Origin: a bacterium
GTDB taxonomy: Bacteria > Patescibacteriota > Minisyncoccia > 1-14-0-10-42-19
Assembly (NCBI GenBank): GCA_030690215.1
Contig: JAUYHD010000029.1
Location: 14,568 to 78,567 of the forward strand
DNA length: 64,000 bases
Reading direction: 5' to 3'
Below, piece after piece: positions 1 to 64,000 of the stretch. The position numbers and the translations under genes are program-made. How positions within the stretch are numbered: position 1 is the first letter of the stretch; every line of letters starts with the position of its first letter. The notes beneath the pieces are model-generated. The model worked only from the letters and a program-made list of their open reading frames with translations. It was not told the origin of the DNA and did no database searches.

Positions 1-47
1 TTTGTCATGATAATTATGTTATGAGTAATGGGTAATGAGCAAATGCC

Positions 48-1898
48 CTATTCAACGGTAACGCTTTTCGCGAGATTCCGGGGCTTATCGACATCGGTAC
101 CCCGAAACACGGCAACATAATACGCAAAAAGCTGCAACGGAATAACCGCAAGTATGGGACTTAACGATTCCCGTACCTGTGGGACAGAAATAACATGTTT
201 TGTGTATGTTGGGATAAGCGCGTCTCCCGCTGAAGCAACTACAATGACCGGCCCCTTGCGCGCGCGAATTTCTTGGATCGCAGACACCGTTTTCTCATAT
301 ACGCTATCGCGTAGCGCTACTACAAAAGTAGGAATGCTTGCGTCAATCAATGCGATTGGCCCGTGTTTTATTTCTCCTGCAGGATACCCCTCCGCGTGGA
401 TATATGATATTTCTTTCAACTTTAAGGAGCCCTCAAGAGCCGTTGGCCAATTATACCTCCTGCCCAAAAAAAGAAAGTTGTCGGCAGTATAAAATTTCTT
501 CGCTATTTTTTTTACCGCATCGCTTTCTTTGAGCACCGCCCTGCACTTATGCGAAAGCGCTAAAAGGTCTTTTAAAAACGCTTCGCGCTCTTTTTTGGGA
601 TGCATATTACGAATATCTCCCATGTATGCCGCACAGAGGGACAAAATCACAATTTGGGACACGAATGCCTTTGTTGAAGCAACCGCTATTTCTGGCCCCG
701 CGTGGTTGTATAAGCCTGCATGCACCTCACGCGCGATTGATGAGCCGACAACATTTACAATACCGATAGTAAGCGCACCCTGTTTTTTTGCCTCCCGCAC
801 TGCTTCCAGCGTATCTGCAGTCTCTCCCGACTGCGAGACAGCAACGACAAGAACGTCTTTATCCACCACATGAGGCGCGTATCGGAACTCTGAGGCATAA
901 GCGACCTCAACGGGTAACGCCGCCATCTCTTCAAAAAGATATTTCCCGATAAGCCCCGCGTAATAGGATGTACCGCACGCAACAATCACAATGCGCTTTA
1001 TAGACGCGAGTTTCTTTTGGATCGCTTCAATCCCGCCAAGTTTAATAATATTTTCTTTTACAAGCACGCGGCCGCGAAGCGCGTTATCAATCACATCGGG
1101 GATTTCGTGAATTTCTTTCAGCATAAAATGAGGGAATCCTCCTTTTTGGGATTCTTCTATGGTCCAATCAACAAGTGTTGTTGGTTTTGAAACCGTATTA
1201 TTCGCGATATCAAATACACGGTGCCCTTTTGAGGAAAGTGAAATCATTTCATTATCGTCTAAATACAATACGCGTTTTGTGTGTTCGGCGATAGCGCTTA
1301 TGTCAGACGCAATAATATATTCCCCGTTTTTCCCTATTCCTACAAGTAACGGAGAGCCTCTTCGTGCCGCGACCAACGTAGAAGGCCAGCGAGAAGAAAG
1401 CGCGACAATGCCGAATGTCCCTCGCACATGATGGAGCGCTTGGCGAAGCGCGTCTTCAAAGGACGGCGCGCCAAACGCAAGCATCCGCTCAATAAGATGC
1501 ACGAGCACTTCAGAGTCGGTATGGGAACGGAATATATGCCCCTCACGCACAAGCGCTTCCCGCAAGAGTTCGTGGTTTTCTATAATGCCATTATGCACGA
1601 GCATTATTTCTTTTTTGCACCCGATATGCGGGTGGGCGTTTTGTTTTGTGGGGACGCCATGCGTCGCCCATCGAGTGTGGCCGATAACCGCGGTTTTCTC
1701 TTTCGCCTTTTTCCCCCGCAGTGCCGTTTTTAACGATTGGAGGCGGCCTACTGTTTTTATTACACAGGGCTCTGCGTTTTTTTCCGCAAAAAATGCTACC
1801 CCGGCGGAATCATATCCTCGGTATTCAAGACGTTCAAGCCCTTTTGTCACCACAGACATGCCGTCTTTTTCTCCTATGTATCCTACGATGCCGCACAT
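48..1898 (-). CDS. glmS: glutamine--fructose-6-phosphate aminotransferase (isomerising)
   Basis: N-terminal MCGIVGY class-II amidotransferase Cys; two SIS-domain-like halves; C-terminal KPRNLAKSVTVE typical of GlmS; 616 aa. Confidence 0.95.
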   Translation of the reverse strand: MCGIVGYIGEKDGMSVVTKGLERLEYRGYDSAGVAFFAEKNAEPCVIKTVGRLQSLKTALRGKKAKEKTAVIGHTRWATHGVPTKQNAHPHIGCKKEIMLVHNGIIENHELLREALVREGHIFRSHTDSEVLVHLIERMLAFGAPSFEDALRQALHHVRGTFGIVALSSRWPSTLVAARRGSPLLVGIGKNGEYIIASDISAIAEHTKRVLYLDDNEMISLSSKGHRVFDIANNTVSKPTTLVDWTIEESQKGGFPHFMLKEIHEIPDVIDNALRGRVLVKENIIKLGGIEAIQKKLASIKRIVIVACGTSYYAGLIGKYLFEEMAALPVEVAYASEFRYAPHVVDKDVLVVAVSQSGETADTLEAVREAKKQGALTIGIVNVVGSSIAREVHAGLYNHAGPEIAVASTKAFVSQIVILSLCAAYMGDIRNMHPKKEREAFLKDLLALSHKCRAVLKESDAVKKIAKKFYTADNFLFLGRRYNWPTALEGSLKLKEISYIHAEGYPAGEIKHGPIALIDASIPTFVVALRDSVYEKTVSAIQEIRARKGPVIVVASAGDALIPTYTKHVISVPQVRESLSPILAVIPLQLFAYYVAVFRGTDVDKPRNLAKSVTVE

Positions 1899-2054
1899 AT
1901 AAATAATTTAAAATGTAAATATCAAAATGCAAAATTATTCCGATTTCATCGAGAATCCTCGGTGCCGACTACGTCGAGCATTCTCGGTAAAACCAGAACA
2001 AAGTCGGGACAAATTCTAAATTATACATTCACAATATGGGCAGGGGTATATAAT

Positions 2055-2810
2055 CTACTTCTCTAACCGATCCCACAACATATCAAATAATAAACGCTGC
2101 GTGCGCGCTATTTTCCCATCATCAATACGAACACCAAACGGCGTATCATCTTCTGCAACCGAAATTAATGCGATTTTTGGCCCATACACAATCATATAGG
2201 CGGGGGCATCGTGTGTGACTATTTTTCGTTCAGCCATAGCTATGTGTTTCGGGTCAGCTCCCTCCCCAAGCCCGATTACTTTTGTAAAAATTCCTCGTTT
2301 TACTTTTTCTTTCGTAAAATTCGGAAACAGCTTATATAAATAACTGCGAACTGATTTTGAAGAATACAACACGTACTCTTTCTCATTTTTTTCTTGCGTA
2401 AGCGTCTCGAGCACATCATCAAGGATTTTTTTTATACCTTCGTCGGAATCAAAGTATTCAACACGCGGCCGTCCGCCTTGTTTCGCGTAGAGCGACATAA
2501 GCTGCGGCATTACTTCTTCAATTTTTTTTGTCTGGTCGCGAAGCGCGCGTCCCCTCTCTTCCAATACCGCAACAATATTTTTTGGGGGCGCGAGTAAAAA
2601 TCGGCGCCGCGATCCTTGGCGCTCCGAAAGCAAAAGGCCTTTTTCTAAAAGCGTCTCAAGGATATCGTGAACCGTACCCCGATTGATTCCGGTCCGCATA
2701 GACAGTTCTCGCACTGTTCCTCGCCCAAGAGGCAAAAGAGCGTCATATACCGTAATCTCTTTGTCATTTAAATCTATGCTTTTGAGCACTGTTTGAAGTT
2801 CTGGGACCAT
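2055..2810 (-). CDS. TrmB-family transcriptional regulator (sugar-responsive HTH)
   Basis: N-terminal wHTH (LPLGRGTVRELSMRTGINRGTVHDILETLLEKGLL) plus C-terminal sensor-like domain; 251 aa. Confidence 0.65.
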   Translation of the reverse strand: MVPELQTVLKSIDLNDKEITVYDALLPLGRGTVRELSMRTGINRGTVHDILETLLEKGLLLSERQGSRRRFLLAPPKNIVAVLEERGRALRDQTKKIEEVMPQLMSLYAKQGGRPRVEYFDSDEGIKKILDDVLETLTQEKNEKEYVLYSSKSVRSYLYKLFPNFTKEKVKRGIFTKVIGLGEGADPKHIAMAERKIVTHDAPAYMIVYGPKIALISVAEDDTPFGVRIDDGKIARTQRLLFDMLWDRLEK

Positions 2811-2902
2811 AATTTTATGGTATTTTAATGGAATTATTTGTCAACAAATTCTCTGCATAAGCTGTGGATAACACTTAAAAACCCCTTTATTCCAACAAAA
2901 AA

Positions 2903-2945
2903 GCCGGCACTTTTGACAAAATACCGGCTTATTTTTTAATAATTT
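2903..2945 (-). terminator. rho-independent terminator downstream of 2979..3512 gene
   Basis: stem aagccgg/ccggctt followed by U-run on minus strand. Confidence 0.5.
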
Positions 2946-2978
2946 TTGCATACACATACAGACACGCACAAAAATATC

Positions 2979-3512
2979 TTAATAAACAAATGGGAGCAAC
3001 CTATACGGAGTTTTCTTGGTGAACATAGCCCATTCTCCAGGAAAAGCGTTTTGTAAAACTTTTTCCTCCTTTCGTACTTGGTAGATAAAAGCAAGAACGC
3101 TGAATATATTAAGAAAGAAAAACGGGCTAAAAAACACTAGCTCTATACCGCACCCCACAAAAAGAGTCCCCGTGTAGATGGGATTTCTTACGAAACGATA
3201 TACCCCTCGTACAATAAGACGATTTGGCGCCTCCATAACAGCCGCGGCCCGATAATTTTCGGCCAACAATAAACGAGAATAACTTGCGATAAGCACTCCC
3301 GCAAGAAAAAGCGCTACTCCTGCGCACGATGCCCACAAAGGAACATGCTTTGACACCCCGAACCCAACGAACAGTTGTAAGCAGAAAAATAACACAACGC
3401 CTCCGTCAAGAATCCATGTTCGTATGTTGTTTGTATGTTTTTCAATCGCAAAATAAAGCATCCATTTAACAGAAAAGTATACTGCCAGCCCCGCGATAAG
3501 AATTATCTGCAT
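2979..3512 (-). CDS. isoprenylcysteine carboxyl methyltransferase (ICMT/PEMT) family membrane protein
   Basis: multi-TM, RNPIYTG motif region (VRGVYRFVRNPIYTGTLF) characteristic of ICMT/PEMT family. Confidence 0.6.
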   Translation of the reverse strand: MQIILIAGLAVYFSVKWMLYFAIEKHTNNIRTWILDGGVVLFFCLQLFVGFGVSKHVPLWASCAGVALFLAGVLIASYSRLLLAENYRAAAVMEAPNRLIVRGVYRFVRNPIYTGTLFVGCGIELVFFSPFFFLNIFSVLAFIYQVRKEEKVLQNAFPGEWAMFTKKTPYRLLPFVY

Positions 3513-3623
3513 TATTTTCTCCTTTCAAGGTAATATTACACGCATAGTACCATAAAAAATCCGTTTGCGCAAGAACAACAAAAAAAGCCCCAAAGAGAGA
3601 CTTTTTTATATTGCGTATACATT

Positions 3624-4769
3624 TTAAAGAATCATTGATTCTAAATCTTTTGGGAAAACATTCAAATTGCGGCATCCGTCTTTCTCAACAATAACTACGT
3701 CCTCAATGCGTATCCCCCCCGCCAGTATGTGCCCGTTGGCTTTCGGATAATATAATCCGGGCTCTATCGTTATCGCATAACGCTCTTCAAGAATAATGCC
3801 GGGGGTTCCTATCCGGGGATACTCGTGTATCTCAAGACCTAAACCATGTCCCGTTGAATGGATAAAACCTCTTCCGTTTTTAGGGTCTCTTGGGTAGCCG
3901 CTTTCTTCAAAAAATTCGAGTATCCAGTTATGGATATCGGCTCCGGCTACTCCAGCCCGCACCATTTTGATTCCTGTTGTCTGTGCTTTTAGCACTGTGT
4001 CATACATTTTCTTAAACTCTTCAGCGGGTTCTCCCTTAAAAACAGTGCGTGTCATATCGCCCCAGTAGTGTGTTTCCATATGTACCGGGAATATGTCAAT
4101 AATAATCGGCGAATATGCCAATAATACACCTGATCCCATATCATGAGGTTTTGCTGCTTGCGTACCGGACGCTACAATTGTCTCTCCTGCCAGATATCCG
4201 TTCTTATAAAGATGCAGGTTGATTATTTCCTTCACCTGCTCGGCTGTTACTTCTCGGCCTTCGTGACAAATCTTATCATTCTTTACGGAACATATTCGTA
4301 AAAAATCAATTGCCTTTTGCAGAGATGATTCAACTGTCTCCTGCGCATGCTTCAAGTATCCTATTTCTTCGTCGGTTTTTATGATGCGGTCCTGATAAAA
4401 AGGCGGATCCTGAAACCGAACCATAAACCTTTTCCGCAGAAACTCCGCGGATTTCGCGGGGAAATCTGAAGGAAGAACAACCCTTCTAACACCATGTTCT
4501 TCTAAAAATTTGCGCGTGACAGCTGCTTTTTCTTTTGATGTCATCCTCCGCTCGCTTCTAAAGGTAGCTGTGTTGATTACTTCATCAACTTTCGCCTCCT
4601 CCTTTGCTCTCCCGTATTCAAGCTCGTTTGTAAAAAGGAATGTACTGCCATTAACCTCTACAAAAAATACGGGGTCGGGAACGGCAAAACGGGTTTTCCA
4701 TAATATATCTTCGGAAGGATGCCCTCCGCCCATCATGGTAGAACCATACAATATCCTTGCTTCTTTCAT
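3624..4769 (-). CDS. Xaa-Pro aminopeptidase / M24 family metallopeptidase
   Basis: M24 pita-bread motifs (HSTGHGLGLEIHEYP, GIRIEDVV); likely start MKEARILYG at 4769 preceded by AGGAGG (ORF track extends to 4808). Confidence 0.85.
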   Translation of the reverse strand: MKEARILYGSTMMGGGHPSEDILWKTRFAVPDPVFFVEVNGSTFLFTNELEYGRAKEEAKVDEVINTATFRSERRMTSKEKAAVTRKFLEEHGVRRVVLPSDFPAKSAEFLRKRFMVRFQDPPFYQDRIIKTDEEIGYLKHAQETVESSLQKAIDFLRICSVKNDKICHEGREVTAEQVKEIINLHLYKNGYLAGETIVASGTQAAKPHDMGSGVLLAYSPIIIDIFPVHMETHYWGDMTRTVFKGEPAEEFKKMYDTVLKAQTTGIKMVRAGVAGADIHNWILEFFEESGYPRDPKNGRGFIHSTGHGLGLEIHEYPRIGTPGIILEERYAITIEPGLYYPKANGHILAGGIRIEDVVIVEKDGCRNLNVFPKDLESMIL

Positions 4770-4912
4770 TTTTTCCCTCCTGTTAACGTTCAAAGCTGTA
4801 AACACCATACCACGAAAATCTCATAAAAACAACCACAAAAGGCAATATGCGGGTGCATTACCTGGCGCTATTGAAAAAAAATGAAAAATGTGTAATAATA
4901 TATGACATATGA

Positions 4913-5032
4913 GTCCCGTTAGAGGCCGCGATCGGGTGTGCCATTGCGGGGGCATCAGATATTCATATATTATAAGCTATCTTAATTTCTGGTAGATTGC
5001 ATCATTGATCGCGACCTGCCTCTAACGGGATG
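4913..5032 (+). promoter_or_regulatory. long imperfect hairpin (20 bp stem, ~70 nt interior) ending at the ATG of the downstream nucleotidyltransferase gene
   Basis: gtcccgttagaggccgcgatcg ... cgatcgcgacctgcctctaacgggATG; 3' arm abuts the start codon; no SD present. Confidence 0.5.
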
Positions 5033-5722
5033 AAGGCTGTTATCTTGGCTGCAGGCGAAGGAACCCGCATGCGGCCGCTCACCAACGACACGCCAAAACC
5101 CATGCTTTTTGTTTCAGGAAAGCCGCTTCTTCTGCATATGCTGGACTCTCTCCCTGAAGAAATAAATGAAATCATTCTTGTTACCGGTTATCTTGAAGAA
5201 AAGATCAAAGCATATTTTGGAGAACAATTCGGGAGATTCCGCATCCGTTACATAAAGCAGAACGAAAAAAAAGGCACGGGCGACGCGCTATTTCTGTGCA
5301 AGCCGTTTTTCGCAAAAAACGAGCGTTTTCTCGTAATGTACGCTGACGACCTTCATTCAAAAAAAGCGATAGAAGAAGTTATAAAACACCCCTTAGCCAT
5401 ACTTGTAAAAGAAGTTGAAAACCCTCGAGCATTTGGCGTGATTACAACTGATGAAAACGGACATATCCGCGAATTTGTAGAGAAGCCCGAAGTCCCGCCC
5501 TCCAACCTCGTATCAATAGGAGTGCAGTTGCTTGACGAGCGAATTTTTTCATACCCGCTGGAAAAACACGCAAACGGGGAATATTATTTAGTAGACGCGG
5601 TGGCGCACATGGCTCGCGACTACAAAATAAAAACGATACATACTGATTTTTGGATCCCTATAGGATACCCGGAAGATCTCAAAAAAGCGGAAGATTACTT
5701 CAATCAAAAAAAGTCCGCCTAA
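5030..5722 (+). CDS. sugar-phosphate nucleotidyltransferase (G1P thymidylyl/uridylyltransferase-like)
   Basis: MKAVILAAGEGTRMRPLT N-terminal NTP-transferase signature; 230 aa. Confidence 0.8.
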   Translation: MKAVILAAGEGTRMRPLTNDTPKPMLFVSGKPLLLHMLDSLPEEINEIILVTGYLEEKIKAYFGEQFGRFRIRYIKQNEKKGTGDALFLCKPFFAKNERFLVMYADDLHSKKAIEEVIKHPLAILVKEVENPRAFGVITTDENGHIREFVEKPEVPPSNLVSIGVQLLDERIFSYPLEKHANGEYYLVDAVAHMARDYKIKTIHTDFWIPIGYPEDLKKAEDYFNQKKSA

Positions 5723-5788
5723 TCGGCGAGACTTATTGCCCGCCTAGTCGGCGAGGCTTTCAGAAGAATGGCCCGCCTAGTCGGCGAG
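5715..5788. repeat. three tandem copies of 16-17 bp hairpin unit CCGCCTARTCGGCGAG between convergent genes
   Basis: copies at 5715-5730, 5739-5755, 5772-5788 with 8 and 16 bp spacers. Confidence 0.7.
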
Positions 5789-5819
5789 GATTGATGAGAA
5801 ATCCCCGTTAAAAGGCTTT

Positions 5820-8456
5820 TTATAGAACAATATTTACAAGACGTTTTGGAATTACAATTATTTTTTTCGGCGGACTGCCTTTCAGCAATTCTTGTATGTG
5901 CGGGCGCGAGAGCGCCTGCTTTTCCATTTCTTCTTTTGATACGTCTATCGGCGCTTGAAACTTATCGCGCATCTTTCCATTGATCTGGACTACCAACTCA
6001 AATGTTTCTTCTTTTATTTTTTCTTGGTCAAACGAAGGCCACAAAGACACATGGATTGATTTTTTTTCTCCAAGCATTTCCCATAATTCTTCGGCGAGAA
6101 AGGGGGCGAAAGGCGCGAGCAATTGCAAAAATATTTTTAAATCGTTATGAGTTATGAGCAATGAGTTACTCTCAAATTCTCGCAATAAAATCATTAACTG
6201 CGATATTGCGGTATTATAATTCAGCGACTCTATATCTTCCGTCACCTTTTTAATTGATTGATGTAATATTTTTTCAATTTTGTTTCGTCCCCCTGATTCC
6301 TGATTCTTAATTCCTAATTCCTGTCCCAGTTTCCATACTCGTTCCAAAAACCGCGTTATTCCTTTAATACCATCGTCCCGAAAATCCCCTCCTTGTTCAA
6401 ACGGCCCCAAAAACATGAGATACATACGGAGCGCATCGGCGCCATATGCCTTGATATATATGTCGGGGTTTACAACATTACCGCGCGACTTGGACATTTT
6501 TGCGCCATCTTTTATTAAGAGGCCGTGTGCCCGGAATTGTGCAAACGGTTCATTAAAACCAACCAATCCCCAATCGTAAAATACTTTCGCAAGAAAACGA
6601 GTATATAAGAGATGAAGCACTGCATGTTCCGCTCCCCCGATATACATATGCACCGGCAACCACTTCGCCATCATTTCTTTAAATGATGAATTTTTAATTT
6701 TTCCGCCCGAGGCGGATCCGCCTTTGGCGGACAATTTCTCCCGACGTAAAGTCGGGATCCCGACTTCATTATTTAAAGATATAAATGGTACGTCGGGACA
6801 ATTTTCAAATTTCATTAAATACCCAATATAGTACCATGCGGAATCTAAGAAGGTGTCCGATACATCGGTTTCTCGGCGCGCTTTTTGCCCGCATTTCGGG
6901 CAGTCGATTTCGTAAAACTTTTTTACCGCTGCAAGAGGCGACGTAGTGCTTCCCGTGGGCTTAAACTCTTTTACATACGGCAAAACAACCGGTAAATCTT
7001 TTTCAGGAACCGAAAACCAGCCGGGATTTTCTAATTCCCCTTTGTTATATTCCTCTTTGTCCTCAATTCTTAATTCCATATTCTTAATTCTCTGAGCGCA
7101 GTTTTCGCAGAAAACGAGCGGTATTGGAGGCCCCCAATATCGCTGACGGCTGATTAACCAATCGCGAAGACGATAAGTCGTTGTTCTTTTTCCTCCTACT
7201 TTTTTGGCAATTTCCCATTTTGCCTTCTCCGATTCCATGCCATTAAATACATCCGAAGCAACTAAATGACCCTTCCCTGTATACGCCTCATCCAATATAG
7301 GGCATGTTTTTGCGGGGTAATGCGGGCATACAACCATAATCATTGGGAGATTATATTTCTTTGCAAACTCAAAATCTCTTGAGTCGTGCGCAGGGACTGC
7401 CATAATAGCACCCGTTCCCACCCCGCCTAGCACATAATCGGCAACCCAGATTGGGATTTCTTCATTATTTGCAGGATTGATTGCCATCACGCCTTCCAAT
7501 TGCACCCCTGTCTTGTCTTTATTATCGGTAATTCTTTCTTCTTCAGTCTTACTTTTTGTTTTCTCTATATACGCGCTAATTTCTTCTTTATTCCTGATTC
7601 TTGATTCTAACTTCTTAAGTAATTCGTGTTCTGGCGCAAGAACCATGTATGTCGCGCCAAACAATGTGTCGGGTCTTGTCGTAAAAACCCTGATACTTGA
7701 TTCAAAATTCTTAATTCTAAATTCTATTTCTGCGCCTTCACTCTCGCCTATCCAATTTTTCTGCGCGATTTTTACTTTCTCAGACCAATCAATATTCTTC
7801 AAATCATCCAACAAGCGTTTTGTATAATTCGTAATTTTGAAAAACCACTGCTCAAGTTCTTTTTTTATTACGATGCTGTCGCATCGTTCACATTTTCCTT
7901 GAATCACCTGCTCATCGGAAAGAACCGTTTTACACCCGGGGCACCAATTTACTTTTGCTTTTTTCCGGTAAGCCAACCCCCTTTTAAACATCTGCACAAA
8001 AATCCACTGAGTCCAACGGTAGTATTCAGGATCATATGTTTCGAGCTTTTCGTTCCACGCAAAACCATTGCCAATCATTCGGAGCTGGCTATAAAAATTC
8101 TTTGCGCTTTTTTCTGCAAGCTTCATCGGATGCGCCCCGATTTTGAGCGCGTAATTTTCCGAATGAATGCCAAATCCATCGAGTCCTATCGGCTCAAGTA
8201 CATCATATCCCTCCATCCGCTTTTTGCGACCATAAATATCAGCGCCTACAAATGCGTACATATTACCCACATGCAAACCTTCCGCCGACGGATACGGGAA
8301 CATCATGAGGTTATAAAATGGCCGCCTATGGCGAGCCTCGCTTGCGGCGGGCTTTTTTGCTCCGCCGCCTGGCGGATTTAAGTCGGGCTCATATAGCCCG
8401 TCGTCTTGCCATTTTTTCGTCCACTTTTTTTCTATCTGTTTAGGATTATATCTCAT
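5820..8456 (-). CDS. leuS: leucine--tRNA ligase
   Basis: class I aaRS HMGH-like (PYPSAEGLHVGN), KMSKS (KMSKSRGN), WLPVHMYIGGAEHAVLHLLY LeuRS hallmark; 878 aa. Confidence 0.95.
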   Translation of the reverse strand: MRYNPKQIEKKWTKKWQDDGLYEPDLNPPGGGAKKPAASEARHRRPFYNLMMFPYPSAEGLHVGNMYAFVGADIYGRKKRMEGYDVLEPIGLDGFGIHSENYALKIGAHPMKLAEKSAKNFYSQLRMIGNGFAWNEKLETYDPEYYRWTQWIFVQMFKRGLAYRKKAKVNWCPGCKTVLSDEQVIQGKCERCDSIVIKKELEQWFFKITNYTKRLLDDLKNIDWSEKVKIAQKNWIGESEGAEIEFRIKNFESSIRVFTTRPDTLFGATYMVLAPEHELLKKLESRIRNKEEISAYIEKTKSKTEEERITDNKDKTGVQLEGVMAINPANNEEIPIWVADYVLGGVGTGAIMAVPAHDSRDFEFAKKYNLPMIMVVCPHYPAKTCPILDEAYTGKGHLVASDVFNGMESEKAKWEIAKKVGGKRTTTYRLRDWLISRQRYWGPPIPLVFCENCAQRIKNMELRIEDKEEYNKGELENPGWFSVPEKDLPVVLPYVKEFKPTGSTTSPLAAVKKFYEIDCPKCGQKARRETDVSDTFLDSAWYYIGYLMKFENCPDVPFISLNNEVGIPTLRREKLSAKGGSASGGKIKNSSFKEMMAKWLPVHMYIGGAEHAVLHLLYTRFLAKVFYDWGLVGFNEPFAQFRAHGLLIKDGAKMSKSRGNVVNPDIYIKAYGADALRMYLMFLGPFEQGGDFRDDGIKGITRFLERVWKLGQELGIKNQESGGRNKIEKILHQSIKKVTEDIESLNYNTAISQLMILLREFESNSLLITHNDLKIFLQLLAPFAPFLAEELWEMLGEKKSIHVSLWPSFDQEKIKEETFELVVQINGKMRDKFQAPIDVSKEEMEKQALSRPHIQELLKGSPPKKIIVIPKRLVNIVL
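6703..6798. repeat. composite GC-rich palindromic repeat (two element types) lying in-frame inside leuS
   Basis: 6703-6730 ccgcccgaggcggatccgcctttggcgg (1 mismatch to 23777-23804); 6739-6798 ~85% identical (reverse complement) to 45048-45096 intergenic element. Confidence 0.75.
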
Positions 8457-8536
8457 TTTTTCTTGCCCCGAGCGTAGTCGAGGGGGTCTATTTTTTTAGG
8501 GTTATATCGCTGCATTTCCTTAGAATAGCGTATTTT

Positions 8537-8575
8537 TTTTACTTACTCAATAAAAAAACCGCATATACATGCGGT
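8537..8575 (-). terminator. rho-independent terminator downstream of 8585..8968
   Basis: accgcatatacatgcggt hairpin flanked by A/T runs. Confidence 0.55.
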
Positions 8576-8584
8576 TTATAAAAA

Positions 8585-8968
8585 CTACGGCGGCGAGGGC
8601 CAGGAATAATCGCTAAACCTTACCGGAAACATTGGCCTCATTAATAAAATATCGGGCCTACTAAAAACAATGCTTTTAGTTTGAACGGGTAAGGGAACAT
8701 ATATCCCTTCTTTCTGTACGACGGTAAATGGGAAGCCGGTCTTCTGCGTATCCAATTGAAGATGCGCGTCTAAAAATTTCTGATGAAATACACCTTTTTC
8801 AAAACTATCCAATCTTATTTGAAGATCTATTTTTGTAGGATCGTCTATCTTCCGATATGCTTTGAAGCGAACCTCCATCTCATTTGCCGGCATAATAAAA
8901 GAACTATATGCATAAAATAAAAACAAGCCTACCAACACCCCACCAATAAAGGGCAAGGACTTTTTCAT
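8585..8968 (-). CDS. hypothetical N-terminally membrane-anchored protein
   Basis: GGAGG RBS; single N-terminal TM; last gene of the VirD4-like operon. Confidence 0.45.
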   Translation of the reverse strand: MKKSLPFIGGVLVGLFLFYAYSSFIMPANEMEVRFKAYRKIDDPTKIDLQIRLDSFEKGVFHQKFLDAHLQLDTQKTGFPFTVVQKEGIYVPLPVQTKSIVFSRPDILLMRPMFPVRFSDYSWPSPP

Positions 8969-9125
8969 TTATGTAACCTCCTATCAAGTTTTTTTTATTT
9001 TATAGAACGCATCCTCATCTGTCAATATATATATAAAAATTTACCCAACGAATACAGATTTTCTTTTCCGGCACAGAGGAAATCGTAAAAAGAAAAATGG
9101 CCATCAATACAAGGGGTGTTCTGCT

Positions 9126-9779
9126 TTATACCCTGAAAACGATAAGCTTATACCCGACAAAGTTCCACACAAGACCAGCGGCAGAACCCGCAACAGCGCC
9201 AATATTCGCCCACCCGTTTGCATCAATGCCGAATTGCGGCCCGATTATATTTACCACAAGAGTCGCGGCTCCCACATTTATTAAAAGGCCTATGATACTG
9301 ACAACAAAAAATTGGATGTATTCTTTGGAGACATCTTTTTTGGGAGCATCTGCGATCTCAAGAGATTCCAGATGAGCCGGAGCTTTTTTGCGGAATGTCC
9401 AAAATTTGTTCCAAAAATAACTATTTATATTCGCAATAATGAATGATGCGCCCTTGAATAACGAAAAATAAATGCCCGCGTTTACCCCGATAAAAAAAAT
9501 AAGCGCGTTTAATACCCCGAAATCAACCGCCGCATTTAAAAATCCCGTTACCGCAAATTTACTTGCTTGATAAAAAACACGAATCCACCGTGAAAGAAAC
9601 CCGCCAAGAAAAAGACCGAATGCCATAAGCACTGGGAGCCCGATAAGCAACATAAATTCTTGATATGGGATCGCAACCTCTATATTGCGTAAGACCGGAA
9701 ATAAAAAAATGCCCGTAAGAAACCCGGAGACGAGCGCGAGCAGATAATCTTTTTTAAAAAATCGCTGTTCCATATACAT
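9126..9779 (-). CDS. GtrA-family membrane protein (polyprenyl-phosphate-sugar translocase-like), apparently duplicated domain
   Basis: small polytopic protein with NINSYFWNKFWTFRKK GtrA signature; start overlaps upstream stop. Confidence 0.55.
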   Translation of the reverse strand: MYMEQRFFKKDYLLALVSGFLTGIFLFPVLRNIEVAIPYQEFMLLIGLPVLMAFGLFLGGFLSRWIRVFYQASKFAVTGFLNAAVDFGVLNALIFFIGVNAGIYFSLFKGASFIIANINSYFWNKFWTFRKKAPAHLESLEIADAPKKDVSKEYIQFFVVSIIGLLINVGAATLVVNIIGPQFGIDANGWANIGAVAGSAAGLVWNFVGYKLIVFRV

Positions 9780-10336
9780 TACAATGAATGGCTGCCGGCT
9801 TCTTTTATTCGTTCAATGTCGCCGCGCAACCCTAAAAGATAACGCTTCATGATAAAAAAGACGACGCCCAACACAACAAAAATAATAATAAACGCAAAAA
9901 GGACATAATAATTTAATAGAAGCGTGCCTTCTCCCAGTATAACCGCAACAATGGAAAGAAAATATAACGGAGAAGGAGAAGCAATCTTTTCCATAAACCG
10001 GAGGGGAATACTATGCCTGAAAGATGCGTATACAACAAAAAGGCCGTAGAGTACGAATGCAATTAATACCCAGGACTCAAACGACGAAAAGATGCTCCGT
10101 TTCATATCAAAAAGAAAAAGTACGCGCATGGCAACCAGACTTACCCAGACGAGAGACATCCCGCTCGTTAACGTAGAAGAAAATCCGAATTGTTCACGTT
10201 TATATTCTCCGAAATATAATTCTACGGCAACCCACACAACCAATAATGGCGCAAGCAAAAGCCATATGGAAAGATCCGCCGTAAGCACCCTGCCGATATT
10301 AAGAAAAGCGTCTGCGAGCGGTGTAATAAATGCCAT
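9779..10336 (-). CDS. hypothetical polytopic membrane protein
   Basis: 4-5 predicted TM helices; translationally coupled to upstream ATPase (stop/start 10336/10338). Confidence 0.45.
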   Translation of the reverse strand: MAFITPLADAFLNIGRVLTADLSIWLLLAPLLVVWVAVELYFGEYKREQFGFSSTLTSGMSLVWVSLVAMRVLFLFDMKRSIFSSFESWVLIAFVLYGLFVVYASFRHSIPLRFMEKIASPSPLYFLSIVAVILGEGTLLLNYYVLFAFIIIFVVLGVVFFIMKRYLLGLRGDIERIKEAGSHSL

Positions 10337-10337
10337 A

Positions 10338-12764
10338 TTATTGGTATCGTCTCGTAATTTCTTCTTCTATTTCTTTTTTGGGACGGCCGTATTTTTGCGA
10401 TGACAACTCTTTAATTGCTTCTGCGGCAACCTCGTTGCTTTCTTTTGGAGGAAGTGTCCTAAGGTTAAATGGTTTTACCGCTTGGCCATCTATAAGCATT
10501 TTAATATACGCCTGAAAATTCTCTATGTTTGTCAAATCATGCGCAGAGAATATCGGCTCAAATTGCTTCTCTACGATTTCCGCATCCTCGCGTCCGATAC
10601 GAAACGAAACTATAGTTCCTACATTTCCAAATACGGATTTTCGGATTTCATCAGACAATTGCCCGATAAACTGATGCGCCATGATAAGATTTAATTTATA
10701 TTTACGCGCTTCAGAAAGAATGGTTGCGATAGAGGGCGTTGTGATGCTCTGAAATTCATCAAGATACAAAAAGAAGTCGCGGCGCTTTTCCTGGCTTGCT
10801 TCACTCGCGCGGGAGAACGCAGCCATAAGAATCTTCCCGACAATCACTAATCCCAAAAGCGCGGAATTCGTCTCCCCCACCCTCCCCTTAGAAAGATTCA
10901 CAAGAAGTATCTTGCCGTTATCCATTACATCCCGCATCTGAAAAGCAGATTGTTGTTGCGCGATAATAGGACGCACGATATCGTTTGAAAGGAATGTGTC
11001 AAATTTAGATGTAATATACGGAATCATGTTTTGGAGCGCGTGCTCTCCTCCTGTTTTCTCCGCGATGTCTTTCCAAAATACATTCACTAAAGGATTTTTT
11101 GAACGGGAAAGTTTATATTCACGAAATGCTTTATCCGAAAGCACGCGGATAATTTCTAAAAGCGTGTTGCCGGATGCGGGGTCTTCTAATACTAAATGCG
11201 TTGCATTCCTAAAATACTGTTCAAACATTGGTCCGCCGGCAAGCTCCATGTTATACAACTTATTGAAAATGGCGAGCAACTCATCAACAACAAACGTTTT
11301 TTGTTCGGGATAGCGCTCATCATATTCAAGAAAATTAAGCCCCATAGGCATCGCGGTATCTCCCGGGTCAAAATAGATAACGTCTCCGACGCGCTTTTCA
11401 GGAATTTGCCCCAATATATCGCTTACCATATCGCCATGCGGATCTATCACGCAAAGACCCTGCCCCGCCTCAATGTCCTGACGGATCATGTGCTTCATGA
11501 ATTCTGATTTTCCGGTTCCGGTTTGTCCAATGATATATGCATGGCGCCTCCGGTCGTCAAGCTTCATACGCACATCGCGACTTTCTCCGCGAAATGTATT
11601 CACCCCCAACCGAATCCCCTCCGTGGGAACATTCGCGGGCGCTGGAGCATCCTTTGACTTGAGCGTTTTTAATTTTGGGGCAGAGACAACACCGTACGGA
11701 AAATGAAAAATAGTCGTAAGCTCACGCGCATTCAAATATACTCCGTGCGCCCCCGAAAATATACGAAATGAGAATCGGTAAAAAAAATCTTGCGCATGCG
11801 ATTTTTTAATGTCTCGCGCAACAAATTGGTTTCCCTGCGGCTCTGAAAATTGTAAAAACGCCGAGGAAAGCTCTTGTATAATGCCTTCGGCTTCTTCTTC
11901 CGTGGGGGCTGACGCAATAAGACGAATGTTTACCTTAAAAATCGGGGAATTCAACTTCTCATTCACCAACTTTATCACTTCTTCATTCACGCGATGTTTT
12001 TGTTCTTCTTTTTTTTGCTTTGCGGCTGGAGACGGCCCGGAAAATGTATGCATTGTTTTTGAAAATTCGTCCATCCATCCTTTTGTAGCACTCGCAGAGA
12101 GCGAATTGCCGCCAAGAAGCATTTCGCGCGCCCGTTTAATTTTTTCTGTTGCACGCGATTCTGCGGTCTCAACAATAATCTGAAGAGCTGCTCCTTCCCC
12201 CTTTTTCTTTAATTTGGAAAACGCATTCGCGATGACCTCCAGCGGGTCTGCTTCTAATTTATCGTAGGTGCGGATGGGAAGCGCAAAATTTCGCGCCGTC
12301 GTGATAATCGCGCCCTTGCTTGCGCCCTCCGCATTAAAAATATTGTAATCATGTTCGGAGACTTCTAATCGTGCATGCGGGAATAGACTTTCCAACTGCT
12401 TTTCAAAAATACGGCTATGCTGTTTTTGTACGCCGACATAAAATGTTATTTCTTCCCCCACATCGGGTAATGCAAGTTCCAATACATAAAAATTTTTTTC
12501 TGTGCCCCACGCTGTTTTTGTTTCGCTTATCGCGCTCATCCCGCTATAAAATTGTTCCATGATGGAAATAAAATTTTTAAATCCGCCCTCGCCAATCGGA
12601 GATTCTTCTTCTGAAAATGTCACTTCATACAGAATAAATTGGAGAGAACGCTCAAATTGTTTGCGCGTACGCCTATGATTTACAAAAAACAATACGGCCG
12701 CAAAAACAATAAGGCCTGCGATACTGTATGGAATATATGCGGTAAAACCGTATATGAGCGCCAT
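10338..12764 (-). CDS. VirD4/TraG/TrwB-like coupling-protein ATPase (FtsK-HerA superfamily) with novel ~360 aa N-terminal domain
   Basis: one N-terminal TM; Walker A IGQTGTGKS, Walker B FFLYLDEFQ, C-terminal AHQxxxQL...GN...F motif typical of T4SS coupling proteins. Confidence 0.65.
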   Translation of the reverse strand: MALIYGFTAYIPYSIAGLIVFAAVLFFVNHRRTRKQFERSLQFILYEVTFSEEESPIGEGGFKNFISIMEQFYSGMSAISETKTAWGTEKNFYVLELALPDVGEEITFYVGVQKQHSRIFEKQLESLFPHARLEVSEHDYNIFNAEGASKGAIITTARNFALPIRTYDKLEADPLEVIANAFSKLKKKGEGAALQIIVETAESRATEKIKRAREMLLGGNSLSASATKGWMDEFSKTMHTFSGPSPAAKQKKEEQKHRVNEEVIKLVNEKLNSPIFKVNIRLIASAPTEEEAEGIIQELSSAFLQFSEPQGNQFVARDIKKSHAQDFFYRFSFRIFSGAHGVYLNARELTTIFHFPYGVVSAPKLKTLKSKDAPAPANVPTEGIRLGVNTFRGESRDVRMKLDDRRRHAYIIGQTGTGKSEFMKHMIRQDIEAGQGLCVIDPHGDMVSDILGQIPEKRVGDVIYFDPGDTAMPMGLNFLEYDERYPEQKTFVVDELLAIFNKLYNMELAGGPMFEQYFRNATHLVLEDPASGNTLLEIIRVLSDKAFREYKLSRSKNPLVNVFWKDIAEKTGGEHALQNMIPYITSKFDTFLSNDIVRPIIAQQQSAFQMRDVMDNGKILLVNLSKGRVGETNSALLGLVIVGKILMAAFSRASEASQEKRRDFFLYLDEFQSITTPSIATILSEARKYKLNLIMAHQFIGQLSDEIRKSVFGNVGTIVSFRIGREDAEIVEKQFEPIFSAHDLTNIENFQAYIKMLIDGQAVKPFNLRTLPPKESNEVAAEAIKELSSQKYGRPKKEIEEEITRRYQ

Positions 12765-12769
12765 GTGAA

Positions 12770-13165
12770 TTATGACGAAGATGCTGAATTATCGTGGGAC
12801 AATAATGTTTCTATAAGATAATCATGAAAATCATCAAGGAGATGGGGGTTAGCAAGACCCCGAGCAACTTTGAGGGCGGACAGTATTCCTTTTTCCTCCG
12901 CGATTGCCATAAGCTCGCCTATTTGTTCGTGATGCTCTTCTTCCTTGATTGCCTTTGTTTTCTTATGCGTGTCATCGTCAGTCAGCGCATACGCCCCCAG
13001 AGGCTTTGGCGCTTTTTCAATGGCTTCGTATAATATTTCTTTTGCCGCTTCCTTACGCGGTGTCGGTTCTCTTCCTTCGCTCTTTGTTTTTGTCTCAAGT
13101 TGGTCCCGGAGCCACGCGATTTCTTCTTGCGGAGAAGAAAACGGCTGTTCTGGTGAAGTGTTCAT
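12770..13165 (-). CDS. hypothetical acidic protein, first gene of the ATPase operon
   Basis: 131 aa, highly charged, no recognisable motif. Confidence 0.4.
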   Translation of the reverse strand: MNTSPEQPFSSPQEEIAWLRDQLETKTKSEGREPTPRKEAAKEILYEAIEKAPKPLGAYALTDDDTHKKTKAIKEEEHHEQIGELMAIAEEKGILSALKVARGLANPHLLDDFHDYLIETLLSHDNSASSS

Positions 13166-13187
13166 ATTTCTATATTATAATAGAACT

Positions 13188-14828
13188 ATGCGAAAAATAC
13201 ATATTGTATTGCTTCTCCTCATCCTCGGGATTGCCGTTTTCCTGCGCGTATTCAATCTCCAAGACATACCGCCCGGCGTCTATCCGGATGTCGCGATGAA
13301 CGGCAACAACGCGCTCTACACGCTTGATACGGGAACTCCGGAGGTATTTTATCCCGAAAACAACGGCAGAGAGGGTCTTTTTATCGTTCTATTGGCGTGG
13401 CTCATGTCCATATTCGGCCAAGATATATGGGTACTGCGGTTGCCGTCCGCATTATTCGGAATTTTGACCGTGTTTGGGACATATCTTCTTACCAAGGAGC
13501 TTTTCCGCGAAACCCATAAGGACAAAGCTGAGGTTATAGCGCTACTTGCGGCTTTTTTTATAGCAACATCATTCTGGCATATTAATTTTTCACGAATAGG
13601 ATTTCGGGCGATTATGGCTCCGTTCTTCCTCACATTCGGATTTTATTTTCTTTGGCTGACGCTTCGGAAAGATATTTCCGCTACCAAAAGAATTCTTGCC
13701 GCAACGTTGGGCGGGGTTTTCTTTGGGGGAGGATTTTATTCTTATATTGCATACCGAGTAATGCCCCTTTTGCTTATTATACCGGCCGTACGCATGTGGC
13801 AGATACAGGGATTTAAAAATATAGGTAAAAAAGGATGTATATGGTGTTCCTTTGCGCTTTTCCTCTTTTTCTCATTCGTTGCGGTGGTGCCGCTTGGAAT
13901 GTATTTCTTAGAACATCCGGCTGATTTTTTGGGACGCACCGCGCAAATTTCTGTCTTTGATACCCCATCCCCCCTCAAAACCCTCACAACAAATACGATC
14001 CAGACGCTCGGAATGTTCTGGTTTTCGGGAGATACAAATTGGCGACATAACTTTTCGGGAGCGCCTCAACTTTGGTTTCCTGTCGGAATATTATTCGCGC
14101 TCGGCATCCTAGTGCACGTCTCATCTCTCCGCAAAAAAAAATATTGGCATACATCGCTCTTCCTTTTGGGGTGGATTGCGCTTGGATTGCTGCCGGTCAT
14201 TTTTTCAAACGAGGGGATCCCGCATGCGCTTCGCGCGCTTCTTGTAATCCCGCCTGTCATGATTCTTGCCGCGCATGCATTCTCGTCAATTATCCATGGG
14301 ACGGCGGACTGGCTTGCCACAAAAGAACACTACGCCCCGCAATCAAAAAAACAGCTTAAAAGAATCCAAAAAGAACTACTCGTACTGCTTTTTGTCTTTC
14401 TTGTTGCGGGAGCATCACAAGCATATAACCAATATTTTATCCGTTGGGCATACCACCCCGAAACATACAATGCCTCAAGCGGTAATTATACGGGGCTCGG
14501 CATCTGGCTTGCGCAACAACCGAATGAGATAAAAAAATACATTATTATCAATGCCGGTGGAACGCCCGTACACATTCCCGGAAGCACAGAATCCATTCCT
14601 ATGCCCTCCCAAACGATTATGTTCCTCACTGACAGCTGGAGCGCCGATAAACAAAAAGAGAAAAATATTGTATATCTTCTCCCCGAAAAAATAGAATTGC
14701 TTACCTGCAGCGATCACTGCATTGTCGCAATGCTTGAACGCGATGAAATGCTTCGCTTTCGTATCCGCGAACATATCCCTGAACTTCATCTGTCCCCGGA
14801 GACCGGCTACCTTATTCTCCAAAAATAA
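13188..14828 (+). CDS. GT-C fold glycosyltransferase (ArnT/PMT family, GT39/83-like)
   Basis: MRKIHIVLLLLILGIAVFLRVFNLQDIPPGVYPDVAMNGNNA N-terminus and polytopic topology typical of ArnT/PMT; ORF track start 12945 likely an upstream extension. Confidence 0.75.
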   Translation: MRKIHIVLLLLILGIAVFLRVFNLQDIPPGVYPDVAMNGNNALYTLDTGTPEVFYPENNGREGLFIVLLAWLMSIFGQDIWVLRLPSALFGILTVFGTYLLTKELFRETHKDKAEVIALLAAFFIATSFWHINFSRIGFRAIMAPFFLTFGFYFLWLTLRKDISATKRILAATLGGVFFGGGFYSYIAYRVMPLLLIIPAVRMWQIQGFKNIGKKGCIWCSFALFLFFSFVAVVPLGMYFLEHPADFLGRTAQISVFDTPSPLKTLTTNTIQTLGMFWFSGDTNWRHNFSGAPQLWFPVGILFALGILVHVSSLRKKKYWHTSLFLLGWIALGLLPVIFSNEGIPHALRALLVIPPVMILAAHAFSSIIHGTADWLATKEHYAPQSKKQLKRIQKELLVLLFVFLVAGASQAYNQYFIRWAYHPETYNASSGNYTGLGIWLAQQPNEIKKYIIINAGGTPVHIPGSTESIPMPSQTIMFLTDSWSADKQKEKNIVYLLPEKIELLTCSDHCIVAMLERDEMLRFRIREHIPELHLSPETGYLILQK

Positions 14829-14830
14829 AT

Positions 14831-16681
14831 ATGGTACATAAACGCCCCGCAAACACTATAGCTCTTATCTTGCTTGCGCTATTCTTCGTTCTCATGCTTT
14901 TTTCGGCACTTCCGGAATCGGCAATCATGGACGAACTCGCCCACATCCCTGCATCCTACTCGTATGTAGCGAAACAGGATTATCGTCTCAACCCCGAACA
15001 TCCTCCGCTTGCAAAAGATCTTGCGGGCATCCCGCTTCTTTTTCTCAACCTTAATTTTCCAATCGATGTCTCCGCGTGGACTACCGATATAAACGGACAA
15101 TGGACAATGGGGTCTATCTTTTTATATGAGGCAGAAAATAATCCTGACTCTATTCTTTTTTGGGCGCGTTTCCCGCTCATGCTTTTAGCGCTTCTTTTCG
15201 GGTGGCTTTTGTATCGCTGGGCATCAGGCGCGTATGGGGGAAAGGTCGGGCTTCTTTCGTTATTCTTTTTTACGACATCGCCAACTATTATCGCGCATGC
15301 GCGCTATGTGACAACCGATCTTGCGGCGGCCTTTGCGTTCTTTATAGGGCTCGCCTCTTTTTTTACCTATCTTCTCTCTCCCTCCAAAAAAACGCTTGCT
15401 CTTGCGGGTATCGCATTCGGTATTGCGCAACTTCTTAAATTTTCGCTTATTCTTCTCATACCCATATATGTTGTCTTGGGAACACTATGGGTGTTCTTGT
15501 TCCATCTTGATCATATGCGCGCATTGCCCTCCTTCTCAAAACGACTTTTTCATTTTCTACACCACGAAATAAAACTCATTGGCAATCTTGTTCTCATTGG
15601 TCTCATCGGCGTAATCATCATATATGCTGTATACGCATTCCATGTTTGGAATTATCCCGAAGACATGCAAATTCGAGACATGACATATAACTTAGAAACC
15701 GTGCGCTTCCAGCCTATCGCGGAGACCCTCATCACTCTCTCCGACTTCCCCGTGCTTCGCCCGCTTACGCAATACGCGCACGGTCTTTTAATGGTTATTA
15801 ACCGAGGCACACACGGAAACACTACATACTTTTTAGGAGAGGTTACCAATAACGGGTGGTTCCATTATTTCCCAACAGCATATCTTCTTAAAGAACAGCT
15901 TGCTCTACACATACTTACGCTTTTAGCCATCATTCTTTTTCTTACAGCAATCGTCAGAAGTCATGAAAAAACAATCTTCTCTCTTCTTGAGTGGATGCGG
16001 GACAATTTCGTGATCACCGGCAGCATATTTTTTATTGTTGTATATTGGGCTAGCTCTGTCGCAAGCCCGCTTAACATAGGGGTGCGCCATGTTTTACCTA
16101 CATTCCCGTTTATTTTTCTCATCATATCCCGTGAAATTATCCGCTGGACGCATCACGTCACGTTTACCGATCCCCGAACGCTTAAAGAATGGCTCATCTC
16201 TCTCTACGAACTTGCGATAAAGCGCATCCCTAAATTCATTTTTATTGCAGCCACACTTGTCTGGATGGGGATTACGACACTTCTTGCGTTCCCCCATTAT
16301 CTTCCTTACTACAATGTACTTGGCGGCGGGACAGAGCATGGTTATCAATATATTACCGATTCAAATTATGATTGGGGGCAAGATTTAAAACGCCTCAAAA
16401 CATTTGTTGACGAAAATAGTATTGAGCATATCCGGCTTAATTACTTCGGCGGCGGATCGCCCCGCTATTATTTGGGGAATACATACGAAGAATGGTATTC
16501 GGCGAAAGGAGAGCCTGAAGAAGGATGGTTTGCGGTATCCGCAACGCTCCGGCAAGGATCGTGGGGAACGCCCATCCGCGGATGGGAAACAAAACCCGAA
16601 GACAGCTATAGCTGGCTTCGCGATAAAGAACCGGTCGCGCGTGCGGGGTATTCAATATTTATCTATAATCTTGCCCCGTAG
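14831..16681 (+). CDS. GT-C fold glycosyltransferase (phospholipid carrier-dependent, PMT_2-like)
   Basis: polytopic; ALPESAIMDELAHIPASYSY / HPPLAKDLAGIPL loop motifs typical of GT-C mannosyltransferase-like enzymes. Confidence 0.7.
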   Translation: MVHKRPANTIALILLALFFVLMLFSALPESAIMDELAHIPASYSYVAKQDYRLNPEHPPLAKDLAGIPLLFLNLNFPIDVSAWTTDINGQWTMGSIFLYEAENNPDSILFWARFPLMLLALLFGWLLYRWASGAYGGKVGLLSLFFFTTSPTIIAHARYVTTDLAAAFAFFIGLASFFTYLLSPSKKTLALAGIAFGIAQLLKFSLILLIPIYVVLGTLWVFLFHLDHMRALPSFSKRLFHFLHHEIKLIGNLVLIGLIGVIIIYAVYAFHVWNYPEDMQIRDMTYNLETVRFQPIAETLITLSDFPVLRPLTQYAHGLLMVINRGTHGNTTYFLGEVTNNGWFHYFPTAYLLKEQLALHILTLLAIILFLTAIVRSHEKTIFSLLEWMRDNFVITGSIFFIVVYWASSVASPLNIGVRHVLPTFPFIFLIISREIIRWTHHVTFTDPRTLKEWLISLYELAIKRIPKFIFIAATLVWMGITTLLAFPHYLPYYNVLGGGTEHGYQYITDSNYDWGQDLKRLKTFVDENSIEHIRLNYFGGGSPRYYLGNTYEEWYSAKGEPEEGWFAVSATLRQGSWGTPIRGWETKPEDSYSWLRDKEPVARAGYSIFIYNLAP

Positions 16682-16872
16682 AGCAATATCGCATAATAAG
16701 CTATGCGTTCGCCGCTGGAGGTCAAAAACTATCCCATGTTCTTACTTTTTTGCAAATGGTATTTTGTATAAGAGCTTATAAGAACACGCTATGCGATATT
16801 GTCTTACGGGGTTTGACAAAAACTAAGAAAAGACATACCCTATAAAAAGAATGTTCCTAAAAGGAGTCAATA

Positions 16873-17061
16873 ATGAATATATCTGGCTTTTTCCTGGTCG
16901 GGATCCAATGGTTTGCTATTCTACTCACTGCAGCACTAATTTTGTTTGGTGTCGCCATACGTCTTTTCCCGCACCTTCGTTATAAAAAATGGGTGCACAG
17001 CGTCATTGAGTGTATCGGCAATACAGAGATTCCGGAAAAATATAAAACGTACAAAAAGTAA
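16873..17061 (+). CDS. small hydrophobic peptide P1 (62 aa, 1 TM + basic tail)
   Basis: AAGGAG RBS 7 nt upstream of ATG. Confidence 0.4.
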   Translation: MNISGFFLVGIQWFAILLTAALILFGVAIRLFPHLRYKKWVHSVIECIGNTEIPEKYKTYKK

Positions 17062-17107
17062 CGCAGTTCCTATAATGACCAGAAACCAAAAAGGAGGTTC
17101 TTTAACA

Positions 17108-17311
17108 ATGGCGCATATTTTTATATTTTTATCCGGTCTTAGTTTTGGATGCTTTGTTACAGTAATGAAAATTAACTTAATAATTGATTCTTCACTCAAT
17201 GAATTGGGTATGCTACTTTTTGCGGGTGTCGGAGTTATGGCATTACTGTTTGGTATTCAGGGAATTAACAAAGATAAAAGAAACCCTAAGCCCCCAAAAA
17301 CGGAAAAATAA
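17108..17311 (+). CDS. small hydrophobic peptide P2 (67 aa, 2 TM + basic tail)
   Basis: AAAAGGAGGTT RBS; internal start of ORF 16946..17311. Confidence 0.4.
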   Translation: MAHIFIFLSGLSFGCFVTVMKINLIIDSSLNELGMLLFAGVGVMALLFGIQGINKDKRNPKPPKTEK

Positions 17312-17421
17312 GATATAAAATCTGTGCCTATTTTTACTTCTATTCGATATCGTCTAATAGAGTTCGACGAAGAATAAATAAATTACTATGATGTAAAAAA
17401 TAAAAAGGAGGTTTTCCAAAA

Positions 17422-17544
17422 ATGGTAGCATTTCTAGATACATTTATGCCCTGGGTGGCCGTTATTGCCGGCATTATTCTAATTTTTATGTTCAGTCTCC
17501 CTATTCTTGCCAAGCTCTTTCCGAAACTTCTCCGAAGAAGATGA
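17422..17544 (+). CDS. small hydrophobic peptide P3 (40 aa, 1 TM + KLLRRR tail)
   Basis: AAAAGGAGGTT RBS nearly identical to P2's; below ORF-track length cutoff. Confidence 0.35.
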   Translation: MVAFLDTFMPWVAVIAGIILIFMFSLPILAKLFPKLLRRR

Positions 17545-17630
17545 TTCTACTCGCTTTTTAAATCCATCGTTGTCGGCATAGGAAACCGCGAAATCTCAGA
17601 AGAAGAAAAGACGAAAAAATAAGATACAAA

Positions 17631-17660
17631 AACCCCCTAACAACAGGGGTTTTTATTTTT
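17631..17660 (+). terminator. rho-independent terminator after P1-P3
   Basis: aacccccTaacaacaGggggtt + tttttattttt. Confidence 0.7.
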
Positions 17661-17669
17661 CTTTCCCTT

Positions 17670-17699
17670 CTGGATACGCTCAACCTGGATACGCTCAAC
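17670..17699. repeat. 15-bp perfect tandem direct repeat ctggatacgctcaac x2
   Basis: 17670-17684 and 17685-17699. Confidence 0.8.
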
Positions 17700-17716
17700 T
17701 CTTAAATACCCCCAAC

Positions 17717-17756
17717 AAATCAACGAAGAACTACGATCGTTGTTCTTTGTTGATTT
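17717..17756. promoter_or_regulatory. 40-bp near-perfect palindrome (operator-like), core AGAACTACGATCGTTGTTCT
   Basis: 36/40 self-complementary; second copy of core at 18503-18522. Confidence 0.6.
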
Positions 17757-17903
17757 ATGATTCTTCCCGCTCTTACTAAGAATCACACCTCTCTCCCCAA
17801 GGAACGACGGTACAAGGCCGGGGGTTTCATTGCCACAGATAGAAACAAAAATATGGGATACGGTCTTGAAAAACTTGAGACTGAAAGACTTGCTTTTAGT
17901 GTC

Positions 17904-18482
17904 TCATCCAAGCTTAAAATATTTCTTAAGATGAAATTCATTATCAAGCGAATCGGCAATAATAAAACGGGTGTAGGGACGTGCATAAAAAAATTCAATT
18001 ACAAAATCAACTTCATCCTGACATTCAAATGGATGTACAAATACACTTTTTTGATATTCAAAAAATCCGGCTCGTATCAATGCGCGCCGCAAGGCGTCCC
18101 GAATCACACGTGATTTCTCAGGTATATCAAATAACACTATGCGCCACTTCCCATCCCATTTTTCCATGGGAGCAACACGGATGGCATCAATTTTATATCT
18201 GAGCGCTTTTTCTTCCCCCTTTTGCGTAAGCACGAGAGTATATGTTCCGTCTTTATTACGTACCGTTTTGATTAGCCGAGAATTATAAAGACTTTTAATG
18301 GCGCGATGAAGAGCTTTTTGATCAACTTCCTTCCACCAATGAGCAACACCCCTTACAATGTTAAAATATTTTTTTGGGTTATGATTCAAGCCCAACAACG
18401 CTCCTCCTAAAAGCAAAATAAGAACTTTTTGCGAATTTGGCCCAAGATTAAAACCTCGTTTTGTTTTTTTGCGATATTCCAT
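17904..18482 (-). CDS. winged-HTH + Cas2/VapD-fold (PaaX-like architecture) putative transcriptional regulator
   Basis: C-terminal KWRIVLFDIPEKSRVIRDALRRALIRAGFFEYQKSVFV matches Cas2/PaaX_C pattern; N-terminal wHTH-like; ORF track uses GTG at 18500, first ATG at 18482. Confidence 0.5.
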   Translation of the reverse strand: MEYRKKTKRGFNLGPNSQKVLILLLGGALLGLNHNPKKYFNIVRGVAHWWKEVDQKALHRAIKSLYNSRLIKTVRNKDGTYTLVLTQKGEEKALRYKIDAIRVAPMEKWDGKWRIVLFDIPEKSRVIRDALRRALIRAGFFEYQKSVFVHPFECQDEVDFVIEFFYARPYTRFIIADSLDNEFHLKKYFKLG

Positions 18483-18502
18483 AATTAAATAGAAATACAC
18501 GA

Positions 18503-18522
18503 AGAACTACGATCGTTGTTCT
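18503..18522. promoter_or_regulatory. 20-bp palindromic operator AGAACTACGATCGTTGTTCT between regulator start and divergent promoters
   Basis: 18/20 self-complementary; identical to 17727-17746. Confidence 0.6.
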
Positions 18523-18548
18523 ATGTGGATTTTGCTCATTATATCATT

Positions 18549-18557
18549 TTATTGCTA
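18549..18557 (-). promoter_or_regulatory. extended -10 (TGaTATAAT) for the regulator gene
   Basis: reverse complement of ctcattatatca; operator lies between it and the start codon. Confidence 0.45.
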
Positions 18558-18578
18558 TTTAACTGTACGGGGGCGGGG

Positions 18579-18607
18579 TTGACAAAGAATAAATATTTTG
18601 ATATAAT
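18579..18607 (+). promoter_or_regulatory. consensus sigma70-type promoter TTGACA-N17-TGnTATAAT driving P4
   Basis: TTGACA 18579-18584, TG 18599-18600, TATAAT 18602-18607; GAGGAGG RBS 18624-18630. Confidence 0.75.
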
Positions 18608-18638
18608 GTAGAAAACTAACAAAGAGGAGGAGTCTTAA

Positions 18639-18794
18639 ATGCGGCTTGCTTATATGTTTTTTGCGGGTTTGGGCACTGGAACAATAGCTACGCTTTTATT
18701 CGCACCAGAACATGCCTATGGCATCGGGCCCGGTATCATTATTAGCGGGACAGTTGTTCTTTATGTTCTTTATCGGGGTATCACTAGAAAATAA
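18639..18794 (+). CDS. small hydrophobic peptide P4 (51 aa, 2 TM)
   Basis: perfect promoter + strong RBS; below ORF-track cutoff. Confidence 0.45.
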   Translation: MRLAYMFFAGLGTGTIATLLFAPEHAYGIGPGIIISGTVVLYVLYRGITRK

Positions 18795-18904
18795 TAGAAG
18801 GGGCTTGCTTATTACTAAGCGGGCCTCTTTTTATTTTTAGCAAAAATCCCTCAAGTTAAATTTTTAGGATGAAATTACTTACATGCTGATATATAATACA
18901 ATCA

Positions 18905-19867
18905 ATGGCAAAAATCGTTGTTGGAGTACTGCGCGGAGGCCCTTCCTCTGAATATGACATTTCGCTCAAAACTGGCGAAAATGTTTTGCGTCATCTTCCC
19001 CAAGAAAAATACAAACCCTTGGATATTTTTATTTCAAAAGCAGGCGAATGGCACTTAAAAGGCCTTGTCCGCCCGCCCGAAAAAATACTACAGCATATTG
19101 ATGTCGCCTTTAACGCTATGCACGGTGAATATGGAGAAGATGGAACAGTACAAAAAATTTTCCGTGATCACGGGATCCCCCACACAGGATCGGAGGTTAT
19201 GGCATCCCGCTTTACCATAAAAAAAGATACAGCAAAAAATCTACTGGAACGCGCGGGATTAAATGTACTCCCAGGAATAACCGTGCGACCCGATGACGAT
19301 ACACAAACGACACTCACGCTCGTGCATAAAAAAATGGCGCCTCCGTGGGTAGTTAAACCGAACGGAAAAGGATCGTCCGTGGGAGTTTCGATAGTAAGGA
19401 CTTTGCCGAATTTGGAAAAAGCAATCTCTGAAGTATTCCGCATTGACTCCTTAGTACTCGTAGAAAAATATATAAAAGGCAGGGAGGCAACATGCGGTGT
19501 CCTTGAAAATTTCCGGAATGAAAAATATTATGCGCTTCCGGTTGTGGAGATAATCCCGCCACAAGGAAAGTTTTTTGACTATCAGTCAAAATATGACGGC
19601 TCAACCAAAGAGGTTTGCCCCGGAAGATTCAGCAAACGCGAAGCAACACACCTCCAGGACGCAGCAATACGTGCGCATAAAGCGCTTGGATGCAGGCATT
19701 ATTCTCGAACCGATATGATTCTTGCAAACGATACGGTATGGGTTCTTGAAACAAACACCCTCCCGGGGCTTACTTCAGAATCTCTACTCCCTAAATCCGC
19801 AGAAGCGATAGGGCTTTCTTTCCCGGGCTTATTAGACCACTTGGTCGCTCTCGCACTTAAGAAATAA
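18905..19867 (+). CDS. ddl: D-alanine--D-alanine ligase
   Basis: ATP-grasp Ddl N-terminus MAKIVVGVLRGGPSSEYDISL and C-terminal motifs. Confidence 0.9.
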   Translation: MAKIVVGVLRGGPSSEYDISLKTGENVLRHLPQEKYKPLDIFISKAGEWHLKGLVRPPEKILQHIDVAFNAMHGEYGEDGTVQKIFRDHGIPHTGSEVMASRFTIKKDTAKNLLERAGLNVLPGITVRPDDDTQTTLTLVHKKMAPPWVVKPNGKGSSVGVSIVRTLPNLEKAISEVFRIDSLVLVEKYIKGREATCGVLENFRNEKYYALPVVEIIPPQGKFFDYQSKYDGSTKEVCPGRFSKREATHLQDAAIRAHKALGCRHYSRTDMILANDTVWVLETNTLPGLTSESLLPKSAEAIGLSFPGLLDHLVALALKK

Positions 19868-21128
19868 TAGCGCCCCCAAGCACCTGCCTGCCGGCAGGCA
19901 GGTTTCCCTCCTCCATTGAATAGAAAACTATTGATTGGCCGGGTGTTACTGCGCGTTGCGGATCTTTAAATTGAATTAAGAATTTTGAATTAGGAATTAA
20001 GGTTTCTTCCGTTATTCTTGATTCATAATTCATAATTCGTGCTACTTGTAGCGGTTGGCGATATCGTATTCGCACCTCACATTCTAAAGGCAATTCCGGA
20101 ACAACTCCGGATATCCAATGCGCGTCGCGAACGCGCAATTCCGTTTTAAATAATGCCTCTTCATATGGACCTTCGGCAACCGTAATCGTATTGATCGAAA
20201 CATCTTTATCGGTTACATAATATGGGATGCCCCCACCCACCCCTATGCCGTGACGCTGGCCGATGGTGTAAAATTCTGCCCCTTCATGCGTGCCTATTTC
20301 TTTTCCGCCGGTAGTCAGAATTTTCCCGGAACGCTTCGGCAATACTTCCTGCATAAAAGAACGGAAATCGATATTACCAACAAAACAAAGTCCCTGGGAA
20401 TCTTTTTTTGCATGTGTCGGAAGTCCAAACTTTTTTGCCATAGCGCGGACCTCTCTTTTTTCATATCCCCCAATCGGAAATAATGCGTGCTTCAATTGGT
20501 CTTGCGTTAGCGTCCATAAAAAATAACTTTGATCTTTGTTTATATCTCTCGCAACATGTAGCATATAGCGTGCGGCAGATTTCTCATTTTGAGTTTTGAA
20601 CTTTGCGCTTTGAGCTTTCCTTACATAATGTCCAGTTGCAATATAGTCTGCCCCCAAACTACGCGCCTTATTTAAAAAAACTCCGAATTTAATTTCTTTG
20701 TTGCACATGACATCTGGATTTGGCGTAAGCCCCGCTTTATATTCACGCACCATATAATCAAACACTGATGCGCGGTATTCTTTTTCGAGATCAAATACAT
20801 AAAATGGAATATGCAATTTTTCTGCGACTCGTCGGGCATCCTCCGCGTCTTGTGCGGATGTACAATACGCCCCCTCTGACCAGCACTTCATATAGGCGCC
20901 GATTACTTCGTATTCCCCACTTTGAACCAACAAAGCAGCCGCAACGGACGAATCAACCCCGCCGGACATCGCTACGAAGACCTTTTTACCCCGAGTAGTA
21001 TTGAGGGGCTTGCCCCGAGTGCTATCGGGGGGCTTGCCCCGAGCCCCGCCAGAAGCGGGATCGAGGGGCTTGCCCCGAGCCCCGCCAGAAGCGGGATCGA
21101 GGGGTTTGTTGTTTTGATTAATTGACAT
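19857..21128 (-). CDS. mnmA: tRNA-specific 2-thiouridylase MnmA with Pro/Gly-rich repeat N-terminal extension
   Basis: PP-loop KVFVAMSGGVDSSVAA, catalytic Cys regions; N-terminal ~47 aa encoded by tandem repeats. Confidence 0.88.
   Translation of the reverse strand: MSINQNNKPLDPASGGARGKPLDPASGGARGKPPDSTRGKPLNTTRGKKVFVAMSGGVDSSVAAALLVQSGEYEVIGAYMKCWSEGAYCTSAQDAEDARRVAEKLHIPFYVFDLEKEYRASVFDYMVREYKAGLTPNPDVMCNKEIKFGVFLNKARSLGADYIATGHYVRKAQSAKFKTQNEKSAARYMLHVARDINKDQSYFLWTLTQDQLKHALFPIGGYEKREVRAMAKKFGLPTHAKKDSQGLCFVGNIDFRSFMQEVLPKRSGKILTTGGKEIGTHEGAEFYTIGQRHGIGVGGGIPYYVTDKDVSINTITVAEGPYEEALFKTELRVRDAHWISGVVPELPLECEVRIRYRQPLQVARIMNYESRITEETLIPNSKFLIQFKDPQRAVTPGQSIVFYSMEEGNLPAGRQVLGGAIIS
20990..21112. 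repeat. GC-rich tandem repeat, 36-bp unit x2 full plus partial copies, in-frame in mnmA 5' end
   Basis: gccccgccagaagcgggatcgaggggcttgccccga at 21041-21076 and 21077-21112; partial copies 21001-21040. Confidence 0.85.
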
Positions 21129-21417
21129 CGTAGTGTATCTATGATAAAAAAAATATAGAAAAAATTCAAGGAGATACGCAATTGCTACTACTTATAACGG
21201 GAATGTTTAGCGGGTATTTCTCAATTGGGATACTCATCGTTATCGGAATAAGACTCGCTACAAAAAAAGACCGCGAAAAAATACCGGTTGAAACTAAGAG
21301 AAAACTTTATCAAAAATGGTTCTTCTTGTGGGGCGTACTCGCTGTTCTTTGGCTTCTTGGTCAATTTGGACAATTTGGGAGATTCTCCCGATAAACCAAT
21401 AAGGACGCGATGCGTCC

Positions 21418-22332
21418 TTATTTTATTTTTTGCTGGAGCTCACGGATATGTTCGGACGCAATCCCGAATCCTATGCCTACCTGCGAAACATCCCCGACCA
21501 ATTTTACCGTTTCATTATATAAATCAACATTAAACTTTACCGGATCAATACCGCCAATTGCAAAACCGGAAGAATATCCCGCCGGAAGTGTTATTAATTT
21601 TTCAACCGGAATATCCGTCTGGCGCGAACTCACCATCCCAATAACACGCCCCGTAATAGCGGAAAAAATAGGCCCCCCGCTATTCCCTTTATTTACGAAT
21701 GCATTAATGCTTAACTGGCGAACGCCTCCGCTTTCGTCTTTTGCAGAAATAACCCCCCTATGTATTAAAATGCGCGAAAGCCCCCTATTGAACGCCGCAA
21801 TCCCGATTTCTTCCCCTATTTCAATATTTTCAAAATACCCCAAAGAAACCGCGGGAAAATTTTTTCCATCTACACCAACGAGGGCGGTGTCTGAAACGCT
21901 GTCTTTTGCAAGCACGCGTGCTTCCAAGACGCGTCCATCAACTGTCTGGACATCAAAGGAACCCCCAACAGCGTCGGCAACATGCGCGGCTGTCGCAATA
22001 ATACCTCGCGAATCAATAAAAAATCCCGATCCCTTTACTTCCCCTTCGTCCACAATCATCACGGTCGCCCTCTTTACCGTTTCGGCATATAAAGAAAAAT
22101 CTTCCGCTTCAATAAAGCCCGATTCCTTCAAAGAAACAATTTGGCGCTCCTTTTCGTCCAACGCCTTGTCCAGTAGTAAGAAACGCTCCTCAAATGAATC
22201 CGAAAGGGCTGTAAGCATCGATTCGGTCTTGCGCGCGCTTTGACCACTTTGATATGCAATAATTATTACGACACCCGCAAGAAAAAAAATTGCTAGAGGT
22301 ATCGCATGTCTTTTTAAAAAATTCATATACAT
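21418..22332 (-). CDS. trypsin-like (S1C/HtrA-like) serine protease, membrane anchored
   Basis: GSGFFIDSRGIIATAAHV (His), NKGNSGGPIF (Ser) motifs; N-terminal TM. Confidence 0.8.
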   Translation of the reverse strand: MYMNFLKRHAIPLAIFFLAGVVIIIAYQSGQSARKTESMLTALSDSFEERFLLLDKALDEKERQIVSLKESGFIEAEDFSLYAETVKRATVMIVDEGEVKGSGFFIDSRGIIATAAHVADAVGGSFDVQTVDGRVLEARVLAKDSVSDTALVGVDGKNFPAVSLGYFENIEIGEEIGIAAFNRGLSRILIHRGVISAKDESGGVRQLSINAFVNKGNSGGPIFSAITGRVIGMVSSRQTDIPVEKLITLPAGYSSGFAIGGIDPVKFNVDLYNETVKLVGDVSQVGIGFGIASEHIRELQQKIK

Positions 22333-23465
22333 TATTTAAGATATCGCGTCTTGTTCTCTTTGTGCTCTTCAAATGTTTTTGCGTAATGCGCCTGTCCCTC
22401 CGCGTCATGCAAATAGTACCAATAATCGCTCTCTTCGGGGAAAATGGCAGCTTCAATCGCCTCTAACCCGGGGTTTGAAATGGGTGTTGGAGGAAGACCT
22501 AGTCGCTTGTACACATTATACGGGGAATCAATATTCAGATCGTCTATGCTTAACTCAAAAGAACCCCTTCCCGTCACATATGAAAGTACCGCGTCAACCT
22601 GAAGCGGATAATCCTGTTCAAGCCGCTTCCATAAAATACCCGAGATAATCCGACCGTCATCCCCATCAAATGCTTCGCGCTCAATAATAGAGGCCATAAT
22701 GAGCACGTCATAAAAATCCTTCCCTTGATTTTTAATCGCCTCCCGCAATTCGGAAGTAATTTTTCGGTCAAAATTTTCAAGCATCGCATGCACTACTCCT
22801 TGTGGTGACACTCCGGGTGGGAAAAAATATGTATCAGGAAATAAAAATCCCTCAAGACCTTCGCCTGCCGGCTTTGCCTCTAATAGATCTGTTTTTATGC
22901 TGTAGTCATTTGCGAGCGGCAGATATTCTCCGTTATTTCCATAATGAAGCGAATGAAGACCGGCTGCGCGCCAAAAATCTTCTGCGCTAAAAAATCCCCG
23001 CTCTTCAAAAAAAAGACCCATCCCATACACGGTCGCCCCTTCCGCAATAGTCGCCCGAAACGGAGTTACTTCGTAATTTCCGTCGGTAAGGCGGTACATA
23101 ATGTCAATTAAAGAAAGCGGCTGCTCAAAATAATAAAGTCCCGCTTTGATATCCCGCTCATATCCGAATGCCATTACCAATACGGAAAAAAGAAGGGGCG
23201 ATCTGATAACATTATGCGAACGCAGAGATGCCGCTATTTCACGCAAGCCCCTTCCCTCTTCTATTTCAAAAATCTTGTCGCTCGGAAAATCGTATGGGGG
23301 AAGAAAAAGCATGATTGCGGTGAAAACAAGCCACAAAAAAAACGCCATGCCGGCAATCCAAAACACGCGTTTATGACGGATGCGTTCATATATCAGATAG
23401 CCCTTTTTTGTCTTATCTATACTATCCATTACGCCATTGTAACATCTCTTATGTTCATACGACAC
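22332..23465 (-). CDS. mltG: endolytic murein transglycosylase MltG (YceG family)
   Basis: N-terminal TM, YceG-like domain incl. LPPTPISNPG motif. Confidence 0.8.
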   Translation of the reverse strand: MSYEHKRCYNGVMDSIDKTKKGYLIYERIRHKRVFWIAGMAFFLWLVFTAIMLFLPPYDFPSDKIFEIEEGRGLREIAASLRSHNVIRSPLLFSVLVMAFGYERDIKAGLYYFEQPLSLIDIMYRLTDGNYEVTPFRATIAEGATVYGMGLFFEERGFFSAEDFWRAAGLHSLHYGNNGEYLPLANDYSIKTDLLEAKPAGEGLEGFLFPDTYFFPPGVSPQGVVHAMLENFDRKITSELREAIKNQGKDFYDVLIMASIIEREAFDGDDGRIISGILWKRLEQDYPLQVDAVLSYVTGRGSFELSIDDLNIDSPYNVYKRLGLPPTPISNPGLEAIEAAIFPEESDYWYYLHDAEGQAHYAKTFEEHKENKTRYLK

Positions 23466-23480
23466 GCACCCGCATAAATG

Positions 23481-23640
23481 AATAACCGCACCGCAAACAG
23501 TGCGGTATTCGCGCTGATTGCGGTCTTGCGGTTATTCCACCCAGCACATAAGTTTAAACAACGTCATTTTTTAACCGGCTTTTGTTCGATGGATACTGCA
23601 TTCATACAGCGACGTGCTATTAAACTTATGTGCTGGGTTT
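23481..23640. repeat. structured repeat element: outer 10-bp IR (aataaccgca/tgcggttatt) + 18-bp perfect-stem hairpin cccagcacataagtttaa...ttaaacttatgtgctggg
   Basis: homologous, in opposite orientation, to 45155-45280. Confidence 0.7.
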
Positions 23641-23664
23641 ATTATCTGCATACCGCATCCACCT

Positions 23665-23732
23665 CGTTAGAAATTTCCTCAATAAAAAAACAACATAAAA
23701 CGCGTAATTTTCTTATACGGTAATTTCTAACG
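23665..23732. repeat. 11-bp perfect inverted repeat cgttagaaatt / aatttctaacg enclosing 46 bp
   Basis: member of CGTTAG...CTAACG(GG) hairpin family. Confidence 0.6.
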
Positions 23733-23776
23733 GGGTTCACCCTCGCAAGAGACGACCCAGCTTCGCCAAAGCTTTT

Positions 23777-23804
23777 CCGCCCAAGGCGGATCCGCCTTTG
23801 GCGG
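23777..23804. repeat. GC-rich palindromic element ccgcccaaggcggatccgcctttggcgg
   Basis: 27/28 identical to 6703-6730 inside leuS. Confidence 0.8.
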
Positions 23805-23845
23805 AAGCGAGGTAAGGGCTCACCATGGGTGGTTGCGGGCAGATA

Positions 23846-23880
23846 ATAAAATGCCCGTTCCGCATTTTGCGGAACGGGCG
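23846..23880 (-). terminator. rho-independent terminator for 23888..26461 gene
   Basis: perfect 11-bp stem gcccgttccgc/gcggaacgggc, U-rich tail on minus strand. Confidence 0.7.
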
Positions 23881-23887
23881 TAGAGTA

Positions 23888-26461
23888 TTATTTTTCTTCA
23901 ATCGGAAGACATCCAAGAGTAGTTTCAACATACATATTTATGTACGTGACATTTGAAATATCGTCTTCAAGACGCTGTTTCCCGTGGCCGTAAAACCCTG
24001 ACTCTATTTCTATAATACGGCCTTCTTTAGAAAGAATACGCGCAAACGCAACCCCAAAATCAGTTACTTTTGATTTGCTGTCTTCAAATGGCGTATGGGT
24101 GCAAATCGTAGGGCATTGCAATGAAAGCCGCTGTCCCAACTCCACCTCATAATGCTGGACAGATGTCGCCTGATGCCAATTTGCAGGAACAACAACATGG
24201 GCTTTTCTATATTTCGCAAGAGCGCGTTCAGAAGGAATACTGATAGTTTCGGTTCGCGCTGTCCCCGGATGTGTTGATTTGAAATTCAAACCGGATATGG
24301 GGCTCGTATAATGAATTTTCTGCGAAAGATTGTCTTTTATTATCTTAGAGCTGACAACCTTATGAAGCCCCGCGAAATTATACCCAAGCTTTTCAATACA
24401 CGAAGCAATTTCTCGCACAAGATATGCTTTCAGCGAATGCGTGAATTCAGACAAAGGAGATGTGCCTTCTCTTTTCTTCCAGTCATCATGGTTCCCAGAA
24501 ACATACAAAAATGTAACCAGGGCGGAAAGAATCGCTTGTCTGAGAGCCTCGGGAGAATGGTCCGGAGCTTTCGCATGCCACTCTTCAAATCGCGCGCGAA
24601 ATACCTCCATAACAACCTTGCCAACTATATGCGATGCTATCTTTTCTTGCTGGCTATCATTTGCTCCTGCTAAAATCTCTCCCCGCGCGAGTAACCCATG
24701 CTGCATTCCCTGGGTAAAATCACCGGAACCTACTAATAGGTTAGCATTGCGCCGCAAAATAAGAGCTGGCACTTCATGCACAAAAAATTCTCCGTCGCTA
24801 TAGACCGCACCCCCGTGCAAACAACCAAATCCGACAATGCTATCTTCTTTGAAATTGCTTTCGTCTTTAAACGGATACTCCACTTTTTTCTGAAGCACAT
24901 ACGGCGCAAAATCATATTCATCAGAATGTTCATCATGAACGATTTTGAACTTTGATTGCTTCATGTTCTCAATTTCTTTTCTTATCTCTTCGCGAGTCGC
25001 TTTATTCCCCATGCTATGGAGATGATATTCAATCATCCCGAGACGCTGTGGTCCCTTTTTAACCTGTTCAAAAATAAGCGCGCCTAATTCCGAAAGATCT
25101 TTTGGTGTTTTAACATGAGAACGCTCTTCCTTTACCAAATCCTTAAACGACCGATTTATGGTTGAAAACGTCCCATCAGGAAGGTACTTGAAAAAGCCTA
25201 CGCCGATCTGGTTCTCTGACGAGCGCGTTTCCATGATATTGTGAAGGGCCGGAGCAGTAACCCATGGCCGTTTTGCCTCTCCTTGAGGACGCTCAACACT
25301 TGCGGCAAAACACCCAACAAGAAAAACATCCGGCAAAATATGAGACGAACGCTTCTCTACATCCTGCAATTCGCGCTGCGGAGCTGTCGAATAATACCGT
25401 GAACGCCACGATGCCTTGCTTGGAACAACCGGCAAAATAGTTTTATCAATATATTTTACATACAAAGGATTCTGTTCTGCCGTTTTGTTATTCCAAAACA
25501 CGATATCTTCCTTGCGGATTTCAGCAAGCCGTTTTGCTATCTGCTCCCCTATCTCGCCATCATAGGCAGGACTTGTTACGATATAGAGCTTTGCGAAACT
25601 GCCGTCCGGCTTTTTAATTTGCGGGATGACATTGGCAAGTTCGCTTGCGGCATCTCCATAAAAGTCGCCCGCATCAAGGAGTTTCTCTTTTTCCCTCTCT
25701 TGCAGACTCAAGTCGCGCCAAAATTCCTGCTGCTTGAGTTCCTGCAGGCGATCTTTTAAATACAGTTTTAACTGTGCTTTAAGGGCCCGCTTATCTACAA
25801 GACCACCGACCAATATATTAAAAACGGTGTTCTTGCGTTGGAACTCCTGCATGCCCCGCTTTACAAGAGCGTCGCGATATCCGTCGCTCCCATAATCAAT
25901 ACGCGAACAATATCCGATGTAGCATGCGCCATCTTCAGCCCATCCTTTTTCAATCTCAAGAACAGAAGGATTGATTTTATTCTTTTCGTGTTTCTTTTCG
26001 CGGTCTTTCCGATATTGTTCCGCATTAACCTGGGAAGAGCCCGGATCTTTTTTTACACCCCGAACGCCAAGCTGTTTGCGAATATCGTAACGCTGTTGCG
26101 GACTTAACGACCTCAACGCCGGGAACCTCTTTACCTGCTCCTCAAAAGACAGCGAAAACGCCTCCGAAAGAGCGTCATGGTCCTCTTCTTTCGGGAAAAA
26201 CGTATAAAGCAAATTCTTTTTCCGGCCAAGATTTTCCCATGCTTTCTGCAGGGTATCTCCTTTTTTCTGCCTACGCAACCTGCTAAGAATCGCTCCAAAA
26301 GAAAAATCTTTAAGCGCCTTCTCTTTCTCAACTTCTTTCTGCAGATCTTCCTTGATAACGCAACGGCTTAAAGCGTTCCCAAGCGCGTCAACATTCGCCT
26401 TTCCTTCCTTTGTTTTCACGTCCCATGTTCTCGACATGTCTGCCTCCCTGTTGAAGTCCAA
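23888..26461 (-). CDS. large hypothetical protein (857 aa) with degenerate C-terminal calcineurin-like/Mre11-SbcD-like metallophosphoesterase motifs
   Basis: GFGCLHGG (motif I with Cys for Asp), VGSGDFTQG (II), VSGNHDD (III, GNHD as in SbcD/Mre11); N-terminal ~500 aa charged, no match recognised. Confidence 0.45.
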   Translation of the reverse strand: MDFNREADMSRTWDVKTKEGKANVDALGNALSRCVIKEDLQKEVEKEKALKDFSFGAILSRLRRQKKGDTLQKAWENLGRKKNLLYTFFPKEEDHDALSEAFSLSFEEQVKRFPALRSLSPQQRYDIRKQLGVRGVKKDPGSSQVNAEQYRKDREKKHEKNKINPSVLEIEKGWAEDGACYIGYCSRIDYGSDGYRDALVKRGMQEFQRKNTVFNILVGGLVDKRALKAQLKLYLKDRLQELKQQEFWRDLSLQEREKEKLLDAGDFYGDAASELANVIPQIKKPDGSFAKLYIVTSPAYDGEIGEQIAKRLAEIRKEDIVFWNNKTAEQNPLYVKYIDKTILPVVPSKASWRSRYYSTAPQRELQDVEKRSSHILPDVFLVGCFAASVERPQGEAKRPWVTAPALHNIMETRSSENQIGVGFFKYLPDGTFSTINRSFKDLVKEERSHVKTPKDLSELGALIFEQVKKGPQRLGMIEYHLHSMGNKATREEIRKEIENMKQSKFKIVHDEHSDEYDFAPYVLQKKVEYPFKDESNFKEDSIVGFGCLHGGAVYSDGEFFVHEVPALILRRNANLLVGSGDFTQGMQHGLLARGEILAGANDSQQEKIASHIVGKVVMEVFRARFEEWHAKAPDHSPEALRQAILSALVTFLYVSGNHDDWKKREGTSPLSEFTHSLKAYLVREIASCIEKLGYNFAGLHKVVSSKIIKDNLSQKIHYTSPISGLNFKSTHPGTARTETISIPSERALAKYRKAHVVVPANWHQATSVQHYEVELGQRLSLQCPTICTHTPFEDSKSKVTDFGVAFARILSKEGRIIEIESGFYGHGKQRLEDDISNVTYINMYVETTLGCLPIEEK

Positions 26462-26675
26462 AAGCTCAATATGATTTTTTCAAATAACTACACTTTTATT
26501 ATAACCGAACAGAGACCATTTGCAGGACAAAAATACAGTTAGACAGTAAATCAAGGAGTCCGTAAACCCCGTTAGAAGTACCGCTATCTAACCGTGCGAT
26601 ATTCTTGTATGGTATCTTTCATTTCCTATATACCGCCCATGGACTTAAAAACGCTCCACTTTTTGCGAAACGTTT

Positions 26676-27515
26676 TTAATAGCCACCAACAAATTCACGA
26701 AATCGTTTTTGCAATTCTCTTGTATGCAAGCCGACTTTCCCGTTCCCCACCATGTTGCTATTAATCTTTACAACAGGCAAAATCTCTTTATTGGTTGCGG
26801 TAAGAAACGCTTCAGACGCTTTAGGCACTTCATCTAAGCGGATATCCCGCTCTTCAATCCGAAAATCTTTTTTTGCGAGAGAGAGAACAAAATTGCGAGT
26901 AGTCCCTATTAATACATTTTTCTTCGGCGTAATGAGCCTGCTCCCCCTTACAAGAAAAAAATTACTTGTAGTCGCTTCAAGAATGTCGCCGTGGTACGTG
27001 TAGAGCATCTCTCTATACCGTTTATGCTTCTTAAAATTTCGCATCTTAAGCGCGATCATGTAATTATTTGTTTTTGCTTCAGGAATATCCCGAAGGTATT
27101 CATGCGTCAGCACCGGGATTCCTTTCGTATACAATATGTCGGGCAATGGTTCTGATTTTTCGGCAAGAATAAAAAATGTCGGTTTTTCAATAAAAAACAC
27201 GCTTGTGCTCGGTCCTCCGGTCAATACAAAACGCAAACAAGTTTCTGGAAATGCATTTTTTTCTATAAGCGCGTGTGTCGCTTTTTCGATATTCTTGCGG
27301 GAAACGGAAATCTGCAAATGGAGTTTTTTTGCGGATTCTTCAAACCGATCAAGGTGCTCTTTCATTAAAAACGGCTTACCATTATAGGTGCGTAAAAAAT
27401 CAAAAACTCCATACCCGCGAAGCACCCCCAAATCATTCAAACGAAAATCCGCATCTTTAAAAAGAACAATCTTTCCGTTAAAAAAACAGTGGCTGCCTAT
27501 CATCTTAATTTTCAT
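26676..27515 (-). CDS. class IV (fold type IV) PLP aminotransferase (BCAT / D-amino-acid aminotransferase / ADC lyase family)
   Basis: GVFDFLRTYNGKPFLMKEHLDRFEESA motif; probable start MKIKMIGSH. Confidence 0.7.
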   Translation of the reverse strand: MKIKMIGSHCFFNGKIVLFKDADFRLNDLGVLRGYGVFDFLRTYNGKPFLMKEHLDRFEESAKKLHLQISVSRKNIEKATHALIEKNAFPETCLRFVLTGGPSTSVFFIEKPTFFILAEKSEPLPDILYTKGIPVLTHEYLRDIPEAKTNNYMIALKMRNFKKHKRYREMLYTYHGDILEATTSNFFLVRGSRLITPKKNVLIGTTRNFVLSLAKKDFRIEERDIRLDEVPKASEAFLTATNKEILPVVKINSNMVGNGKVGLHTRELQKRFREFVGGY

Positions 27516-27605
27516 TATAAAAGAAAAACGGATGCAAAGATAGAAACATTGACACCAAAGCAAAAACATGTCACCATTGAAGAAACGCAAGAGGAGAGCC
27601 ATCGT

Positions 27606-28064
27606 ATGAAAAAAGAAACGGCATACCAGACATACCGCAAACAGCTTGTATTATTGGCAAATGAATACCATGATATTTTCCGGGATACCATGAGAGACGC
27701 GCTCGTAGTGCACACAAAAAAGTTAACGTCCGCTCTATTAAAACAAGCAGACCGCATAACGCTAGACGATCCTCTCCCCCAACTTCTTACTATTATCCCC
27801 GATATATATATAAAAGAAGATATTCTTGCGCAAACAATGCAGAATAATGGAAGAGATATGCCGAAGCATTTTCTTATGAAAATGCGAACGGAAAAAAAGA
27901 GAACGAAAACTTTGCCGTATGTAATCATGCACCTACAAAACGGCGAAAACTCGTTAGAGTATCCGGCCAACACACTAAATTTTCTCGAAAAAATCTTCTT
28001 TTTTATGTACTCAGGAAAATTTCCTTCCAAAGACACAACGTACCAAAAGCTAATCATCGCATAA
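27606..28064 (+). CDS. hypothetical protein (152 aa)
   Basis: GAGGAGAG RBS before ATG 27606; strong terminator immediately downstream; opposite-strand ORF 27515..28057 looks like antisense artefact. Confidence 0.45.
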   Translation: MKKETAYQTYRKQLVLLANEYHDIFRDTMRDALVVHTKKLTSALLKQADRITLDDPLPQLLTIIPDIYIKEDILAQTMQNNGRDMPKHFLMKMRTEKKRTKTLPYVIMHLQNGENSLEYPANTLNFLEKIFFFMYSGKFPSKDTTYQKLIIA

Positions 28065-28072
28065 ATTAAAAA

Positions 28073-28107
28073 GGACAGACACGGAGTGTCTGTCCCCTTT
28101 TTTTATC
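28073..28107. terminator. bidirectional rho-independent terminator
   Basis: ggacagacacggagtgtctgtcc perfect stem flanked by A-run and T-run. Confidence 0.8.
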
Positions 28108-28113
28108 TAATCG

Positions 28114-29301
28114 TTATTGCTTATGGCGTATCCGATAAATCACTCCCGCCTTATCGTCCGACACGAACATATCTCCATTGGGGCGGATAACCACATCAAC
28201 AGGCCTCCCCAGAGCCGCATTGTCTTTCGTAAGCCATCCGGTGATAAAATCGGTAACTTCCGAAAACTTCCCGGCAGGATCAAATACTATGCGCACCAGC
28301 TTATACCCCGTCGGCTCAGTTCTGTTCCAAGATCCGTGGTATGCCACAATCAGGTCGTTTTTATACTCTTCGGGCCAATCCGCACTCTGAGGGACAAACG
28401 CCAGCCCAAGAGGCGCTGAATGCGCCTGCAGATCAATACGCGAGGGCGACTCAAATGGCTCCATGCACGGATTTCGTATATATGTATTTTTATCAAATTC
28501 AGTATCGTGTATATTCTTGCCGTAACAGATGGGCCATCCGTAATTGGCGCCCTCGATGATAATATTTATTTCATCGGGCGGAATGTTGTCTCCCAACTCA
28601 TCGCGACCCATCTCGGTCGCCCACATTCTTCCATCAAATGGGCTCCAGTCAAAAAATACCGCATTACGAAGGCCTCTGGCATACTCTTTAAAATCGCTCC
28701 CGTCTTTGTTCATGGAAAAAATCTTTGCGCGACGGTCGTCTTTTTCATTACATACATTACAAGAAGAACCAATAGATACATACAAACGCCCATCGGGCCC
28801 AAACCTAATCGTTCGAGTAGAATGCCCGCCACCAGAAGGCAGATCAGCGATTTTTTCAGGAGACCCTTCCGAGTATATCCGTACGCGCGATATTGTATCT
28901 TCCTCCGCAAAATAAAGAATTTGCGGGTCATCGGGGTCAAACGCAAGCCCATGAGGTTTTTGTAAATTCCTGAATACGTTGCTTGTGTGTGTCGCTTTCC
29001 CTGACTCATTCAACTCAACAAGGGAAATAACGCCTTCCGAAGTACGAGACACCCACATGTTTCCAAACGCATCAAACACAATAACACGCGCGCCTGAAAG
29101 CCCATCCGCAAAAAGAGAAATAGAAAAACCGGAGGAAAGCGTAAACGGCATTCGCCCTTCTTCAAAAATGTCTTTTATATTTTCTACAGGGGGCAGTATC
29201 GCAGGGCCGCTCCCTCGTAAATTTTTCCAATAAAAAACTGCGGCCCATAAAACACCGCCTGCGATAATCCCTATTCCTATGCCGACAATAATCTTTTTCA
29301 T
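28114..29301 (-). CDS. PQQ-dependent sugar (glucose/sorbosone) dehydrogenase-like beta-propeller, N-terminal TM
   Basis: soluble aldose sugar dehydrogenase (YliI)-like repeats; 395 aa. Confidence 0.65.
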   Translation of the reverse strand: MKKIIVGIGIGIIAGGVLWAAVFYWKNLRGSGPAILPPVENIKDIFEEGRMPFTLSSGFSISLFADGLSGARVIVFDAFGNMWVSRTSEGVISLVELNESGKATHTSNVFRNLQKPHGLAFDPDDPQILYFAEEDTISRVRIYSEGSPEKIADLPSGGGHSTRTIRFGPDGRLYVSIGSSCNVCNEKDDRRAKIFSMNKDGSDFKEYARGLRNAVFFDWSPFDGRMWATEMGRDELGDNIPPDEINIIIEGANYGWPICYGKNIHDTEFDKNTYIRNPCMEPFESPSRIDLQAHSAPLGLAFVPQSADWPEEYKNDLIVAYHGSWNRTEPTGYKLVRIVFDPAGKFSEVTDFITGWLTKDNAALGRPVDVVIRPNGDMFVSDDKAGVIYRIRHKQ

Positions 29302-29304
29302 GCA

Positions 29305-29541
29305 TCATATGCCGGTCGGGGGCTCCGAAACATTTATACTCTTTTTCTGTTTTTTTGTACGGGTAACTAACAAATATAAAATTTCAAAAATACCCGCCGT
29401 ATTCACCACCAAAAATACAACAAACCACCATTTGTCCCCTCTGTGCGCGGCGCGCCAAAGCGCAAACCCTTTCCAAGGCAATGTCCATATCGCAAGAACG
29501 AGCGCGAGAATAAAAATCGTTTCCGGAATATCCCCTATCAT
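29305..29541 (-). CDS. small 2-TM protein, PLD-nuclease N-terminal (PLDc_N/DUF5652)-like
   Basis: ALWRAAHRGDKWWFVVFLVVNTAGIFEILYLL pattern. Confidence 0.4.
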   Translation of the reverse strand: MIGDIPETIFILALVLAIWTLPWKGFALWRAAHRGDKWWFVVFLVVNTAGIFEILYLLVTRTKKQKKSINVSEPPTGI

Positions 29542-29560
29542 GCTTTCATGATACCAAATA

Positions 29561-30100
29561 TTACTCCCTATCGCCTACCCCGCCGGAGTTATTTTCGGAA
29601 AATGTTTGAAAAACGTCCATAATTAAATTCCCGAAAGGATCTTGAAGCGCTTCATCCTGACGAAAATTAAATTCACGATCACCATCATCCGCGTGGATGA
29701 CCGCATAATATGTTTTTCCCGGTGCCGTGTTACGAAGCAATTCCACGGTCCCCGCTGTCTTTCCTCCCGGAAAATATCGGGCGCCTAGAATATTTGACGG
29801 CACGCCATGTTGATCCTCATGAACCGCAAGCCACGCCCCCCGCGAGAGCGTCGCTAAAGAAATAAATACGCTATCGCCTGCGTCTTGAGCATCAACCGAA
29901 ACTGAATTGTGCCCTAACGGCAAAGAAAACACATCAGAAGCCGTGTTTGATTCATTGCGCGCGGCAGCCCTATCTTTTTGCTCTCCAGAAAAAAGAAGCC
30001 ACGCAAAACCAAACCCCAGCGCAAACGCTATAACGGGAATAAAAATAGAAACAAAAAACGAAGATGAAACGGTATCTTTTTCCATAATGAATCCCTCCAA
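29561..30100 (-). CDS. hypothetical membrane-anchored protein
   Basis: N-terminal TM then soluble domain; no motif recognised. Confidence 0.4.
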   Translation of the reverse strand: MEGFIMEKDTVSSSFFVSIFIPVIAFALGFGFAWLLFSGEQKDRAAARNESNTASDVFSLPLGHNSVSVDAQDAGDSVFISLATLSRGAWLAVHEDQHGVPSNILGARYFPGGKTAGTVELLRNTAPGKTYYAVIHADDGDREFNFRQDEALQDPFGNLIMDVFQTFSENNSGGVGDRE

Positions 30101-30120
30101 TTATAAACTATTCGCACAAA

Positions 30121-30192
30121 TAAAAAAAGGCGTCCTGTGTGTTGACCCCGAAATGCATGTGTTGCATAACGGGGCAAGCAGGACGCCTGTGT
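30121..30192 (-). terminator. terminator hairpin with conserved 42-nt interior, downstream of pepF-1
   Basis: stem GGCGTCCTG/CAGGACGCC + 8 U on minus strand; interior identical to 32162-32203. Confidence 0.7.
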
Positions 30193-30193
30193 G

Positions 30194-32020
30194 TTATTTA
30201 TTTTTTATACGAGATAAAAGAACTTCCATTTCCTCTATCGGCTTTTTGAGCGTATGGATGGCATTAACCCAAAACTCGGGAGATGAAAGATCTTTGCCGA
30301 TCGTTTTTTTTGCAACTGCTTCGGGGGTGTCTGAGCCAGACAACATAAGGAATTTTTCATATTTCGGAAGAAAATCTTCCCCTTCTTCTTTAAAAAGAGC
30401 GAAAAGACCCCTGCTTAGTAAATATCCGAACGTATACGGGAAATTGTAAAACATAACTCCAGTAATATAAAAATGGAGTTTTGTCGCCCAAAAATATGGG
30501 TCTTCGCCGCCTTTTTCAAGCACATCCCCAAATATAGCGCGCTGCTTTTGAACCATAATATCATTCAATCGCGCAACGCTTAATTCATGGGAGGCACGCT
30601 CTTCATATACCGCTTTTTCAAATTCGTAGCGAACCGGAATATCTAACAAATAAATCGCGCCGTGATTAATTTCCGCATCAAGCATAAGCGCTTTTTCTTC
30701 ATCAGAAACTTCGGGGTCTTTCATAATCCCCTCCGCAAGAATCATTTCTCCAAATGTAGAAGCAGATTCCGCAAGAGTCATCGGATAGTGACGACCAAAT
30801 GTTCGCACGCCCCTCATGATGTTTTCATGAAATGCGTGTCCTGATTCATGCGCAAGAGTTAATATGTCTCCTATGGTATTGTTATAGGTCATAAAAATCC
30901 TGGATTCGTTGATGAGGAGTGATCTGCTACAAAATCCGCCCGGTCGTTTCCCGGTGCGCGGCTCCCAATCAATCCACCGCTCATTGCATAGGTTGCGGAA
31001 AAATCTTCCGAGTTTTGGATATGCTCCGAAAAATGATTTTTCAACAAGCTGTTTTGCTTTTCCCCAATCAAGATGCGCGTGTATATCCAATGGAGCGCCC
31101 AAATCAAACCATGCGATATTTTCTCTTCCCATCATTTTTGCCTTTAACCCAAGAATTTTTTTCGGTAGGGCAATTTCCGAATATACCGCTTCAAGCATTG
31201 CTTCAAGCGTTTCCTGCTTTATTCCCGCATCAAATAAAGCGGTATCAAGAAAATAATTCGTCCCTCTTTTTTGGCCAAGCGTCAGCCGGGTACCCGAAAT
31301 TGCGTTCAACGCAGCTGCAGGAATGTCAGCTATCTTTGCCCACGCTTCGTTCCCCCCTCTAAATGCCGCTTCTCGTATCTCTCGGTCCGGCTTTTCCATA
31401 AGAGAGCGCCTTTGCGAAAAGGGTTTTATTTCTTTCCGCCCGTCAGGGTACTGCATCTCAAATGTCAATTTCCCCGAAGTGTTATTATATAAACGACCCC
31501 ACGCTTCAATCCCATCCACCCCAAGATCCGCGGCAAGTATTTCCATCTCTTTTGACATGGTCATGTTTGCCCTTTTTCGCATCCGAGCAAGATAATAAAG
31601 TGCGGCTCCTGCATTGCCCATAAAAGCGTCTCGCGCAATGAACGTATGGAATACGCTATCGGGCACGCCCTTAAGCGCTCTATCAAGCTCAACTTCCAAT
31701 CTTGCGTATTCGGCTTTAAGACGAGACATACCCGCCTGCTCTTCAGTATATTTCTCATTATCCGCATCAGCAGATGAAATGCATTCTACATATGATTCCA
31801 GATGAGAAAAGCGGGCCTGGATACCTTCGAGCGCAAGAAATATTTCTTCCCATTCGTTTTGATTTGAATCGCCCAACGAATCAAGCAATGATGCTTTTTT
31901 TGTAAAATCCTCTACATCCTTCCTAAAATTTCTTTTGAACGCCCTCATCCCAGGGCCATTGAATGCAAGAAAATACCTTGAGAGGTCCCAATTTCCATCC
32001 CTATTTACAGTCGCGTGCAT
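30194..32020 (-). CDS. pepF: oligoendopeptidase F (M3B)
   Basis: HESGHAFH zinc motif, M3 fold; start MHATVNRDG after AAGGAGG. Confidence 0.85.
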   Translation of the reverse strand: MHATVNRDGNWDLSRYFLAFNGPGMRAFKRNFRKDVEDFTKKASLLDSLGDSNQNEWEEIFLALEGIQARFSHLESYVECISSADADNEKYTEEQAGMSRLKAEYARLEVELDRALKGVPDSVFHTFIARDAFMGNAGAALYYLARMRKRANMTMSKEMEILAADLGVDGIEAWGRLYNNTSGKLTFEMQYPDGRKEIKPFSQRRSLMEKPDREIREAAFRGGNEAWAKIADIPAAALNAISGTRLTLGQKRGTNYFLDTALFDAGIKQETLEAMLEAVYSEIALPKKILGLKAKMMGRENIAWFDLGAPLDIHAHLDWGKAKQLVEKSFFGAYPKLGRFFRNLCNERWIDWEPRTGKRPGGFCSRSLLINESRIFMTYNNTIGDILTLAHESGHAFHENIMRGVRTFGRHYPMTLAESASTFGEMILAEGIMKDPEVSDEEKALMLDAEINHGAIYLLDIPVRYEFEKAVYEERASHELSVARLNDIMVQKQRAIFGDVLEKGGEDPYFWATKLHFYITGVMFYNFPYTFGYLLSRGLFALFKEEGEDFLPKYEKFLMLSGSDTPEAVAKKTIGKDLSSPEFWVNAIHTLKKPIEEMEVLLSRIKNK

Positions 32021-32150
32021 GTATAAAACCTCCTTGTAAAATAGCTTATTTGAATATGATAGTATCATAAAAAATAAATTTTGTATATAATATCTACCCT
32101 TCTGTGTTGCTCACCCTCCCAAATTGTGTATTAAAAAATAGGCGCTCAAA

Positions 32151-32222
32151 ACAAAAAAAGACGTCCTGTGTGTTGACCCCGAAATGCATGTGTTGCATAA
32201 CGAAGGCACAGAGGACGTCTCA
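32151..32222 (-). terminator. terminator hairpin with conserved 42-nt interior, downstream of pepF-2
   Basis: stem GACGTCCTCTGTG/CACACAGGACGTC with compensatory changes relative to copy 1, + U-run. Confidence 0.7.
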
Positions 32223-32236
32223 TGCGTTATTTGTTT

Positions 32237-34048
32237 TTATGAAAGTGTTGCGTACATCTCTTCGGCTTCTTTCAGCATTTCGCGCATAATTCGTATCCCG
32301 GAATTCCAAAAAGCAGGATCGATTATGTCTACGCCTACATGCTTTTTTAAAAGAATATGCGGCGCATCGCTCCCGCCGGCAGAAAGTAAACTCATATACC
32401 CCGGCACAAACGCCTGCCCTTCTTCCAGATATTTTTGATATAGCGCGAGCACCAAGAGTTCGCCGAACGAATATGCGTAACAATAGAATGGCGAATGAAT
32501 AAAATGAGGTATATAGAGCCACCACCATGCGTATTCCTTGGTAAGCGTCAGCGAACCGCCAAACATTTTTTTATTCTCATCAATCCATAATTCATTGATG
32601 TGCTCTGTCGGGATTTCTCCTTTTTCTCTGCGCTCTCTATGAACACGTTCTTCAAAACGGGTAAAAATAACCTGACGGTATACGGTAGCAAATATTTCTT
32701 CCAACTTGCCCATAATAAGCGCCATTTTTTTCTTTGGATCTTTTTCTTGTTTTTTCAAGCTGTCAAAAAGAAGTATTTCGGCAAAAACACTCGCGGTTTC
32801 AGCAGTAGGGAGAGGTGTGTCGGCTCCAAACAATCCTTGCTTGCGCGAAAGATACTGATGAATGCCATGCCCAAGCTCATGCGCGAGCGTCATAACATCG
32901 CGCAGACGCCCCATGTAATTTACGAGGACATAGGGATGCGCGCTCGGAACGGTGCCGTGGCTAAACGCTCCTCCACGCTTTCCTTTCCGCGGTGCCGCAT
33001 CAATCCATTTGTGGACAAAAAATTTCTCGGCAATGTCTCGTGCGTCTTGAGAAAATACCCCGAACGAATCAAGCACCATGCGTTTCGCATCAGAAAAAGC
33101 AATTCTCTTTTCATCGAATACCACAGGAGCATACCTGTCATAGTCATATAACACGTCAAGACCAAGCACCTTTTTCTTAAGCTCATAATAGCGGTGCGGT
33201 ATATCATAATGTTCCTCGGAAACTTTTAAAAACGCATCTACTATATCCTGGCTTATTTCATTCTCAAGATTCCGGAATGCCATCGGGTGCCCGAAAGACC
33301 GAAGCCTGTCGTCAATCGCGCAATCCTGAAGAATGGTGTTGAAGATAAACGTAAGAGTTGTTTTGTTCTCTTGGAGGCCTTTCGTAAGTGCGTCTGCCGC
33401 TGATTTTCTAAGGGTACGGTCGGAATGATATAAGAACGCGAGTATTTCGCTCTCGCTCATCTTTTCTGTTTTTTTGCCTCTTCTCATCTTAAAAACAATA
33501 TTATTTCCAATCTCATCAAAAAGACGCGAAAAGGCCTCTGAGCCGGTATTGTTTTTTTCGCTTAGTATTTTTTCTTCCGGCTCGCTAAGCTTATGCGGTT
33601 TTTCAATTCTTTCTTTCTCTAAATAGTGCCTATATCGAGAGAGGGTTTCTTCTCCGAGCAATTGTTCTGCTACGCTATCGGAAACGCCCACCCACTCTAA
33701 TTCAAAAAACAACACATGCTTATTTATTTCTGTTGCTTTTTCTTGCATCCTGGCAAGAAATGCTCCGTATTCTTGCTTGCTCGTATCGCTCGCGTACATC
33801 AAATACGCGTATGCAAGAATTTTGTGAACGCATTCCGTTATTTTTTCCAGACCAGAAACCGCATCAAATAGAAAAGACGCGGTAAGCGAATCGGAATGTA
33901 TCTTGCCCCTATAGCGCGCGCCAAATTCTTTCGCCCTCAAAAGAGCGGACGCAATATCGTTCTCAATAGCCGGGTCTGTATGCCCCGTATATAAATCGGA
34001 TAAATCCCACGCGGGGATTTTCTCATTTTTTGCAGATTGTGTGTTCAT
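32237..34048 (-). CDS. pepF: oligoendopeptidase F paralog (M3B)
   Basis: HELGHGIH zinc motif; ~40% identical to pepF-1 by eye. Confidence 0.85.
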   Translation of the reverse strand: MNTQSAKNEKIPAWDLSDLYTGHTDPAIENDIASALLRAKEFGARYRGKIHSDSLTASFLFDAVSGLEKITECVHKILAYAYLMYASDTSKQEYGAFLARMQEKATEINKHVLFFELEWVGVSDSVAEQLLGEETLSRYRHYLEKERIEKPHKLSEPEEKILSEKNNTGSEAFSRLFDEIGNNIVFKMRRGKKTEKMSESEILAFLYHSDRTLRKSAADALTKGLQENKTTLTFIFNTILQDCAIDDRLRSFGHPMAFRNLENEISQDIVDAFLKVSEEHYDIPHRYYELKKKVLGLDVLYDYDRYAPVVFDEKRIAFSDAKRMVLDSFGVFSQDARDIAEKFFVHKWIDAAPRKGKRGGAFSHGTVPSAHPYVLVNYMGRLRDVMTLAHELGHGIHQYLSRKQGLFGADTPLPTAETASVFAEILLFDSLKKQEKDPKKKMALIMGKLEEIFATVYRQVIFTRFEERVHRERREKGEIPTEHINELWIDENKKMFGGSLTLTKEYAWWWLYIPHFIHSPFYCYAYSFGELLVLALYQKYLEEGQAFVPGYMSLLSAGGSDAPHILLKKHVGVDIIDPAFWNSGIRIMREMLKEAEEMYATLS

Positions 34049-34128
34049 ATCTATCTCCTTATCGTGCTATTTTTAAACATCTTCTTTGCAGAATACTATC
34101 ATAAAAATTTACTTCTGTATATGATATG

Positions 34129-34431
34129 TTACATGTCAGACAGCATCTTTCTTACCACTTCTCTGTATTCCGGGAAATACGACTCAATATCCTGAAGAGA
34201 AAATCTCCGTAGAATTGATTCATTCGATTCATGCGATAAAAGAAACCGAAATGATTGTTGCACCAAGATATCGGGAGCTGCGCTTTCCCCCGTTAACTCC
34301 TCCCAATATGGCTCGGATAAAGAAACTTCGTGCGTTGTTGTCGTCCCGTTGCGGACGGTAACGCGATACTTCGCTTCAGGAAGCGGATCAATTTCTTCCA
34401 CCGTGACAGTATAGGCAAACGAATCTCGCAT
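34129..34431 (-). CDS. hypothetical acidic protein (100 aa)
   Basis: ORF only. Confidence 0.35.
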   Translation of the reverse strand: MRDSFAYTVTVEEIDPLPEAKYRVTVRNGTTTTHEVSLSEPYWEELTGESAAPDILVQQSFRFLLSHESNESILRRFSLQDIESYFPEYREVVRKMLSDM

Positions 34432-34514
34432 AATGTTCCATTAGTATACGGCATTTTTCGGAAATAAAAAAACCCCGATATTCTTTTACAAGAATAACGG
34501 GATTCTATTGGTAT

Positions 34515-35741
34515 TTAATTGCAATTTTCAATCAATACGGCAACCGCTCCTCCTCCACCATGGCATGTGGTCGCAATGCCGTATCGTCCATTCATGTCTT
34601 GTAGCGCGTAGCAAAGATTTACTAAAATTTTTGCGCCGGAAGCACCCAGTGGATGGCCGTTTGCGATAGCGCCGCCCCATACATTCACTTTTTCAGGGGA
34701 GAGTCCCAATTCTTTTATCGCAAAAAGGGGTGCGGGAGGAAATGCTTCGTTTATCTCAAAAAGGTCGATATCTTGCAGGCGCAATTTTGCTTTTTCTACA
34801 ACACGCGTTATCGCAAGAGTTGGCGCGCGCAAGAATTCGCGCGGTTCGAGCCCCGCGTGACCAAATGCCACTATGCGCGCCATGGGCTTTTTAATACACC
34901 CCACTGCTTGTTTCTCCGATATGAGTATGAGGGCAGATGCACCGTCCGATAACTGTGAGGAATTGGCAACCGTCAACCGTCCATTGTCGCAAAACACGGG
35001 CGGACGGCTCCGTATCTTATCTCTGTCCGGCTCACGCCATCCTTCATCAAATTGAGGAGAATTTTTTATATGCAGAAGCTGACGAGATATCTTTTCTCGC
35101 GCCGAACCTGCGCGAGAATAACTTTCAAACGCATACGCATCCAACACATCCCTCGATATTTCGTGGTCTCGAATAATACTTTCGGCAAGTTTTCCCATAA
35201 CGGGGAAGCCGGGGTAGAGCGCGTCGCACAATCCTTCCGACTGCAAACTATCCACTGCGTATTGCCCCATCAGAGGATCAGCGTTTTTTTCTTGCAGCGC
35301 TGTCTGTAAATACGAGAACGTATAGGCAAACGTAAGCGGATCATATACCCCATGTAGACGCCTCATCAAAAACGGCGCGTTGCTCATTGACTCAATACCG
35401 CCGACAATAACCGCATCCATGTCCCCCGTGGCTATTTTAAGGTACCCATACTCGGCAGAAAGAAAACTTGAAGAACATACCTTGCTAAAATTTGACGCAT
35501 CGGTAGCATGCCTCAATCCCGCGCGAATCTTTATTTGATTTGCCGGATGCTGGCCAAGCCCCGAAGAAACTACGTTCCCGATATATACGCCTTCTATGTC
35601 GCTACGGCTGATCAAAACGTAATCAATCAGCTTTTCTATGAGTTGGGCCCCAAGATCCACAGCCGAACTATCTTTATACGCACCGCCAAACCGTCCGGTA
35701 GGAATGCGTTTTCCTTCAAGAATATATACAGGCTTCATGCC
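34515..35741 (-). CDS. acetyl-CoA C-acetyltransferase (thiolase)
   Basis: thiolase motifs (NVHGGAIAIGHPLGASG, CxGGG at C-terminus); start MKPVYILEG after GGAGG (ORF track extends to 35837). Confidence 0.9.
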   Translation of the reverse strand, partial: GMKPVYILEGKRIPTGRFGGAYKDSSAVDLGAQLIEKLIDYVLISRSDIEGVYIGNVVSSGLGQHPANQIKIRAGLRHATDASNFSKVCSSSFLSAEYGYLKIATGDMDAVIVGGIESMSNAPFLMRRLHGVYDPLTFAYTFSYLQTALQEKNADPLMGQYAVDSLQSEGLCDALYPGFPVMGKLAESIIRDHEISRDVLDAYAFESYSRAGSAREKISRQLLHIKNSPQFDEGWREPDRDKIRSRPPVFCDNGRLTVANSSQLSDGASALILISEKQAVGCIKKPMARIVAFGHAGLEPREFLRAPTLAITRVVEKAKLRLQDIDLFEINEAFPPAPLFAIKELGLSPEKVNVWGGAIANGHPLGASGAKILVNLCYALQDMNGRYGIATTCHGGGGAVAVLIENCN

Positions 35742-35801
35742 AAACCTCCTTATGCAATTTTTTACTATAACAAACAACAAATACCCCCGCAGTATACACC
35801 A

Positions 35802-35828
35802 AAACACCCCTTTATAAAAGGGGTGTTT
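35802..35828. terminator. perfect palindromic hairpin aaacaccccttta-taaaggggtgttt (possible terminator of GIY-YIG gene)
   Basis: 11-bp stem; weak U tract. Confidence 0.4.
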
Positions 35829-35917
35829 ATGTTCCAAGATTTTTTAAAGCCAGCTTACCCCCGCAAAATAGACAAGAGCAAGAACAATAGCAAGGATAAG
35901 GAACGCCAAAAGAGCAA

Positions 35918-36238
35918 GCATACCCCGTTAGGCTAAATCAAATGAAGAAGACCAATACCCCCGCAGGCGATTCCTCAAAAATCTGCGTCCCGCAGTAGAT
36001 TTGAGATAACGCTCACGCTGTATGGCGTCTTCTTGATTTGTGCAAGCCTCAAGATAAATGATAATAAATGGTAGTCTCATTTTTGTTGAAAAGTTATATC
36101 CCCGTGTATGCTCTTCTAATCGTTTTTTAATATTCTTTGTACATCCTACATACATATTGCCATCCTTTTTGCTCCGCAATACGTATGTCCAGAAGAGCAT
36201 ATTTGATTTTGCCATACGGGGCATACCCCGTTAGGCTA
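35918..36238 (-). mobile_element. 303-bp GIY-YIG nuclease cassette bracketed by 18-bp direct repeats gcataccccgttaggcta
   Basis: DR at 35918-35935 (contains stop) and 36221-36238 (contains start); period 303 bp. Confidence 0.55.
35928..36224 (-). CDS. GIY-YIG nuclease family protein (YhbQ/UPF0213-like)
   Basis: FWTYVLRSKKDGNMYVGCTKNIKKRLEEH ... RERYLK matches GIY-YIG core. Confidence 0.8.
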   Translation of the reverse strand: MPRMAKSNMLFWTYVLRSKKDGNMYVGCTKNIKKRLEEHTRGYNFSTKMRLPFIIIYLEACTNQEDAIQRERYLKSTAGRRFLRNRLRGYWSSSFDLA

Positions 36239-36580
36239 CATCGAAAAACGTCTTCCTTGCCCCGTAAGACAATATCACATGGTACGTCATGCATTCGCCG
36301 TTCATTCACCATAGCATAGCTGTACTCCCCATTTCTTCTGACAGCGACGCTCTAATAAATGACGTACAAGAATGCGTTATGTGATATTGTCAAACGGGGC
36401 TTGCAAAATCGCAGAATATATTTCGATGGTTACCTTTTATTGTACTTTTACTAATAATACTTCGTATCACCTCCGTAAGACGTAAAGATTTTGCTTTTCC
36501 GCCGGAGGCGGATCTGCTCGCCTCGTCTTCGCCTCGGCGAGGCGGGCCTTCGGCATGACGATGTTGCCATACGGGGCATA
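36211..36580. repeat. 355-bp non-coding segment bracketed by 15-bp direct repeats gccatacggggcata; contains repeat-family sequences
   Basis: DR at 36211-36225 and 36566-36580; interior holds 36367-36414 (~80% to 16781-16830) and GC-rich palindrome 36488-36550. Confidence 0.5.
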
Positions 36581-37393
36581 TTATCTTATTTCGTATATCA
36601 GCGTTACTGTCACCATGATATCCTGTGACCCCGGTTCAATAGAAGGCGCGGGAGCCGTAGCACCGCCTATTCCTGCGTCACGAACAGACTCAAGCCCAAC
36701 AACACCCTTATAAAAGGGCGTAAACCCTCCTTCAGAAAGCGAAAGAAGGCGCCCAATCCTAAATCCTCCAGCACGCGCGGTCGCTTTTGCCTTTTCTTTT
36801 GCTTGTTCAATTGCTTTCTCGCGCGCCTCTTGCTCTACCATCGCAGGATCATCAATCGTAAACCAAAGCTGGGATACGGAATTTGCGCCATTTTCTACCA
36901 CACCGGAAAGCAGTTCGCCTACTATGCCAAATTTATCTTCCCGAGCTTTTACCAACACGGTTTGGCTTATCGTGTATCCTACTATTTCAGCAGGAGGGCA
37001 TGGCTCTATTGATATAACGTCACCCAATGACACGGGACGCGAACAATTATAGTATTGATATCGCGGAGAAACAGTATATCCCTGTGTAGTAATATCTTCT
37101 TTTGCTATCCCTTTTGATTTTACAAAATCAATCGCGGCATTCGTGCTTTCGGTATTTTTTTGCTGAAGAGAAGCAACATTGGTACCGCCTTCAGTAAGCA
37201 CGGTGAAAGAAAATTGCGCGACATCGGGTACTGCAACAACCTTCCCTTCGCCGGATACCGAGAAACTCCGGGCAAAAGACGGGTCAATTGAATTTTTTAA
37301 TGCGCCGACAAGCCCAACGACTCCGTACGAAAATGCGAGGAGCGCTACAATAATAACGACATAAAGATACTTTTTCCCTATAGGTGTGTCCAT
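36581..37393 (-). CDS. SIMPL/DUF541-like secreted or membrane-anchored protein
   Basis: N-terminal TM, size and composition typical of SIMPL domain proteins. Confidence 0.5.
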   Translation of the reverse strand: MDTPIGKKYLYVVIIVALLAFSYGVVGLVGALKNSIDPSFARSFSVSGEGKVVAVPDVAQFSFTVLTEGGTNVASLQQKNTESTNAAIDFVKSKGIAKEDITTQGYTVSPRYQYYNCSRPVSLGDVISIEPCPPAEIVGYTISQTVLVKAREDKFGIVGELLSGVVENGANSVSQLWFTIDDPAMVEQEAREKAIEQAKEKAKATARAGGFRIGRLLSLSEGGFTPFYKGVVGLESVRDAGIGGATAPAPSIEPGSQDIMVTVTLIYEIR

Positions 37394-37509
37394 ATGTATA
37401 GAAAATAATAACCTAATAATATACGCTTATAATACCATGTTTTCGGGCGCCCCATCAATGAAGCATGCTATACTATACATAGACCATCTTTACTAGGGAG
37501 GGCATATAT

Positions 37510-38316
37510 ATGCTCAAAAAAATAATACCGCTTGTAGTATGCCTCATGCTGCCGCTTATAACTGCCGCGTCACCCGCACCGTTACACCATCCGAGCTCAT
37601 ACGAACCGATTATTCGGGATAATTTTCAAGCAGTAAGAAATGTTGTAGTCGCAATCGCCGTAGAATTTGTTTCGAAAAAAGATCCTCCGGCTCCCCCCGA
37701 AAAAACGATAGGATCCGGAATCATTATTCACCCCGACGGAATCATTTTTACCAACGCCCATGTTCTATCCGAGAAAGATTTTGCGATAAAAAATATCACG
37801 GTAGAACTGTGGGACGGAAACGTATTTTTTACCAAAGATGTCCAGTGGATAGACACAAAAACAGATACAGCCAGGATTAAGGTTGATGCGGTATTCACTC
37901 ACTATGCAAAAATTGACGCGCGCAATTTTGATGCCATACGCCAAGAAGATATTGTGGGAGAAAAAGTCATCATCATGGGCCATCCGTTTGGATTGTCGTG
38001 GGACATAGTAGAAGGATATATCACCCACCCTTCGCGCATATTGACCGAAGACAATGCCAACTCTTTTATACAACTAGAGCTCCATGTAAACCCGGGAAAC
38101 AGCGGTGGCGGGTTGTTTGATAGCCAGGGAGAGCTTATAGGAGTACCCACTATGATGATCGATGGATCCGGCAAAGGATTTGCAATTCCCATAAAACGCT
38201 TCTGCGACAAAGACAAAGAACATGGCTATAATGCATGTGTGCAAACGAGGCCCGAAAAAGCAATAAAAGCGCCGGAACACACTCCTTTATTCCCCTCTGC
38301 TCCTTCAATACAGTAA
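37510..38316 (+). CDS. trypsin-like serine protease (S1)
   Basis: signal peptide; FTNAHVL His motif, NPGNSGGGLF Ser motif; AGGGAGGG RBS. Confidence 0.75.
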   Translation: MLKKIIPLVVCLMLPLITAASPAPLHHPSSYEPIIRDNFQAVRNVVVAIAVEFVSKKDPPAPPEKTIGSGIIIHPDGIIFTNAHVLSEKDFAIKNITVELWDGNVFFTKDVQWIDTKTDTARIKVDAVFTHYAKIDARNFDAIRQEDIVGEKVIIMGHPFGLSWDIVEGYITHPSRILTEDNANSFIQLELHVNPGNSGGGLFDSQGELIGVPTMMIDGSGKGFAIPIKRFCDKDKEHGYNACVQTRPEKAIKAPEHTPLFPSAPSIQ

Positions 38317-38368
38317 TATAAAACCCCCAACTTCGGGGGTTTCTCTTTGCATAACGCATCTAATAATT

Positions 38369-39091
38369 CTAGAATACCGGATTCAATGAATAAATCATGT
38401 AAAAACCAAGAATGATGAGGAACAGGCCAACCGAAAGGCGCATAAGTCCTCGGTGCTTGTGCCTCCATGCCTCTAAGCGTTCTGACGATGTGCCAAAATA
38501 GGCAAACGCAATAATAATAAGAAGCGGAAGAACAAAAATAAAATTATACAAGAGCAACAACGGAACGGCGGTTGCATACGCCCCCTTGGACAGAAGCCCC
38601 AGTACCGCGAGATACGGCGCACCCGTACACGGCAATTCAACAAGTACGACAAAAATGCCGAGCACAACCATGGTCAACAAAAGCAGGCTAAAATGACGGG
38701 ACTGCATCCGTTCAATCCACATAGTATACGATTTAATGCGCGCAGACGCTCCGGGAATCATCTGCAACGAAAATCCTTTTCCATACCAAAAATAATCTTT
38801 AATTTCCAAAAATCCCGCAAAAATGGCAATCAATGCGACAATCCAATAAAATACTCCCGCAACATCGGGGCTCAAAGCCGCAAACCGAAGAATACCGAAC
38901 CCCAACACTAAATACGTAAGATACACCACGAGTGTATATGTAAGCCCCCCGGCAAGCATTCGGTTTTTGCTCTTAAATACGCGCGTCATAAAAGCAATCA
39001 AAAACACTAACACGCCAATCACGCATGGATTGATGCTGTCTAAGAGCGCTGCTCCGATAATAATGCCCAATGTAAGATTTCCTTCAAGCAT
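38369..39091 (-). CDS. ccdA: cytochrome c biogenesis / thiol-disulfide transmembrane electron transporter CcdA (DsbD family)
   Basis: LDSINPCVIGVL Cys motif in TM1, 6 TM. Confidence 0.7.
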   Translation of the reverse strand: MLEGNLTLGIIIGAALLDSINPCVIGVLVFLIAFMTRVFKSKNRMLAGGLTYTLVVYLTYLVLGFGILRFAALSPDVAGVFYWIVALIAIFAGFLEIKDYFWYGKGFSLQMIPGASARIKSYTMWIERMQSRHFSLLLLTMVVLGIFVVLVELPCTGAPYLAVLGLLSKGAYATAVPLLLLYNFIFVLPLLIIIAFAYFGTSSERLEAWRHKHRGLMRLSVGLFLIILGFYMIYSLNPVF

Positions 39092-39109
39092 GGTTTGGGT
39101 ATGAGTTAT

Positions 39110-39162
39110 GTCCCGCTATTTACTTTAAATATTTTTAAATTATTGTATAGCGGGATCCCGCC
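39110..39162. repeat. GC-rich hairpin element gtcccgcta...tagcgggatcccgcc
   Basis: same architecture as 45048-45096 and 6739-6798 with covarying stem positions. Confidence 0.65.
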
Positions 39163-39198
39163 ATTTTATACGTTATAATTTTTGAATACATGGCGGGA

Positions 39199-39235
39199 AG
39201 TTATGGGGTATGGGTTATAAGTTATGAGTTACAAG
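39199..39235. repeat. heptamer tandem repeat TTATGRG x5
   Basis: ttatggg gtatggg ttataag ttatgag ttacaag; related runs at 18-40, 6144-6170, 39093-39110. Confidence 0.7.
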
Positions 39236-39242
39236 CCGCTCG

Positions 39243-40058
39243 TTACTCGTTACTGCTAACAGAGCAACCAGCGAAATCGGCAAACTCGGGAATTTGCTGA
39301 ATACCGATTGCGCGTTTTACTTCTACGCCATCCCGCTCAATGATGAATGTCGGCGTTTTTGTAATATTTTTTTCTAAGCACAATTCGGGCTGAGGATTAT
39401 CTCCGTCCGGGTGGCATTCAATAGACTGTAATTTTGAATACGCGGGACCAAATACTTGTTCTTGTCTCCTGCAACTACTGCATCTGACCGACTTGTAGTA
39501 TATAACCTGATTATCGTTAGCGCATAAAAAAAGTTCAGAATAATCTTCTTTTGTTCCTCCACTCATTTGGGCAAAATAAGTGATGCCCACGACCAGCAAT
39601 CCTCCGATTATAATAGGAATGGTGTTGCGCAAAGGAATAGGAGTAGTTTTGCGCGCCGCAAGAAAAGAAATGATGAGAATGCCTATCATTGTTACTTTAG
39701 ACGATTCGCAGAGGACACAAAATGCCTTTATCACAGACACCTCAATAAATGTCAGATAAAAAGACGGAACAAGCATAAAAAGCGCCAAAAAGAAAACGCT
39801 TTGGAATACCGCATCTTTCTTATAAAAAAACAGAAGAACAATCAGCAAGGAAAAAAATCCGATTCCTAGAAGCGACATGGGGATACCGAATACTTCAGAA
39901 TAAATACTCGTGGTTACCACATCACAAGACACCTCTGCCGAAAAATCGCAAAATGACTGGGCATTCGCATAATGCAAATATGTAAGGTATATCATGATAC
40001 CCAACCCCGCAAACGCAAAAAGAATCGCGAGAATCCTATATATTTTCATTGTTCCCAT
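39243..40058 (-). CDS. vitamin K epoxide reductase (VKOR)-thioredoxin-like fusion (DsbB analogue)
   Basis: VKOR TMs with CVLC (CxxC) and loop Cys pair CDFSAEVSC; C-terminal Trx-like CSSC. Confidence 0.65.
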   Translation of the reverse strand: MGTMKIYRILAILFAFAGLGIMIYLTYLHYANAQSFCDFSAEVSCDVVTTSIYSEVFGIPMSLLGIGFFSLLIVLLFFYKKDAVFQSVFFLALFMLVPSFYLTFIEVSVIKAFCVLCESSKVTMIGILIISFLAARKTTPIPLRNTIPIIIGGLLVVGITYFAQMSGGTKEDYSELFLCANDNQVIYYKSVRCSSCRRQEQVFGPAYSKLQSIECHPDGDNPQPELCLEKNITKTPTFIIERDGVEVKRAIGIQQIPEFADFAGCSVSSNE

Positions 40059-40145
40059 TATAGAACAGCGCGCAGAAACCTGCGAACCAAGTTATACACA
40101 ACAAAAAAAACTGGACGAAGATCGCCCAGCGTGCATATCTAAAGA

Positions 40146-40592
40146 TTATTGCGTTCGTATAATTCCTTCCCCGTCAATAAAATATGTTTCTATTTCCAGT
40201 TGAGGAAATTTTTTCTTAAGAAATGCTTTTGCTTTCTTGTGTTCTTCACGATGAAACGCAAATTCTTTTTCTTCGCTATTGTGGAACCGCGCAATGCCTC
40301 CATATGCTCCGCAATGGGTATGCGAAAAAAGCATAACGCGTTTAACGTGGTGAAGTTGTATTGATTTTTCAATCTCGCGAACATAAAAATCCCGATCGCT
40401 TTCAAATTCAGGAGATGCAAATATTTTCGCGCCGCCCGCAGGAGATTTTGGGTCTATGTGTTCGTACCCCAAGCTCGCGATAAAGTGCTTGAACGACTTC
40501 CAAAAACGATCGTCAACACAGCGTACCGTAAACGCATCCGCGGAATAATGCCCAAGATCGCTTTTTTCTTTAAATACGTATTCTTTTTGCAT
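40146..40592 (-). CDS. beta-class carbonic anhydrase-like small protein
   Basis: CxDxR (RCVDDR) and HxxCG (HTHCGAYGG) with ~56 aa spacing. Confidence 0.4.
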   Translation of the reverse strand: MQKEYVFKEKSDLGHYSADAFTVRCVDDRFWKSFKHFIASLGYEHIDPKSPAGGAKIFASPEFESDRDFYVREIEKSIQLHHVKRVMLFSHTHCGAYGGIARFHNSEEKEFAFHREEHKKAKAFLKKKFPQLEIETYFIDGEGIIRTQ

Positions 40593-40625
40593 ATATCCTC
40601 CTTTATGAACGGTTCAAAAAAGATA

Positions 40626-40937
40626 TTACACTACTTTATGTGAAATTTCAACCGCCTCTAATGGCTTTGAAACGTCGGGATCGCTCACCAAAATAACAAC
40701 CTTGCTGTGCGGTTTTACTTCAATAAAACCGAAAGGAACCGGAATTTCTATCATATGCTCAGACTGAATCACGCCCTCCTTTGCCTGTATGTATATTTTA
40801 ACGCTTCCGCGAACCAAAGAAATCAACGGGGCATGATCTTCCAAGATTGTTATTTCTCCCATAGCGGTTTGCGCGATTATTTTTTCCGTATCACCGTCAA
40901 ACAATGTTTTTTGGATAGAATAAACAGCAACTTTCAT
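40626..40937 (-). CDS. atpC: F-type ATP synthase epsilon subunit
   Basis: N-terminal beta-sandwich sequence MKVAVYSIQKTLFDGD; operon position. Confidence 0.85.
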   Translation of the reverse strand: MKVAVYSIQKTLFDGDTEKIIAQTAMGEITILEDHAPLISLVRGSVKIYIQAKEGVIQSEHMIEIPVPFGFIEVKPHSKVVILVSDPDVSKPLEAVEISHKVV

Positions 40938-41180
40938 AAAATAAATAGGGGAAGTTTCTTAAAATTAAAAATGTAAAATGTAAAACTCAAAATGAAAAAT
41001 GACAATAAATAATTTTCAATTTTTAATTCTCAATTTTCAATCAATAGTCAATTTTCAATTTTCAAACACAAAACTAAGAAAAAGAGGGTTTGAAAATTTA
41101 GTCATTGAAAATTCAATGAAAATTAGAAATTGATAATTGAAAATTCAGTCTTAATCATTTTGATTTTTGATTTTTGAATT
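40938..41180. repeat. AT-rich intergenic region with many direct/inverted copies of AATTTTCAA(T) between atpD and atpC
   Basis: ttttcaatt / aattgaaaa motifs >10 times in 243 bp. Confidence 0.7.
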
Positions 41181-42560
<1,380 letters not shown>

Positions 42561-43490
42561 TTACCGTTCAAGCGCTTCAACGCCCGCAGTAATTTCGGTT
42601 AATTCTTGGGTGATACTCGCCTGGCGCGCCTTGTTATAGAGCAACTGTAATTCTCCTATAAGTTCCTTTGCATTATCCGACGCAGCTTTCATCGCAACCA
42701 TCCGCGCAGAATGCTCGGATGCATTTGATTCAAGAATAATATGATGCATATGCATACGGAGCAAAAGCGGAATAAGCATATCCAGCAATTCTTGAGGCGA
42801 CGGCTCAAAAAGATATTCGTAACTATACCGCGTCTCGGCACCTTCAGAAATCTCCTGTTCTGAAAATTTCCCCTTCTCGGGGGAAATGCTCTCCACTATT
42901 TCCTGCAACCCTTCCTTCGTTGCGGGAAGAATAATTTTTTTTACTACATCCTGGCGCAATGTTGAGCGAAAATTAGTATACACGACAATAACTTCGTCGT
43001 AGCGCTTCTCAAGAAACCCTTCCAAAAGACTGTCGGCAACGGGCATCGTGTCCTTAAACTCACTGAAATCACCAAATCCTAAAAATGTTTTTTCCATTGT
43101 CTCGTGCCTATGTCCAAAATAATCTTTTGCCTTTTTCCCTACGGTTACCAAAACATATTGTTTTTTTTCTTTTTTCATCCCAAAAAGCAATTCTTCCGCT
43201 TTGCGAAATACATTCGCATTGAAAGCGCCCGCAAGCCCCTTGTCCGAAGACACAACACATATAAGAGATTTTTTTACTTCCCTTTTTTCAAGCACCGACG
43301 GCAAAACCGAAGCATATTCCAAAAGCCCCTTCAGCATTTTAAACGAAGCAACCGCAAAAGGACGCGCGGATATCGCAAACTCCTGGCTTTTGCGCATTTT
43401 GGTGGCCGAAACTGCCTCCATTGCTTTTGTGATCTGGGCAATATTTTTTACGGAACGCACTCTATTTTTTATTTCTTTTGACGAGGACAT
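42561..43490 (-). CDS. atpG: F-type ATP synthase gamma subunit
   Basis: N/C-terminal coiled-coil helices, ITxELxEI C-terminus. Confidence 0.9.
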   Translation of the reverse strand: MSSSKEIKNRVRSVKNIAQITKAMEAVSATKMRKSQEFAISARPFAVASFKMLKGLLEYASVLPSVLEKREVKKSLICVVSSDKGLAGAFNANVFRKAEELLFGMKKEKKQYVLVTVGKKAKDYFGHRHETMEKTFLGFGDFSEFKDTMPVADSLLEGFLEKRYDEVIVVYTNFRSTLRQDVVKKIILPATKEGLQEIVESISPEKGKFSEQEISEGAETRYSYEYLFEPSPQELLDMLIPLLLRMHMHHIILESNASEHSARMVAMKAASDNAKELIGELQLLYNKARQASITQELTEITAGVEALER

Positions 43491-43495
43491 ATAAT

Positions 43496-45022
43496 TTATT
43501 TTATTTTTTTGAATTCTTCAACGCCATTCTTTATTTTTTCCTCGATAGCTCCGGATAATTCTCCTGTCTCGCGTATCGTGCTTACAATATCCTTTTCATG
43601 CATCTTCTCCATATAATCAAGAAGCTTGACGCCGGTACTCCGTACAGCATCAACAGGAAGATCATCAAAATATCCGTGAGTCGCGACATACATAAGAATA
43701 ACCTGCTTTTCAAACGGAATTGGTTCTCGTTCACCCTGCTTTAACACTTCAACCAATACTTTCCCGCGCAAGAGCCGTTTTCGGGTTGATTCATCCAAGT
43801 CGGAAGCAAACTGGGCAAATGCCGCAAGCTCACGGAATTGCGCAAGCTCAAGACGTAATTTGCCCGCAACTTTTTTCATTGCTTTTGTCTGGGCAGCGGA
43901 CCCGACGCGCGAAACCGAAAGCCCGACATTCACCGCAGGACGATTCCCCTGATAAAAAAGTTCCGGCTCCAAATAAATCTGTCCGTCGGTAATCGAAATA
44001 ACATTCGTAGGAATATACGCTGACACGTCACCCAATTGAGTTTCAATGATAGGAAGCGCGGTGAGCGATCCCCCGCCGTGCTCCTTGCTTAATTTTGCGG
44101 CACGCTCAAGAAGACGCGAATGAATATAAAAAATATCTCCGGGATATGCCTCTCTCCCTGGAGGACGGCGCAACAAAAGCGAAAGTTCCCTATACGCCCA
44201 CGCGTGCTTTGAAAGATCGTCATATATCACAAGCGCATCCTTTCCTTGGTGCATAAAATATTCCCCAATTGCAGCACCCGCATACGGAGCTAAAAACCAA
44301 AGGGATGTCGCTGAAGAAGACGGAGCAGAAACAATAATTGTATATTCCATCGCACCCGCTTGTTCGAGCGTTGAAACAATTTTTGCTGTCTTTGATTCTT
44401 TTTGGCCTATAGCAACATAAATACAAATCGGAGTCTGATAGCGGCTATCACGGCCCTGATTAATAATTGTGTCAATGACCAATGATGTTTTCCCTAATTG
44501 CCGGTCTCCAATAATAAGCTCACGCTGCCCGCGTCCTATCGGAATCATGCTATCAATCGATTTAATTCCGGTATGAAGAGGCGTGCCTACCGGTTCGCGC
44601 ATAATAACGCCCGGGGCTTTGCGTTCCACAGGATAATATTCTCCTTCTCCCTTATGAAAAATTTCTCCTCTGCCGTCTTGCGGTTTGCCCAACGGGTCAA
44701 TTACTCTTCCGATAAGCTTGTCGCCGACATGCATAGAAAGTACCCGCCCTGTGCCTCGCACCGTATCTCCCTCTTTGATTTTGAGATATTCGCCGAGCAC
44801 AATTGCCCCGATCGTATCTTCTTCAAGATTGAACGCAATCCCCTGCACAACACCATGCTCTGTCTCGAACTCCAATTCTTCTTGAGAAGCAACTTCGCCA
44901 AGCCCCGAAATGCGGCAAATTCCATCCCCCACCTCAATCACGGTTCCTATTTTTTCCGCTTTAATTTCACGCGCAAATCCCTCAAATTCTTTTTTTAAAT
45001 TTTCAACTATAAAATCTGCCAT
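43496..45022 (-). CDS. atpA: F-type ATP synthase alpha subunit
   Basis: GDRQLGKT P-loop. Confidence 0.95.
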
Positions 45023-45416
45023 AGTATAAAAATTTTTTAATGCTAATGTCCCGACGCACCATCATACTTTTTGTAATAATGAAGTCGGGATCCCGATATC
45101 CTTTATCATATTTTTTAATAGATATCGGGAAATAAATTTTGTCTTAATTTGCACACCCATCACATAACTTTGTATTCATAAATATTTTTTTCGACACAAA
45201 GTTATGTGCTGGGTAAAGTCACCGCACTGTTCACGAAGCAAGTTTTGATGTACAAAACGTAGCTGAGTGATTACAGTGCGCAACCCCGCCTATTCCTCGG
45301 CATATTTATTTTATAATACTTCGTGAACATGCGAGGTCTTCGCCCATTCAACTACTCGCTCGCGCTCGCAGGAATGGGCGGGGGTTTGGCTACCCGCCAA
45401 AGTTTGCTTCGCAAAT
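45023..45416. repeat. 394-bp highly structured non-coding insert inside atp operon (multiple nested inverted repeats; repeat-family members)
   Basis: 45048-45130 GC-rich hairpins (homologous to 6739-6798); 45155-45213 hairpin homologous to 23540-23637; 45221/45273 and 45231/45321 inverted repeats; 45351-45390 hairpin. Confidence 0.7.
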
Positions 45417-45809
45417 TTAGGCGGGGCCAATTCCTTTAAATAATTTTCTTAATTGGCCCGCCCCACTCGCGTCAATAACCGTATCGCCATCAATAATAAA
45501 TTTTATGCCTGCAAAAAGTTTAGGATGTATTGATTCGTGGAGAATAACGTTCCCGCCGAATACATGTTCTATTTGTTTTTTCACAGCAGAAGATAACGGT
45601 GATACCGACTCAACGCTAACCGTATGCAGGCCTTCCGTATTGCTGTGGATTTTCCCAACCTCCTCCAATATCCTTCCGACATACTGCTGGTCCCGGTTAC
45701 GGACAATATACGCATAAAAACGCCGCATAATAGCCTGTCTCTCGCTGTCTTTTGCGTCCCGCAGGGCTCCATATAATGCGTGAGCGTATTGTCTCGTAGT
45801 ATATTTCAT
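45417..45809 (-). CDS. atpH: F-type ATP synthase delta (OSCP) subunit, compact
   Basis: C-terminus GIKFIIDGDTVIDASGAGQLRKL matches OSCP; operon position. Confidence 0.8.
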   Translation of the reverse strand: MKYTTRQYAHALYGALRDAKDSERQAIMRRFYAYIVRNRDQQYVGRILEEVGKIHSNTEGLHTVSVESVSPLSSAVKKQIEHVFGGNVILHESIHPKLFAGIKFIIDGDTVIDASGAGQLRKLFKGIGPA

Positions 45810-45821
45810 TATGATAAAAAT

Positions 45822-46331
45822 TTATTTATAGGTTGCTTTCAATTCTTTCAACGCTTCTTCTATTAACTTTTCGTCGCGCTCGGAGGCGGACATTTTACCT
45901 AACACATGAACAGTTGCCGCACGCACGAGCTCGCGCGTATCTTTATATACTTCGTCTTTTATTTTTCCTTTTTCTTCTTCTAGGCGGCGCTTTGCCTCAT
46001 CAAGCATTTTTTCCGCCTGATGCTCGGCTCCCTGGACAATCCCGACTCGTTTTTCTGACGCATCTTCTTCCGCTTTTTGAATAATACCAAGCGCTTCACC
46101 CCTTGCCCCCAAAAGAACCTCCTCACGATCTTCATTCACCCGCTTCATTGTTATTTCCGCATCGCGGGTAAGCGTAATTCCTTTTTCAATCTCTTCCCGC
46201 CTTGTTTTAAGCATCTTCATCAAAGGACCAAATGCGAATTTCTTAAGCAAAAAAAGAAGAATAGTAAAATTAATTGCTTGCGCAAGAAGCAATTTCCAAT
46301 CAATGCCAAAATTGTGGATGAATTCATTCAT
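45822..46331 (-). CDS. atpF: F-type ATP synthase subunit b
   Basis: N-terminal TM then long charged helix. Confidence 0.85.
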   Translation of the reverse strand: MNEFIHNFGIDWKLLLAQAINFTILLFLLKKFAFGPLMKMLKTRREEIEKGITLTRDAEITMKRVNEDREEVLLGARGEALGIIQKAEEDASEKRVGIVQGAEHQAEKMLDEAKRRLEEEKGKIKDEVYKDTRELVRAATVHVLGKMSASERDEKLIEEALKELKATYK

Positions 46332-46338
46332 ACAATGC

Positions 46339-46433
46339 TCCTACGAACATACGAACAATGTACGAAAATACGAAAGAGAAATTGTATTTTTCGTATTATT
46401 TCGTAATTTCGTAGGGGTTCGTACTTTCGTAGG
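46339..46433. repeat. ~95-nt imperfect palindrome of TACGAA x5 / TTCGTA x5 between atpF and atpE
   Basis: cctacgaacatacgaac...gttcgtactttcgtagg. Confidence 0.75.
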
Positions 46434-46434
46434 A

Positions 46435-46674
<240 letters not shown>

Positions 46675-46684
46675 TTAATAATAA

Positions 46685-47440
46685 TTAATGCTGATGGCTC
46701 ACCGAAATGCTTATAAATACCATCGTAAGCATTGCGAACACAAGCGCCTGCACAAATCCGACGAACAGCTCAAGCCCCAAAAAGGGAACAGGAACCAGAA
46801 AAGGCGCCAAAAACGCCATAATTACCAAAAGCACCTCGCCCGCAAAAATATTACCGAATAAGCGAAACGAGAATGATATCATTTTAGCAATTTCTGAAAT
46901 TAATTCAAGAACACCCACAAAAAAATCAATGGGACTTTTTATTGAGATAAACTTGGAAACATGCTTAAAAAAGCCGATCGCGGCAATACCAAATATATTC
47001 GTAAGAAACACAGAGATTATCGCAAGCGCCAGCGTAAAATTAAGATCACTCGCAGTTGAGCGGAAAAGCGGTACAAAGCGTTCTTCTCCATGCAATTCTT
47101 CTCCGCCAATAACAGACAACCCTATAGAACCCACTCCCGGCAAAATACCCATCCAATTGGAAAGGAGTACCAAAAGAAAAATAGTGGCAATGACAGGAAA
47201 ATATTTTTCTGCTTTATCACGCGTTCCAAAAACACCTTCCATCATGCCAAGAAACCGTTCTATTAGGATTTCGAATATATTTTGCAGCCGCCCGGGAACA
47301 ATCGACATCCCTCGGTATATCACGCAAGAAAACACCGCAAGAACAACGATTGTAATCCACACCATGATAAGCGTATTCGTAATAGGGAACCCGAATATCG
47401 TGCCTATTGTTTCGGCTGCGACTTCAATATGAGGCGACAT
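46685..47440 (-). CDS. atpB: F-type ATP synthase subunit a
   Basis: polytopic; conserved Arg in RLFGNIFAGE. Confidence 0.9.
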   Translation of the reverse strand: MSPHIEVAAETIGTIFGFPITNTLIMVWITIVVLAVFSCVIYRGMSIVPGRLQNIFEILIERFLGMMEGVFGTRDKAEKYFPVIATIFLLVLLSNWMGILPGVGSIGLSVIGGEELHGEERFVPLFRSTASDLNFTLALAIISVFLTNIFGIAAIGFFKHVSKFISIKSPIDFFVGVLELISEIAKMISFSFRLFGNIFAGEVLLVIMAFLAPFLVPVPFLGLELFVGFVQALVFAMLTMVFISISVSHQH

Positions 47441-47481
47441 CTTTCCATTGTATAGAAAAACCGCGTGTTAGCAATCATGTG

Positions 47482-48729
47482 TTATTCGTACCGAAGCGCC
47501 TCAATAGGAGATTTTCGTGACGCTTGGCGCGCAGGATAGAGCCCAAACACTACCCCCACTCCGCTTGAAACAAGCAAGCCAAGAAGTGCGGCGGATACGG
47601 GAAAAACAAATTGCCATGCAAGTCCTACAAATTGACTCAATATAAAGCCCACTATAAAAGAAAGAACTGTCCCCAAAAAAATTCCGATAACGCCCCCAAA
47701 TCCTGTTAAAAATACTGCTTCAACCAAAAATTGGCTCATAATATCGCTATCAGTCGCTCCTACTGCTTTCCGAAGACCGATCTCGCGAGTTCTTTCGGTA
47801 ACCGATACAAGCATGATGTTCATAACGCCAATCCCCCCAACAACAAGAGCAATTGCAACTACAAACGTAAGGAAGGTCGTAAAAATACCTATAATGGTAC
47901 TCACCTGCTCAACTAACCCCTGTTGCGTTTGAACATAAAAATCATCATCGGCCGGATCGTCAATATTATGAAGCGCGCGTAATGTTGCTTGTATATCAAA
48001 TACAACCCGGTCTACCGATTCGGGTGAATCGGCGCGCACAATAATTTGATTATAATAATTATTTCCCGTTAAAAATGCCTGAGCTGCAGTATACGGAACA
48101 AGTACAAGCTCATCTACATCAAAAAAAACAACTTGCCCGCGCTTTTCAAACACGCCCACAACCCGGAATTTATTTCCTTTTATCGTTATGGATTTCCCTA
48201 TCGGATCGGAAGTGCCGAATAATTCATCTTTGACGCGCCCGCCAATTATCGCAACCCGCGCTTTATTATGGATATCGGTCTCGTCAAAAAATATGCCGTC
48301 AGACAACTGCAACCCAAGCGAATCGCGCATAAATTCTGCCGAAAAACCAAGAATCACCGGCCTGAATGTTTCCCCTTCAAATGAAATACTTCCGCCCGGA
48401 ACTAATATTTCAGGCGCAACACCAATCGCATTCGGAATATTCTGTTTCCGCCCGAGCGCTTCCAATTCCCTATCTTTCAATGAATCCCCAAAAAGCGATT
48501 CCGCAAAATCCGTTGGGCCCGACGGTTCTTTCCCGGGGCGTACAACGACTGTTTCCGCGCCAAGCCCCCCAAGTTCACCTACAATAATCGCTTCGGCAGC
48601 ACTCCCGATAGACATCACCATAATAATTGAGGTGATGCCAATCACTATTCCGAGCACGGTTAAAAAAGACCGTGACCGGTGAGCGATGAGCGCCGCAAGC
48701 GCTGTTTTTATAACATATAAAAATTGCAT
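47482..48729 (-). CDS. ABC transporter permease, FtsX/MacB-like
   Basis: N-terminal TM, large periplasmic domain, C-terminal FtsX 3-TM domain. Confidence 0.85.
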   Translation of the reverse strand: MQFLYVIKTALAALIAHRSRSFLTVLGIVIGITSIIMVMSIGSAAEAIIVGELGGLGAETVVVRPGKEPSGPTDFAESLFGDSLKDRELEALGRKQNIPNAIGVAPEILVPGGSISFEGETFRPVILGFSAEFMRDSLGLQLSDGIFFDETDIHNKARVAIIGGRVKDELFGTSDPIGKSITIKGNKFRVVGVFEKRGQVVFFDVDELVLVPYTAAQAFLTGNNYYNQIIVRADSPESVDRVVFDIQATLRALHNIDDPADDDFYVQTQQGLVEQVSTIIGIFTTFLTFVVAIALVVGGIGVMNIMLVSVTERTREIGLRKAVGATDSDIMSQFLVEAVFLTGFGGVIGIFLGTVLSFIVGFILSQFVGLAWQFVFPVSAALLGLLVSSGVGVVFGLYPARQASRKSPIEALRYE

Positions 48730-48730
48730 A

Positions 48731-49441
48731 CTATTTTATGAAATGATCGCGAGCCCATCTGCGCTTCGAAACGAGCGAATCGCCGGCTATTTCCCCGTCG
48801 CGAACGCGAATGATCCGCTTCGCATGTTCAGCGGTATATGTCTCGTGAGTAATCAAAAATATCGTGTGCCCTTTTTCTTCATTGAGATGCTGGAGAATCT
48901 CCATAATCGACTGCCCCGATTTTGAATCAAGATTTCCTGTCGGTTCATCGGCAAAAATAACTTGAGGATTATTCACAAGAGCACGCGCAATTGCAACGCG
49001 CTGTTTTTCTCCCCCCGAAAGCTCTGACGGCTCGTGATCAACGCGGTGCGCGAGCCCCACAGATTCAATCGCCTTCATCGCGCGGTCATTCCATTCCGAC
49101 GACGGAATTGTTGAATACGAAAGAGGCAATTTCACATTTTCAAGAACGCTTGCGCGCGCAAGTAAATTAAACATCTGAAAAATAAAACCCATTTTTTCGT
49201 TACGAAGACGCGCAATACCGTCCGGCCCGTAATCATCAAAGGTCTTCCTTTGGAATTTGTATGTACCCCCTGATTGCGCATCCAAAAAGCCAAGCACATG
49301 CAAAAGTGTTGATTTACCCGATCCCGAAGGACCCATAATGCCCACAAACTCTCCTTTTTCAACCTCAAAAGAAACCCCGTGCAAAGCCCGGGTTCCATCT
49401 GGATATTCTTTGGAAATATTTTTTACCTCAATAAGCGCCAT
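48731..49441 (-). CDS. ABC transporter ATP-binding protein (MacB/LolD-like)
   Basis: GPSGSGKST Walker A, LSGGEKQRVAIARAL signature, IIFADEPTGNLD Walker B; start MALIEVKNI. Confidence 0.9.
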   Translation of the reverse strand: MALIEVKNISKEYPDGTRALHGVSFEVEKGEFVGIMGPSGSGKSTLLHVLGFLDAQSGGTYKFQRKTFDDYGPDGIARLRNEKMGFIFQMFNLLARASVLENVKLPLSYSTIPSSEWNDRAMKAIESVGLAHRVDHEPSELSGGEKQRVAIARALVNNPQVIFADEPTGNLDSKSGQSIMEILQHLNEEKGHTIFLITHETYTAEHAKRIIRVRDGEIAGDSLVSKRRWARDHFIK

Positions 49442-49442
49442 A

Positions 49443-51005
49443 TTATTCCCGGAAAAATGTCGCAACTTTTTCTCCTTCCGTAAGCCCGGATATAATCTCA
49501 ATTTCGGCAAAAGATCCGCGAAGTCCCACCGAAACCTCCCTCTCCTCTATAGAGCCATCATTACGGACAACCCTCACAAAACGATTTCCGTTCTTAGAAA
49601 AAACAGAACGAGCGGGAATCGTCAAAACATGTTCCCGCACGGCAGTTACAATATCTACATTTGCGGTCATGCCCGATTTAATGCGCGGGTCACGGACATC
49701 AAATTGAAGTGTGATTTGATACGTTACGACGCCATCAATTACATTTTCTGCGGGATTAATCGTTACAACATGCGCCGGGAACATATCTTCATCCGTATAT
49801 GCATCAAGCGTGATGCGCGCATTATTCCCCAGCGTAATTTTTGTAATATCGGTCTCCGGGATATTCACTTTTACCTCAAACTCGGATTCGGAAATCAACG
49901 ATACGATATCCACCCCCGCGCTCACAATTTGCCCTACTTTGGTATCTTGTTTTGTTACAATACCGCCCATCGGAGAACGAAGAATTGTTTTTGCCAAATC
50001 CGCTTGCTTATTTGCAACCGCCGCCTCCGCCTGTTCAAGTTTTGCTTCCTGAACCCGGACTGCTTCTCCGGTAGGTCCCGCGGTTTTTACCACAAGCTGC
50101 TGGCTTTCATACGACAATGTTGATTCGGCAGTCTGTAATTTTTCCTGTGCCGAAGAAATGTTTGCTGAGGCGGTATTTACCGCTGTTCGCGCCGTTGCAA
50201 TATCCGTCTTGTATCCATCAAGTGTGGTCTGCGAAATGGCGGGGCTTGCCTGCGTTTGATTCACCGCAAGCGCAGATATGTCTAGTTCGGAACGAATGCG
50301 AGCAATATTATTTTTCGCTTCCGTGTAAAATGAAAAGAGATCGCCGTCCGCAGAAATGGCAAGTAATGAAATTTGCCATGTATCAAGAACACCCTCCAAT
50401 ACAGCGCGCCCGTTCTTAATATCATTTTCAAGTTGAGGATTGTTCACAGTAAAATAAATAGTGTAATTTCCTCCTTGCGGGTTTACAAAAATCTGATCAA
50501 GCTTATTGCGGATTGCATCATCTCCTTTTGTGAACGCATCAAGAATAACATCAACCAGATTTTTTCTTGCATCATCAAGAGTGGTTTTTGCGTTTTCAAC
50601 TTTAATTTCTTGAGACCGTATTTCTTCCAGTCGTGCACCGCGGAGTAACTCATCGAGTGCCGCCTGTTCAATTTTAACCCGGGCTTCCGCGTCTTTTAAC
50701 TGCGCTGCAATATCGCTATTTTCTAAAACAATGAGAGAGGCACCCACACCAACTTCGCTCCCGACATCAACAGAGATACGCGACACGCGCCCGGTCCGTT
50801 CAAACGCAAGATCAACCGCGCGCGCAGGCTGGACATTGCCGGTGACACTTACCTCTTCTGAAATATTTTTCCGTTCCACAAAAGCAAAATCAGCAAGAAC
50901 CTCCTCTCCTCCGCGAAAAAGAAAAAATCCTCCGACAATAATACCAATGCCGACAATCGAAGATAGAACAGGATGTTTTTTTATAAGAGAGATCTTTGTT
51001 CTCAT
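49443..51005 (-). CDS. HlyD/MacA-family periplasmic adaptor (membrane fusion protein)
   Basis: N-terminal TM, coiled-coil region, beta-barrel C-terminus; 1-bp gap to ABC ATPase. Confidence 0.8.
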   Translation of the reverse strand: MRTKISLIKKHPVLSSIVGIGIIVGGFFLFRGGEEVLADFAFVERKNISEEVSVTGNVQPARAVDLAFERTGRVSRISVDVGSEVGVGASLIVLENSDIAAQLKDAEARVKIEQAALDELLRGARLEEIRSQEIKVENAKTTLDDARKNLVDVILDAFTKGDDAIRNKLDQIFVNPQGGNYTIYFTVNNPQLENDIKNGRAVLEGVLDTWQISLLAISADGDLFSFYTEAKNNIARIRSELDISALAVNQTQASPAISQTTLDGYKTDIATARTAVNTASANISSAQEKLQTAESTLSYESQQLVVKTAGPTGEAVRVQEAKLEQAEAAVANKQADLAKTILRSPMGGIVTKQDTKVGQIVSAGVDIVSLISESEFEVKVNIPETDITKITLGNNARITLDAYTDEDMFPAHVVTINPAENVIDGVVTYQITLQFDVRDPRIKSGMTANVDIVTAVREHVLTIPARSVFSKNGNRFVRVVRNDGSIEEREVSVGLRGSFAEIEIISGLTEGEKVATFFRE

Positions 51006-51068
51006 AGGAATGCGCTGTCGTTAGAATAAAATTATTTATTTTGCTTGCCCCGAAGTGATGCGGAGCAT

Positions 51069-51326
51069 CTACTTTGGGGATTTTATTTTTTTAATAACAC
51101 CGCGAATAACATCAAGTTTACCTGAAAGATGCGAAGCAAATTTTTCCACTTGAGATAACTTTGTAAACGTGAGCATGTCATGGCCCATGCCGAACACGAG
51201 TAGCTTTTCCCCCTTTTTAATGCCCATTGCTTTCCGGGCTTCCGCAGGAACAACAACCTGCCCTTTCTCGCCCACGGTGGTCGTGCCAAAGAAAAAATGA
51301 TGGTCCTTTTTTTGTTTTTGTATCAT
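51069..51326 (-). CDS. AbrB/MazE/SpoVT-family DNA-binding protein
   Basis: swapped-hairpin motif GTTTVGEKGQVVVPAEARKAMGIKKGEKLLV. Confidence 0.6.
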   Translation of the reverse strand: MIQKQKKDHHFFFGTTTVGEKGQVVVPAEARKAMGIKKGEKLLVFGMGHDMLTFTKLSQVEKFASHLSGKLDVIRGVIKKIKSPK

Positions 51327-51377
51327 GCCTCTATGCTACCCTATTCCTTAAAATCATACAAGTAGGAAATGTACGTC

Positions 51378-52181
51378 TTAGAAGAAAAGAGAGACAACGG
51401 TCACACAGGCAAAGAAGAGAACGAACCACGCAAATCGCACTTTTTGCGCAATGCGCAAAAGTATATGAATCGTACCGAGCCCGACAACAAACGCCGTACT
51501 AAGACCGGCAATAAGTTCTATGGTTATCGCAAAATTATTCAGCTGAAGAAAAATATTCCCCGCAAGCACAATGGGTAAGCTCATAATGAAACTCAACCGC
51601 AAAGCCGAGGCGTCCTCAAACCCGCGAAGCAAAAATGCCGCAACCGTCGTTCCTGATCGCGAAAGACCGGGGAGAACAGAAAACCCCTGAACAATCCCCA
51701 ATATAATACCGTCTGCAAAAGAAAGTGAATCTTTGTTGCGAATGCCTTGCGCCTTTCGCATAAATCCAAGCCCCGCGGTAATAAAAAGCAATATCGCAAC
51801 CCCCCCGGTAACAATTCTGCCCCCCAATTCAATAGAACCGGAAAATTCTTCAACCGCGTTGGAAAAAATAAAGAAGAACACCCATCCGAGAATGCCGCTT
51901 ATAATCGTTGCAATAATATAAAATCGCGCCTCCCTTTGTGATGCGCCATCGTTTTTTCGGTATGAAAATATATGCGACATAATCCGAAAGATATCCTTAT
52001 AAAAATACGCGAATGCCGCAAAAAATGTTCCTAAATGCAAAAAAAGCGAAAGCTCCACCGCGTCTACAAGCGATGTTTCGCCGAAAAAATGAATCTGTGC
52101 TAACACTAAAAAACCCTCCGAACTTATCGGAATCCATTCGGCAAGGCCCTGAATAAAGCCGAGAACAATTGCTTCAAACAT
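51378..52181 (-). CDS. uppP: undecaprenyl-diphosphate phosphatase
   Basis: BacA/UppP motifs (GLAEWIPISSEG, GLSRSG). Confidence 0.9.
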   Translation of the reverse strand: MFEAIVLGFIQGLAEWIPISSEGFLVLAQIHFFGETSLVDAVELSLFLHLGTFFAAFAYFYKDIFRIMSHIFSYRKNDGASQREARFYIIATIISGILGWVFFFIFSNAVEEFSGSIELGGRIVTGGVAILLFITAGLGFMRKAQGIRNKDSLSFADGIILGIVQGFSVLPGLSRSGTTVAAFLLRGFEDASALRLSFIMSLPIVLAGNIFLQLNNFAITIELIAGLSTAFVVGLGTIHILLRIAQKVRFAWFVLFFACVTVVSLFF

Positions 52182-52183
52182 GA

Positions 52184-52393
52184 CTATGCTTCATCCTTAT
52201 TCGTATCCTCATATCCCTCTTCCGTTTCTCTGAGCGCCTCCAATTCCGCTTTCGTTTTTGCATCGCTATGCTCTCCGTCATTGCACGAACACGACACGAG
52301 GTCTTTCCCGTGATGAGGGCAGCTATCCATTTGGCATACGCCGGGAGTGCCTGATATACCTCCGCACCCGCCGGTACAAATAAAATGCTCCAT
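52184..52393 (-). CDS. small Cys-rich acidic protein (putative metal-binding), cotranscribed with uppP
   Basis: CTGGCGG...CQMDSCPHHG...CSCNDGEH: 8 Cys + His in first 40 aa. Confidence 0.4.
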   Translation of the reverse strand: MEHFICTGGCGGISGTPGVCQMDSCPHHGKDLVSCSCNDGEHSDAKTKAELEALRETEEGYEDTNKDEA

Positions 52394-52473
52394 AGCATTA
52401 TATATTATTTAATTATAAAAAATACATCCTTATAATAGCAAACAAATAGAAAGTATCGTAAATCGTCTTATGC

Positions 52474-54471
52474 CTACTCCCCTTTTTCTTGAATATCCCA
52501 AATTTCTTTGCTGATATATTTCTCAGCCCAGTCAAGGTCGCCCAGCAATTGTTCTTCCCGGAGGCGTTCTTCTTCAGAAAGCGCGTTACTCTTTTTTATC
52601 CGATGGATAATTTCCAATTCTTTTCCGATATCATTCCGCACCACGGCAAAACCGCGCTTGAGCGATTCTTCCGCTTCGCGTACTTCGTTGAGCCACGCGC
52701 GGCGTTTCGTTCGCGCATGACGGATATGGATACCGATAAATATGAGGAGCCCGATGTTTATTGCAAATAACCCGAGCATGAGGATAATATAGAGCGTCTC
52801 ATAGCTCAACCGCGACGAACCGAACTGAAAGGCGGTCTGCCGGACATACATTTCAACTTGAGGTGTAGGCGGCGAGAACGACTCACCAAGCCGGGTTTGC
52901 GCCCACACAATATACCGACCGGTCGGCAAAAATGCGTCATGCCGGTAGAGCCAGTCGCCCCTATTATCGGATGTCACCTCAAAACTTCTGGTGCTCCCTG
53001 ATTCAATATCTTGCACATAGACAATTACCGGAACGGTCGCGTTATCTGTTTTGCCTCGAATATAAAATATATCCTCATTTGAAATATCGCGTGACGCGCC
53101 CGTCACGAAAGGCGGCGCGACTACTGATTCATCCGCCTGCGCCGATACCGCCCACCCGAACAAAACCATCACGCTCATACCCGCGACAAAAAGCATCATA
53201 CTCATTTTTCCGTATGTTTTCCGATAATGTTTCAGTTCTTCCAAATCATGCTGAATATCTTTCGGCAGCCGTTTTTCGCTATGCGCTGCATCAACCCGTT
53301 TGTGCAAACGGTATGCCCTCCACGCGCCAAAACCCAATAGAACGCCGAACACCGTCAAAAAAATCCATGTCCACGGATTCCGGACGGCAAACTCAAACGG
53401 AGTGACAATACGGATACGCTCCGTTTCCTCCGTGATATTTCCTGCCGTATCATACGCGCGCACGATAACATCATATACGCCATGCCCCAAAGAAAGAATT
53501 TGCGGCGATTCCGCTTCAATAAATATGCTTTGTTCTTCTGCCTGTGCAATATTGTCTCCTCCGAGAGGAATAACTCTATATTCATAATGACTAATGCCTG
53601 ATACCGCGTCAGTCGTTGCAAAGTTAAGAATAACGGATTGCGCCGTAGTCACGCGTGACGGATTAACAGTGATCGGAAAACGCGCGGGCGGGTCAATATC
53701 AACATGAATCGCAAAATGCGTCGCGCCGCCCCACGCGCCCTCGCGAAGCGCTTTTATGTGAAAATAATGCACGCCGCTCGTCAAATTCGTATACGAAGCG
53801 CTTTGCTGACGCCCTTCAGAAATATTATCTGGAATATCAACCGGTCGCAAAGAAAGCATAAAACTATATCCCTCGGCAAGAATATTGCTTGCCCAAGTAA
53901 ACAGAGCCGTACGCTCCGCGTAATATGTTGTCTGATCCGGAAATGTTTCCGATACAACAATTGGCCCTTGCGGTGGCGGGAGCACAATGCGATATATGCC
54001 GTTTGTCACATCAGCAAGGATAGGAGTCGCCTTGCCGTCGTGCATAAAGACCTCCGACGTATCAGTAAATCGGACAATCGCATCTCCTATTTTCCGCGCA
54101 CGAAATGTAAATGTCGCTACAATGCCTCTGTCTGTCGTAATACCCCCTGGAATGCCTCCTTGAAACCGCATAACACCCGCCTGATTGTCGTACATGGGAC
54201 GTTCTACCCACGTGCCGACAATTGATTTTCCTGTCGAGGAAGGGGAAACTATCTGCAATATATCAGGAGGAAAACGCAATTCCACATCAAACGCGTTTAC
54301 TGTAGCGCCCTCACCGTTAAGGACAACCGAAACGATAAATGTGCTTCCTACCTCAAACGTGCCCGTGTTCGGAGAAAGCGACATCGTAGCCGCATGCGCG
54401 CGCGGCGCGCCCCCCAAAACACCCGCAAGAAAAATAAGAGCAAAAACGAATAACGCGCCCTGGGCTTTCAT
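52474..54471 (-). CDS. large membrane/surface protein with Ig-like or cohesin-like extracellular domain and 3 TM segments
   Basis: signal/TM MKAQGALFVFALIFLAGVLGG; beta-rich N-terminal ~350 aa; TM helices mid and C-terminal. Confidence 0.45.
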   Translation of the reverse strand: MKAQGALFVFALIFLAGVLGGAPRAHAATMSLSPNTGTFEVGSTFIVSVVLNGEGATVNAFDVELRFPPDILQIVSPSSTGKSIVGTWVERPMYDNQAGVMRFQGGIPGGITTDRGIVATFTFRARKIGDAIVRFTDTSEVFMHDGKATPILADVTNGIYRIVLPPPQGPIVVSETFPDQTTYYAERTALFTWASNILAEGYSFMLSLRPVDIPDNISEGRQQSASYTNLTSGVHYFHIKALREGAWGGATHFAIHVDIDPPARFPITVNPSRVTTAQSVILNFATTDAVSGISHYEYRVIPLGGDNIAQAEEQSIFIEAESPQILSLGHGVYDVIVRAYDTAGNITEETERIRIVTPFEFAVRNPWTWIFLTVFGVLLGFGAWRAYRLHKRVDAAHSEKRLPKDIQHDLEELKHYRKTYGKMSMMLFVAGMSVMVLFGWAVSAQADESVVAPPFVTGASRDISNEDIFYIRGKTDNATVPVIVYVQDIESGSTRSFEVTSDNRGDWLYRHDAFLPTGRYIVWAQTRLGESFSPPTPQVEMYVRQTAFQFGSSRLSYETLYIILMLGLFAINIGLLIFIGIHIRHARTKRRAWLNEVREAEESLKRGFAVVRNDIGKELEIIHRIKKSNALSEEERLREEQLLGDLDWAEKYISKEIWDIQEKGE

Positions 54472-54834
54472 CGTGATCCTGAATTCTAGCTTGTAACGCC
54501 TTTCGAGATGTTTCATTGCACTTTGGATTAGAACCTGGGTATTGAGGATTCACAATGGGCTTCCCCTCCCCCTCAAAAAAAAGAACATATGGTTCTTTCG
54601 TAAAATCAGGCAATACAGGCGTTTCTTCGCTTATTGCGATAGCTTCTTGCACGACTTGCTTTCTAATCTCGAAGGCGGACACAGCTCCCAAAATAACCAT
54701 TACCAACAATAAAATCTTATTCCAAGTAGGCATACAACCTCCTATCAATGTGCTTTTATCGTATGGTACTCTTGCTGTGCGGAAAAGGCAACTATTTGGT
54801 AAAAAACCGCATTATATCTATAATAAAAAATAGC

Positions 54835-55599
54835 ATGGCAACACACACACTCTACGCGCTTATAAGCGTTTTCGCGGTCAGCTTCATTTCTCTTGTGGGG
54901 CTGGCGGCCCTTTCCATCAACGGACAACGGCTTAAAAAAATAATTTTTCTTTTAGTGGCGCTCGCTATTGGCGCACTCCTCGGAGATGCATTTATCCATC
55001 TTATTCCGGAAGCAATAGAAGAATCTGGGCATTCTCCACTCATCCCGCTTCTTATTATTGTCGGCATCGTATTCTTCTTTATTTTTGAAAAGCTCCTCGG
55101 CTGGCACCATCATCATCACGAAAAACCGGCAGCCTGCATAGACTGCCAAGACATCCTTCCCGTGGGAAGATTGGTTCTTTTTTCGGATGGGCTCCATAAT
55201 CTTGTTGATGGGATTATTATCGGCGCAAGCTATTTGGTAAGCATTGAGATAGGCATCGCAACCACCATTGCTGTCATATTACATGAAATACCGCAAGAAA
55301 TCGGTGATTTTGGCATATTGATTCACGCGGGATACACAAAAATAAAAGCGCTGTGGTTTAATTTTCTTTCTGCACTGCTTGCAATTGGCGGAGTGCTTCT
55401 CGTAATACTTTTTGGCGAAAACATAGAATCAATGATCCCGTTTATCCTTGCGCTTGCCGCAGGAAATTTTATCTATATCGCAACCGCGGACCTAATCCCC
55501 GAACTCCATAAAGAACACGGCGCCCGGCAATCAGGACTGGAAATAATATTTATTATCGCGGGAGCTGCCGCGATGTATCTTTTGCTTTTCCTTGAATAA
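54835..55599 (+). CDS. ZIP-family divalent metal (Zn) transporter
   Basis: His-rich loop HHHHHEKP, HEIPQEIGDFGIL signature; start MATHTLYA. Confidence 0.85.
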   Translation: MATHTLYALISVFAVSFISLVGLAALSINGQRLKKIIFLLVALAIGALLGDAFIHLIPEAIEESGHSPLIPLLIIVGIVFFFIFEKLLGWHHHHHEKPAACIDCQDILPVGRLVLFSDGLHNLVDGIIIGASYLVSIEIGIATTIAVILHEIPQEIGDFGILIHAGYTKIKALWFNFLSALLAIGGVLLVILFGENIESMIPFILALAAGNFIYIATADLIPELHKEHGARQSGLEIIFIIAGAAAMYLLLFLE

Positions 55600-55628
55600 A
55601 AACATCTTGCACATATCCTAAAAACAAA

Positions 55629-55660
55629 AACATTCCGCAAAATACGGAATGTTTTTTATT
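55629..55660 (+). terminator. rho-independent terminator after ZIP gene
   Basis: aacattccg-caaaata-cggaatgtt + tttttattt. Confidence 0.75.
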
Positions 55661-55924
55661 TATAAAACCAATAAACGAAAAAATTCCGCCGTCAGCGGAA
55701 TTCTTTCAAAGCAGTACTCGTGTGGCAGTTTGTCCGCTCTTATACAAGATATATATCTTCAGCGAAAAACTCGAAAGCGTTCGCAATTTAGATATCTGAA
55801 AAAAATTATTTGATCGGAACCGCCGTTATATAAGAGTACTGCTATTTTTATTATACTCCTTTTCTATAAAAAATCAAGAGCAAAACCTTCTTTACCCACA
55901 CCTATAGTTACATCAACCTATAGC

Positions 55925-56305
55925 CTATTTAAACCACTCTTTAAAGTTTTTTGGCCAGCCCAAGAGCAAAAGCAATGCCAATGGGGCTCCCCAATTAGCC
56001 GACCGCTCTACAAAATCCCATATCGGCATGCCTACAATCGGACGTAAGAGTGCCGTCCAAAATCCCCAAAGCACCATCCATAAAATTGCCGCACGAATTG
56101 GCTTTATCAAAACCAAAATTGCAAGCGTAATATCTATCATCCCCAAAACCAACAATAACGTTTTCGCCATTTCGGGATCTGTGATGCCGAACGTAGAAAA
56201 CCATCCAACCCAATCTTTTTTCCCTTGCAGAGCGAATACCCCATGCCCCAAAAATTCACCCGCAACAGCAATCCGCAATACCCATTGAATATGTTTTGTA
56301 TTCAT
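55925..56305 (-). CDS. DoxX-family membrane protein
   Basis: 4 TM, size and pattern typical of DoxX. Confidence 0.5.
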   Translation of the reverse strand: MNTKHIQWVLRIAVAGEFLGHGVFALQGKKDWVGWFSTFGITDPEMAKTLLLVLGMIDITLAILVLIKPIRAAILWMVLWGFWTALLRPIVGMPIWDFVERSANWGAPLALLLLLGWPKNFKEWFK

Positions 56306-56326
56306 ATATGAGCTAAAAATTAAATG

Positions 56327-56941
56327 TTAATTAGCGTACCACTGGCTATACCACTCTCGCATTGAATTTATTTCTCGGGTCTGCGCTTCAATGATGTTTT
56401 TTGCAAGCTGTTCCATCTCTGGCCTGTCACTCGATCGTAAAAGCATTTGCGCCATCATCACCGCCATCTGATGATGCGGGATCATTTGTTCAATAAATTC
56501 CTTATCGAACACATCCGCATTTTCGAGAGTACCAATATCGGTTTCGTTACCCATCATGCCGCTATGCATCATCATTCCCATGCCATGTCCCATGGAAAAA
56601 CTTACATTGGGAACCTCTTTCCCAAACCACGACGCATACCATTGTTCCATCTGGTCAATTTCTTCTGACTGGGTTCGAATAATGCCAGTTGCAAGCTCCT
56701 TAATTTCTAGATGTTCCGCCCGCGTTGATGCAAGATTTGCCATAATAATTGCATCTTCATGATGAGGAATCATCTGTTCAATGAAGTGAGCATCAATACC
56801 TTCCGCAAAATCACCACTACCCATCATGGAGTCGCGATACATCATTTGTCCCGCCCACGGCATCGCAGGTAAAAATAAAGGCGCAACAAAAATACCTATA
56901 ATAATGCCCGCCACGCCCGAAATGATTATTTCTTTACTCAT
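56327..56941 (-). CDS. DUF305 (four-helix-bundle, copper-resistance-associated) protein
   Basis: duplicated FIEQMIPHHxxA(I/V)xMA motifs. Confidence 0.75.
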   Translation of the reverse strand: MSKEIIISGVAGIIIGIFVAPLFLPAMPWAGQMMYRDSMMGSGDFAEGIDAHFIEQMIPHHEDAIIMANLASTRAEHLEIKELATGIIRTQSEEIDQMEQWYASWFGKEVPNVSFSMGHGMGMMMHSGMMGNETDIGTLENADVFDKEFIEQMIPHHQMAVMMAQMLLRSSDRPEMEQLAKNIIEAQTREINSMREWYSQWYAN

Positions 56942-57005
56942 ATGTTTGTATAATAATTACTATCTATTAATTGTAAGAGCATTCTTCAACCAGAGAATGC
57001 TTCTA

Positions 57006-59024
57006 TTATAAAGCTCTCTTCTTTAACATCATAGCGTTCACCGCAACAATAACCGTAGATAAAGACATGAATACCGCCGCAAGCGCTGGTTCCAAAAAAA
57101 TACCCTTAAATGCCAATACCCCCGCGGCAAGCGGGAGCGCGACAATATTATATCCGGTCGCCCAAAAAAGATTTTGGATCATTTTTGAATATGTCATTTG
57201 AGACAGCCTGATTATTTTTACTATGTCCCGCGGATCGTTGCGAACGAGAATAATCCCGGCTGATTCAATCGCGACATTCGTGCCGGCCCCTATCGCAACT
57301 CCCATATCCGCTTGAGTAAGAGCTGGGGCATCATTAATACCATCGCCCACCATCGCAACCCGAAAACCCTGCCTTTGCAGTTCCTTCACCCTGTCCGCTT
57401 TTGCGCCGGGCAACACTCTCGCGAAATACTCATCAATAGTAAGCTCCTTTGCAACATGCTTTGCGACTTCCTCCGAATCGCCGGTGATCATAGCAACCCG
57501 TATCCCTGCTCGCTTTAAATCCCGGATTGCCTCACGTGCTTCTTCGCGAATGGTGTCTGCAACAGTAATGGTCCCGACAATTTTGCCGTTCTCTTCAACA
57601 ACAATATCGGCACCCCCGCGATGGCCGACAAAAATTGTTCTTCCGTCAATGTCCGCTTCGGTTCCTACGCCCGGTATCCGCCTAAATTGTTTTGCTTCCG
57701 GGATAACAAGCTGTCGTTTTTTTGCTTCAGATACGATTCCTTTTGCAATCGGATGTTCGGAATGGAAATCAGCCGCGGCAGCAAGCGCAAGCGCCTCATC
57801 GGATGAGTAATGCACTACCCCAAATTTTCCTTCAGTAAGCGTTCCTGTCTTGTCAAAAAGCACCATAGTCAATGTACGGGCGCTTTCCAAAGCGATCCGT
57901 TCTCTCACCAAAAAACCATTCTGCGCCGCCTTTGTTGTTGAGATAGAAGCAACCAGAGGCACAGCGAGACCAAGCGCATGAGGACATGCAATAACAAGCA
58001 CCGCAACAAGCCGTGCTACCGCAAAACTGATATCAGCTCCCGCAAAAAGCCAGGCTATGAGCGTAATACCCCCTCCCATAACAGCAAGTATCGTGAGATA
58101 TAATGCCGCCCGGTCCGAAAGAATTTGGAGCCGAGACTTGCTTGCTTGCGCTTGGGCAACCAGACGCATAATGCCGGCAAGAAATGTTTTGTCTCCGATG
58201 GTAGACACGGCAACCTTTAGCATGCCGTCACCGTTGATTGTCCCGGCGATCACACCATCGCCTTCTTTTTTGGAAACTGGCTTTGATTCGCCCGTAACCA
58301 TTGATTCGTTCACATCAGAACCGCCCTCTATGACTACGCCATCTGCAGGTATGCTCGCACCGGGCCTTACCAATACCACATCTTTTTCTTTCAGCTCGGA
58401 TAACAAAATTTTTTCCGTAGTACCATTTCGAATTACTTCGGCAACATCCGGAAGAAGTTTCGATAATTCTTTGAGCGCCCCCTGCGCTCCGCTCACCGCA
58501 CGCATTTCAAGCCAATGGCCAAGGAGCATAATTGTAATAAGTGTTGCAAGCTCCCAAAATAAAACCTCCTCGCCCGCAAACACCGCGTATACGCTCCATA
58601 TATACGCGGCAGAAATCGCAATACCGATAAGCGTCATCATCCCGGGAAGTTTCGCTTGCAGTTCCCGGTATGCCGAACTGATAAACACCCATCCGCCATA
58701 AAAGAAAATGACGGACGCCAGCACAAATGGCATATACGCTGAACCGGGGAATGCCGGCGCCTGATACCCAAGAAGTGTCTGGGCAATATCGGAATATATA
58801 ACTATGGGCAGAGACAGCATCAAGCTCACCCAAAACTTCACCTTGAAAATGTTTGTTGAATGCCCCTGATGCTTATCAAATTCTTGGCGATGTTCGTGCG
58901 TCTTTCTCTCCTTCTTGGCGGGCACAAGCGCCATTCCGCATTCCGGGCACATCCCCGGATGTTGTTGTACGACATCAGGATGCATGGGACAGCTATACAA
59001 TTTTATTTTTTCGTTATGATCCAT
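57006..59024 (-). CDS. copA: copper-translocating P-type ATPase
   Basis: CPH ion motif (ACPHALGLA), DKTGTLT, GDGINDAP; N-terminal Cys-rich metal site CPMHPDVVQQHPGMCPECGMAL. Confidence 0.9.
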   Translation of the reverse strand: MDHNEKIKLYSCPMHPDVVQQHPGMCPECGMALVPAKKERKTHEHRQEFDKHQGHSTNIFKVKFWVSLMLSLPIVIYSDIAQTLLGYQAPAFPGSAYMPFVLASVIFFYGGWVFISSAYRELQAKLPGMMTLIGIAISAAYIWSVYAVFAGEEVLFWELATLITIMLLGHWLEMRAVSGAQGALKELSKLLPDVAEVIRNGTTEKILLSELKEKDVVLVRPGASIPADGVVIEGGSDVNESMVTGESKPVSKKEGDGVIAGTINGDGMLKVAVSTIGDKTFLAGIMRLVAQAQASKSRLQILSDRAALYLTILAVMGGGITLIAWLFAGADISFAVARLVAVLVIACPHALGLAVPLVASISTTKAAQNGFLVRERIALESARTLTMVLFDKTGTLTEGKFGVVHYSSDEALALAAAADFHSEHPIAKGIVSEAKKRQLVIPEAKQFRRIPGVGTEADIDGRTIFVGHRGGADIVVEENGKIVGTITVADTIREEAREAIRDLKRAGIRVAMITGDSEEVAKHVAKELTIDEYFARVLPGAKADRVKELQRQGFRVAMVGDGINDAPALTQADMGVAIGAGTNVAIESAGIILVRNDPRDIVKIIRLSQMTYSKMIQNLFWATGYNIVALPLAAGVLAFKGIFLEPALAAVFMSLSTVIVAVNAMMLKKRAL

Positions 59025-59037
59025 GATTTTACTTTCA

Positions 59038-59967
59038 TTATACGCCACAACTCTCGCCTCCACGAGACTCGGGAGGACCAACCTCCAAAAGAATCTTTTG
59101 ATACCCCTGTGCGCTTGAGTAAGCGGATCCTAAAACCTCTTTCGCATCAACCTCATCCCAGCTCACACCGCGCATCTGAAAATATGTTGCAATCGTAAGA
59201 TAGGTATCCGGAAACCAGTATGAGTTCACCTGAAGTGCAACGGCATACATCTCTTCTTCCGAAACACTTTCTGCCGCCATCAACTCCAAAAGCCCGAGCA
59301 TCGCCATGCCGTGATTACAATCGGGGAAATAAACAGAATTACCGCAACATGGCCGATAAATATTTTGGGATACCCGCTCAACTAGTCTTTGCTGTTCTTC
59401 GGTAAGTACTGCAAAAGAATGCGCGCTATAATGGTCCATCGCATCCCCTACCGCAAGCGTCCAACCGCCGGTTGAAGCAAAATTACCAGCATCCCCGCCG
59501 TACCGGGGATCAATCATGGGCCCTTCTTCTAAAATCGGGTTTTTGTTTGATAGCCCAAATGCCCACAAAAGATTTAATAATGTGTGGGCATTCTCCCGGC
59601 TTATAACAATCATGTTATTGTTTTCTTCGTACAAAAGCGCTCTCGCTTCCCCGCCCAATCCTCCCTGGTTGGCATACAATTCCTCAAATTGATCTGCATC
59701 AATAACACCCGCCTCAACCATTTGCTTGCCGAAAGACCCCCATCTGATAGGAAGAAGAATTCCCTCCGAAGGAAGAACCGCTTCTTCGATATTTACTTCT
59801 TGAACCACATGCGTTTTCTTGTGCAAGGCAAATACGAATTGGGGTGTAATAGCAAACTCAATTGAGAAAAAATAATTCACAATAAATATACCAAGCAATA
59901 CAAATGCTATTACCCGCCAATACCGCGCTGCTTTCTCTGATGAGGAATGATCATTATTCATACTCAT
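59038..59967 (-). CDS. hypothetical exported/membrane-anchored protein with His/Met/Cys-rich features
   Basis: N-terminal TM; PCCGNSVYFPDCNHGMAMLG motif; between CcdA-like and copA. Confidence 0.4.
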   Translation of the reverse strand: MSMNNDHSSSEKAARYWRVIAFVLLGIFIVNYFFSIEFAITPQFVFALHKKTHVVQEVNIEEAVLPSEGILLPIRWGSFGKQMVEAGVIDADQFEELYANQGGLGGEARALLYEENNNMIVISRENAHTLLNLLWAFGLSNKNPILEEGPMIDPRYGGDAGNFASTGGWTLAVGDAMDHYSAHSFAVLTEEQQRLVERVSQNIYRPCCGNSVYFPDCNHGMAMLGLLELMAAESVSEEEMYAVALQVNSYWFPDTYLTIATYFQMRGVSWDEVDAKEVLGSAYSSAQGYQKILLEVGPPESRGGESCGV

Positions 59968-59974
59968 ATACAAT

Positions 59975-60832
59975 TTACGAATGGAACTTCTTTTCCGCCC
60001 GAAAAAGAAAGAAAAGAAAAATCCCGATAATAATAATGGCCCAGACAGCATCTGGAATGACCGACAATAATTCAAAGGCATATTGCGTCCATGCATTGAG
60101 CGAACGCCCCACCCCAGCCTGCGCATCCGGCGACCAGAATGCGTTACCCGAAAGACCCAACACAAGCATCGTCATACCAATAATAAGAAATATGACACTT
60201 GACACAAGATTGGTGGAATGAGCATAGAAAATTTTTGTTCCTATTTTTACTTCCAAAAGCTTCCCCCTGATAATTGCCGACTCTTCTATTTTATACTTAT
60301 CGTACAGGTATGCCGTAATGAAGAGAGGAAATGTCATGCCGAAAATGTATGCGAACACAACAATAATAGCCTTCCAGAACGCACCCGATATAACCGCGAG
60401 TGTCATGGCGCCGGCAAGCACAGGCGCGCAACACGAAGTCGCCGCTCCCGATAACACACCGAGCATAAATACAGACCTTGCATTTGATAGCTTTAATTTA
60501 GATCGCATTCGCCCCGGCAACGGCAAAAATATTCCTTTCCCCAACAGTGACATCACGGCAAGCAACAGCATAAAAAGTCCGCCGAATATATACAGCTCTT
60601 TGTGGAAATCCTGGAAAACTTGAGCAAGACCGGCCGCACCCAATCCAATCGGTATAAGAACAACCGAAATCCCAGCGAAAAAAATAAATGTCATCTTAAG
60701 AATATTTCTTTTTTCACGAAAAGCCGATCCAAGATATGCCGGCAAAAGCACGGTAATACAGCAGGGAGCAAAAAGCGCAACCATCCCCGCAAGAAATGCG
60801 GCAATAATGGATGCCGAAAAAATAATATCCAT
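59975..60832 (-). CDS. CcdA/DsbD_2-like transmembrane thiol-disulfide protein (two intramembrane Cys-Cys pairs)
   Basis: FAPCCITVLLPAYL and AATSCCAPVLAG motifs in TM helices. Confidence 0.55.
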   Translation of the reverse strand: MDIIFSASIIAAFLAGMVALFAPCCITVLLPAYLGSAFREKRNILKMTFIFFAGISVVLIPIGLGAAGLAQVFQDFHKELYIFGGLFMLLLAVMSLLGKGIFLPLPGRMRSKLKLSNARSVFMLGVLSGAATSCCAPVLAGAMTLAVISGAFWKAIIVVFAYIFGMTFPLFITAYLYDKYKIEESAIIRGKLLEVKIGTKIFYAHSTNLVSSVIFLIIGMTMLVLGLSGNAFWSPDAQAGVGRSLNAWTQYAFELLSVIPDAVWAIIIIGIFLFFLFRAEKKFHS

Positions 60833-60834
60833 AG

Positions 60835-61353
60835 TTATCGCATCACGGTCGCCTGAAACGAAAATTCAAGCTTCGGTGATGTCCCCGAATTAGTTTCAAG
60901 ATAGACAGACCTTTGCGCGAGACCCACACCCGAAGGACCGTGCGCAGCAGGATCAAAAATCGCTTCAATTGTAATGCGCTCCCCCGGAGCGACCTCTATA
61001 TCGGCACTAGACGGCCCGGCATGACCCGGCATGCCGAATATCCCACGCACATTTCCTGCGCCATCCGTAATTTGTGCTGCGGTACACATGCAAGATGTGT
61101 ATACTTTCGTAATAATAACCGGTTCTTCCCCGCTATTTTCAGCAACAAAGTCGTGGCTCACCTTTCCGTCTTTCATGGATATTGTTTCAAAATCAAATGA
61201 AGCATCAGCAGTTTGCAGAATGCCCGCGGAGAACTGCTGTACTGGCTGCCTATCTTCATAATCATTACCCGATGCAACAATGGCTATTCCTCCAACAAGA
61301 ACGAAAAGAGAAAGAACGCTCCATTGTATTATTTGTTTTGTACTTTTCTTCAT
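60835..61353 (-). CDS. DUF1573 (Ig-like fold) exported protein
   Basis: YTSCMCTAAQ conserved Cys motif; N-terminal TM; start MKKSTKQ. Confidence 0.6.
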   Translation of the reverse strand: MKKSTKQIIQWSVLSLFVLVGGIAIVASGNDYEDRQPVQQFSAGILQTADASFDFETISMKDGKVSHDFVAENSGEEPVIITKVYTSCMCTAAQITDGAGNVRGIFGMPGHAGPSSADIEVAPGERITIEAIFDPAAHGPSGVGLAQRSVYLETNSGTSPKLEFSFQATVMR

Positions 61354-61435
61354 AGTAGTAAGAATCAAAAACACCCGTTCAAAAATTGAACGGGTGTATG
61401 AATGGAAAAATAATAAGAGAATCGCCCCTACAGCA

Positions 61436-61879
61436 TTACCGTAAGGCAATATTCCATACACCCCTAAAGGAAACAAGGGAATCGCACTTGTTATGAAGCG
61501 CAATCCATTGAAGCACAGGGAAACGCGCCAAATAAATTATGGTGCCCTCCTGTATGCTATATGTCGGAATATAAAACGGATTTTCCCCAAGTAAAGACGA
61601 TCTTTTTGCTGCAAAAAGAGAAGCCCCAACCAATGAGATAAGGAGTAGAAAAGCAACAAAAGGAGAAGAAACAAGAGATCGTCCAAACGATTGAAGCCCC
61701 GAAATATGATGGCCCACAGAAGAAAGCAAGCCATAGGAAGCGCAATCACTCGCTACAAATATTGAAAATGGGCACAGCACATGAGCGCCGTGCGTAAGAG
61801 AACTCAACCACAAAAACCCAAAAACACCCGCGAAAATAAACGCACATAGCAATAGGGTTGGGCGTATCTGTGATTTCAT
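61436..61879 (-). CDS. hypothetical membrane protein
   Basis: 3-4 TM, several Cys; no family recognised. Confidence 0.35.
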   Translation of the reverse strand: MKSQIRPTLLLCAFIFAGVFGFLWLSSLTHGAHVLCPFSIFVASDCASYGLLSSVGHHISGLQSFGRSLVSSPFVAFLLLISLVGASLFAAKRSSLLGENPFYIPTYSIQEGTIIYLARFPVLQWIALHNKCDSLVSFRGVWNIALR

Positions 61880-61914
61880 AGTTGCATTATAACAAAAAAT
61901 GGAGAAAAATCAAG

Positions 61915-62466
61915 TTATTGTTTTTCTACAAGCTCCGCGAATTCTTTTTGGACTTTTTGGAGCTTCGGATTAATCACTAACTGGCAATATTGGTTTTTAG
62001 GATTTTTTTCGTAATAATCCTTATGATAGTCTTCCGCTTCATAAAATTTCTCTAGCGGTTTCACCTCAGTTACAATCGGCTCTCCATCCTCCGACGATTC
62101 GTTTAATTTTTCTATAAACGCTTCCGCTTGTTTCTTTTGTTCCTCGTCCATATACAAAATAATTGAACGATATTGCTCGCCCACGTCCGACCCCTGGCGA
62201 TTTGGTGTAGTTGGATCGTGCGTTGCAAAAAACACCGTAAGAAGACTTTTTAAGGATATACTATCCGCATCATATTCAATACGAATCACTTCTGCGTGGC
62301 CCGTTTCCCCGCCCGACACCTCTTCGTATGTCGGATTTTCTTTTGTCCCTCCCGCATACCCCGGCGTCACATCAAATACCCCCCCGAGTTCCTTGAACAC
62401 GGCCTCCGTGCACCAAAAACATCCGCCCCCAAACACAATTACTTTTTTATTCATATCTATCATCAT
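61915..62466 (-). CDS. msrA: peptide-methionine (S)-S-oxide reductase
   Basis: GGGCFWC active site. Confidence 0.9.
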   Translation of the reverse strand: MMIDMNKKVIVFGGGCFWCTEAVFKELGGVFDVTPGYAGGTKENPTYEEVSGGETGHAEVIRIEYDADSISLKSLLTVFFATHDPTTPNRQGSDVGEQYRSIILYMDEEQKKQAEAFIEKLNESSEDGEPIVTEVKPLEKFYEAEDYHKDYYEKNPKNQYCQLVINPKLQKVQKEFAELVEKQ

Positions 62467-62511
62467 AACAAAAATCCCGTTCTATGCGGGATTTTTGTAT
62501 TGTTCTATATA

Positions 62512-63714
62512 TTATCCGAATGTAAACGCAAACGCCCCCACCCCGGGTCTCTTGAACATTATCCATAACACATGCTCGCCGTACTCTCCCTGCAAGTCTA
62601 TAAGATTGTACAAATCATGTCCGCCAAAATGCACAATGCCGTTTTCGTCAGCGTCCGCGCCTCTGTTTGAAGCATCAACGCGTTTCCCGTCCAAATAGAT
62701 CTCTGCTTCAACGGCGCCATCGAGAGCACCCGCTACCAAATTTACTTTTGACGCAGAAAACCCAAGAACAATAGCCCCCTCATTGCTTTTGAGGACCGCC
62801 TCTTCCGAGTTTATCTGCCACGAGCCACCCAAGCGAAATGTATTAAGCTCAACACCATCTTCTTCCGCGTCAAAATCACATACGGCATCAAGACACGAAC
62901 GCAAAAAGGTGTTTGCGATATGCTGCAAGCGACTGTGGCCAAAATACATTTCAGGAGATTGCACCTTCCCAAAATCAACATTCTGGGTATCTGCCGGAGG
63001 ATTTTCATTTAAAAAGACCGCGTCCATACCCAATACGAGATTTTTTTCATTCAACAGCTCAACAATCTTTTTTTCCGTCTCTTCGTATGCCCCCTCACCG
63101 ATGTGATCGTACACAATAAACCCATCTATATCTATCAAATATTTGCGCGGCCAATACCTATTTTTATATGACTGCCATGTAGAATAATCATTATCTAAAA
63201 TAACCGGGTATTGTATGCCAAACTTTTCTACCGCGCGCTGGACATTTTCAATATCTTTTTCAAATTCAAATTCCGGGGTATGAATCCCTAAAATCACAAG
63301 CCCCTCATCGGCATATTTTTCATGCCACGAATTAAGGTACGGGGTTGTCCGCTGGCAATTAATACAAGAATACGTCCAAAAATCCACAAGAATAATTTTT
63401 TTACCGATAAGCTCCGAAATAGTAATAGGCCCGGCTTGCCCTGAGCCTGTGGTTCGACTTTGCTCACCACCCTGAGTGTTAATCGAATGGGTCGAAGGGG
63501 TATTGATAAACCCGTCCGGCGTAGAAATTTCTTTTGCGGGCTCAAATTGTTTTTCTTTTTCGGCGACACGCTCTCCTTCGTTCATGATTACTACATTTTG
63601 GTTTCCCGACGATGAAGATGGCGCATCGATTTTGCGCGATTCAAGATAGAATATCGCGCCCGCCACAAGCACAAGCACCACAATAGAAAAAATTGTATTC
63701 TTTGAGACAGCCAT
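62512..63714 (-). CDS. TlpA/ResA-like thioredoxin (CxxC = CINC) with N-terminal TM and extra C-terminal domain
   Basis: LVDFWTYSCINCQRTTPYL redoxin motif. Confidence 0.7.
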   Translation of the reverse strand: MAVSKNTIFSIVVLVLVAGAIFYLESRKIDAPSSSSGNQNVVIMNEGERVAEKEKQFEPAKEISTPDGFINTPSTHSINTQGGEQSRTTGSGQAGPITISELIGKKIILVDFWTYSCINCQRTTPYLNSWHEKYADEGLVILGIHTPEFEFEKDIENVQRAVEKFGIQYPVILDNDYSTWQSYKNRYWPRKYLIDIDGFIVYDHIGEGAYEETEKKIVELLNEKNLVLGMDAVFLNENPPADTQNVDFGKVQSPEMYFGHSRLQHIANTFLRSCLDAVCDFDAEEDGVELNTFRLGGSWQINSEEAVLKSNEGAIVLGFSASKVNLVAGALDGAVEAEIYLDGKRVDASNRGADADENGIVHFGGHDLYNLIDLQGEYGEHVLWIMFKRPGVGAFAFTFG

Positions 63715-63995
63715 TATTGGAGTAAAAGGTTATTCAAAAAATCAAAATTCGCGACTAGATTTAAGCTCTGCGTAAATACCAAAACACCAAGCACGATAAG
63801 AATAATACCGAATATCTTGCTTATATACGAAAACACTCCCGCATACCGGTTTACAAACTCCTGTGAACGCGAAACAAAAAGCCCTACGAGTAAAAACGGC
63901 AAACCAAGTCCGAGCGAATACAAAAACAAAAGATAAAACGCTTTGCCCGGGGCGGTTGCCGCAAGTCCTAAAATAGCGCCGAGTGCAGCCCCCAC
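63714..63995 (-). CDS. CcdA-family protein, C-terminal part (gene continues beyond window)
   Basis: C-terminal CcdA TM helices; translationally coupled to TlpA-like gene. Confidence 0.55.
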   Translation of the reverse strand: MGAALGAILGLAATAPGKAFYLLFLYSLGLGLPFLLVGLFVSRSQEFVNRYAGVFSYISKIFGIILIVLGVLVFTQSLNLVANFDFLNNLLLQ

Positions 63996-64000
63996 GCAGG

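What the first reader, a model, noticed from the sequence alone, without database searches (positions are those of the whole stretch)
6703..6798. Repeat-element insertion (two GC-rich palindromic element types) lying in-frame inside the essential leuS gene
Inside leuS, on the plus strand, 6703-6730 (ccgcccgaggcggatccgcctttggcgg) is 27/28 identical to the intergenic copy at 23777-23804. The adjacent 6739-6798 is ~85% identical in reverse complement to the intergenic element at 45048-45096, which lies within the atp operon (gtcccgacg...aagtcgggatcccga). On the coding strand this ~96 bp encodes ...NNEVGIPTLRREKLSAKGGSASGGKIKNSSFKEMMAKW..., a Gly/Ser-rich loop directly before the conserved WLPV-x-YIGG-EHA-LHLLY block. 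From memory, E. coli LeuRS has only ~19 aa between the upstream YxxCP segment and this block, whereas this protein has ~52 aa. That is consistent with a ~33 aa insertion. So MITE/REP-like elements that are otherwise intergenic appear to have been domesticated as an in-frame loop in an aminoacyl-tRNA synthetase. The alternative is that the elements derive from leuS.
Basis: seen in the sequence. Interest (0 to 1): 0.7.

Follow-up and report, generated by a model that had tools for sequence, protein, structure and literature searches.

The report
Tiny hairpin repeats inserted in leuS
Two tiny palindromic DNA repeats (30 and 60 bases) have inserted precisely and in frame into the essential leucyl-tRNA synthetase gene of an uncultivated Patescibacteria (CPR) bacterium, and the same repeats sit in frame in many housekeeping genes of other uncultivated bacteria, much like the palindromic elements of Rickettsia.

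Summary
leuS (5820-8456, minus strand) carries two GC-stemmed palindromic elements.

- **Element A** (6702-6731, 30 nt) is two TCCGCCnnnGGCGGA hairpins and encodes SAKGGSASGG.
- **Element B** (6739-6798, 60 nt) is two TCCCGAC...GTCGGGA hairpins.

Removing exactly these 30 and 60 nt restores ENWKLKIKNSSF. That gives the same 37-residue loop as orthologues P0024 and P0025, matching P0024 at 33 of 36 junction bases. So these are two separate, precise, in-frame insertions with no target duplication.

Both element types are widespread. More than 119 genome loci carry A and more than 120 metagenome loci carry B. They come mostly from Patescibacteria, and every listed record is a metagenome-assembled genome. 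About half of the A copies lie inside genes, and 56 of 64 of those are in the SAxGG frame. B lengths are multiples of three in 91 of 126 copies.

LeuRS orthologues carry A at several sites and in two frames, ranging from intact to decayed copies.

The best reading is small selfish palindromic repeats tolerated in a disordered, length-variable loop. What mobilises the elements is unknown. I found no prior description, so I rate it a new variant of a known kind (RPE-like).

The parts
5820..8456 (-). leuS, leucyl-tRNA synthetase, 878 aa; host gene of the insertions
   Evidence: ORF. E = 3.7e-199 to T. thermophilus LeuRS 1h3n. 100% identical to P0001, named leucine--tRNA ligase; nearest orthologues are Patescibacteria. 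KMSKS and the clade's HVGN motif are intact.
6702..6731 (-). Element A: 30-nt palindrome made of two 15-nt hairpin units (TCCGCCnnnGGCGGA x2, centred on GGATCC). It encodes SAKGGSASGG, LeuRS aa 576-585.
   Evidence: Sequence; hairpins. Its removal restores the orthologue sequence and length. The same element occurs at >119 genome loci.
6732..6738 (-). 7 nt of host sequence (GAAATTG on the coding strand, part of the ancestral ...W-K-L... codons) between the two insertions
   Evidence: After removing A and B in silico, these bases complete GAA AAT TGG AAA TTG AAA ATT, as in P0024.
6739..6798 (-). Element B: 60-nt double hairpin (TCCCGAC-27 nt-GTCGGGA | TCCCGAC-5 nt-GTCGGGA on the coding strand). 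It splits a Trp codon (TG^G) and encodes C-PDVPFISLNNEVGIPTLRR-E, aa 553-573.
   Evidence: RNA fold of the region: -48.9 kcal/mol, z = -6.2. The same stem architecture occurs at >120 metagenome loci.
8321..8378 (-). Probable further hairpin-repeat insertion near the LeuRS N-terminus (aa 27-46, NPPGGGAKKPAASEARHRRP). It contains TCCGCCaggcGGCGGA (8361-8376) followed by a nested GC-rich hairpin.
   Evidence: 13 residues are extra relative to T. thermophilus and to most orthologues. Hairpin. Exact limits not resolved.
23776..23805 (.). Intergenic copy of element A (TCCGCCcaaGGCGGATCCGCCtttGGCGGA), in the repeat-rich spacer between yceG and an 857-aa ORF
   Evidence: (D7, I1). Neighbouring genes.
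36498..36512 (.). Single A-type hairpin unit (TCCGCCggaGGCGGA), intergenic
   Evidence: (D7).
45049..45130 (.). Intergenic B-type double hairpin (TCCCGAC-28 nt-GTCGGGA | TCCCGATAT-22 nt-ATATCGGGA) in the 394-nt gap between atpH and atpA. Its first hairpin, including the loop, is the relative of leuS element B.
   Evidence: (I16). atp genes.
39111..39198 (.). Intergenic double hairpin with the same architecture but different stems (TCCCGC-33 nt-GCGGGA | TCCCGCC-30 nt-GGCGGGA), just upstream of the gene at 38369-39091

Best explanation
leuS carries two independent insertions of very small, non-coding-type palindromic repeat elements. Each is a doublet of GC-stemmed hairpins whose units begin with TCC and end with GGA, so two units in tandem create a central GGATCC.

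**What is shown**
- The elements inserted precisely, 7 nt apart, and left no target-site duplication.
- Their lengths (30 and 60 nt) are multiples of three and the leuS copies contain no stop codon, so the reading frame continues.
- The insertion point is a length-variable loop between the Zn-binding/CP2 module and the second half of the Rossmann fold. That domain assignment is from memory of the T. thermophilus structure.
- The same element families are multi-copy in this window and widespread in Patescibacteria and other uncultivated lineages. They occur both between genes and in frame inside housekeeping genes.

**What is inferred**
- They behave as selfish or neutral mobile repeats that insert at short AT-rich or palindromic sites. 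Flank counts suggest TTN^NAA for A and WG^CW for B.
- Selection then keeps only copies that preserve the frame, avoid stops, fall in permissive loops and, for A, read as the small flexible peptide SAxGG.
- The extra 30 residues are translated as a disordered surface loop that LeuRS tolerates.

**What is unknown**
- The enzyme that moves them. By analogy, a hairpin-recognising HUH/Y1 transposase of the RAYT or IS200/IS605 type would explain the absence of a target duplication. None was found here.
For: **Precise insertion**
- Deleting 6739-6798 and 6702-6731 gives FLDSAWYYIGYLMKFENWKLKIKNSSFKEMMAKWLPV, 37 aa. P0024 and P0025 have loops of the same length.
- The junction DNA matches P0024 at 33 of 36 bases.

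**Recurrent, independent insertion in LeuRS**
- The same 30-nt A lies at a different LeuRS site in P0035, P0039 and P0080.
- In the same loop it lies in frame 0 in P0088 and P0008 and in frame 2 in P0082.
- P0035 carries a nested 30-nt insert inside its A copy.
- Copies range from intact to decayed.

**Multi-copy and widespread**
- In the 64-kb window there are two A doublets, plus a single A unit and an A-type hairpin with a 4-nt loop, and three double hairpins of B architecture, only two of which have B's TCCCGAC stems.

**Evidence that the copies are translated**
- 64 of 124 A copies lie in open frames of at least 750 nt, and 56 of those 64 are in the SAxGGSAxGG frame (binomial p = 3.5e-19 against one third).
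- 91 of 126 B copies have lengths that are multiples of 3 (p = 7e-19). Among copies in long ORFs the figure is 48 of 56.
- The intergenic relative of B has TAA TAA TGA in the frame that the leuS copy keeps open through a 1-nt difference.
- Eight host ORFs are bona fide enzymes, with the element inside the Pfam domain span.

**A tolerant site**
- This loop varies in length from 32 to 67 residues (FLDS to WLPV) among the orthologues listed.
- AlphaFold gives pLDDT 26-44 and no secondary structure for residues 550-604.
Against: - No transposase or other mobilising enzyme was found. Pfam scans of the window's ORFs found none, and clustering of ORFs next to the elements in other loci found none either. 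Mobility is therefore inferred from distribution only.
- No closely related genome was available to show a recent presence/absence polymorphism; the nearest LeuRS is 67-72% identical.
- Translation of the insert is inferred from frame and length statistics, not observed.
- The collection scans required exact stems, so they cannot tell whether hairpin pairing is maintained by selection.
- Every listed record is a metagenome-assembled genome or metagenome contig.
- The AlphaFold model is mediocre overall (mean pLDDT 70, 28-sequence alignment).
Confidence: 0.83

Rival explanations
1. Domesticated loop: the repeat-derived 30 residues have acquired a function in LeuRS, such as a tRNA or partner contact, and are kept by selection on the protein.
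For: The ORF is intact with catalytic motifs present. The same loop holds repeat-derived peptides in several other lineages, so extra residues here are at least harmless.
Against: - Most orthologues, including the closest one (P0002), lack the insert.
- The inserts at this site differ in element type, frame and exact position between lineages.
- The region is predicted to be disordered.
- Stems are perfectly palindromic here but decayed in P0008 and P0015. This suggests a recent neutral arrival followed by drift, not conservation of a peptide.
Confidence: 0.06
2. The hairpins act at the nucleic-acid level. They are kept because the DNA or mRNA structure does something, for example ribosome pausing for co-translational folding, mRNA stabilisation, or a binding site for a protein that recognises GGATCC-centred palindromes. 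The peptide is a by-product.
For: The predicted structure inside the coding region is very stable (-48.9 kcal/mol, z = -6.2). Stem sequences are the same across phyla while loops vary. The intergenic B-type copies sit just upstream of gene starts.
Against: Decayed copies at equivalent LeuRS sites (P0008, P0015) show no compensatory maintenance of pairing. The elements sit at many unrelated positions in many unrelated genes. Most orthologues do without them.
Confidence: 0.07
3. The segment is not part of the mature protein: it is removed from the mRNA (a tiny intron-like excision) or bypassed by the ribosome.
For: Patescibacteria are unusually rich in introns in tRNA and rRNA genes (PMC13011429). 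The element boundaries are sharply defined, and precise removal restores the ancestral sequence.
Against: If the segments were removed, there would be no pressure on frame, length or stop codons. Yet intragenic copies are strongly biased to multiples of 3, to stop-free versions and, for A, to one frame. No Rfam family, ribozyme or intron was detected in the window.
Confidence: 0.03
4. Chance similarity, an assembly artefact, or elements that originated from leuS itself.
For: All the data are from metagenome assemblies, and palindromes can be produced by library or assembly artefacts.
Against: - No matches are expected by chance.
- The same elements occur in frame in independent projects and assemblers.
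- Decayed versions sit at equivalent positions in orthologues.
- Hundreds of copies lie in loci unrelated to leuS.
Confidence: 0.01

Closest known systems
Rickettsia palindromic elements (RPEs; Ogata et al. 2000, as summarised in the MITE review PMC10969869)
   Same: A palindromic repeat family present in many copies. Copies are inserted in frame into unrelated housekeeping genes of a reduced genome without destroying the ORF, adding a peptide segment that the host protein tolerates.
   Different: RPEs are about 150 bp, form ten families confined to Rickettsia, and each encodes a conserved peptide. The elements here are 30-60 nt (the commonest B form is 36 nt). They are built from 15- or 18-nt hairpin units and encode only about 10-20 low-complexity residues. 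They occur across many Patescibacteria lineages and in records labelled as other phyla. Sequence relatedness to RPEs was not tested.
REP / BIME / REPIN elements mobilised by RAYT (Y1/HUH) transposases
   Same: Short (20-40 nt) GC-stemmed palindromes, often in doublets, many copies per genome, no target-site duplication. Copies also lie between convergent or co-directional genes, as the copy at 23776 does.
   Different: REPs are extragenic by definition and carry a GTAG or CGTC tag (abstract of PMC3733652). Here the ends are TCC...GGA, about half of the A copies are intragenic, and no RAYT gene was seen in the window or next to copies.
Bacterial MITEs that form in-frame fusions (Coxiella QMITE1, ERIC, BOX, Anabaena MITEs; PMC10969869, PMC5896051)
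   Same: Non-autonomous repeats with inverted-repeat ends that sometimes land in ORFs and are read through.
   Different: MITEs are defined by terminal inverted repeats plus target-site duplications and are thought to derive from insertion sequences that lost their transposase (PMC10969869, PMC5896051); they are typically longer, from my own knowledge. Here no duplication is present, the size is 30-88 nt, and no parent IS is known.
Mitochondrial hairpin elements: yeast GC clusters, Allomyces double-hairpin elements, sponge repetitive hairpin-forming elements (PMC2800124, PMC8811140), and Nematomorpha coding palindromes (PMC6649704)
   Same: Small GC-rich single or double hairpins that spread within AT-rich compact genomes and can sit inside coding regions while keeping the frame.
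   Different: Those are organelle genomes with unrelated sequences. The elements here are in free-living or episymbiotic bacterial genomes and are shared across many lineages.
Palindromic repetitive elements with coding potential in Methanocaldococcus jannaschii (Suyama, Lathe and Bork 2005; recalled from memory, not checked)
   Same: Short palindromic repeats found inside ORFs, readable in frame on either strand.
   Different: Archaeal, species-restricted and with a different sequence. This comparison rests on memory only.

Membership tests
RPE-like intragenic palindromic repeats | Repeat family present in multiple copies in the genome | tested here: met
   In 64 kb: two A doublets, a single A unit and an A-type hairpin with a 4-nt loop, and three double hairpins of B architecture, two of them with B's TCCCGAC stems. 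Several other loci carry 2-3 copies.
RPE-like intragenic palindromic repeats | In-frame insertion into unrelated conserved protein genes without breaking the ORF | tested here: met
   leuS empty-site reconstruction. 56 A copies lie in frame in long ORFs. Eight hosts confirmed by Pfam. B copies lie in recognisable housekeeping-type proteins (identified by eye, e.g. ThrRS-, GatB- and UvrA-like).
RPE-like intragenic palindromic repeats | Element of about 100-150 bp encoding a conserved peptide module; homology to an RPE family | tested here: not met
   The size is 30 and 60 nt, and the peptide is 10-20 low-complexity residues. Sequence homology to RPEs was not tested.
RPE-like intragenic palindromic repeats | Insertion falls in a surface or permissive part of the host protein | tested here: inconclusive
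   The loop is length-variable among orthologues and has pLDDT below 50 with no secondary structure. The model is only moderate overall and no solved structure contains the loop.
REP/REPIN (RAYT-associated) | Short GC-rich imperfect palindrome, often in doublets | tested here: met
   15-nt and 18-nt or longer hairpin units in doublets.
REP/REPIN (RAYT-associated) | Extragenic location | tested here: not met
   64 of 124 A copies lie in open frames of at least 750 nt. The leuS copies are intragenic.
REP/REPIN (RAYT-associated) | Conserved GTAG or CGTC tag at one end | tested here: not met
   The ends are TCC...GGA. The flanks are T-rich and A-rich for A, and G/C for B.
REP/REPIN (RAYT-associated) | A RAYT (Y1 transposase) gene in the genome | not testable with these tools
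   None was found among the window's ORFs or among recurrent neighbours of the elements. The whole genome is not available.
MITE | Target-site duplication flanking the element | tested here: not met
   After removing exactly 30 + 60 nt, the loop equals the orthologue length (37 aa) with 33 of 36 identical junction bases. No duplicated bases remain.
MITE | Terminal inverted repeats shared with a parent insertion sequence | tested here: inconclusive
   The whole element is palindromic, so its ends are trivially inverted repeats. No longer element with the same ends and a transposase was seen in about 1.5 Mb of fetched loci.
IS200/IS605-derived hairpin elements (PATE-like) | Hairpin ends, no target duplication, insertion 3' of a fixed tetra- or pentanucleotide, Y1 transposase in trans | tested here: inconclusive
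   Hairpins and the absence of duplication are met. Only a loose flank preference was seen: TT at -3/-2 for A and G at -1 for B. No Y1 transposase was found.

The most novel reading that the evidence does not exclude
Elements A and B are members of an undescribed superfamily of ultra-small, codon-phased double-hairpin mobile elements. Their units are 15 or 18 nt, with TCC...GGA ends and a GGATCC junction, and A is free of stop codons in all frames unless a loop supplies one.

On this reading, the elements spread across Patescibacteria and other uncultivated phyla and insert without target duplication at short palindromic sites. They would then be a recurrent source of lineage-specific loops in essential proteins of genome-reduced bacteria.

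A further, weaker possibility concerns the small GIY-YIG nucleases next to tRNA genes. This was the only non-housekeeping gene family recurrently found beside the elements, so their movement or fixation may be linked to it.
Probability: 0.4. Interest if true: 0.75.

Novelty: new variant of a known kind. Interest (0 to 1): 0.6.

Why it matters
- **Protein evolution.** It would show that even the smallest, most streamlined bacterial genomes let selfish palindromes write new loops into essential enzymes such as aminoacyl-tRNA synthetases, ATP synthase and release factors. The elements' unit length and stop-free design make such insertions survivable.
- **A testable mechanism.** It gives a concrete explanation for many of the unexplained lineage-specific insertions in CPR proteins.
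- **Practical use.** Recognisable peptide signatures (SAxGGSAxGG, PPKADPPxAE, VPTxVGIPTxVGK) could be masked in alignments, phylogenies and structure predictions.
- **A marker.** Presence or absence of a copy could serve as a strain-level marker.
- **Mobility.** If a mobilising enzyme is found, these would be among the smallest mobile DNA elements known.

Tried and rejected
- **Rfam and ARAGORN on the window.** No RNA family and no tRNA, so the intergenic copies are not parts of known RNAs.
- **AT-rich "GAATTAAGAATT / IKN" repeats in leuS and mnmA (D1-D4, I3, I6).** I first suspected further insertions. The alignment shows that most are ancestral K/I/N-rich coding sequence shared by orthologues, so I dropped them.
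- **GGATCC as such.** It is not over-represented: 14 sites against 12.7 expected. Only the sites embedded in longer palindromes are element junctions.
- **Phage vector.** Only 2 A hits in IMG/VR, so there is no sign that phages carry the elements.
- **GIY-YIG nuclease as the mobilising enzyme.**
  - It is the top recurrent neighbour of the elements.
  - Four loci chosen only for homology to the window's GIY-YIG gene have no A or B hairpins. Three of them show their own CCCCGTA-type inverted repeats on both sides of the gene.
  - The association is confined to a subfamily next to tRNA genes. B's WG^CW flank preference matching the conserved tRNA TAG^CTC, together with neutral tRNA fragments, may explain it.
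  - I kept this as a lead only.
- **Look-ups that failed.** P0121, a 96%-identical GIY-YIG protein, is not on record, so I could not obtain more of the same genome. One preprint could not be opened.
- **Literature.** Eight searches and PMC13011429 turned up no description of these elements in Patescibacteria. The library is incomplete, so prior work cannot be excluded.
Full report
**1. What is in the sequence**

leuS is the 878-codon ORF at 5820-8456 on the minus strand. It matches T. thermophilus LeuRS at E = 3.7e-199. It is identical to a protein that NCBI names leucine--tRNA ligase, from a MAG labelled only "bacterium". Its nearest relatives are Patescibacteria (CPR) LeuRS, the closest being Candidatus Niyogibacteria at 67-72% identity.

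- 6699-6731 matches 23773-23805 at 97% over 33 nt (D7). No such match appeared in 100 shuffles.
- 6752-6773 is an exact 22-nt inverted match to 45075-45096 (I16). The alignment extends to about 86% over 6752-6799.

**2. Anatomy**

Element A (6702-6731) is TCCGCCcgaGGCGGA|TCCGCCtttGGCGGA. It consists of two 15-nt hairpin units that together form a near-perfect 30-nt palindrome centred on GGATCC. On the coding strand it reads TCC GCC AAA GGC GGA TCC GCC TCG GGC GGA, which is SAKGGSASGG.

Element B (6739-6798) on the coding strand is TCCCGAC-27 nt-GTCGGGA|TCCCGAC-5 nt-GTCGGGA.

The seven bases between them are host sequence. The whole region folds very stably, at -48.9 kcal/mol as RNA with z = -6.2.

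Two intergenic loci have the same double-hairpin plan with long AT-rich loops: 45049-45130, between atpH and atpA, and 39111-39198. A second A doublet lies between genes at 23776-23805, and a single unit lies at 36498-36512.

**3. These are insertions, and precise ones**

Most orthologues have a short loop between FLDSAWYY and WLPV. Deleting exactly 6739-6798 and 6702-6731 turns the window's 67-residue stretch into FLDSAWYYIGYLMKFENWKLKIKNSSFKEMMAKWLPV, 37 residues. P0024 and P0025 have the same length.

The rejoined DNA is GAA AAT TGG AAA TTG AAA ATT AAA AAT TCA TCA TTT. It matches P0024 at 33 of 36 bases.
- B interrupts a Trp codon (TG^G). A lies between a Leu and a Lys codon.
- Nothing is duplicated at the junctions, so there is no target-site duplication.
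- These were two separate events, 7 nt apart.

**4. The elements recur in LeuRS**

Among the 120 closest LeuRS proteins, A-derived peptides occur in at least ten, at four or more sites.
- In the same loop: frame 0 in P0088 and P0008, frame 2 (PPKADPPQAE) in P0082.
- After DMGxxxF in P0035, P0039 and P0080.
- In the editing-domain region of P0035, in frame 2.
- In the variable region after RVWKL in P0004 and P0072.

At the DNA level the copies differ in how well preserved they are.
- P0035 carries the same 30 nt as the window, split by a nested 30-nt GC-rich insert.
- P0088 has one mismatch.
- P0008 is decayed.
- P0015 has an unrecognisable 30-nt insert at the same TG^G point that B uses here.

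Different frames and positions mean independent insertions. The range from intact to decayed copies looks like neutral ageing.

**5. The elements are widespread and often intragenic**

The loci come from many Patescibacteria lineages and from records labelled Omnitrophota, Kiritimatiellae, Verrucomicrobiota, Planctomycetales, Lentisphaerae, Ignavibacteria, Chloroflexota and others. All the records listed are MAGs.

The base before CCGCC is almost always T and the base after GGCGG almost always A. Loops vary, mostly nnA and Tnn. The flanks are T-rich upstream and A-rich downstream.

Of 124 copies, 64 lie in open frames of at least 750 nt, and 56 of those are in the SAxGGSAxGG frame (p = 3.5e-19). 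Eight host ORFs were checked by Pfam. They are AspRS, AdoHcy hydrolase, CysRS, ATP synthase beta, a release factor, TsaD, a MurA-type enzyme and a class I synthetase. In each, the element lies inside the domain span.

The B architecture was found at more than 120 metagenome loci.
- The commonest form is 36 nt, with two 4-nt loops.
- 91 of 126 lengths are multiples of three. Among copies in long ORFs the figure is 48 of 56.
- All three frames are used, giving VPTxVGIPTxVGK, SRRxxGSGSRPxxSG and SPDxxSGSRPxRRE.

These biases are expected only if the copies are translated. The intergenic relative of B carries TAA TAA TGA in the frame that the leuS copy keeps open.

**6. Effect on LeuRS**

Relative to T. 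thermophilus, the insert lies between residues 512 and 526. From memory of that structure, this is the linker from the Zn-binding/CP2 module back into the Rossmann fold.

AlphaFold, run with the 28-sequence alignment, gives pLDDT 26-44 and no secondary structure for residues 550-604. The model is only moderate overall, with mean pLDDT 70. The catalytic motifs are intact.

A second insertion near the N-terminus (aa 27-46) also contains a TCCGCC...GGCGGA hairpin. Other class I synthetases carry A at the equivalent N-terminal site, for example L034.

**7. Mechanism**

Shown: precise, duplication-free, frame-preserving insertions of multi-copy palindromes.

Inferred: a mobile, non-autonomous element whose unit length is a multiple of three and which lacks fixed stop codons. 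Insertion therefore adds a short peptide instead of truncating the host, and selection then filters for permissive loops and benign frames.

The mobilising enzyme is unknown. Pfam scans of the window's ORFs found no transposase. An unbiased clustering of ORFs within 1.5 kb of the elements in about 240 loci found no transposase family either.

The only recurrent non-housekeeping neighbour is a small GIY-YIG nuclease, seen in 12 loci at a median distance of about 70 nt. In those loci:
- a complete tRNA gene follows the nuclease gene;
- a 5' tRNA fragment interrupted by the hairpin element precedes it, for example GCCGGCGTAG|B|CTCAG in L148.

However, four GIY-YIG loci chosen only by protein homology have no A or B hairpins. 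Three of them show their own CCCCGTA-type inverted repeats on both sides of the gene. B's flank preference (WG^CW) also fits the conserved tRNA TAG^CTC. The link may therefore reflect target preference plus neutral tRNA fragments rather than mobilisation.

**8. Comparison with known systems**

The behaviour is that of Rickettsia palindromic elements: in-frame palindromic repeats in housekeeping genes of a reduced genome (PMC10969869). The elements here are three to five times smaller, are built from codon-phased hairpin units, and are shared across many lineages.

They resemble REP/REPIN doublets in size and in the absence of a target duplication. They differ in being frequently intragenic and in lacking the GTAG/CGTC tag and any visible RAYT gene. 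They fail the MITE criterion of a target duplication.

Mitochondrial GC clusters, double-hairpin elements and sponge hairpin elements (PMC8811140, PMC2800124), and Nematomorpha coding palindromes (PMC6649704), are analogies only.

Eight literature searches and a recent survey of Patescibacteria tRNA introns (PMC13011429) gave no description of these elements. The library is incomplete.

**9. Verdict**

I rate it a new variant of a known kind, with interest 0.6.

Noticed in passing
window 35928-36580 and 16670-16714: A stand-alone 98-aa GIY-YIG nuclease gene lies at 35928-36224 on the minus strand (PF01541). The sequence at its start, TATGCCCCGTATGGCAAAATC, is repeated three times about 178 nt apart. 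Next to it lies a roughly 150-nt inverted-repeat unit (36258-36406), and one arm of that unit recurs at 16670-16714. Close homologues in other genomes are flanked by about 25-nt inverted repeats (ATGCCCCGTAAGGCAAAACCGAT...), which suggests a small GIY-YIG cassette with MITE-like derivatives.
   Followed up: partly
L131, L132, L134, L136, L137, L147, L148, L220, L029, L118, L170: These loci were fetched only because they carry hairpin element A or B. In them, a small GIY-YIG gene sits directly upstream of a complete tRNA gene. It is preceded by a 5' tRNA fragment that the hairpin element interrupts at the D-arm or anticodon loop. B copies lie within 500 nt of a tRNA in 27 of 125 cases, against 5 of 117 for A. 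T4 SegB (PMC2330249) is a known GIY-YIG homing enzyme in a tRNA cluster.
   Followed up: partly
window 21000-21095 (mnmA, 19857-21128, minus strand): The tRNA 2-thiouridine synthase MnmA has an N-terminal extension of about 45 residues (KPLDPASGGARG repeated). It is encoded by tandem 36-nt GC-rich hairpin repeats that lie before the PF03054 domain, which starts at residue 48.
   Followed up: partly
window 8321-8378: There is a second repeat-derived insertion in leuS near the N-terminus (NPPGGGAKKPAASEARHRRP), containing a TCCGCCaggcGGCGGA hairpin and a nested GC hairpin. Orthologues carry other repeat-like peptides at the same site (RQAQGK, FAKATKGKPDL).
   Followed up: partly
window 45023-45416 and 23466-23887: A 394-nt non-coding gap inside the atp operon (atpH to atpA) and the yceG-upstream spacer are both packed with repeats. 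They share another inverted-repeat family, ACCCAGCACATAA(C/G)TTT (23527-23557, 23620-23650, 45155-45226).
   Followed up: no
window 5710-5792: Three tandem 25-nt GC-rich hairpin units (CCCGCCTAGTCGGCGAGG...) lie between the convergent 3' ends of the NTP-transferase gene and leuS.
   Followed up: no
window 30118-30171 and 32149-32202: A 54-nt sequence is 96% conserved at a matching position beside each of two tandem paralogous M3 oligopeptidase genes (30194-32068 and 32237-34048).
   Followed up: no
L008 4569-4764 and 6390-6585; L054 7176-7366: In a Kiritimatiellae MAG, element A forms the 5' end of a roughly 197-nt repeat present in several copies at about 97% identity. The remainder of that repeat would translate as ...LRSGQALHCVQDDN...
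   Followed up: no
LeuRS homologues P0021, P0031, P0033, P0082-P0089, P0097: Many Patescibacteria LeuRS proteins are 940-1200 aa long and carry whole extra domains (NUDIX PF00293, alpha/beta hydrolase PF00561/PF12697). So this enzyme tolerates far larger additions in this group.
   Followed up: no
L002 (P0035 leuS), codons around residue 628: A nested insertion: element A is split after GGATCC by another 30-nt GC-rich hairpin segment, giving SAKGGS-PPSPGFGRAG-ASGG.
   Followed up: partly

What the first reader, a model, noticed from the sequence alone, without database searches (positions are those of the whole stretch)
8585..16681. VirD4/TraG-like coupling ATPase operon with GtrA-like flippase and tiny membrane partners, divergent from two GT-C glycosyltransferases: putative envelope export/glycosylation module
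The operon on the minus strand runs: 131-aa acidic protein, 808-aa ATPase, 185-aa polytopic protein (start overlaps the ATPase stop), GtrA-like protein (start overlaps again), then a 127-aa anchored protein. The ATPase has a single TM, an unknown ~360-aa N-domain and a T4SS coupling-protein-type motor (Walker A/B, AHQ..QL...GN...F). No VirB-type channel, relaxase or pilin genes are present. Immediately divergent are two tandem GT-C enzymes (ArnT/PMT-like) that use polyprenyl-phosphate sugars on the outer face. A GtrA-family translocase is the usual supplier of such lipid-linked sugars. The combination of a coupling-protein ATPase with a glycosylation set is not a standard operon.
Basis: partly seen in the sequence, partly recalled or inferred. 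Interest (0 to 1): 0.55.

Follow-up and report, generated by a model that had tools for sequence, protein, structure and literature searches.

The report
Orphan VirB4/VirD4-hybrid ATPase beside glycosylation genes
The genes are real, but the "coupling ATPase" is a split copy of an uncharacterised secretion-type motor protein found across one class of ultra-small bacteria, and it sits next to the sugar-transfer genes only in this lineage, so the two are probably not one machine.

Summary
All seven ORFs exist as described, on a housekeeping chromosome segment of a Candidatus Niyogibacteria-like (Patescibacteria, class Paceibacteria) genome.

Three points are new.
- The ATPase's "unknown" N-domain is Pfam DUF8128. 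Its predicted fold matches only the N-terminal domain of VirB4/TrwK. The C-terminal half is TrwB/VirD4-like, with an all-alpha insert. The protein is therefore a VirB4/VirD4 hybrid.
- The 131-aa acidic protein is the detached N-terminal domain of the same protein. In 59 of 80 related loci it is fused and the protein has no TM helix. In this clade the gene is split and a TM helix has been gained.
- The 185-aa and 127-aa proteins are lineage-specific.

The link to glycosylation holds only within this clade. GtrA lies within 4 kb in 10 of 21 loci of this clade and in 0 of 59 loci of the other clade. In the reverse test, only 11 of 65 GtrA relatives have the ATPase upstream, 47 of 80 have dnaX downstream, and GT-C pairs can abut GtrA directly.

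Best reading: an orphan T4SS-family translocation motor placed next to a separate GtrA/GT-C glycosylation set. A functional coupling is not excluded (about 0.15-0.2).

The parts
12770..13165 (-). 131-aa acidic, all-helical cytoplasmic protein. It is the detached N-terminal domain of the ATPase.
   Evidence: It aligns to residues 6-128 of the 930-aa fused relative P0023 (44% identity, E 6e-23). It is homologous to the N-terminus of, or to the gene directly upstream of, the ATPase in 68 of 80 loci. No Pfam, NCBIfam, PHROG or PADLOC hit.
10338..12764 (-). 808-aa ATPase: TM helix, then a VirB4-NTD-like domain (DUF8128), then a TrwB/VirD4-like P-loop domain with an all-alpha insert.
   Evidence: Pfam, precomputed PF26449, AlphaFold2 models, Foldseek against PDB. 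More than 7,800 homologues.
12681..12752 (-). N-terminal hydrophobic helix of the ATPase (residues about 5-28), a membrane anchor specific to this clade.
   Evidence: The model shows one long helix over residues 2-41. Clade-B relatives reach a maximum hydropathy of 2.2-3.5 here; fused clade-A relatives stay at or below 1.4 and have no such helix.
11577..12647 (-). DUF8128 domain (residues about 40-396), with a VirB4/TrwK N-terminal-domain fold.
   Evidence: Model pLDDT 77, pTM 0.77. The top 14 PDB hits are all TrwK/VirB4 (E 1e-7 to 2e-4, probability 1.00); the next hit has E 9e-3 and is unrelated. BFVD: Bacillus phage G gp156 at E 1e-18, and a "type IV transporter component" at E 1e-4. 1,158 clusters at 50% identity carry the domain.
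10341..11576 (-). P-loop NBD (residues 397-808). Walker A lies at 11505-11528, Walker B at 10749-10778, and the all-alpha insert (residues 487-615) at 10920-11306.
   Evidence: Invariant motifs. Secondary structure of the model. TrwB hits with TMt 0.55-0.63 and 16-17% identity, plus DotL, Cagbeta and HerA. The sequence profile hits TrwB at E 7e-8.
9779..10336 (-). 185-aa polytopic membrane protein (about 5 TM helices), lineage-specific.
   Evidence: Only two database clusters match: itself and the CG10 Niyogibacteria protein at 73% identity. One further homologue lies in Portnoybacteria locus L038 at the same position (E 1e-39). It is absent from the other GtrA-linked loci.
9126..9779 (-). 217-aa GtrA-family protein: two N-terminal TM helices followed by the 4-TM GtrA domain.
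   Evidence: PF04138, 66.8 bits against a cut-off of 26.1. Alignment A3 of 13 orthologues. Synteny statistics.
8585..8968 (-). 127-aa N-terminally anchored protein, probably a separate transcription unit and not conserved.
   Evidence: No family hits. No homologue in the first 80 ATPase loci or the 80 GtrA loci. Its own promoter-like site at 9025-8997 and terminator-like hairpin at 8577-8556. Replaced by a Leu/Phe-tRNA protein transferase in L081.
13185..14828 (+). GT-C glycosyltransferase 1 (547 aa, PMT/ArnT-like), divergent from the p131 gene across a 19-bp gap.
   Evidence: PF02366, 27.9 bits against a cut-off of 22.7. Orthologues lie upstream of the ATPase in 7 loci, and directly upstream of GtrA with no ATPase in L090, L104 and L105.
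14831..16681 (+). GT-C glycosyltransferase 2 (616 aa, PMT_2), in tandem with GT-C1.
   Evidence: PF13231, 31.5 bits against a cut-off of 26.1. An MDELAH motif lies after the first TM helix (read from the translation). Orthologues in 8 loci.

Best explanation
The region holds two separate things placed side by side.

**(1) One split protein.** The 131-aa and 808-aa genes together encode one protein of a large, vertically inherited, chromosomal family of class Paceibacteria. Its layout is:
- an acidic helical N-terminal domain;
- a TM helix (this clade only);
- a VirB4-type N-terminal domain (Pfam DUF8128);
- a TrwB/VirD4-type P-loop domain with an all-alpha insert.

By analogy with VirB4, TrwB and HerA, I infer that it assembles into a ring-shaped ATP-driven motor at the cytoplasmic face of the membrane and threads or extracts a polymer (DNA or an unfolded or membrane-embedded protein). 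It would act as an "orphan", away from any channel genes. It may work with the chromosomal Patescibacteria T4SS encoded elsewhere, or it may have been exapted to another task.

In this clade a TM helix arose between the acidic domain and DUF8128, and the gene is split at that point. I infer that the split keeps the acidic domain in the cytoplasm.

**(2) A glycosylation set.** The GtrA-like protein and the two GT-C enzymes form an ordinary polyprenyl-phosphate-sugar surface-glycosylation set.

Their adjacency to the ATPase is a lineage-specific piece of synteny, not a dedicated export/glycosylation machine. The 185-aa and 127-aa proteins are lineage-specific additions.

**Shown:** the domain architecture, the split versus fusion, the clade structure and the synteny statistics.
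**Inferred:** the oligomeric state, the substrate and the independence of the two sets.
For: **Architecture.**
- The N-domain model matches only TrwK/VirB4 (14 top hits, E down to 1e-7).
- The full-length model matches TrwK over about 900 columns (E 8e-12), then TrwB with TMt 0.55-0.63, then DotL, HerA and Cagbeta.
- Pfam T4CP families are passed.
- The catalytic motifs are invariant.

**Split protein.** p131 aligns to residues 6-128 of fused 900-970-aa relatives.

**Two clades.**
- 59 fused loci have no TM helix and sit in a SecY-Adk-Map -> ATPase -> Ndk context.
- 21 split loci plus the window have a TM helix.

**Not a mobile element.**
- The flanks are housekeeping genes.
- GC content is even.
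- No tRNA or T4SS genes are present.

**Independence from glycosylation.**
- No GtrA, GT-C or GT2 gene lies within 10 kb in the 59 clade-A loci.
- Only 11 of 65 GtrA relatives have the ATPase upstream.
- dnaX lies downstream of GtrA in 47 of 80 loci.
- GT-C pairs abut GtrA directly in L090, L104 and L105.

**Literature.** There are 5,713 VirD4-type T4CP homologues in 2,918 Patescibacteria genomes, and only 148 lie near virB4. The authors write that exaptation "cannot be ruled out" (PMC12102498).
Against: - Within the TM-anchored clade, GtrA follows the ATPase in 10 of 21 loci (gaps from -3 to about 160 bp in most; about 1.5 and 3 kb in two, L003 and L012).
- GT-C lies upstream in 8 of those loci, and a GtrB-like GT2 lies downstream in 2.
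- The six-gene cassette survives in three Niyogibacteria whose outer flanks differ.
- The TM anchor and the glycosylation neighbours appear in the same clade.
- No substrate, partner or oligomer was tested.
- The structural claims rest on AlphaFold2 models with pLDDT 77 built from a 22-sequence alignment, and on Foldseek TM-scores of only 0.36-0.45 for the N-domain.
- I could not verify that the paper's "T4CP" hits are this family.
Confidence: 0.6

Rival explanations
1. In this clade the membrane-anchored ATPase, the GtrA-like protein and the GT-C (and GT2) enzymes form one envelope module. One version: the VirB4-like motor extracts or exports a membrane-embedded or secreted substrate (a pilin-like or surface protein) that the GT-C enzymes glycosylate with sugars supplied through GtrA.
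For: - GtrA lies within 4 kb in 10 of 21 clade-B loci and 0 of 59 clade-A loci. GT-C is found in 8 of 21 versus 0 of 59, and GT2 in 2 of 21 versus 0 of 59.
- Gene junctions are tight.
- The cassette is kept while the outer flanks change.
- The TM anchor was gained in the same clade.
- A LamG-type pilin-like gene lies just upstream in L024 and L062.
- From established knowledge, not tested here: VirB4 is thought to dislocate pilin from the membrane.
Against: - Reverse test: only 11 of 65 GtrA relatives have the ATPase upstream.
- The same GtrA gene is even more tightly linked to dnaX (47 of 80), so tight synteny here does not imply shared function.
- GT-C pairs abut GtrA with no ATPase between them.
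- Clade-B loci without GtrA keep the TM anchor (L062, L066, L069, L061, L042).
- The counts are not phylogenetically independent.
- I know of no precedent for an FtsK/HerA-class motor in lipid-linked glycan pathways.
Confidence: 0.18
2. It is a DNA translocase. It would be either an FtsK/SpoIIIE-like chromosome-segregation motor or the cytoplasmic motor of DNA uptake in these nucleotide-auxotrophic cells, unrelated to any T4SS.
For: - It belongs to the FtsK/HerA/TraG superfamily.
- Its distribution is class-wide, apparently in single-copy housekeeping contexts.
- Distant homologues in Bacillus phages lie next to a nicking replication initiator and ParA/partition genes, and one is annotated "DNA helicase or translocase".
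- There are weak NCBIfam hits to the archaeal DNA-import ATPases CedB and CedD.
Against: - No FtsK_SpoIIIE Pfam hit and no gamma/winged-helix domain.
- The N-domain matches VirB4, not FtsK.
- Paceibacteria genomes list separate TcpA/FtsK-type "t4cp2" hits in the paper's Table S3.
- The phage homologues are only 20-23% identical.
- No comEC or competence gene was seen among the conserved neighbours.
Confidence: 0.17
3. It is the canonical coupling protein of a conjugative or mobilisable element integrated here.
For: Pfam T4CP families are passed. NCBI names it [quoted passage not shown].
Against: - No relaxase, VirB, integrase or tRNA gene in the 64 kb.
- GC content is even.
- All NCBIfam equivalog cut-offs are missed by a wide margin (for example 47.8 bits against 366).
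- The extra VirB4-like domain is not a T4CP feature.
- The family tree tracks lineages, and the contexts are housekeeping.
Confidence: 0.03

Closest known systems
VirB4 (TrwK of plasmid R388; PDB 7O41-7O43, 8RTB, 8RTD)
   Same: It has the same two-domain layout: an N-terminal alpha/beta domain followed by a RecA-like ATPase. The N-domain fold matches only VirB4 in the PDB. The full-length model aligns over about 900 columns.
   Different: - No sequence-level similarity: the profile search finds no VirB4 chain even at E 10, and TIGR00929 scores 24 bits against a cut-off of 643.
- No neighbouring VirB3, VirB6 or VirB8 genes.
- It carries an extra acidic N-terminal domain.
- The C-terminal half is closer to T4CPs (16-17% identity) than to VirB4 (10-11%).
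Type IV coupling proteins (TrwB, VirD4, TraD, DotL)
   Same: - P-loop NBD with an all-alpha insert.
- The Pfam TrwB_AAD_bind and T4SS-DNA_transf gathering scores are passed.
- TrwB structural match with TMt 0.55-0.63.
- An N-terminal TM helix in this clade.
   Different: - A 360-aa VirB4-like domain separates the TM helix from the NBD.
- Most family members have no TM helix at all.
- No relaxase or Mpf genes nearby.
- The gene is chromosomal, vertically inherited and class-wide.
"Orphan" VirD4-type T4CP homologues of Patescibacteria (Quinonero-Coronel et al. 2025, PMC12102498)
   Same: These are described as abundant (5,713 in 2,918 genomes) and mostly far from virB4, with a possible exaptation noted. 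Each Paceibacteria genome in their Table S3 lists one t4cp1 hit at high profile coverage.
   Different: I could not map their accession numbers to this family. In the passages I read, the paper does not describe the DUF8128/VirB4-like N-domain, the split versus fusion, or the GtrA synteny.
PHROG 5156 / Bacillus phage G gp156, CP-51 gp91, 0105phi7-2 gp32
   Same: They are homologous over both the DUF8128 and ATPase parts. phrog_5156 matches at E 2e-84 over residues 104-805. tblastn gives 20-23% identity over up to 92% of the protein. The fold match has E 1e-18.
   Different: They are phage-encoded. In the two loci I inspected (CP-51, 0105phi7-2) they lie next to replication or partition genes, a nicking initiator in CP-51 only. 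No function is known for them either.
GtrA / GtrB / Gtr(type) three-component glucosylation systems (Shigella phages) and mycobacterial GtrA-like Rv3789 (from my own knowledge)
   Same: A GtrA-family small membrane protein is encoded next to GT-C-fold transferases. A GT2 (GtrB-like) gene is present in related loci L024 and L062.
   Different: - No GtrB in the window.
- The GtrA protein has two extra N-terminal TM helices.
- There are two GT-C paralogues.
- The acceptor is unknown.

Membership tests
Type IV coupling protein (VirD4/TraG/TraD/TrwB) | P-loop NBD of the TraG/VirD4 type that passes the curated Pfam thresholds | tested here: met
   PF10412 scores 41.6 bits (cut-off 20.5) and PF02534 scores 37.2 (cut-off 20.1). 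Walker A, Walker B and the R/K and Q motifs are invariant.
Type IV coupling protein (VirD4/TraG/TraD/TrwB) | All-alpha domain inserted in the NBD | tested here: met
   The model is all-helical over residues 487-615. TrwB superposition gives TMt 0.55-0.63. This is prediction-level evidence only.
Type IV coupling protein (VirD4/TraG/TraD/TrwB) | N-terminal TM domain directly preceding the NBD | tested here: not met
   There is one TM helix, but it is followed by a 360-aa DUF8128 domain. The 59 fused relatives among the 80 loci have no TM helix.
Type IV coupling protein (VirD4/TraG/TraD/TrwB) | Encoded with a relaxase and/or mating-pair-formation genes | tested here: not met
   None among the scanned ORFs of the 64-kb window. 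The conserved neighbours in 80 loci are housekeeping genes. The loci themselves were not scanned with T4SS HMMs.
Type IV coupling protein (VirD4/TraG/TraD/TrwB) | Reaches an NCBIfam equivalog or subfamily cut-off | tested here: not met
   Best hit is TIGR03743 at 47.8 bits against 366. conju_CD1115 scores 39 against 250.
VirB4 | VirB4-type N-terminal domain fold | tested here: met
   Foldseek of the N-domain model: the top 14 PDB hits are all TrwK/VirB4, E 1e-7 to 2e-4, probability 1.00, TMq 0.36-0.45. No TrwB, HerA or FtsK hits, so the match is not to the ATPase fold.
VirB4 | Sequence membership (TIGR00929 VirB4_CagE, or a PDB VirB4 sequence match) | tested here: not met
   TIGR00929 scores 24 bits against 643.1. 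No VirB4 chain appears in the profile search even at E 10.
VirB4 | Neighbouring VirB3, VirB6, VirB8 or TrsD genes | tested here: not met
   No such families in the window. Whether the N-terminal TM helix is VirB3-like was not testable.
FtsK/SpoIIIE | FtsK_SpoIIIE motor domain, gamma winged-helix domain and a polytopic N-terminal domain | tested here: not met
   No FtsK_SpoIIIE Pfam or NCBIfam hit at E<=0.01. No FtsK chain among the 50 best-listed structural hits. Only a single TM helix.
HerA / defence-system ATPases (mad8, HerA-Sir2) | HAS-barrel N-domain and a partner effector (NurA, Sir2 or similar) | tested here: not met
   The PADLOC mad8 and HerA hits cover only the P-loop half (residues 403-754). 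The N-domain is VirB4-like. There are no effector neighbours.
Pfam DUF8128 (PF26449) | Match to the family model | tested here: met
   A precomputed PF26449 hit is listed for the identical protein P0001 and for all 120 listed relatives. The name DUF8128 is shown. The local Pfam copy lacks this model.
GtrA family (PF04138) | Four-TM GtrA domain above the gathering score | tested here: met
   66.8 bits against 26.1, covering residues 74-215. The motif NSYFWNKFWTF...NF.GYK..VF is conserved in 13 orthologues.
GtrA family (PF04138) | Flips polyprenyl-phosphate sugars | not testable with these tools
   This is a biochemical property. It is assumed for the family and was not examined here.
GT-C glycosyltransferases (PMT / PMT_2 / ArnT-like) | Polytopic protein that passes the Pfam gathering score | tested here: met
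   GT-C1: PF02366 scores 27.9 against 22.7. GT-C2: PF13231 scores 31.5 against 26.1. Each has 8-9 hydrophobic helices.

The most novel reading that the evidence does not exclude
In the TM-anchored clade, the VirB4/VirD4-hybrid motor has been recruited to the membrane to work with GtrA and the GT-C (and GT2) enzymes. It would be an ATP-driven extractor or exporter of a glycosylated surface or pilin-like protein or polymer. That would make it the first FtsK/HerA-class motor tied to a polyprenyl-phosphate glycosylation pathway. The family as a whole would be a free-standing VirB4-VirD4 intermediate that works without a T4SS channel.
Probability: 0.15. Interest if true: 0.8.

Novelty: new variant of a known kind. 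Interest (0 to 1): 0.42.

Why it matters
Patescibacteria make up a large share of bacterial diversity and depend on hosts, yet how they move macromolecules across their envelope is largely unknown. Almost every genome is reported to carry "orphan" coupling-protein homologues of unknown role (PMC12102498).

This analysis shows that one such family, class-wide in Paceibacteria and listed in Pfam only as DUF8128, joins a VirB4-type N-terminal domain to a VirD4/TrwB-type motor. It exists in soluble-fused and membrane-anchored-split forms.
- This gives a concrete structural hypothesis for how the protein docks and what it might replace.
- It bears on how VirB4 and VirD4 are related.
- It names a small set of testable partners: the acidic domain, GtrA and the chromosomal T4SS.

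It also warns that tight, conserved gene adjacency in these compact genomes need not mean shared function. The example here is GtrA next to dnaX.

Tried and rejected
- **Mobile element or conjugative T4CP.** Rejected. There are no relaxase, VirB, integrase or tRNA genes, the GC content is even, and the flanks are housekeeping.
- **RNA features.** None found: no Rfam family and no tRNA gene.
- **Defence system (PADLOC).** Only P-loop-level hits to mad8 and HerA, and no defence context.
Not found; the N-domain is VirB4-like.
- **p185 and p127 as conserved partners.** Rejected.
- **p131 domain in other architectures.** The search returned only close ~130-aa relatives.
- **Sequence-level link to VirB4.** None, even at E 10.
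- **Literature on DUF8128 or PF26449, and on GtrA in CPR.** Nothing found.
- **Literature on FtsK in CPR.** Nothing useful for Paceibacteria.
- **Mapping the paper's Table S3 T4CP accessions to this family.** Failed. The stored supplement is cut, the accessions searched (OGZ29277, OGZ30652, OGZ31514, PIR69410) are absent from it, and the look-up for the Nomurabacteria protein returned other accessions.

Full report
**1. What is in the sequence**

The seven ORFs of the finding are all present.
- Minus strand: a 131-aa acidic protein (12770-13165), an 808-aa ATPase (10338-12764), a 185-aa polytopic protein (9779-10336), a 217-aa GtrA-family protein (9126-9779) and a 127-aa N-terminally anchored protein (8585-8968).
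- Plus strand, divergent across a 19-bp gap: two tandem GT-C enzymes (13185-14828 and 14831-16681).

Pfam confirms GtrA_DPMS_TM, PMT/PMT_2, and TrwB_AAD_bind, T4SS-DNA_transf and DUF87 for the ATPase. NCBIfam gives only sub-threshold hits to TraD, VirD4-like, VirB4, CedB/CedD and HerA.

The junctions are TAA-T-ATG between the ATPase and p185, and TAATG between p185 and GtrA. One of the two claimed overlaps is therefore a 1-nt spacer.

The 127-aa gene has its own strong promoter-like site and is followed by a terminator-like hairpin.

The rest of the 64-kb window is ordinary chromosome: GlmS, LeuRS, Ddl, MnmA, MltG, F-type ATP synthase, MacB/HlyD, UppP, P-type ATPase and redox proteins. It has even GC content, no tRNA, no Rfam match, and no T4SS, relaxase or competence family among the ORFs scanned.

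The identical ATPase is in NCBI as a MAG protein named [quoted passage not shown]. The nearest named relatives are Candidatus Niyogibacteria.

**2. The ATPase is a member of a very large family**

The word-indexed search scored 7,854 homologues at E<=1e-5, and the top 120 are all at least 51% identical. Names from the sources cover Niyogi-, Ryan-, Terry-, Taga-, Sung-, Giovannoni-, Nomura-, Taylor-, Yonath-, Zambryski-, Campbell-, Kaiser-, Adler-, Portnoy- and Moranbacteria. All are Parcubacteria, which is GTDB class Paceibacteria.

All relatives carry a precomputed Pfam hit to PF26449, whose name is DUF8128. Searched alone against 1.84 billion representatives, the N-domain finds 1,158 clusters at 50% identity. 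In full-length hits it always lies N-terminal of the ATPase. No paper in the library mentions DUF8128 or PF26449.

**3. The N-domain is VirB4-like and the C-terminal half is TrwB-like**

- An AlphaFold2 model of residues 30-396 has pLDDT 77 and pTM 0.77. Searched with Foldseek against the PDB, its top 14 hits are all TrwK/VirB4 of the R388 T4SS (E 1e-7 to 2e-4, probability 1.00, TMq 0.36-0.45). The next hit has E 9e-3 and is unrelated.
- No TrwB, HerA or FtsK chain appears in that list, so the match is to the VirB4 N-terminal domain and not to the shared RecA-like fold.
- The full-length model (pLDDT 77, pTM 0.54) matches TrwK over about 900 columns (E 8e-12, 10-11% identity). It then matches TrwB (E 4e-9, TMt 0.55-0.63, 16-17% identity), DotL, HerA and Cagbeta.
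- Residues 487-615 are all-helical, like the all-alpha domain of TrwB.
- At the sequence level only TrwB and DotL are found, through the Walker A region (E 7e-8). VirB4 is not found even at E 10.

The protein therefore has the VirB4 two-domain layout with a T4CP-like motor. The catalytic motifs are invariant across 22 relatives.

**4. The 131-aa protein is part of the ATPase**

It aligns to residues 6-128 of the 930-aa relative P0023 (44% identity, E 6e-23). In 68 of 80 genomic loci, a homologous segment is either the N-terminus of the ATPase ORF or the gene directly upstream.

A neighbour-joining tree of the ATPase separates two clades.
- **Clade A (59 loci).** Proteins are 900-970 aa, the acidic domain is fused, and there is no hydrophobic helix (maximum hydropathy at or below 1.4; sequences). 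They are predicted to be soluble.
- **Clade B (the window plus 21 loci).** Proteins are about 790-840 aa with a strongly hydrophobic N-terminal helix, and the acidic domain is a separate upstream gene in most.

I infer that splitting the gene keeps the acidic domain cytoplasmic. A single TM helix inserted between two cytoplasmic domains would otherwise force one of them outside.

**5. Neighbourhoods, forward direction**

In clade A the gene lies in a housekeeping run: SecY, Adk, a UMP-kinase-like gene, Cys-rich Zn-ribbon proteins and Map upstream; then Ndk, a small TM protein, an MBL/RNase-J-like protein, a LOG-like protein and L20/L35 downstream. No GtrA, GT-C or GT2 gene lies within the 10-kb flanks of any clade-A locus.

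In clade B:
- GtrA lies within 4 kb downstream in 10 of 21 loci; gaps run from -3 to about 160 bp in most, with two at about 1.5 and 3 kb.
- The GT-C pair lies divergently upstream in 8 loci.
- A GtrB-like GT2 follows in 2 loci.
- dnaX follows GtrA in 5 loci.

The full cassette recurs in the 83%-identical CG10 Niyogibacteria and in the complete genome CP066691.1 (58% identical), with different outer flanks.

The 185-aa protein occurs only in the CG10 genome and in one Portnoybacteria locus. The 127-aa protein has no homologue in any of the 160 loci searched and is replaced by a Leu/Phe-tRNA protein transferase in CG10.

**6. Neighbourhoods, reverse direction**

This was the decisive test. I took the 80 closest metagenomic relatives of the window's GtrA-like protein (36-49% identical, same length).
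- Of the 65 loci with at least 600 bp of upstream sequence, only 11 have the ATPase upstream.
- dnaX lies directly downstream in 47 of 80.
- The upstream gene is otherwise CysRS, triose-phosphate isomerase or something else.
- In L090, L104 and L105 the GT-C pair abuts GtrA directly, with no ATPase between them.

The conserved block is therefore GtrA-dnaX, two genes with no plausible functional link. GtrA and GT-C can be neighbours on their own. The ATPase is an insert, or a neighbour, in one lineage only.

This does not exclude a lineage-specific functional recruitment. It does remove the main argument for one, which was tight conserved adjacency.

**7. Other relatives**

PHROG 5156 (function unknown) matches residues 104-805 at E 2e-84. 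tblastn finds 48 phage records, 46 of them Bacillus phages, at 20-23% identity over up to 92% of the protein.
- CP-51 gp91 lies next to a "replication initiation by nicking" protein and a partition protein.
- 0105phi7-2 gp32 is annotated "DNA helicase or translocase", with a curator's HHpred match to TrwK, and lies next to ParA and RepB-primase genes.
- The BFVD fold search of the N-domain finds phage G gp156 (E 1e-18), its neighbour gp155, and a "component of type IV transporter system".

These hint at a DNA-handling ancestry, but they are distant.

**8. Literature**

Quinonero-Coronel et al. 2025 (PMC12102498) report the following.
- VirB4 is present in 2,417 of 3,035 Patescibacteria assemblies, in clusters with VirB3, VirB6, TrsD and VirB8-like genes.
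- There are 5,713 VirD4-type T4CP homologues in 2,918 genomes, and only 148 lie near virB4.

Their Table S3 lists, for each Paceibacteria genome I looked up, one t4cp1 hit at 87-98% profile coverage far from virB4. This includes assemblies scored VirB4-negative. The family studied here is very probably among these, but I could not verify the accession mapping. MAG incompleteness also limits the VirB4-negative argument.

**9. Mechanism: what is shown and what is inferred**

Shown:
- The protein has intact ATPase motifs.
- It combines a VirB4-type N-terminal domain with a TrwB-type NBD and all-alpha insert.
- It has a detachable acidic N-terminal domain.
- It is membrane-anchored in this clade and soluble in most others.
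- It is chromosomal, is inherited with the lineages, and is not encoded with channel or relaxase genes.

Inferred (from the biology of VirB4, TrwB and HerA, which are ring-forming translocases):
- It forms a ring at the cytoplasmic face of the membrane and uses ATP to thread or extract a polymer.
- In clade A, membrane or partner docking would go through DUF8128, as the VirB4 N-terminal domain docks on VirB3/VirB8.
- In clade B, its own TM helix does part of this job.

The substrate (DNA or protein) and whether the motor works with the T4SS encoded elsewhere are open. The GtrA and GT-C genes most likely form an independent surface-glycosylation set.

My confidence in this combined reading is about 0.6. 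The coupled-module reading gets about 0.18, a pure DNA translocase unrelated to any T4SS about 0.17, and a mobile-element T4CP about 0.03.

**10. Verdict**

The thing is a new variant of a known kind: a T4SS-superfamily ATPase with a hybrid VirB4/VirD4 architecture, already catalogued as DUF8128 and as "T4CP homologue" but not characterised.

Interest is moderate (0.42). The glycosylation coupling that made the finding attractive is weak. The ATPase family itself is a widespread, structurally definable unknown in a poorly understood part of the bacterial tree.

Noticed in passing
L087-L166 (for example L090:6001-7688, L104:4483-6292); also L046:12322-14010: The GtrA-like gene is followed directly by dnaX (DNA polymerase III gamma/tau) in 47 of 80 metagenomic loci. 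This adjacency of two functionally unrelated genes is more conserved than any other link seen here.
   Followed up: partly
window 23888-26461 (-): An 857-aa ORF (TTG start) has no Pfam or PHROG hit. It is a large uncharacterised protein between MltG and an aminotransferase.
   Followed up: no
window 19857-21128 (-): MnmA carries an N-terminal low-complexity repeat (GKPLDPASGGAR two or three times, then degenerate copies) before the PP-loop domain.
   Followed up: no
window 30194-34048 (-): Two tandem paralogues of M3 oligoendopeptidase F (624 aa and 603 aa).
   Followed up: no
window 17904-18500 (-); L001:7940-8506, L016:6821-7375, L029:6116-6649: A 198-aa protein has a PaaX central Cas2-like domain. 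Homologues recur within about 3 kb of the ATPase in three loci from both clades.
   Followed up: no
L048, L021, L076, L036 (for example L036:6505-8250): Clade-A loci carry one to three tandem copies of a Cys-rich ~570-aa protein with many CxxC pairs, between a UMP-kinase-like gene and map.
   Followed up: no
L024:94-1410 and L062:2-1195; L024:4465-5627: A type-IV-pilin-like protein with a LamG-like C-terminal part lies just upstream of the p131-like gene. In L024 the ATPase is followed by GtrA and then a GtrB-like GT2.
   Followed up: partly
L085 (Bacillus phage CP-51 gp91) and L086 (phage 0105phi7-2 gp32); phage G gp155/gp156: Distant homologues covering both DUF8128 and the ATPase occur in 46 Bacillus phage records. 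In the two loci inspected they lie next to a nicking replication initiator (CP-51) and ParA/partition genes. Phage G has two adjacent paralogues.
   Followed up: partly
PMC12102498 Table S3 (supplement 2): Paceibacteria assemblies scored VirB4-negative still list t4cp1 hits at high profile coverage (for example KKP79862.1, KKP80131.1). I could not test whether these are DUF8128 proteins.
   Followed up: partly
window 13166-13184: Only 19 bp separate the divergent start codons of the p131 gene and GT-C1. Both promoters must therefore lie inside the neighbouring coding sequences. One promoter-like site, at 13006-13034 (+), lies inside the p131 gene.
   Followed up: no

What the first reader, a model, noticed from the sequence alone, without database searches (positions are those of the whole stretch)
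16873..18800. Palindrome-bracketed wHTH/Cas2-fold regulator divergent from a consensus-promoter-driven hydrophobic micro-protein, next to a 3-gene micro-protein operon
Four tiny ORFs sit in 1.9 kb: P1 62 aa, P2 67 aa, P3 40 aa and P4 51 aa. Each has 1-2 predicted TM helices and a basic C-tail, and each has a near-ideal SD (AAAAGGAGG). P4 is driven by a textbook TTGACA-N17-TGnTATAAT promoter, the best promoter in the window. Between P3 and P4 on the opposite strand is a ~190 aa protein with an N-terminal wHTH-like region and a C-terminal segment fitting the Cas2/VapD/PaaX_C pattern (VLFDIPEK...LRRAL..AGF..YQKSVFV). That gene is bracketed by two copies of a 20-bp near-perfect palindrome, AGAACTACGATCGTTGTTCT. 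One copy (18503-18522) lies between its own extended -10 and start codon, the classic autorepression geometry, and ~55 bp from the P4 promoter. The other (17727-17746) sits inside a 40-bp palindrome just after a 15-bp tandem direct repeat. The layout resembles a regulator plus membrane-toxin or bacteriocin-like peptide module, or a small mobile cassette. I do not recognise it as a described system.
Basis: partly seen in the sequence, partly recalled or inferred. Interest (0 to 1): 0.72.

Follow-up and report, generated by a model that had tools for sequence, protein, structure and literature searches.

The report
Minimal PaaX-like repressor between twin palindromes
A small DNA-binding protein (winged helix plus Cas2-like domain) found across the ultra-small Patescibacteria has its gene flanked on both sides by copies of one ~40-bp palindrome, probably its own binding site for self-repression; the tiny membrane-protein genes beside it in this genome are local orphans and not part of that unit.

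Summary

Comparative data change the interpretation. The protein belongs to a large Patescibacteria-wide family of about 185 aa, which lacks PaaX's ligand domain and is often labelled 'Cas2'. In 60 of 68 related loci (control 1 of 68) the gene has a lineage-specific 36-44-bp palindrome both just before the start and just after the stop.

The site has three parts: a CGATCG-type centre, a poorly symmetric zone, and symmetric outer arms. Its overall length matches E. coli PaaX's TGATTC-N27-GAATCA. In relatives the promoter-proximal arm carries the gene's own -10 or -35, usually in a leaderless layout. This fits autorepression.

Neighbouring genes vary and are housekeeping genes. P1-P4 have no homologues anywhere, so the regulator-plus-peptide-toxin module is not supported.

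The role of the downstream copy (looping, roadblock or terminator) is inferred. I found no published description. I rate it a new variant of a known kind, of moderate-to-high interest.

The parts
17904..18482 (-). Gene for a 192-aa minimal PaaX-like protein. It has an N-terminal winged-helix region (about residues 15-100) and a Cas2-like PaaX_M domain (107-192). It has no PaaX_C domain. It ends in TGA.
18493..18532 (.). Upstream copy of the 40-bp palindrome, the putative operator O1 (core 18503-18522). It lies between the gene's extended -10 and its ATG, at about +2 to +41 of the predicted transcript.
   Evidence: The position is equivalent in relatives, with the centre 20-121 nt before the ATG and clusters at 26 and 47-50 nt.
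17717..17756 (.). Downstream copy of the 40-bp palindrome, the putative operator O2 (core 17727-17746). Its centre is 167 nt after the stop, an outlier against a family median of about 40 nt.
18538..18546 (-). Extended -10 (TGATATAAT) of the regulator gene. No Shine-Dalgarno sequence precedes the ATG.
   Evidence: Read from the sequence. It is the best-scoring -10 in the scan.
18579..18607 (+). Perfect TTGACA-17-TGnTATAAT promoter of P4, divergent from the regulator. It is about 47 bp from the edge of O1, which is centred near -100 relative to the P4 start site.
18639..18794 (+). P4, a 51-aa hydrophobic orphan ORF with an SD, followed by a terminator-like hairpin at 18796-18831.
   Evidence: No homologues.
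16873..17061 (+). P1, a 62-aa hydrophobic orphan ORF.
   Evidence: No homologues. Paralogous to P3 plus its read-through tail.
17108..17311 (+). P2, a 67-aa hydrophobic orphan ORF. Its SD region and 3' tail are repeated at P3.
   Evidence: (repeats D3 and D4).
17422..17622 (+). P3 is 40 aa up to an in-frame TGA at 17542-17544. The same frame then continues for 25 codons that are homologous to the C-terminus of P1. An intrinsic terminator-like hairpin follows at 17634-17649.
   Evidence: (E 1.4e-5). (z 11.6, with the TGA aligned to Trp40 of P1).
17670..17699 (.). A 15-bp perfect tandem repeat, CTGGATACGCTCAAC x2, next to O2. Its role is unknown.
   Evidence: (repeat D9).

Best explanation
The 17904-18482(-) gene encodes a 'minimal PaaX': a winged-helix DNA-binding domain fused to the Cas2-like dimerisation domain of PaaX, without PaaX's C-terminal ligand domain.

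I propose that it acts as a dimer and binds a ~40-bp palindrome. The palindrome has outer half-sites about 12-18 bp from the dyad and a CGATCG-type centre. This is the same overall length as E. coli PaaX's TGATTC-N27-GAATCA.

One copy sits on the gene's own promoter or 5' end, so the protein would shut off its own transcription by excluding or blocking RNA polymerase. In this window the site covers roughly +2 to +41 after a TGnTATAAT -10. In relatives the promoter-proximal arm itself contains the -10 or the -35, and the mRNA is leaderless.

The second, matching copy lies just behind the gene. It is most simply a second binding site that cooperates with the first, for example through a repression loop of about 0.7 kb enclosing the gene. 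It may also act as a roadblock or bidirectional terminator that insulates the gene from its neighbours.

Shown here: the fold and family, the twin sites, their family-wide conservation, and their register with promoter elements.

Inferred: binding, repression, looping, and whether other targets exist elsewhere in the genome.

The micro-ORFs P1-P4 are lineage-specific additions around this unit and not partners of it.
For: Family and fold:
- PF20803 at 1.8e-21.
- PaaX is an autorepressor that occludes RNA polymerase, and its operator is TGATTC(N27)GAATCA (PMC9493321).

Twin sites:
- In 60 of 68 non-redundant related loci, the 200 nt upstream and the 300 nt downstream of the gene share a match of at least 23/30. 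The mismatched-locus control gives 1 of 68. The medians are 26 and 19.
- The sites are gene-specific. There are only two copies in this 64-kb window and only two in the 20-kb locus L085.

Site anatomy:
- Dyad symmetry is high at positions 1-4 (0.75-0.97), low at positions 5-8 (0.45-0.73), and high at positions 9-17 (0.77-0.95).

Promoter register:
- In 27 of 60 loci the best -10 ends 5-9 nt before the ATG, which indicates a leaderless mRNA.
- In 9 loci TGnTATAAT starts exactly at +14, inside the promoter-proximal arm (centre to ATG = 26).
- In about 12 loci a TTGACA-like -35 coincides with that arm (centre to ATG = 47-50).

Outer arms and evolution:
- Outer arms follow protein clades, for example TTAGCA with the ...ERAINSLYxSHL... 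clade and xxGCAA/xxACAA with the ...SLNRAIxSLYESKLV... clade.
- L015 and L020 share synteny and 67% protein identity, yet their palindromes differ. This points to a resident gene whose two sites evolve together.
Against: No binding data exist. The N-terminal domain is modelled with only moderate confidence (pLDDT 62-79), and PF07848 does not hit it.

A repressor whose only detectable sites flank its own gene has no obvious target. Most downstream neighbours are convergent (37 against 28 co-directional), so the downstream copy is usually not another gene's operator.

Inner arms differ between closely related proteins, yet each palindrome stays perfect for up to 58-60 bp. In L089 the two copies differ from each other while each stays symmetric. 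A hairpin or cruciform, or palindrome-correcting replication errors, explain this more easily than base readout does.

Asymmetric centres are mostly in direct orientation, about 18 loci against 4. A symmetric dimer does not require that.

Many polar residues of the Cas2-like domain are invariant (D119, E157, E163, R172, D180). This hints at more than a dimerisation scaffold.
Confidence: 0.58

Rival explanations
1. The palindromes act as folded nucleic acid: DNA cruciforms, single-stranded DNA hairpins or RNA hairpins. The protein recognises or cuts the folded form through its Cas2-like domain, reading the conserved centre as a loop and the arms as a stem. The unit would then be a structure-sensing or self-processing element, for example a supercoiling sensor or mRNA-level control, and not a classical operator.
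For: Perfect palindromes reach 58-60 bp, and the inner arms vary freely between close relatives while staying complementary. Centres tolerate asymmetry, as a loop would (CGACCG, CGATAG, CTGGAG). Downstream copies show an excess of G-T over A-C mismatches on the sense strand, 83 against 51, as an RNA hairpin would. The Asp of the Cas2 'YDI' motif (D119) and further acidic residues are invariant. Cas2-family models hit residues 113-153.
Against: Upstream copies show no G-T bias (56 against 51). Positions 5-8 are poorly paired, which is unexpected for a selected stem. In the leaderless architectures the -10 lies inside or after the palindrome, so the upstream copy is not transcribed as a whole. 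Some loci carry the two copies in inverted orientation (L032, L049, L074, L011). Replication template-switching can make palindromes perfect without any selection.
Confidence: 0.17
2. The two palindromes are simply bidirectional intrinsic terminators or insulators at each end of the gene. Gene conversion between nearby hairpins keeps them alike, and the protein does not bind them.
For: Downstream copies lie 7-70 nt after the stop, where terminators sit. Many have A-runs before and T-runs after the stem (L080, L031, L041, L085). The G-T bias in downstream copies fits. Third copies lie in gene-end intergenic regions, as in L040 after secA.
Against: It does not explain why only this gene family, in 60 of 68 loci across Patescibacteria, carries matched hairpins at both ends, while the other terminators in the window are unrelated. 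It does not explain why the centre and outer arms are conserved across the family and follow protein clades. It does not explain why the upstream copy sits in a fixed register with the gene's own -10 or -35.
Confidence: 0.1
3. The unit is, or descends from, a mobile or selfish cassette. The gene would have been inserted into a palindromic target that was duplicated, as a CRISPR repeat is duplicated at spacer integration or a long target-site duplication is made. Alternatively it could be excised by recombination between the two repeats.
For: A repeat-gene-repeat layout with mostly direct orientation. The genomic context varies, and 87 of 135 flanking proteins are singletons. The protein is related to Cas2, a component of an integrase complex.
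Against: No Cas1, transposase or recombinase lies nearby. The window has no CRISPR array. Each locus holds one copy. The same synteny occurs within clades while the palindromes have diverged. 2.9 million viral contigs hold no relative. Some loci have inverted copies. Promoter elements are built into the upstream copy only.
Confidence: 0.07
4. One reading: the regulator controls the adjacent hydrophobic micro-proteins P1-P4 as a membrane-toxin or bacteriocin-like module.
For: P4 is divergently transcribed from the only perfect promoter in the window. P1-P3 have strong SDs and TM-like segments. P1 and P3 are real paralogues, so they are probably coding. The P3 and P4 promoter regions are related (repeat D1).
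Against: 83 related loci have no homologue of P1-P4, and 5.8 billion proteins have none of P1 or P4. The nearest relatives of the regulator lack such neighbours. O1 is centred about 100 bp upstream of the P4 start site, outside its core promoter. O2 lies after the P1-P3 terminator, between convergent units. Toxin, defence and phage libraries give no hit.
Confidence: 0.06

Closest known systems
PaaX, repressor of phenylacetate catabolism (E. coli W, PDB 8a39; TIGR02277/COG3327)
   Different: This protein has no C-terminal PaaX_C ligand domain and is 192 aa against about 305-316 aa. It scores 38.5 bits against a TIGR02277 cut-off of 264.55. No paa genes lie nearby. It is restricted to Patescibacteria-type genomes. 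Its gene is bracketed by two copies of the site. The site has a conserved CGATCG-type centre and is palindromic along most of its length. The mRNA layout is leaderless in many members.
Cas2 of CRISPR-Cas adaptation modules (TIGR01573, PF09827)
   Same: The ferredoxin-like fold matches solved Cas2 structures (8ia4, 6jhz, 5zyf, 3exc; Foldseek probability about 1.0). The motif LFDIPE...R...QxSVF parallels the Cas2 beta1/alpha1/beta2 region, with the Asp conserved. Public annotation pipelines name several family members 'CRISPR-associated endonuclease Cas2'.
   Different: The domain is fused to a winged helix. Only the first half of the Cas2 models aligns (positions 2-43 of 96). No cas1, other cas genes or CRISPR array lies in the window or the inspected loci. 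'Cas2' is therefore a misnomer for its function.
Repressors with auxiliary operators and DNA looping (LacI O1/O2, GalR OE/OI, DeoR); textbook knowledge
   Same: There are two copies of one operator a few hundred bp apart, one at the promoter and one downstream. This arrangement would allow cooperative binding.
   Different: Here the second site lies beyond the 3' end of the regulator's own gene, so the loop would enclose the regulator gene itself. No separate target operon is evident. Oligomerisation beyond a dimer has not been tested.
REPtrons (a RAYT gene flanked by its cognate REP palindromes); my own knowledge
   Same: A gene is flanked by two copies of a palindromic element whose sequence varies between genomes together with the protein.
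   Different: The protein has no HUH/Tyr transposase fold. The palindromes are not dispersed: two copies in 64 kb here and two in 20 kb of L085.

Membership tests
PaaX family (TIGR02277 / COG3327) | Central Cas2-like domain PF20803 (PaaX_M) | tested here: met
   76.5 bits against a cut-off of 24, residues 107-180, E 1.8e-21.
PaaX family (TIGR02277 / COG3327) | N-terminal PaaX winged-helix domain (PF07848) | tested here: inconclusive
   No PF07848 hit, and only weak wHTH hits (HTH_27 at 0.11). The TIGR02277 alignment starts at residue 84. The model aligns to PaaX 8a39 over 96-147 residues, but the N-terminal pLDDT is only 62-79. The sequence has the typical LxxLYxSxLI...DGTxTLxLTxxG helix-wing signature.
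PaaX family (TIGR02277 / COG3327) | C-terminal PaaX_C domain that binds the inducer phenylacetyl-CoA | tested here: not met
   The protein ends 12 residues after the PaaX_M match, and PF08223 does not hit. The whole family is 180-200 aa long.
PaaX family (TIGR02277 / COG3327) | Equivalog score and linkage to paa catabolic genes | tested here: not met
   38.5 bits against a cut-off of 264.55. Neighbours are Ddl, PMT-type glycosyltransferases and T4SS-like genes. Other loci have PheS, GyrB, RecG, RsmA and Tmk.
PaaX family (TIGR02277 / COG3327) | Binds a ~39-bp split palindrome overlapping its own promoter | tested here: inconclusive
   Sites of matching length and promoter overlap are present and conserved. 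Binding itself cannot be tested with these tools.
CRISPR-associated Cas2 | Cas2 ferredoxin-like fold and sequence model | tested here: met
   TIGR01573 at 26.0 bits against a cut-off of 24.5, covering model positions 2-43 of 96 only. Foldseek to Cas2 structures at probability 1.0. PADLOC Cas2 models at 2e-6.
CRISPR-associated Cas2 | Encoded next to cas1 and a CRISPR array, as a stand-alone protein of about 90-100 aa | tested here: not met
   No tandem array in 64 kb. No Cas1 family among called neighbours. The domain is fused to about 105 N-terminal residues.
Type I toxin or bacteriocin-like micro-protein module | Conserved small hydrophobic peptide genetically linked to the regulator | tested here: not met
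   No homologues of P1-P4 in 83 related loci. P1 and P4 are unique among 5.8e9 proteins. Pfam, PADLOC and PHROGs give no hits above noise.
Insertion sequence / REPtron-type mobile unit | Transposase or recombinase, multiple dispersed copies, and identical copies in different contexts | tested here: not met
   No such enzyme is present. There are two palindrome copies per 20-64 kb. Synteny is kept within clades. No viral relatives were found. Whole-genome copy number could not be tested.

The most novel reading that the evidence does not exclude
The twin-palindrome plus wHTH-Cas2-like gene may be an autonomous, Patescibacteria-wide element and not an ordinary self-repressor. In this reading the Cas2-like domain is functional, either as a nuclease or as a binder of folded DNA, and acts on the extruded or hairpin form of the flanking palindromes. 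It could, for example, sense supercoiling or replication, or cut at the CGATCG-type centre. Such an element would be a living intermediate between Cas2-type nucleic-acid enzymes and PaaX-type transcription factors.
Probability: 0.15. Interest if true: 0.85.

Novelty: new variant of a known kind. Interest (0 to 1): 0.62.

Why it matters
Patescibacteria make up a large share of bacterial diversity, have tiny genomes and have very few characterised regulators. This family is widespread: 462 clusters at 50% identity with E<=1e-30, and at least 578 metagenomic loci. It is routinely mislabelled 'Cas2', which inflates counts of CRISPR components.

The family also comes with a built-in, easily testable prediction: a defined ~40-bp site on both sides of its own gene. 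It offers a minimal model for how PaaX-type repressors read long split palindromes. It also bears on how a Cas2 fold was recruited into transcription factors.

The leaderless promoter-in-operator layouts give concrete promoter models for organisms in which almost none have been mapped.

Tried and rejected
- Replication-terminus or Tus/RTP-like fork trap. GC skew is uniformly negative across the window, with no switch at the locus.
- Rfam families. There is nothing above noise between 16000 and 19500.
- Dispersed REP-like repeats. No further copies exist in 64 kb, and the third ACGATCGT at 40506 is inside a gene and has no arms.
- A conserved partner gene. Clustering of flanking proteins gives 87 singletons of 135, and the largest cluster has 4 members.
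- PDB search by sequence. No hit.
- Phage origin. No relatives in the viral contigs and no PHROG hit.
- Strict direct-repeat or target-site-duplication reading. Both orientations occur.
- My first palindrome-only detector missed imperfect sites. I replaced it with a repeat-based comparison that has a control.
- Literature. Searches for PaaX with Cas2, Cas2-like or Patescibacteria terms found nothing on this family.
Full report
**1. Checking the observation**

- The 20-mer AGAACTACGATCGTTGTTCT occurs exactly twice, at 17727-17746 and 18503-18522. Shuffles give none.
- The repeat extends to 40 nt, at 17717-17756 and 18493-18532, with 90% identity. Each copy is itself a near-perfect palindrome.
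- Relaxed patterns find no further copy in the 64-kb window.
- The promoter TTGACA-17-TGnTATAAT at 18579-18607 is the only perfect consensus promoter in the window, against 0.02 expected.
- P1 (16873-17061), P2 (17108-17311), P3 (17422-17544) and P4 (18639-18794) are open reading frames. Each has an AAGGAG/GGAGG Shine-Dalgarno sequence and hydrophobic segments.
- Terminator-like hairpins follow P3 and P4.
- On the minus strand the regulator gene (17904-18482) is preceded by TGATATAAT (18546-18538). This ends 5 nt before the 40-nt palindrome. The gene has no Shine-Dalgarno sequence.

**2. The protein**

- Pfam gives PF20803 (PaaX central Cas2-like domain) at 1.8e-21 for residues 107-180.
- NCBIfam gives a partial PaaX match at 38.5 bits, far below the 264.55 cut-off. 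It also gives a cas2 match just above its cut-off, 26.0 against 24.5 bits, covering only model positions 2-43 of 96.
- An AlphaFold2 model built from 67 homologues has mean pLDDT 84.7. The C-terminal domain exceeds 92 and the N-terminal region is 62-79.
- Foldseek matches the C-terminal domain to solved Cas2 proteins at probability about 1.0, and matches the chain to PaaX of E. coli W (8a39) and to Rv0674.
- The protein ends right after the Cas2-like domain, so PaaX's ligand-binding C-terminal domain is absent.

**3. The family**

- Homologues are numerous and uniform in length, about 184 aa. They come from Patescibacteria MAGs. NCBI's pipeline names some of them 'CRISPR-associated endonuclease Cas2' and JGI names some 'PaaX'.
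- A profile search of 1.84 billion representative proteins finds 462 clusters at E<=1e-30, nearly all 180-200 aa long.
- A metagenome scan found at least 578 encoding loci, of which I kept 80.
- Three further loci came from reference genomes of Niyogibacteria and Saccharibacteria.
- 2.9 million viral contigs contain no relative.
- The window has no CRISPR array, and no cas1 was seen in any inspected neighbourhood.

**4. The twin palindromes are a family trait**

I took 68 non-redundant loci with at least 150 nt on both sides of the gene. For each I compared the 200 nt upstream with the 300 nt downstream.

- The best gapless 30-nt match is at least 23/30 in 60 loci. When the downstream region comes from a random other locus, this happens in 1 of 68.
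- The match is at least 24/30 in 53 loci, against 0 controls. The medians are 26 and 19.
- The upstream centre lies 20-121 nt before the ATG, with clusters at 26 and 47-50 nt. The downstream centre mostly lies 7-70 nt after the stop. This window, at 167 nt, is an outlier.
- The element is a 36-44-bp palindrome, and in some loci up to 58-60 bp. Its centre is CGATCG, CGACCG/CGGTCG, CGATAG, CTATAG or CTGGAG. Its arms differ between lineages but match within a locus.
- In the 20-kb locus L085 an identical 44-bp palindrome occurs only at the two gene flanks.
- The nearest relatives of the window protein (66-75% identity) show the same layout with their own arms.

**5. Anatomy of the site**

- Anchored on the dyad, symmetry is high at positions 1-4 (0.75-0.97), low at positions 5-8 (0.45-0.73) and high again at positions 9-17 (0.77-0.95). 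The site therefore has three parts: a centre and two outer half-sites.
- Outer arms follow protein clades, for example TTAGCA..., xxGCAA/xxACAA and TACCAC. In this window they are ATCAAC/ATCCAC. Inner arms drift even between close relatives.
- The overall length resembles the E. coli PaaX operator TGATTC(N27)GAATCA. PaaX represses its own promoter by excluding RNA polymerase (PMC9493321).

**6. Register with the promoter**

- In 27 of 60 loci the best -10 hexamer ends 5-9 nt before the ATG, which implies a leaderless mRNA.
- In nine loci (centre to ATG = 26) a perfect or near-perfect TGnTATAAT begins at +14, inside the promoter-proximal arm.
- In about twelve loci (centre to ATG = 47-50) a TTGACA-like -35 coincides with that arm, and the -10 ends 6-8 nt before the ATG.
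- In the nine centre-to-ATG-26 loci only the upstream copy carries the TGnTATAAT -10; the downstream copies read TGCTAAAT or weaker.
- This window uses a third layout, in which the -10 lies just upstream and the site occupies the first ~40 transcribed bases.

All three layouts place the site where a bound protein would block RNA polymerase. This is the main argument for autorepression. It remains an inference.

**7. The downstream copy**

- Downstream neighbours are convergent in 37 loci and co-directional in 28. Flanking genes are unrelated housekeeping genes, with 87 of 135 being singletons. The second copy is therefore generally not another gene's operator.
- It sits where a terminator would be, and it often has A/T runs on either side. 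On the sense strand its mismatches favour G-T over A-C, 83 against 51. Upstream copies do not show this (56 against 51).
- I conclude that it is probably a second binding site that also serves as a terminator or roadblock, possibly closing a loop of about 0.7 kb. I cannot prove this.

**8. Resident or mobile?**

- Within clades, synteny is kept: NUDIX-gene-Tmk in one clade and PcrA/UvrD-gene-RsmA in another.
- L015 and L020 share that second context at 67% protein identity, yet they have different palindromes. The two copies therefore evolve together at a fixed place.
- Orientation of asymmetric centres is mostly direct, about 18 loci, but inverted in about 4.
- GC skew shows no origin or terminus at this locus.
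- These points argue against a mobile cassette, though a distant origin by site duplication cannot be excluded.

**9. The micro-proteins**

- P1-P4 have no homologue in 83 related loci. P1 and P4 have none among 5.8 billion proteins.
- Pfam, PADLOC and PHROGs give nothing above noise.
- P1 and P3 are true paralogues, but only if P3 is read through its TGA (E 1.4e-5; z 11.6).
- The SD and tail regions of P2 and P3, and the promoter regions of P3 and P4, are repeated. These look like locally duplicated, lineage-specific small genes.
- O1 is centred about 100 bp from the P4 start site, and O2 lies behind the P1-P3 terminator. Control of these genes by the regulator is therefore not indicated.

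**10. Comparison and verdict**

- The protein works most like PaaX but is not an equivalog. It lacks the ligand domain and the paa context.
- It has a Cas2 fold but is not a CRISPR Cas2.
- I found no publication describing this short family or its twin palindromes.
- I rate it a new variant of a known kind.
- My confidence is about 0.58 that it is a self-repressing DNA-binding protein acting on the flanking palindromes.
- A minority possibility, about 0.15, is that the Cas2-like domain acts on folded palindromes. That would be considerably more novel.

Noticed in passing
window 17542-17544 and 17904-17906; whole window: TGA is almost absent as a stop. Among 37 ORFs of at least 200 aa the stops are TAA 31, TAG 6 and TGA 0. 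Related Patescibacteria loci use TGA for 15% of stops, giving P=0.0026. The only credible genes with a TGA are P3, where it aligns with Trp40 of paralogue P1 and homology continues for 25 codons, and the regulator, whose frame stays open for another 89 codons through O2. The window has no release-factor gene or tRNA gene. This may be TGA avoidance, read-through or recoding.
   Followed up: partly
window 16873-17622: P1, P2 and P3 form a tandem set of small-gene units. The SD regions at 17083-17111 and 17397-17425, and the 3' tails at 17296-17320 and 17607-17631, are repeated. The P3 upstream region at 17366-17400 is 80% identical to the P4 promoter region at 18581-18615.
   Followed up: partly
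window 17670-17903: A perfect 15-bp tandem repeat (CTGGATACGCTCAAC x2) abuts O2. The spacer between the regulator's stop and O2 is about 157 bp, much longer than in relatives (median about 40 nt). It may be an insertion. It has no Rfam match.
   Followed up: no
window 16674-16695 / 16790-16811: A 22-nt inverted repeat, 86% complementary with 94 nt between the arms, lies between the end of the PMT-type glycosyltransferase gene and the start of P1. Its role is unknown.
   Followed up: no
window 20989-21108: A 36-bp (and 24-bp) tandem repeat sits at the 5' end of the 423-aa gene at 19857-21128(-). It encodes repeated KPLDPASGGARG units ahead of what looks, from the sequence only, like a tRNA thiolase (MnmA-like).
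   Followed up: no
window 10338-12764 (-) and neighbours: An 808-aa protein with T4SS coupling-protein and DUF87/TrwB domains lies next to small unannotated genes and a GtrA-like gene. This is a type IV secretion or competence-like cluster a few kb from the finding.
   Followed up: no
P0038, P0092, P0104, P0109: Public annotation names members of this wHTH-PaaX_M family 'CRISPR-associated endonuclease Cas2', because TIGR01573 is passed marginally. This is a likely systematic misannotation in Patescibacteria genomes.
   Followed up: partly
L048 about 3861; L080 about 1919; L040 5247; L035 5021: Extra palindromes of the same design lie near some loci. Those in L048 and L080 have different arms, and the L080 one lies in a divergent promoter region in front of a methionine-aminopeptidase-like gene. 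Those in L040 (after secA) and L035 have matching arms. They may be further targets, or sites for a paralogue.
   Followed up: partly
L088-L091 and many short contigs: Contigs carrying this gene often end within 100-350 bp of it. The twin 40-bp repeats may break short-read assemblies, which would lead to under-reporting of the layout.
   Followed up: no
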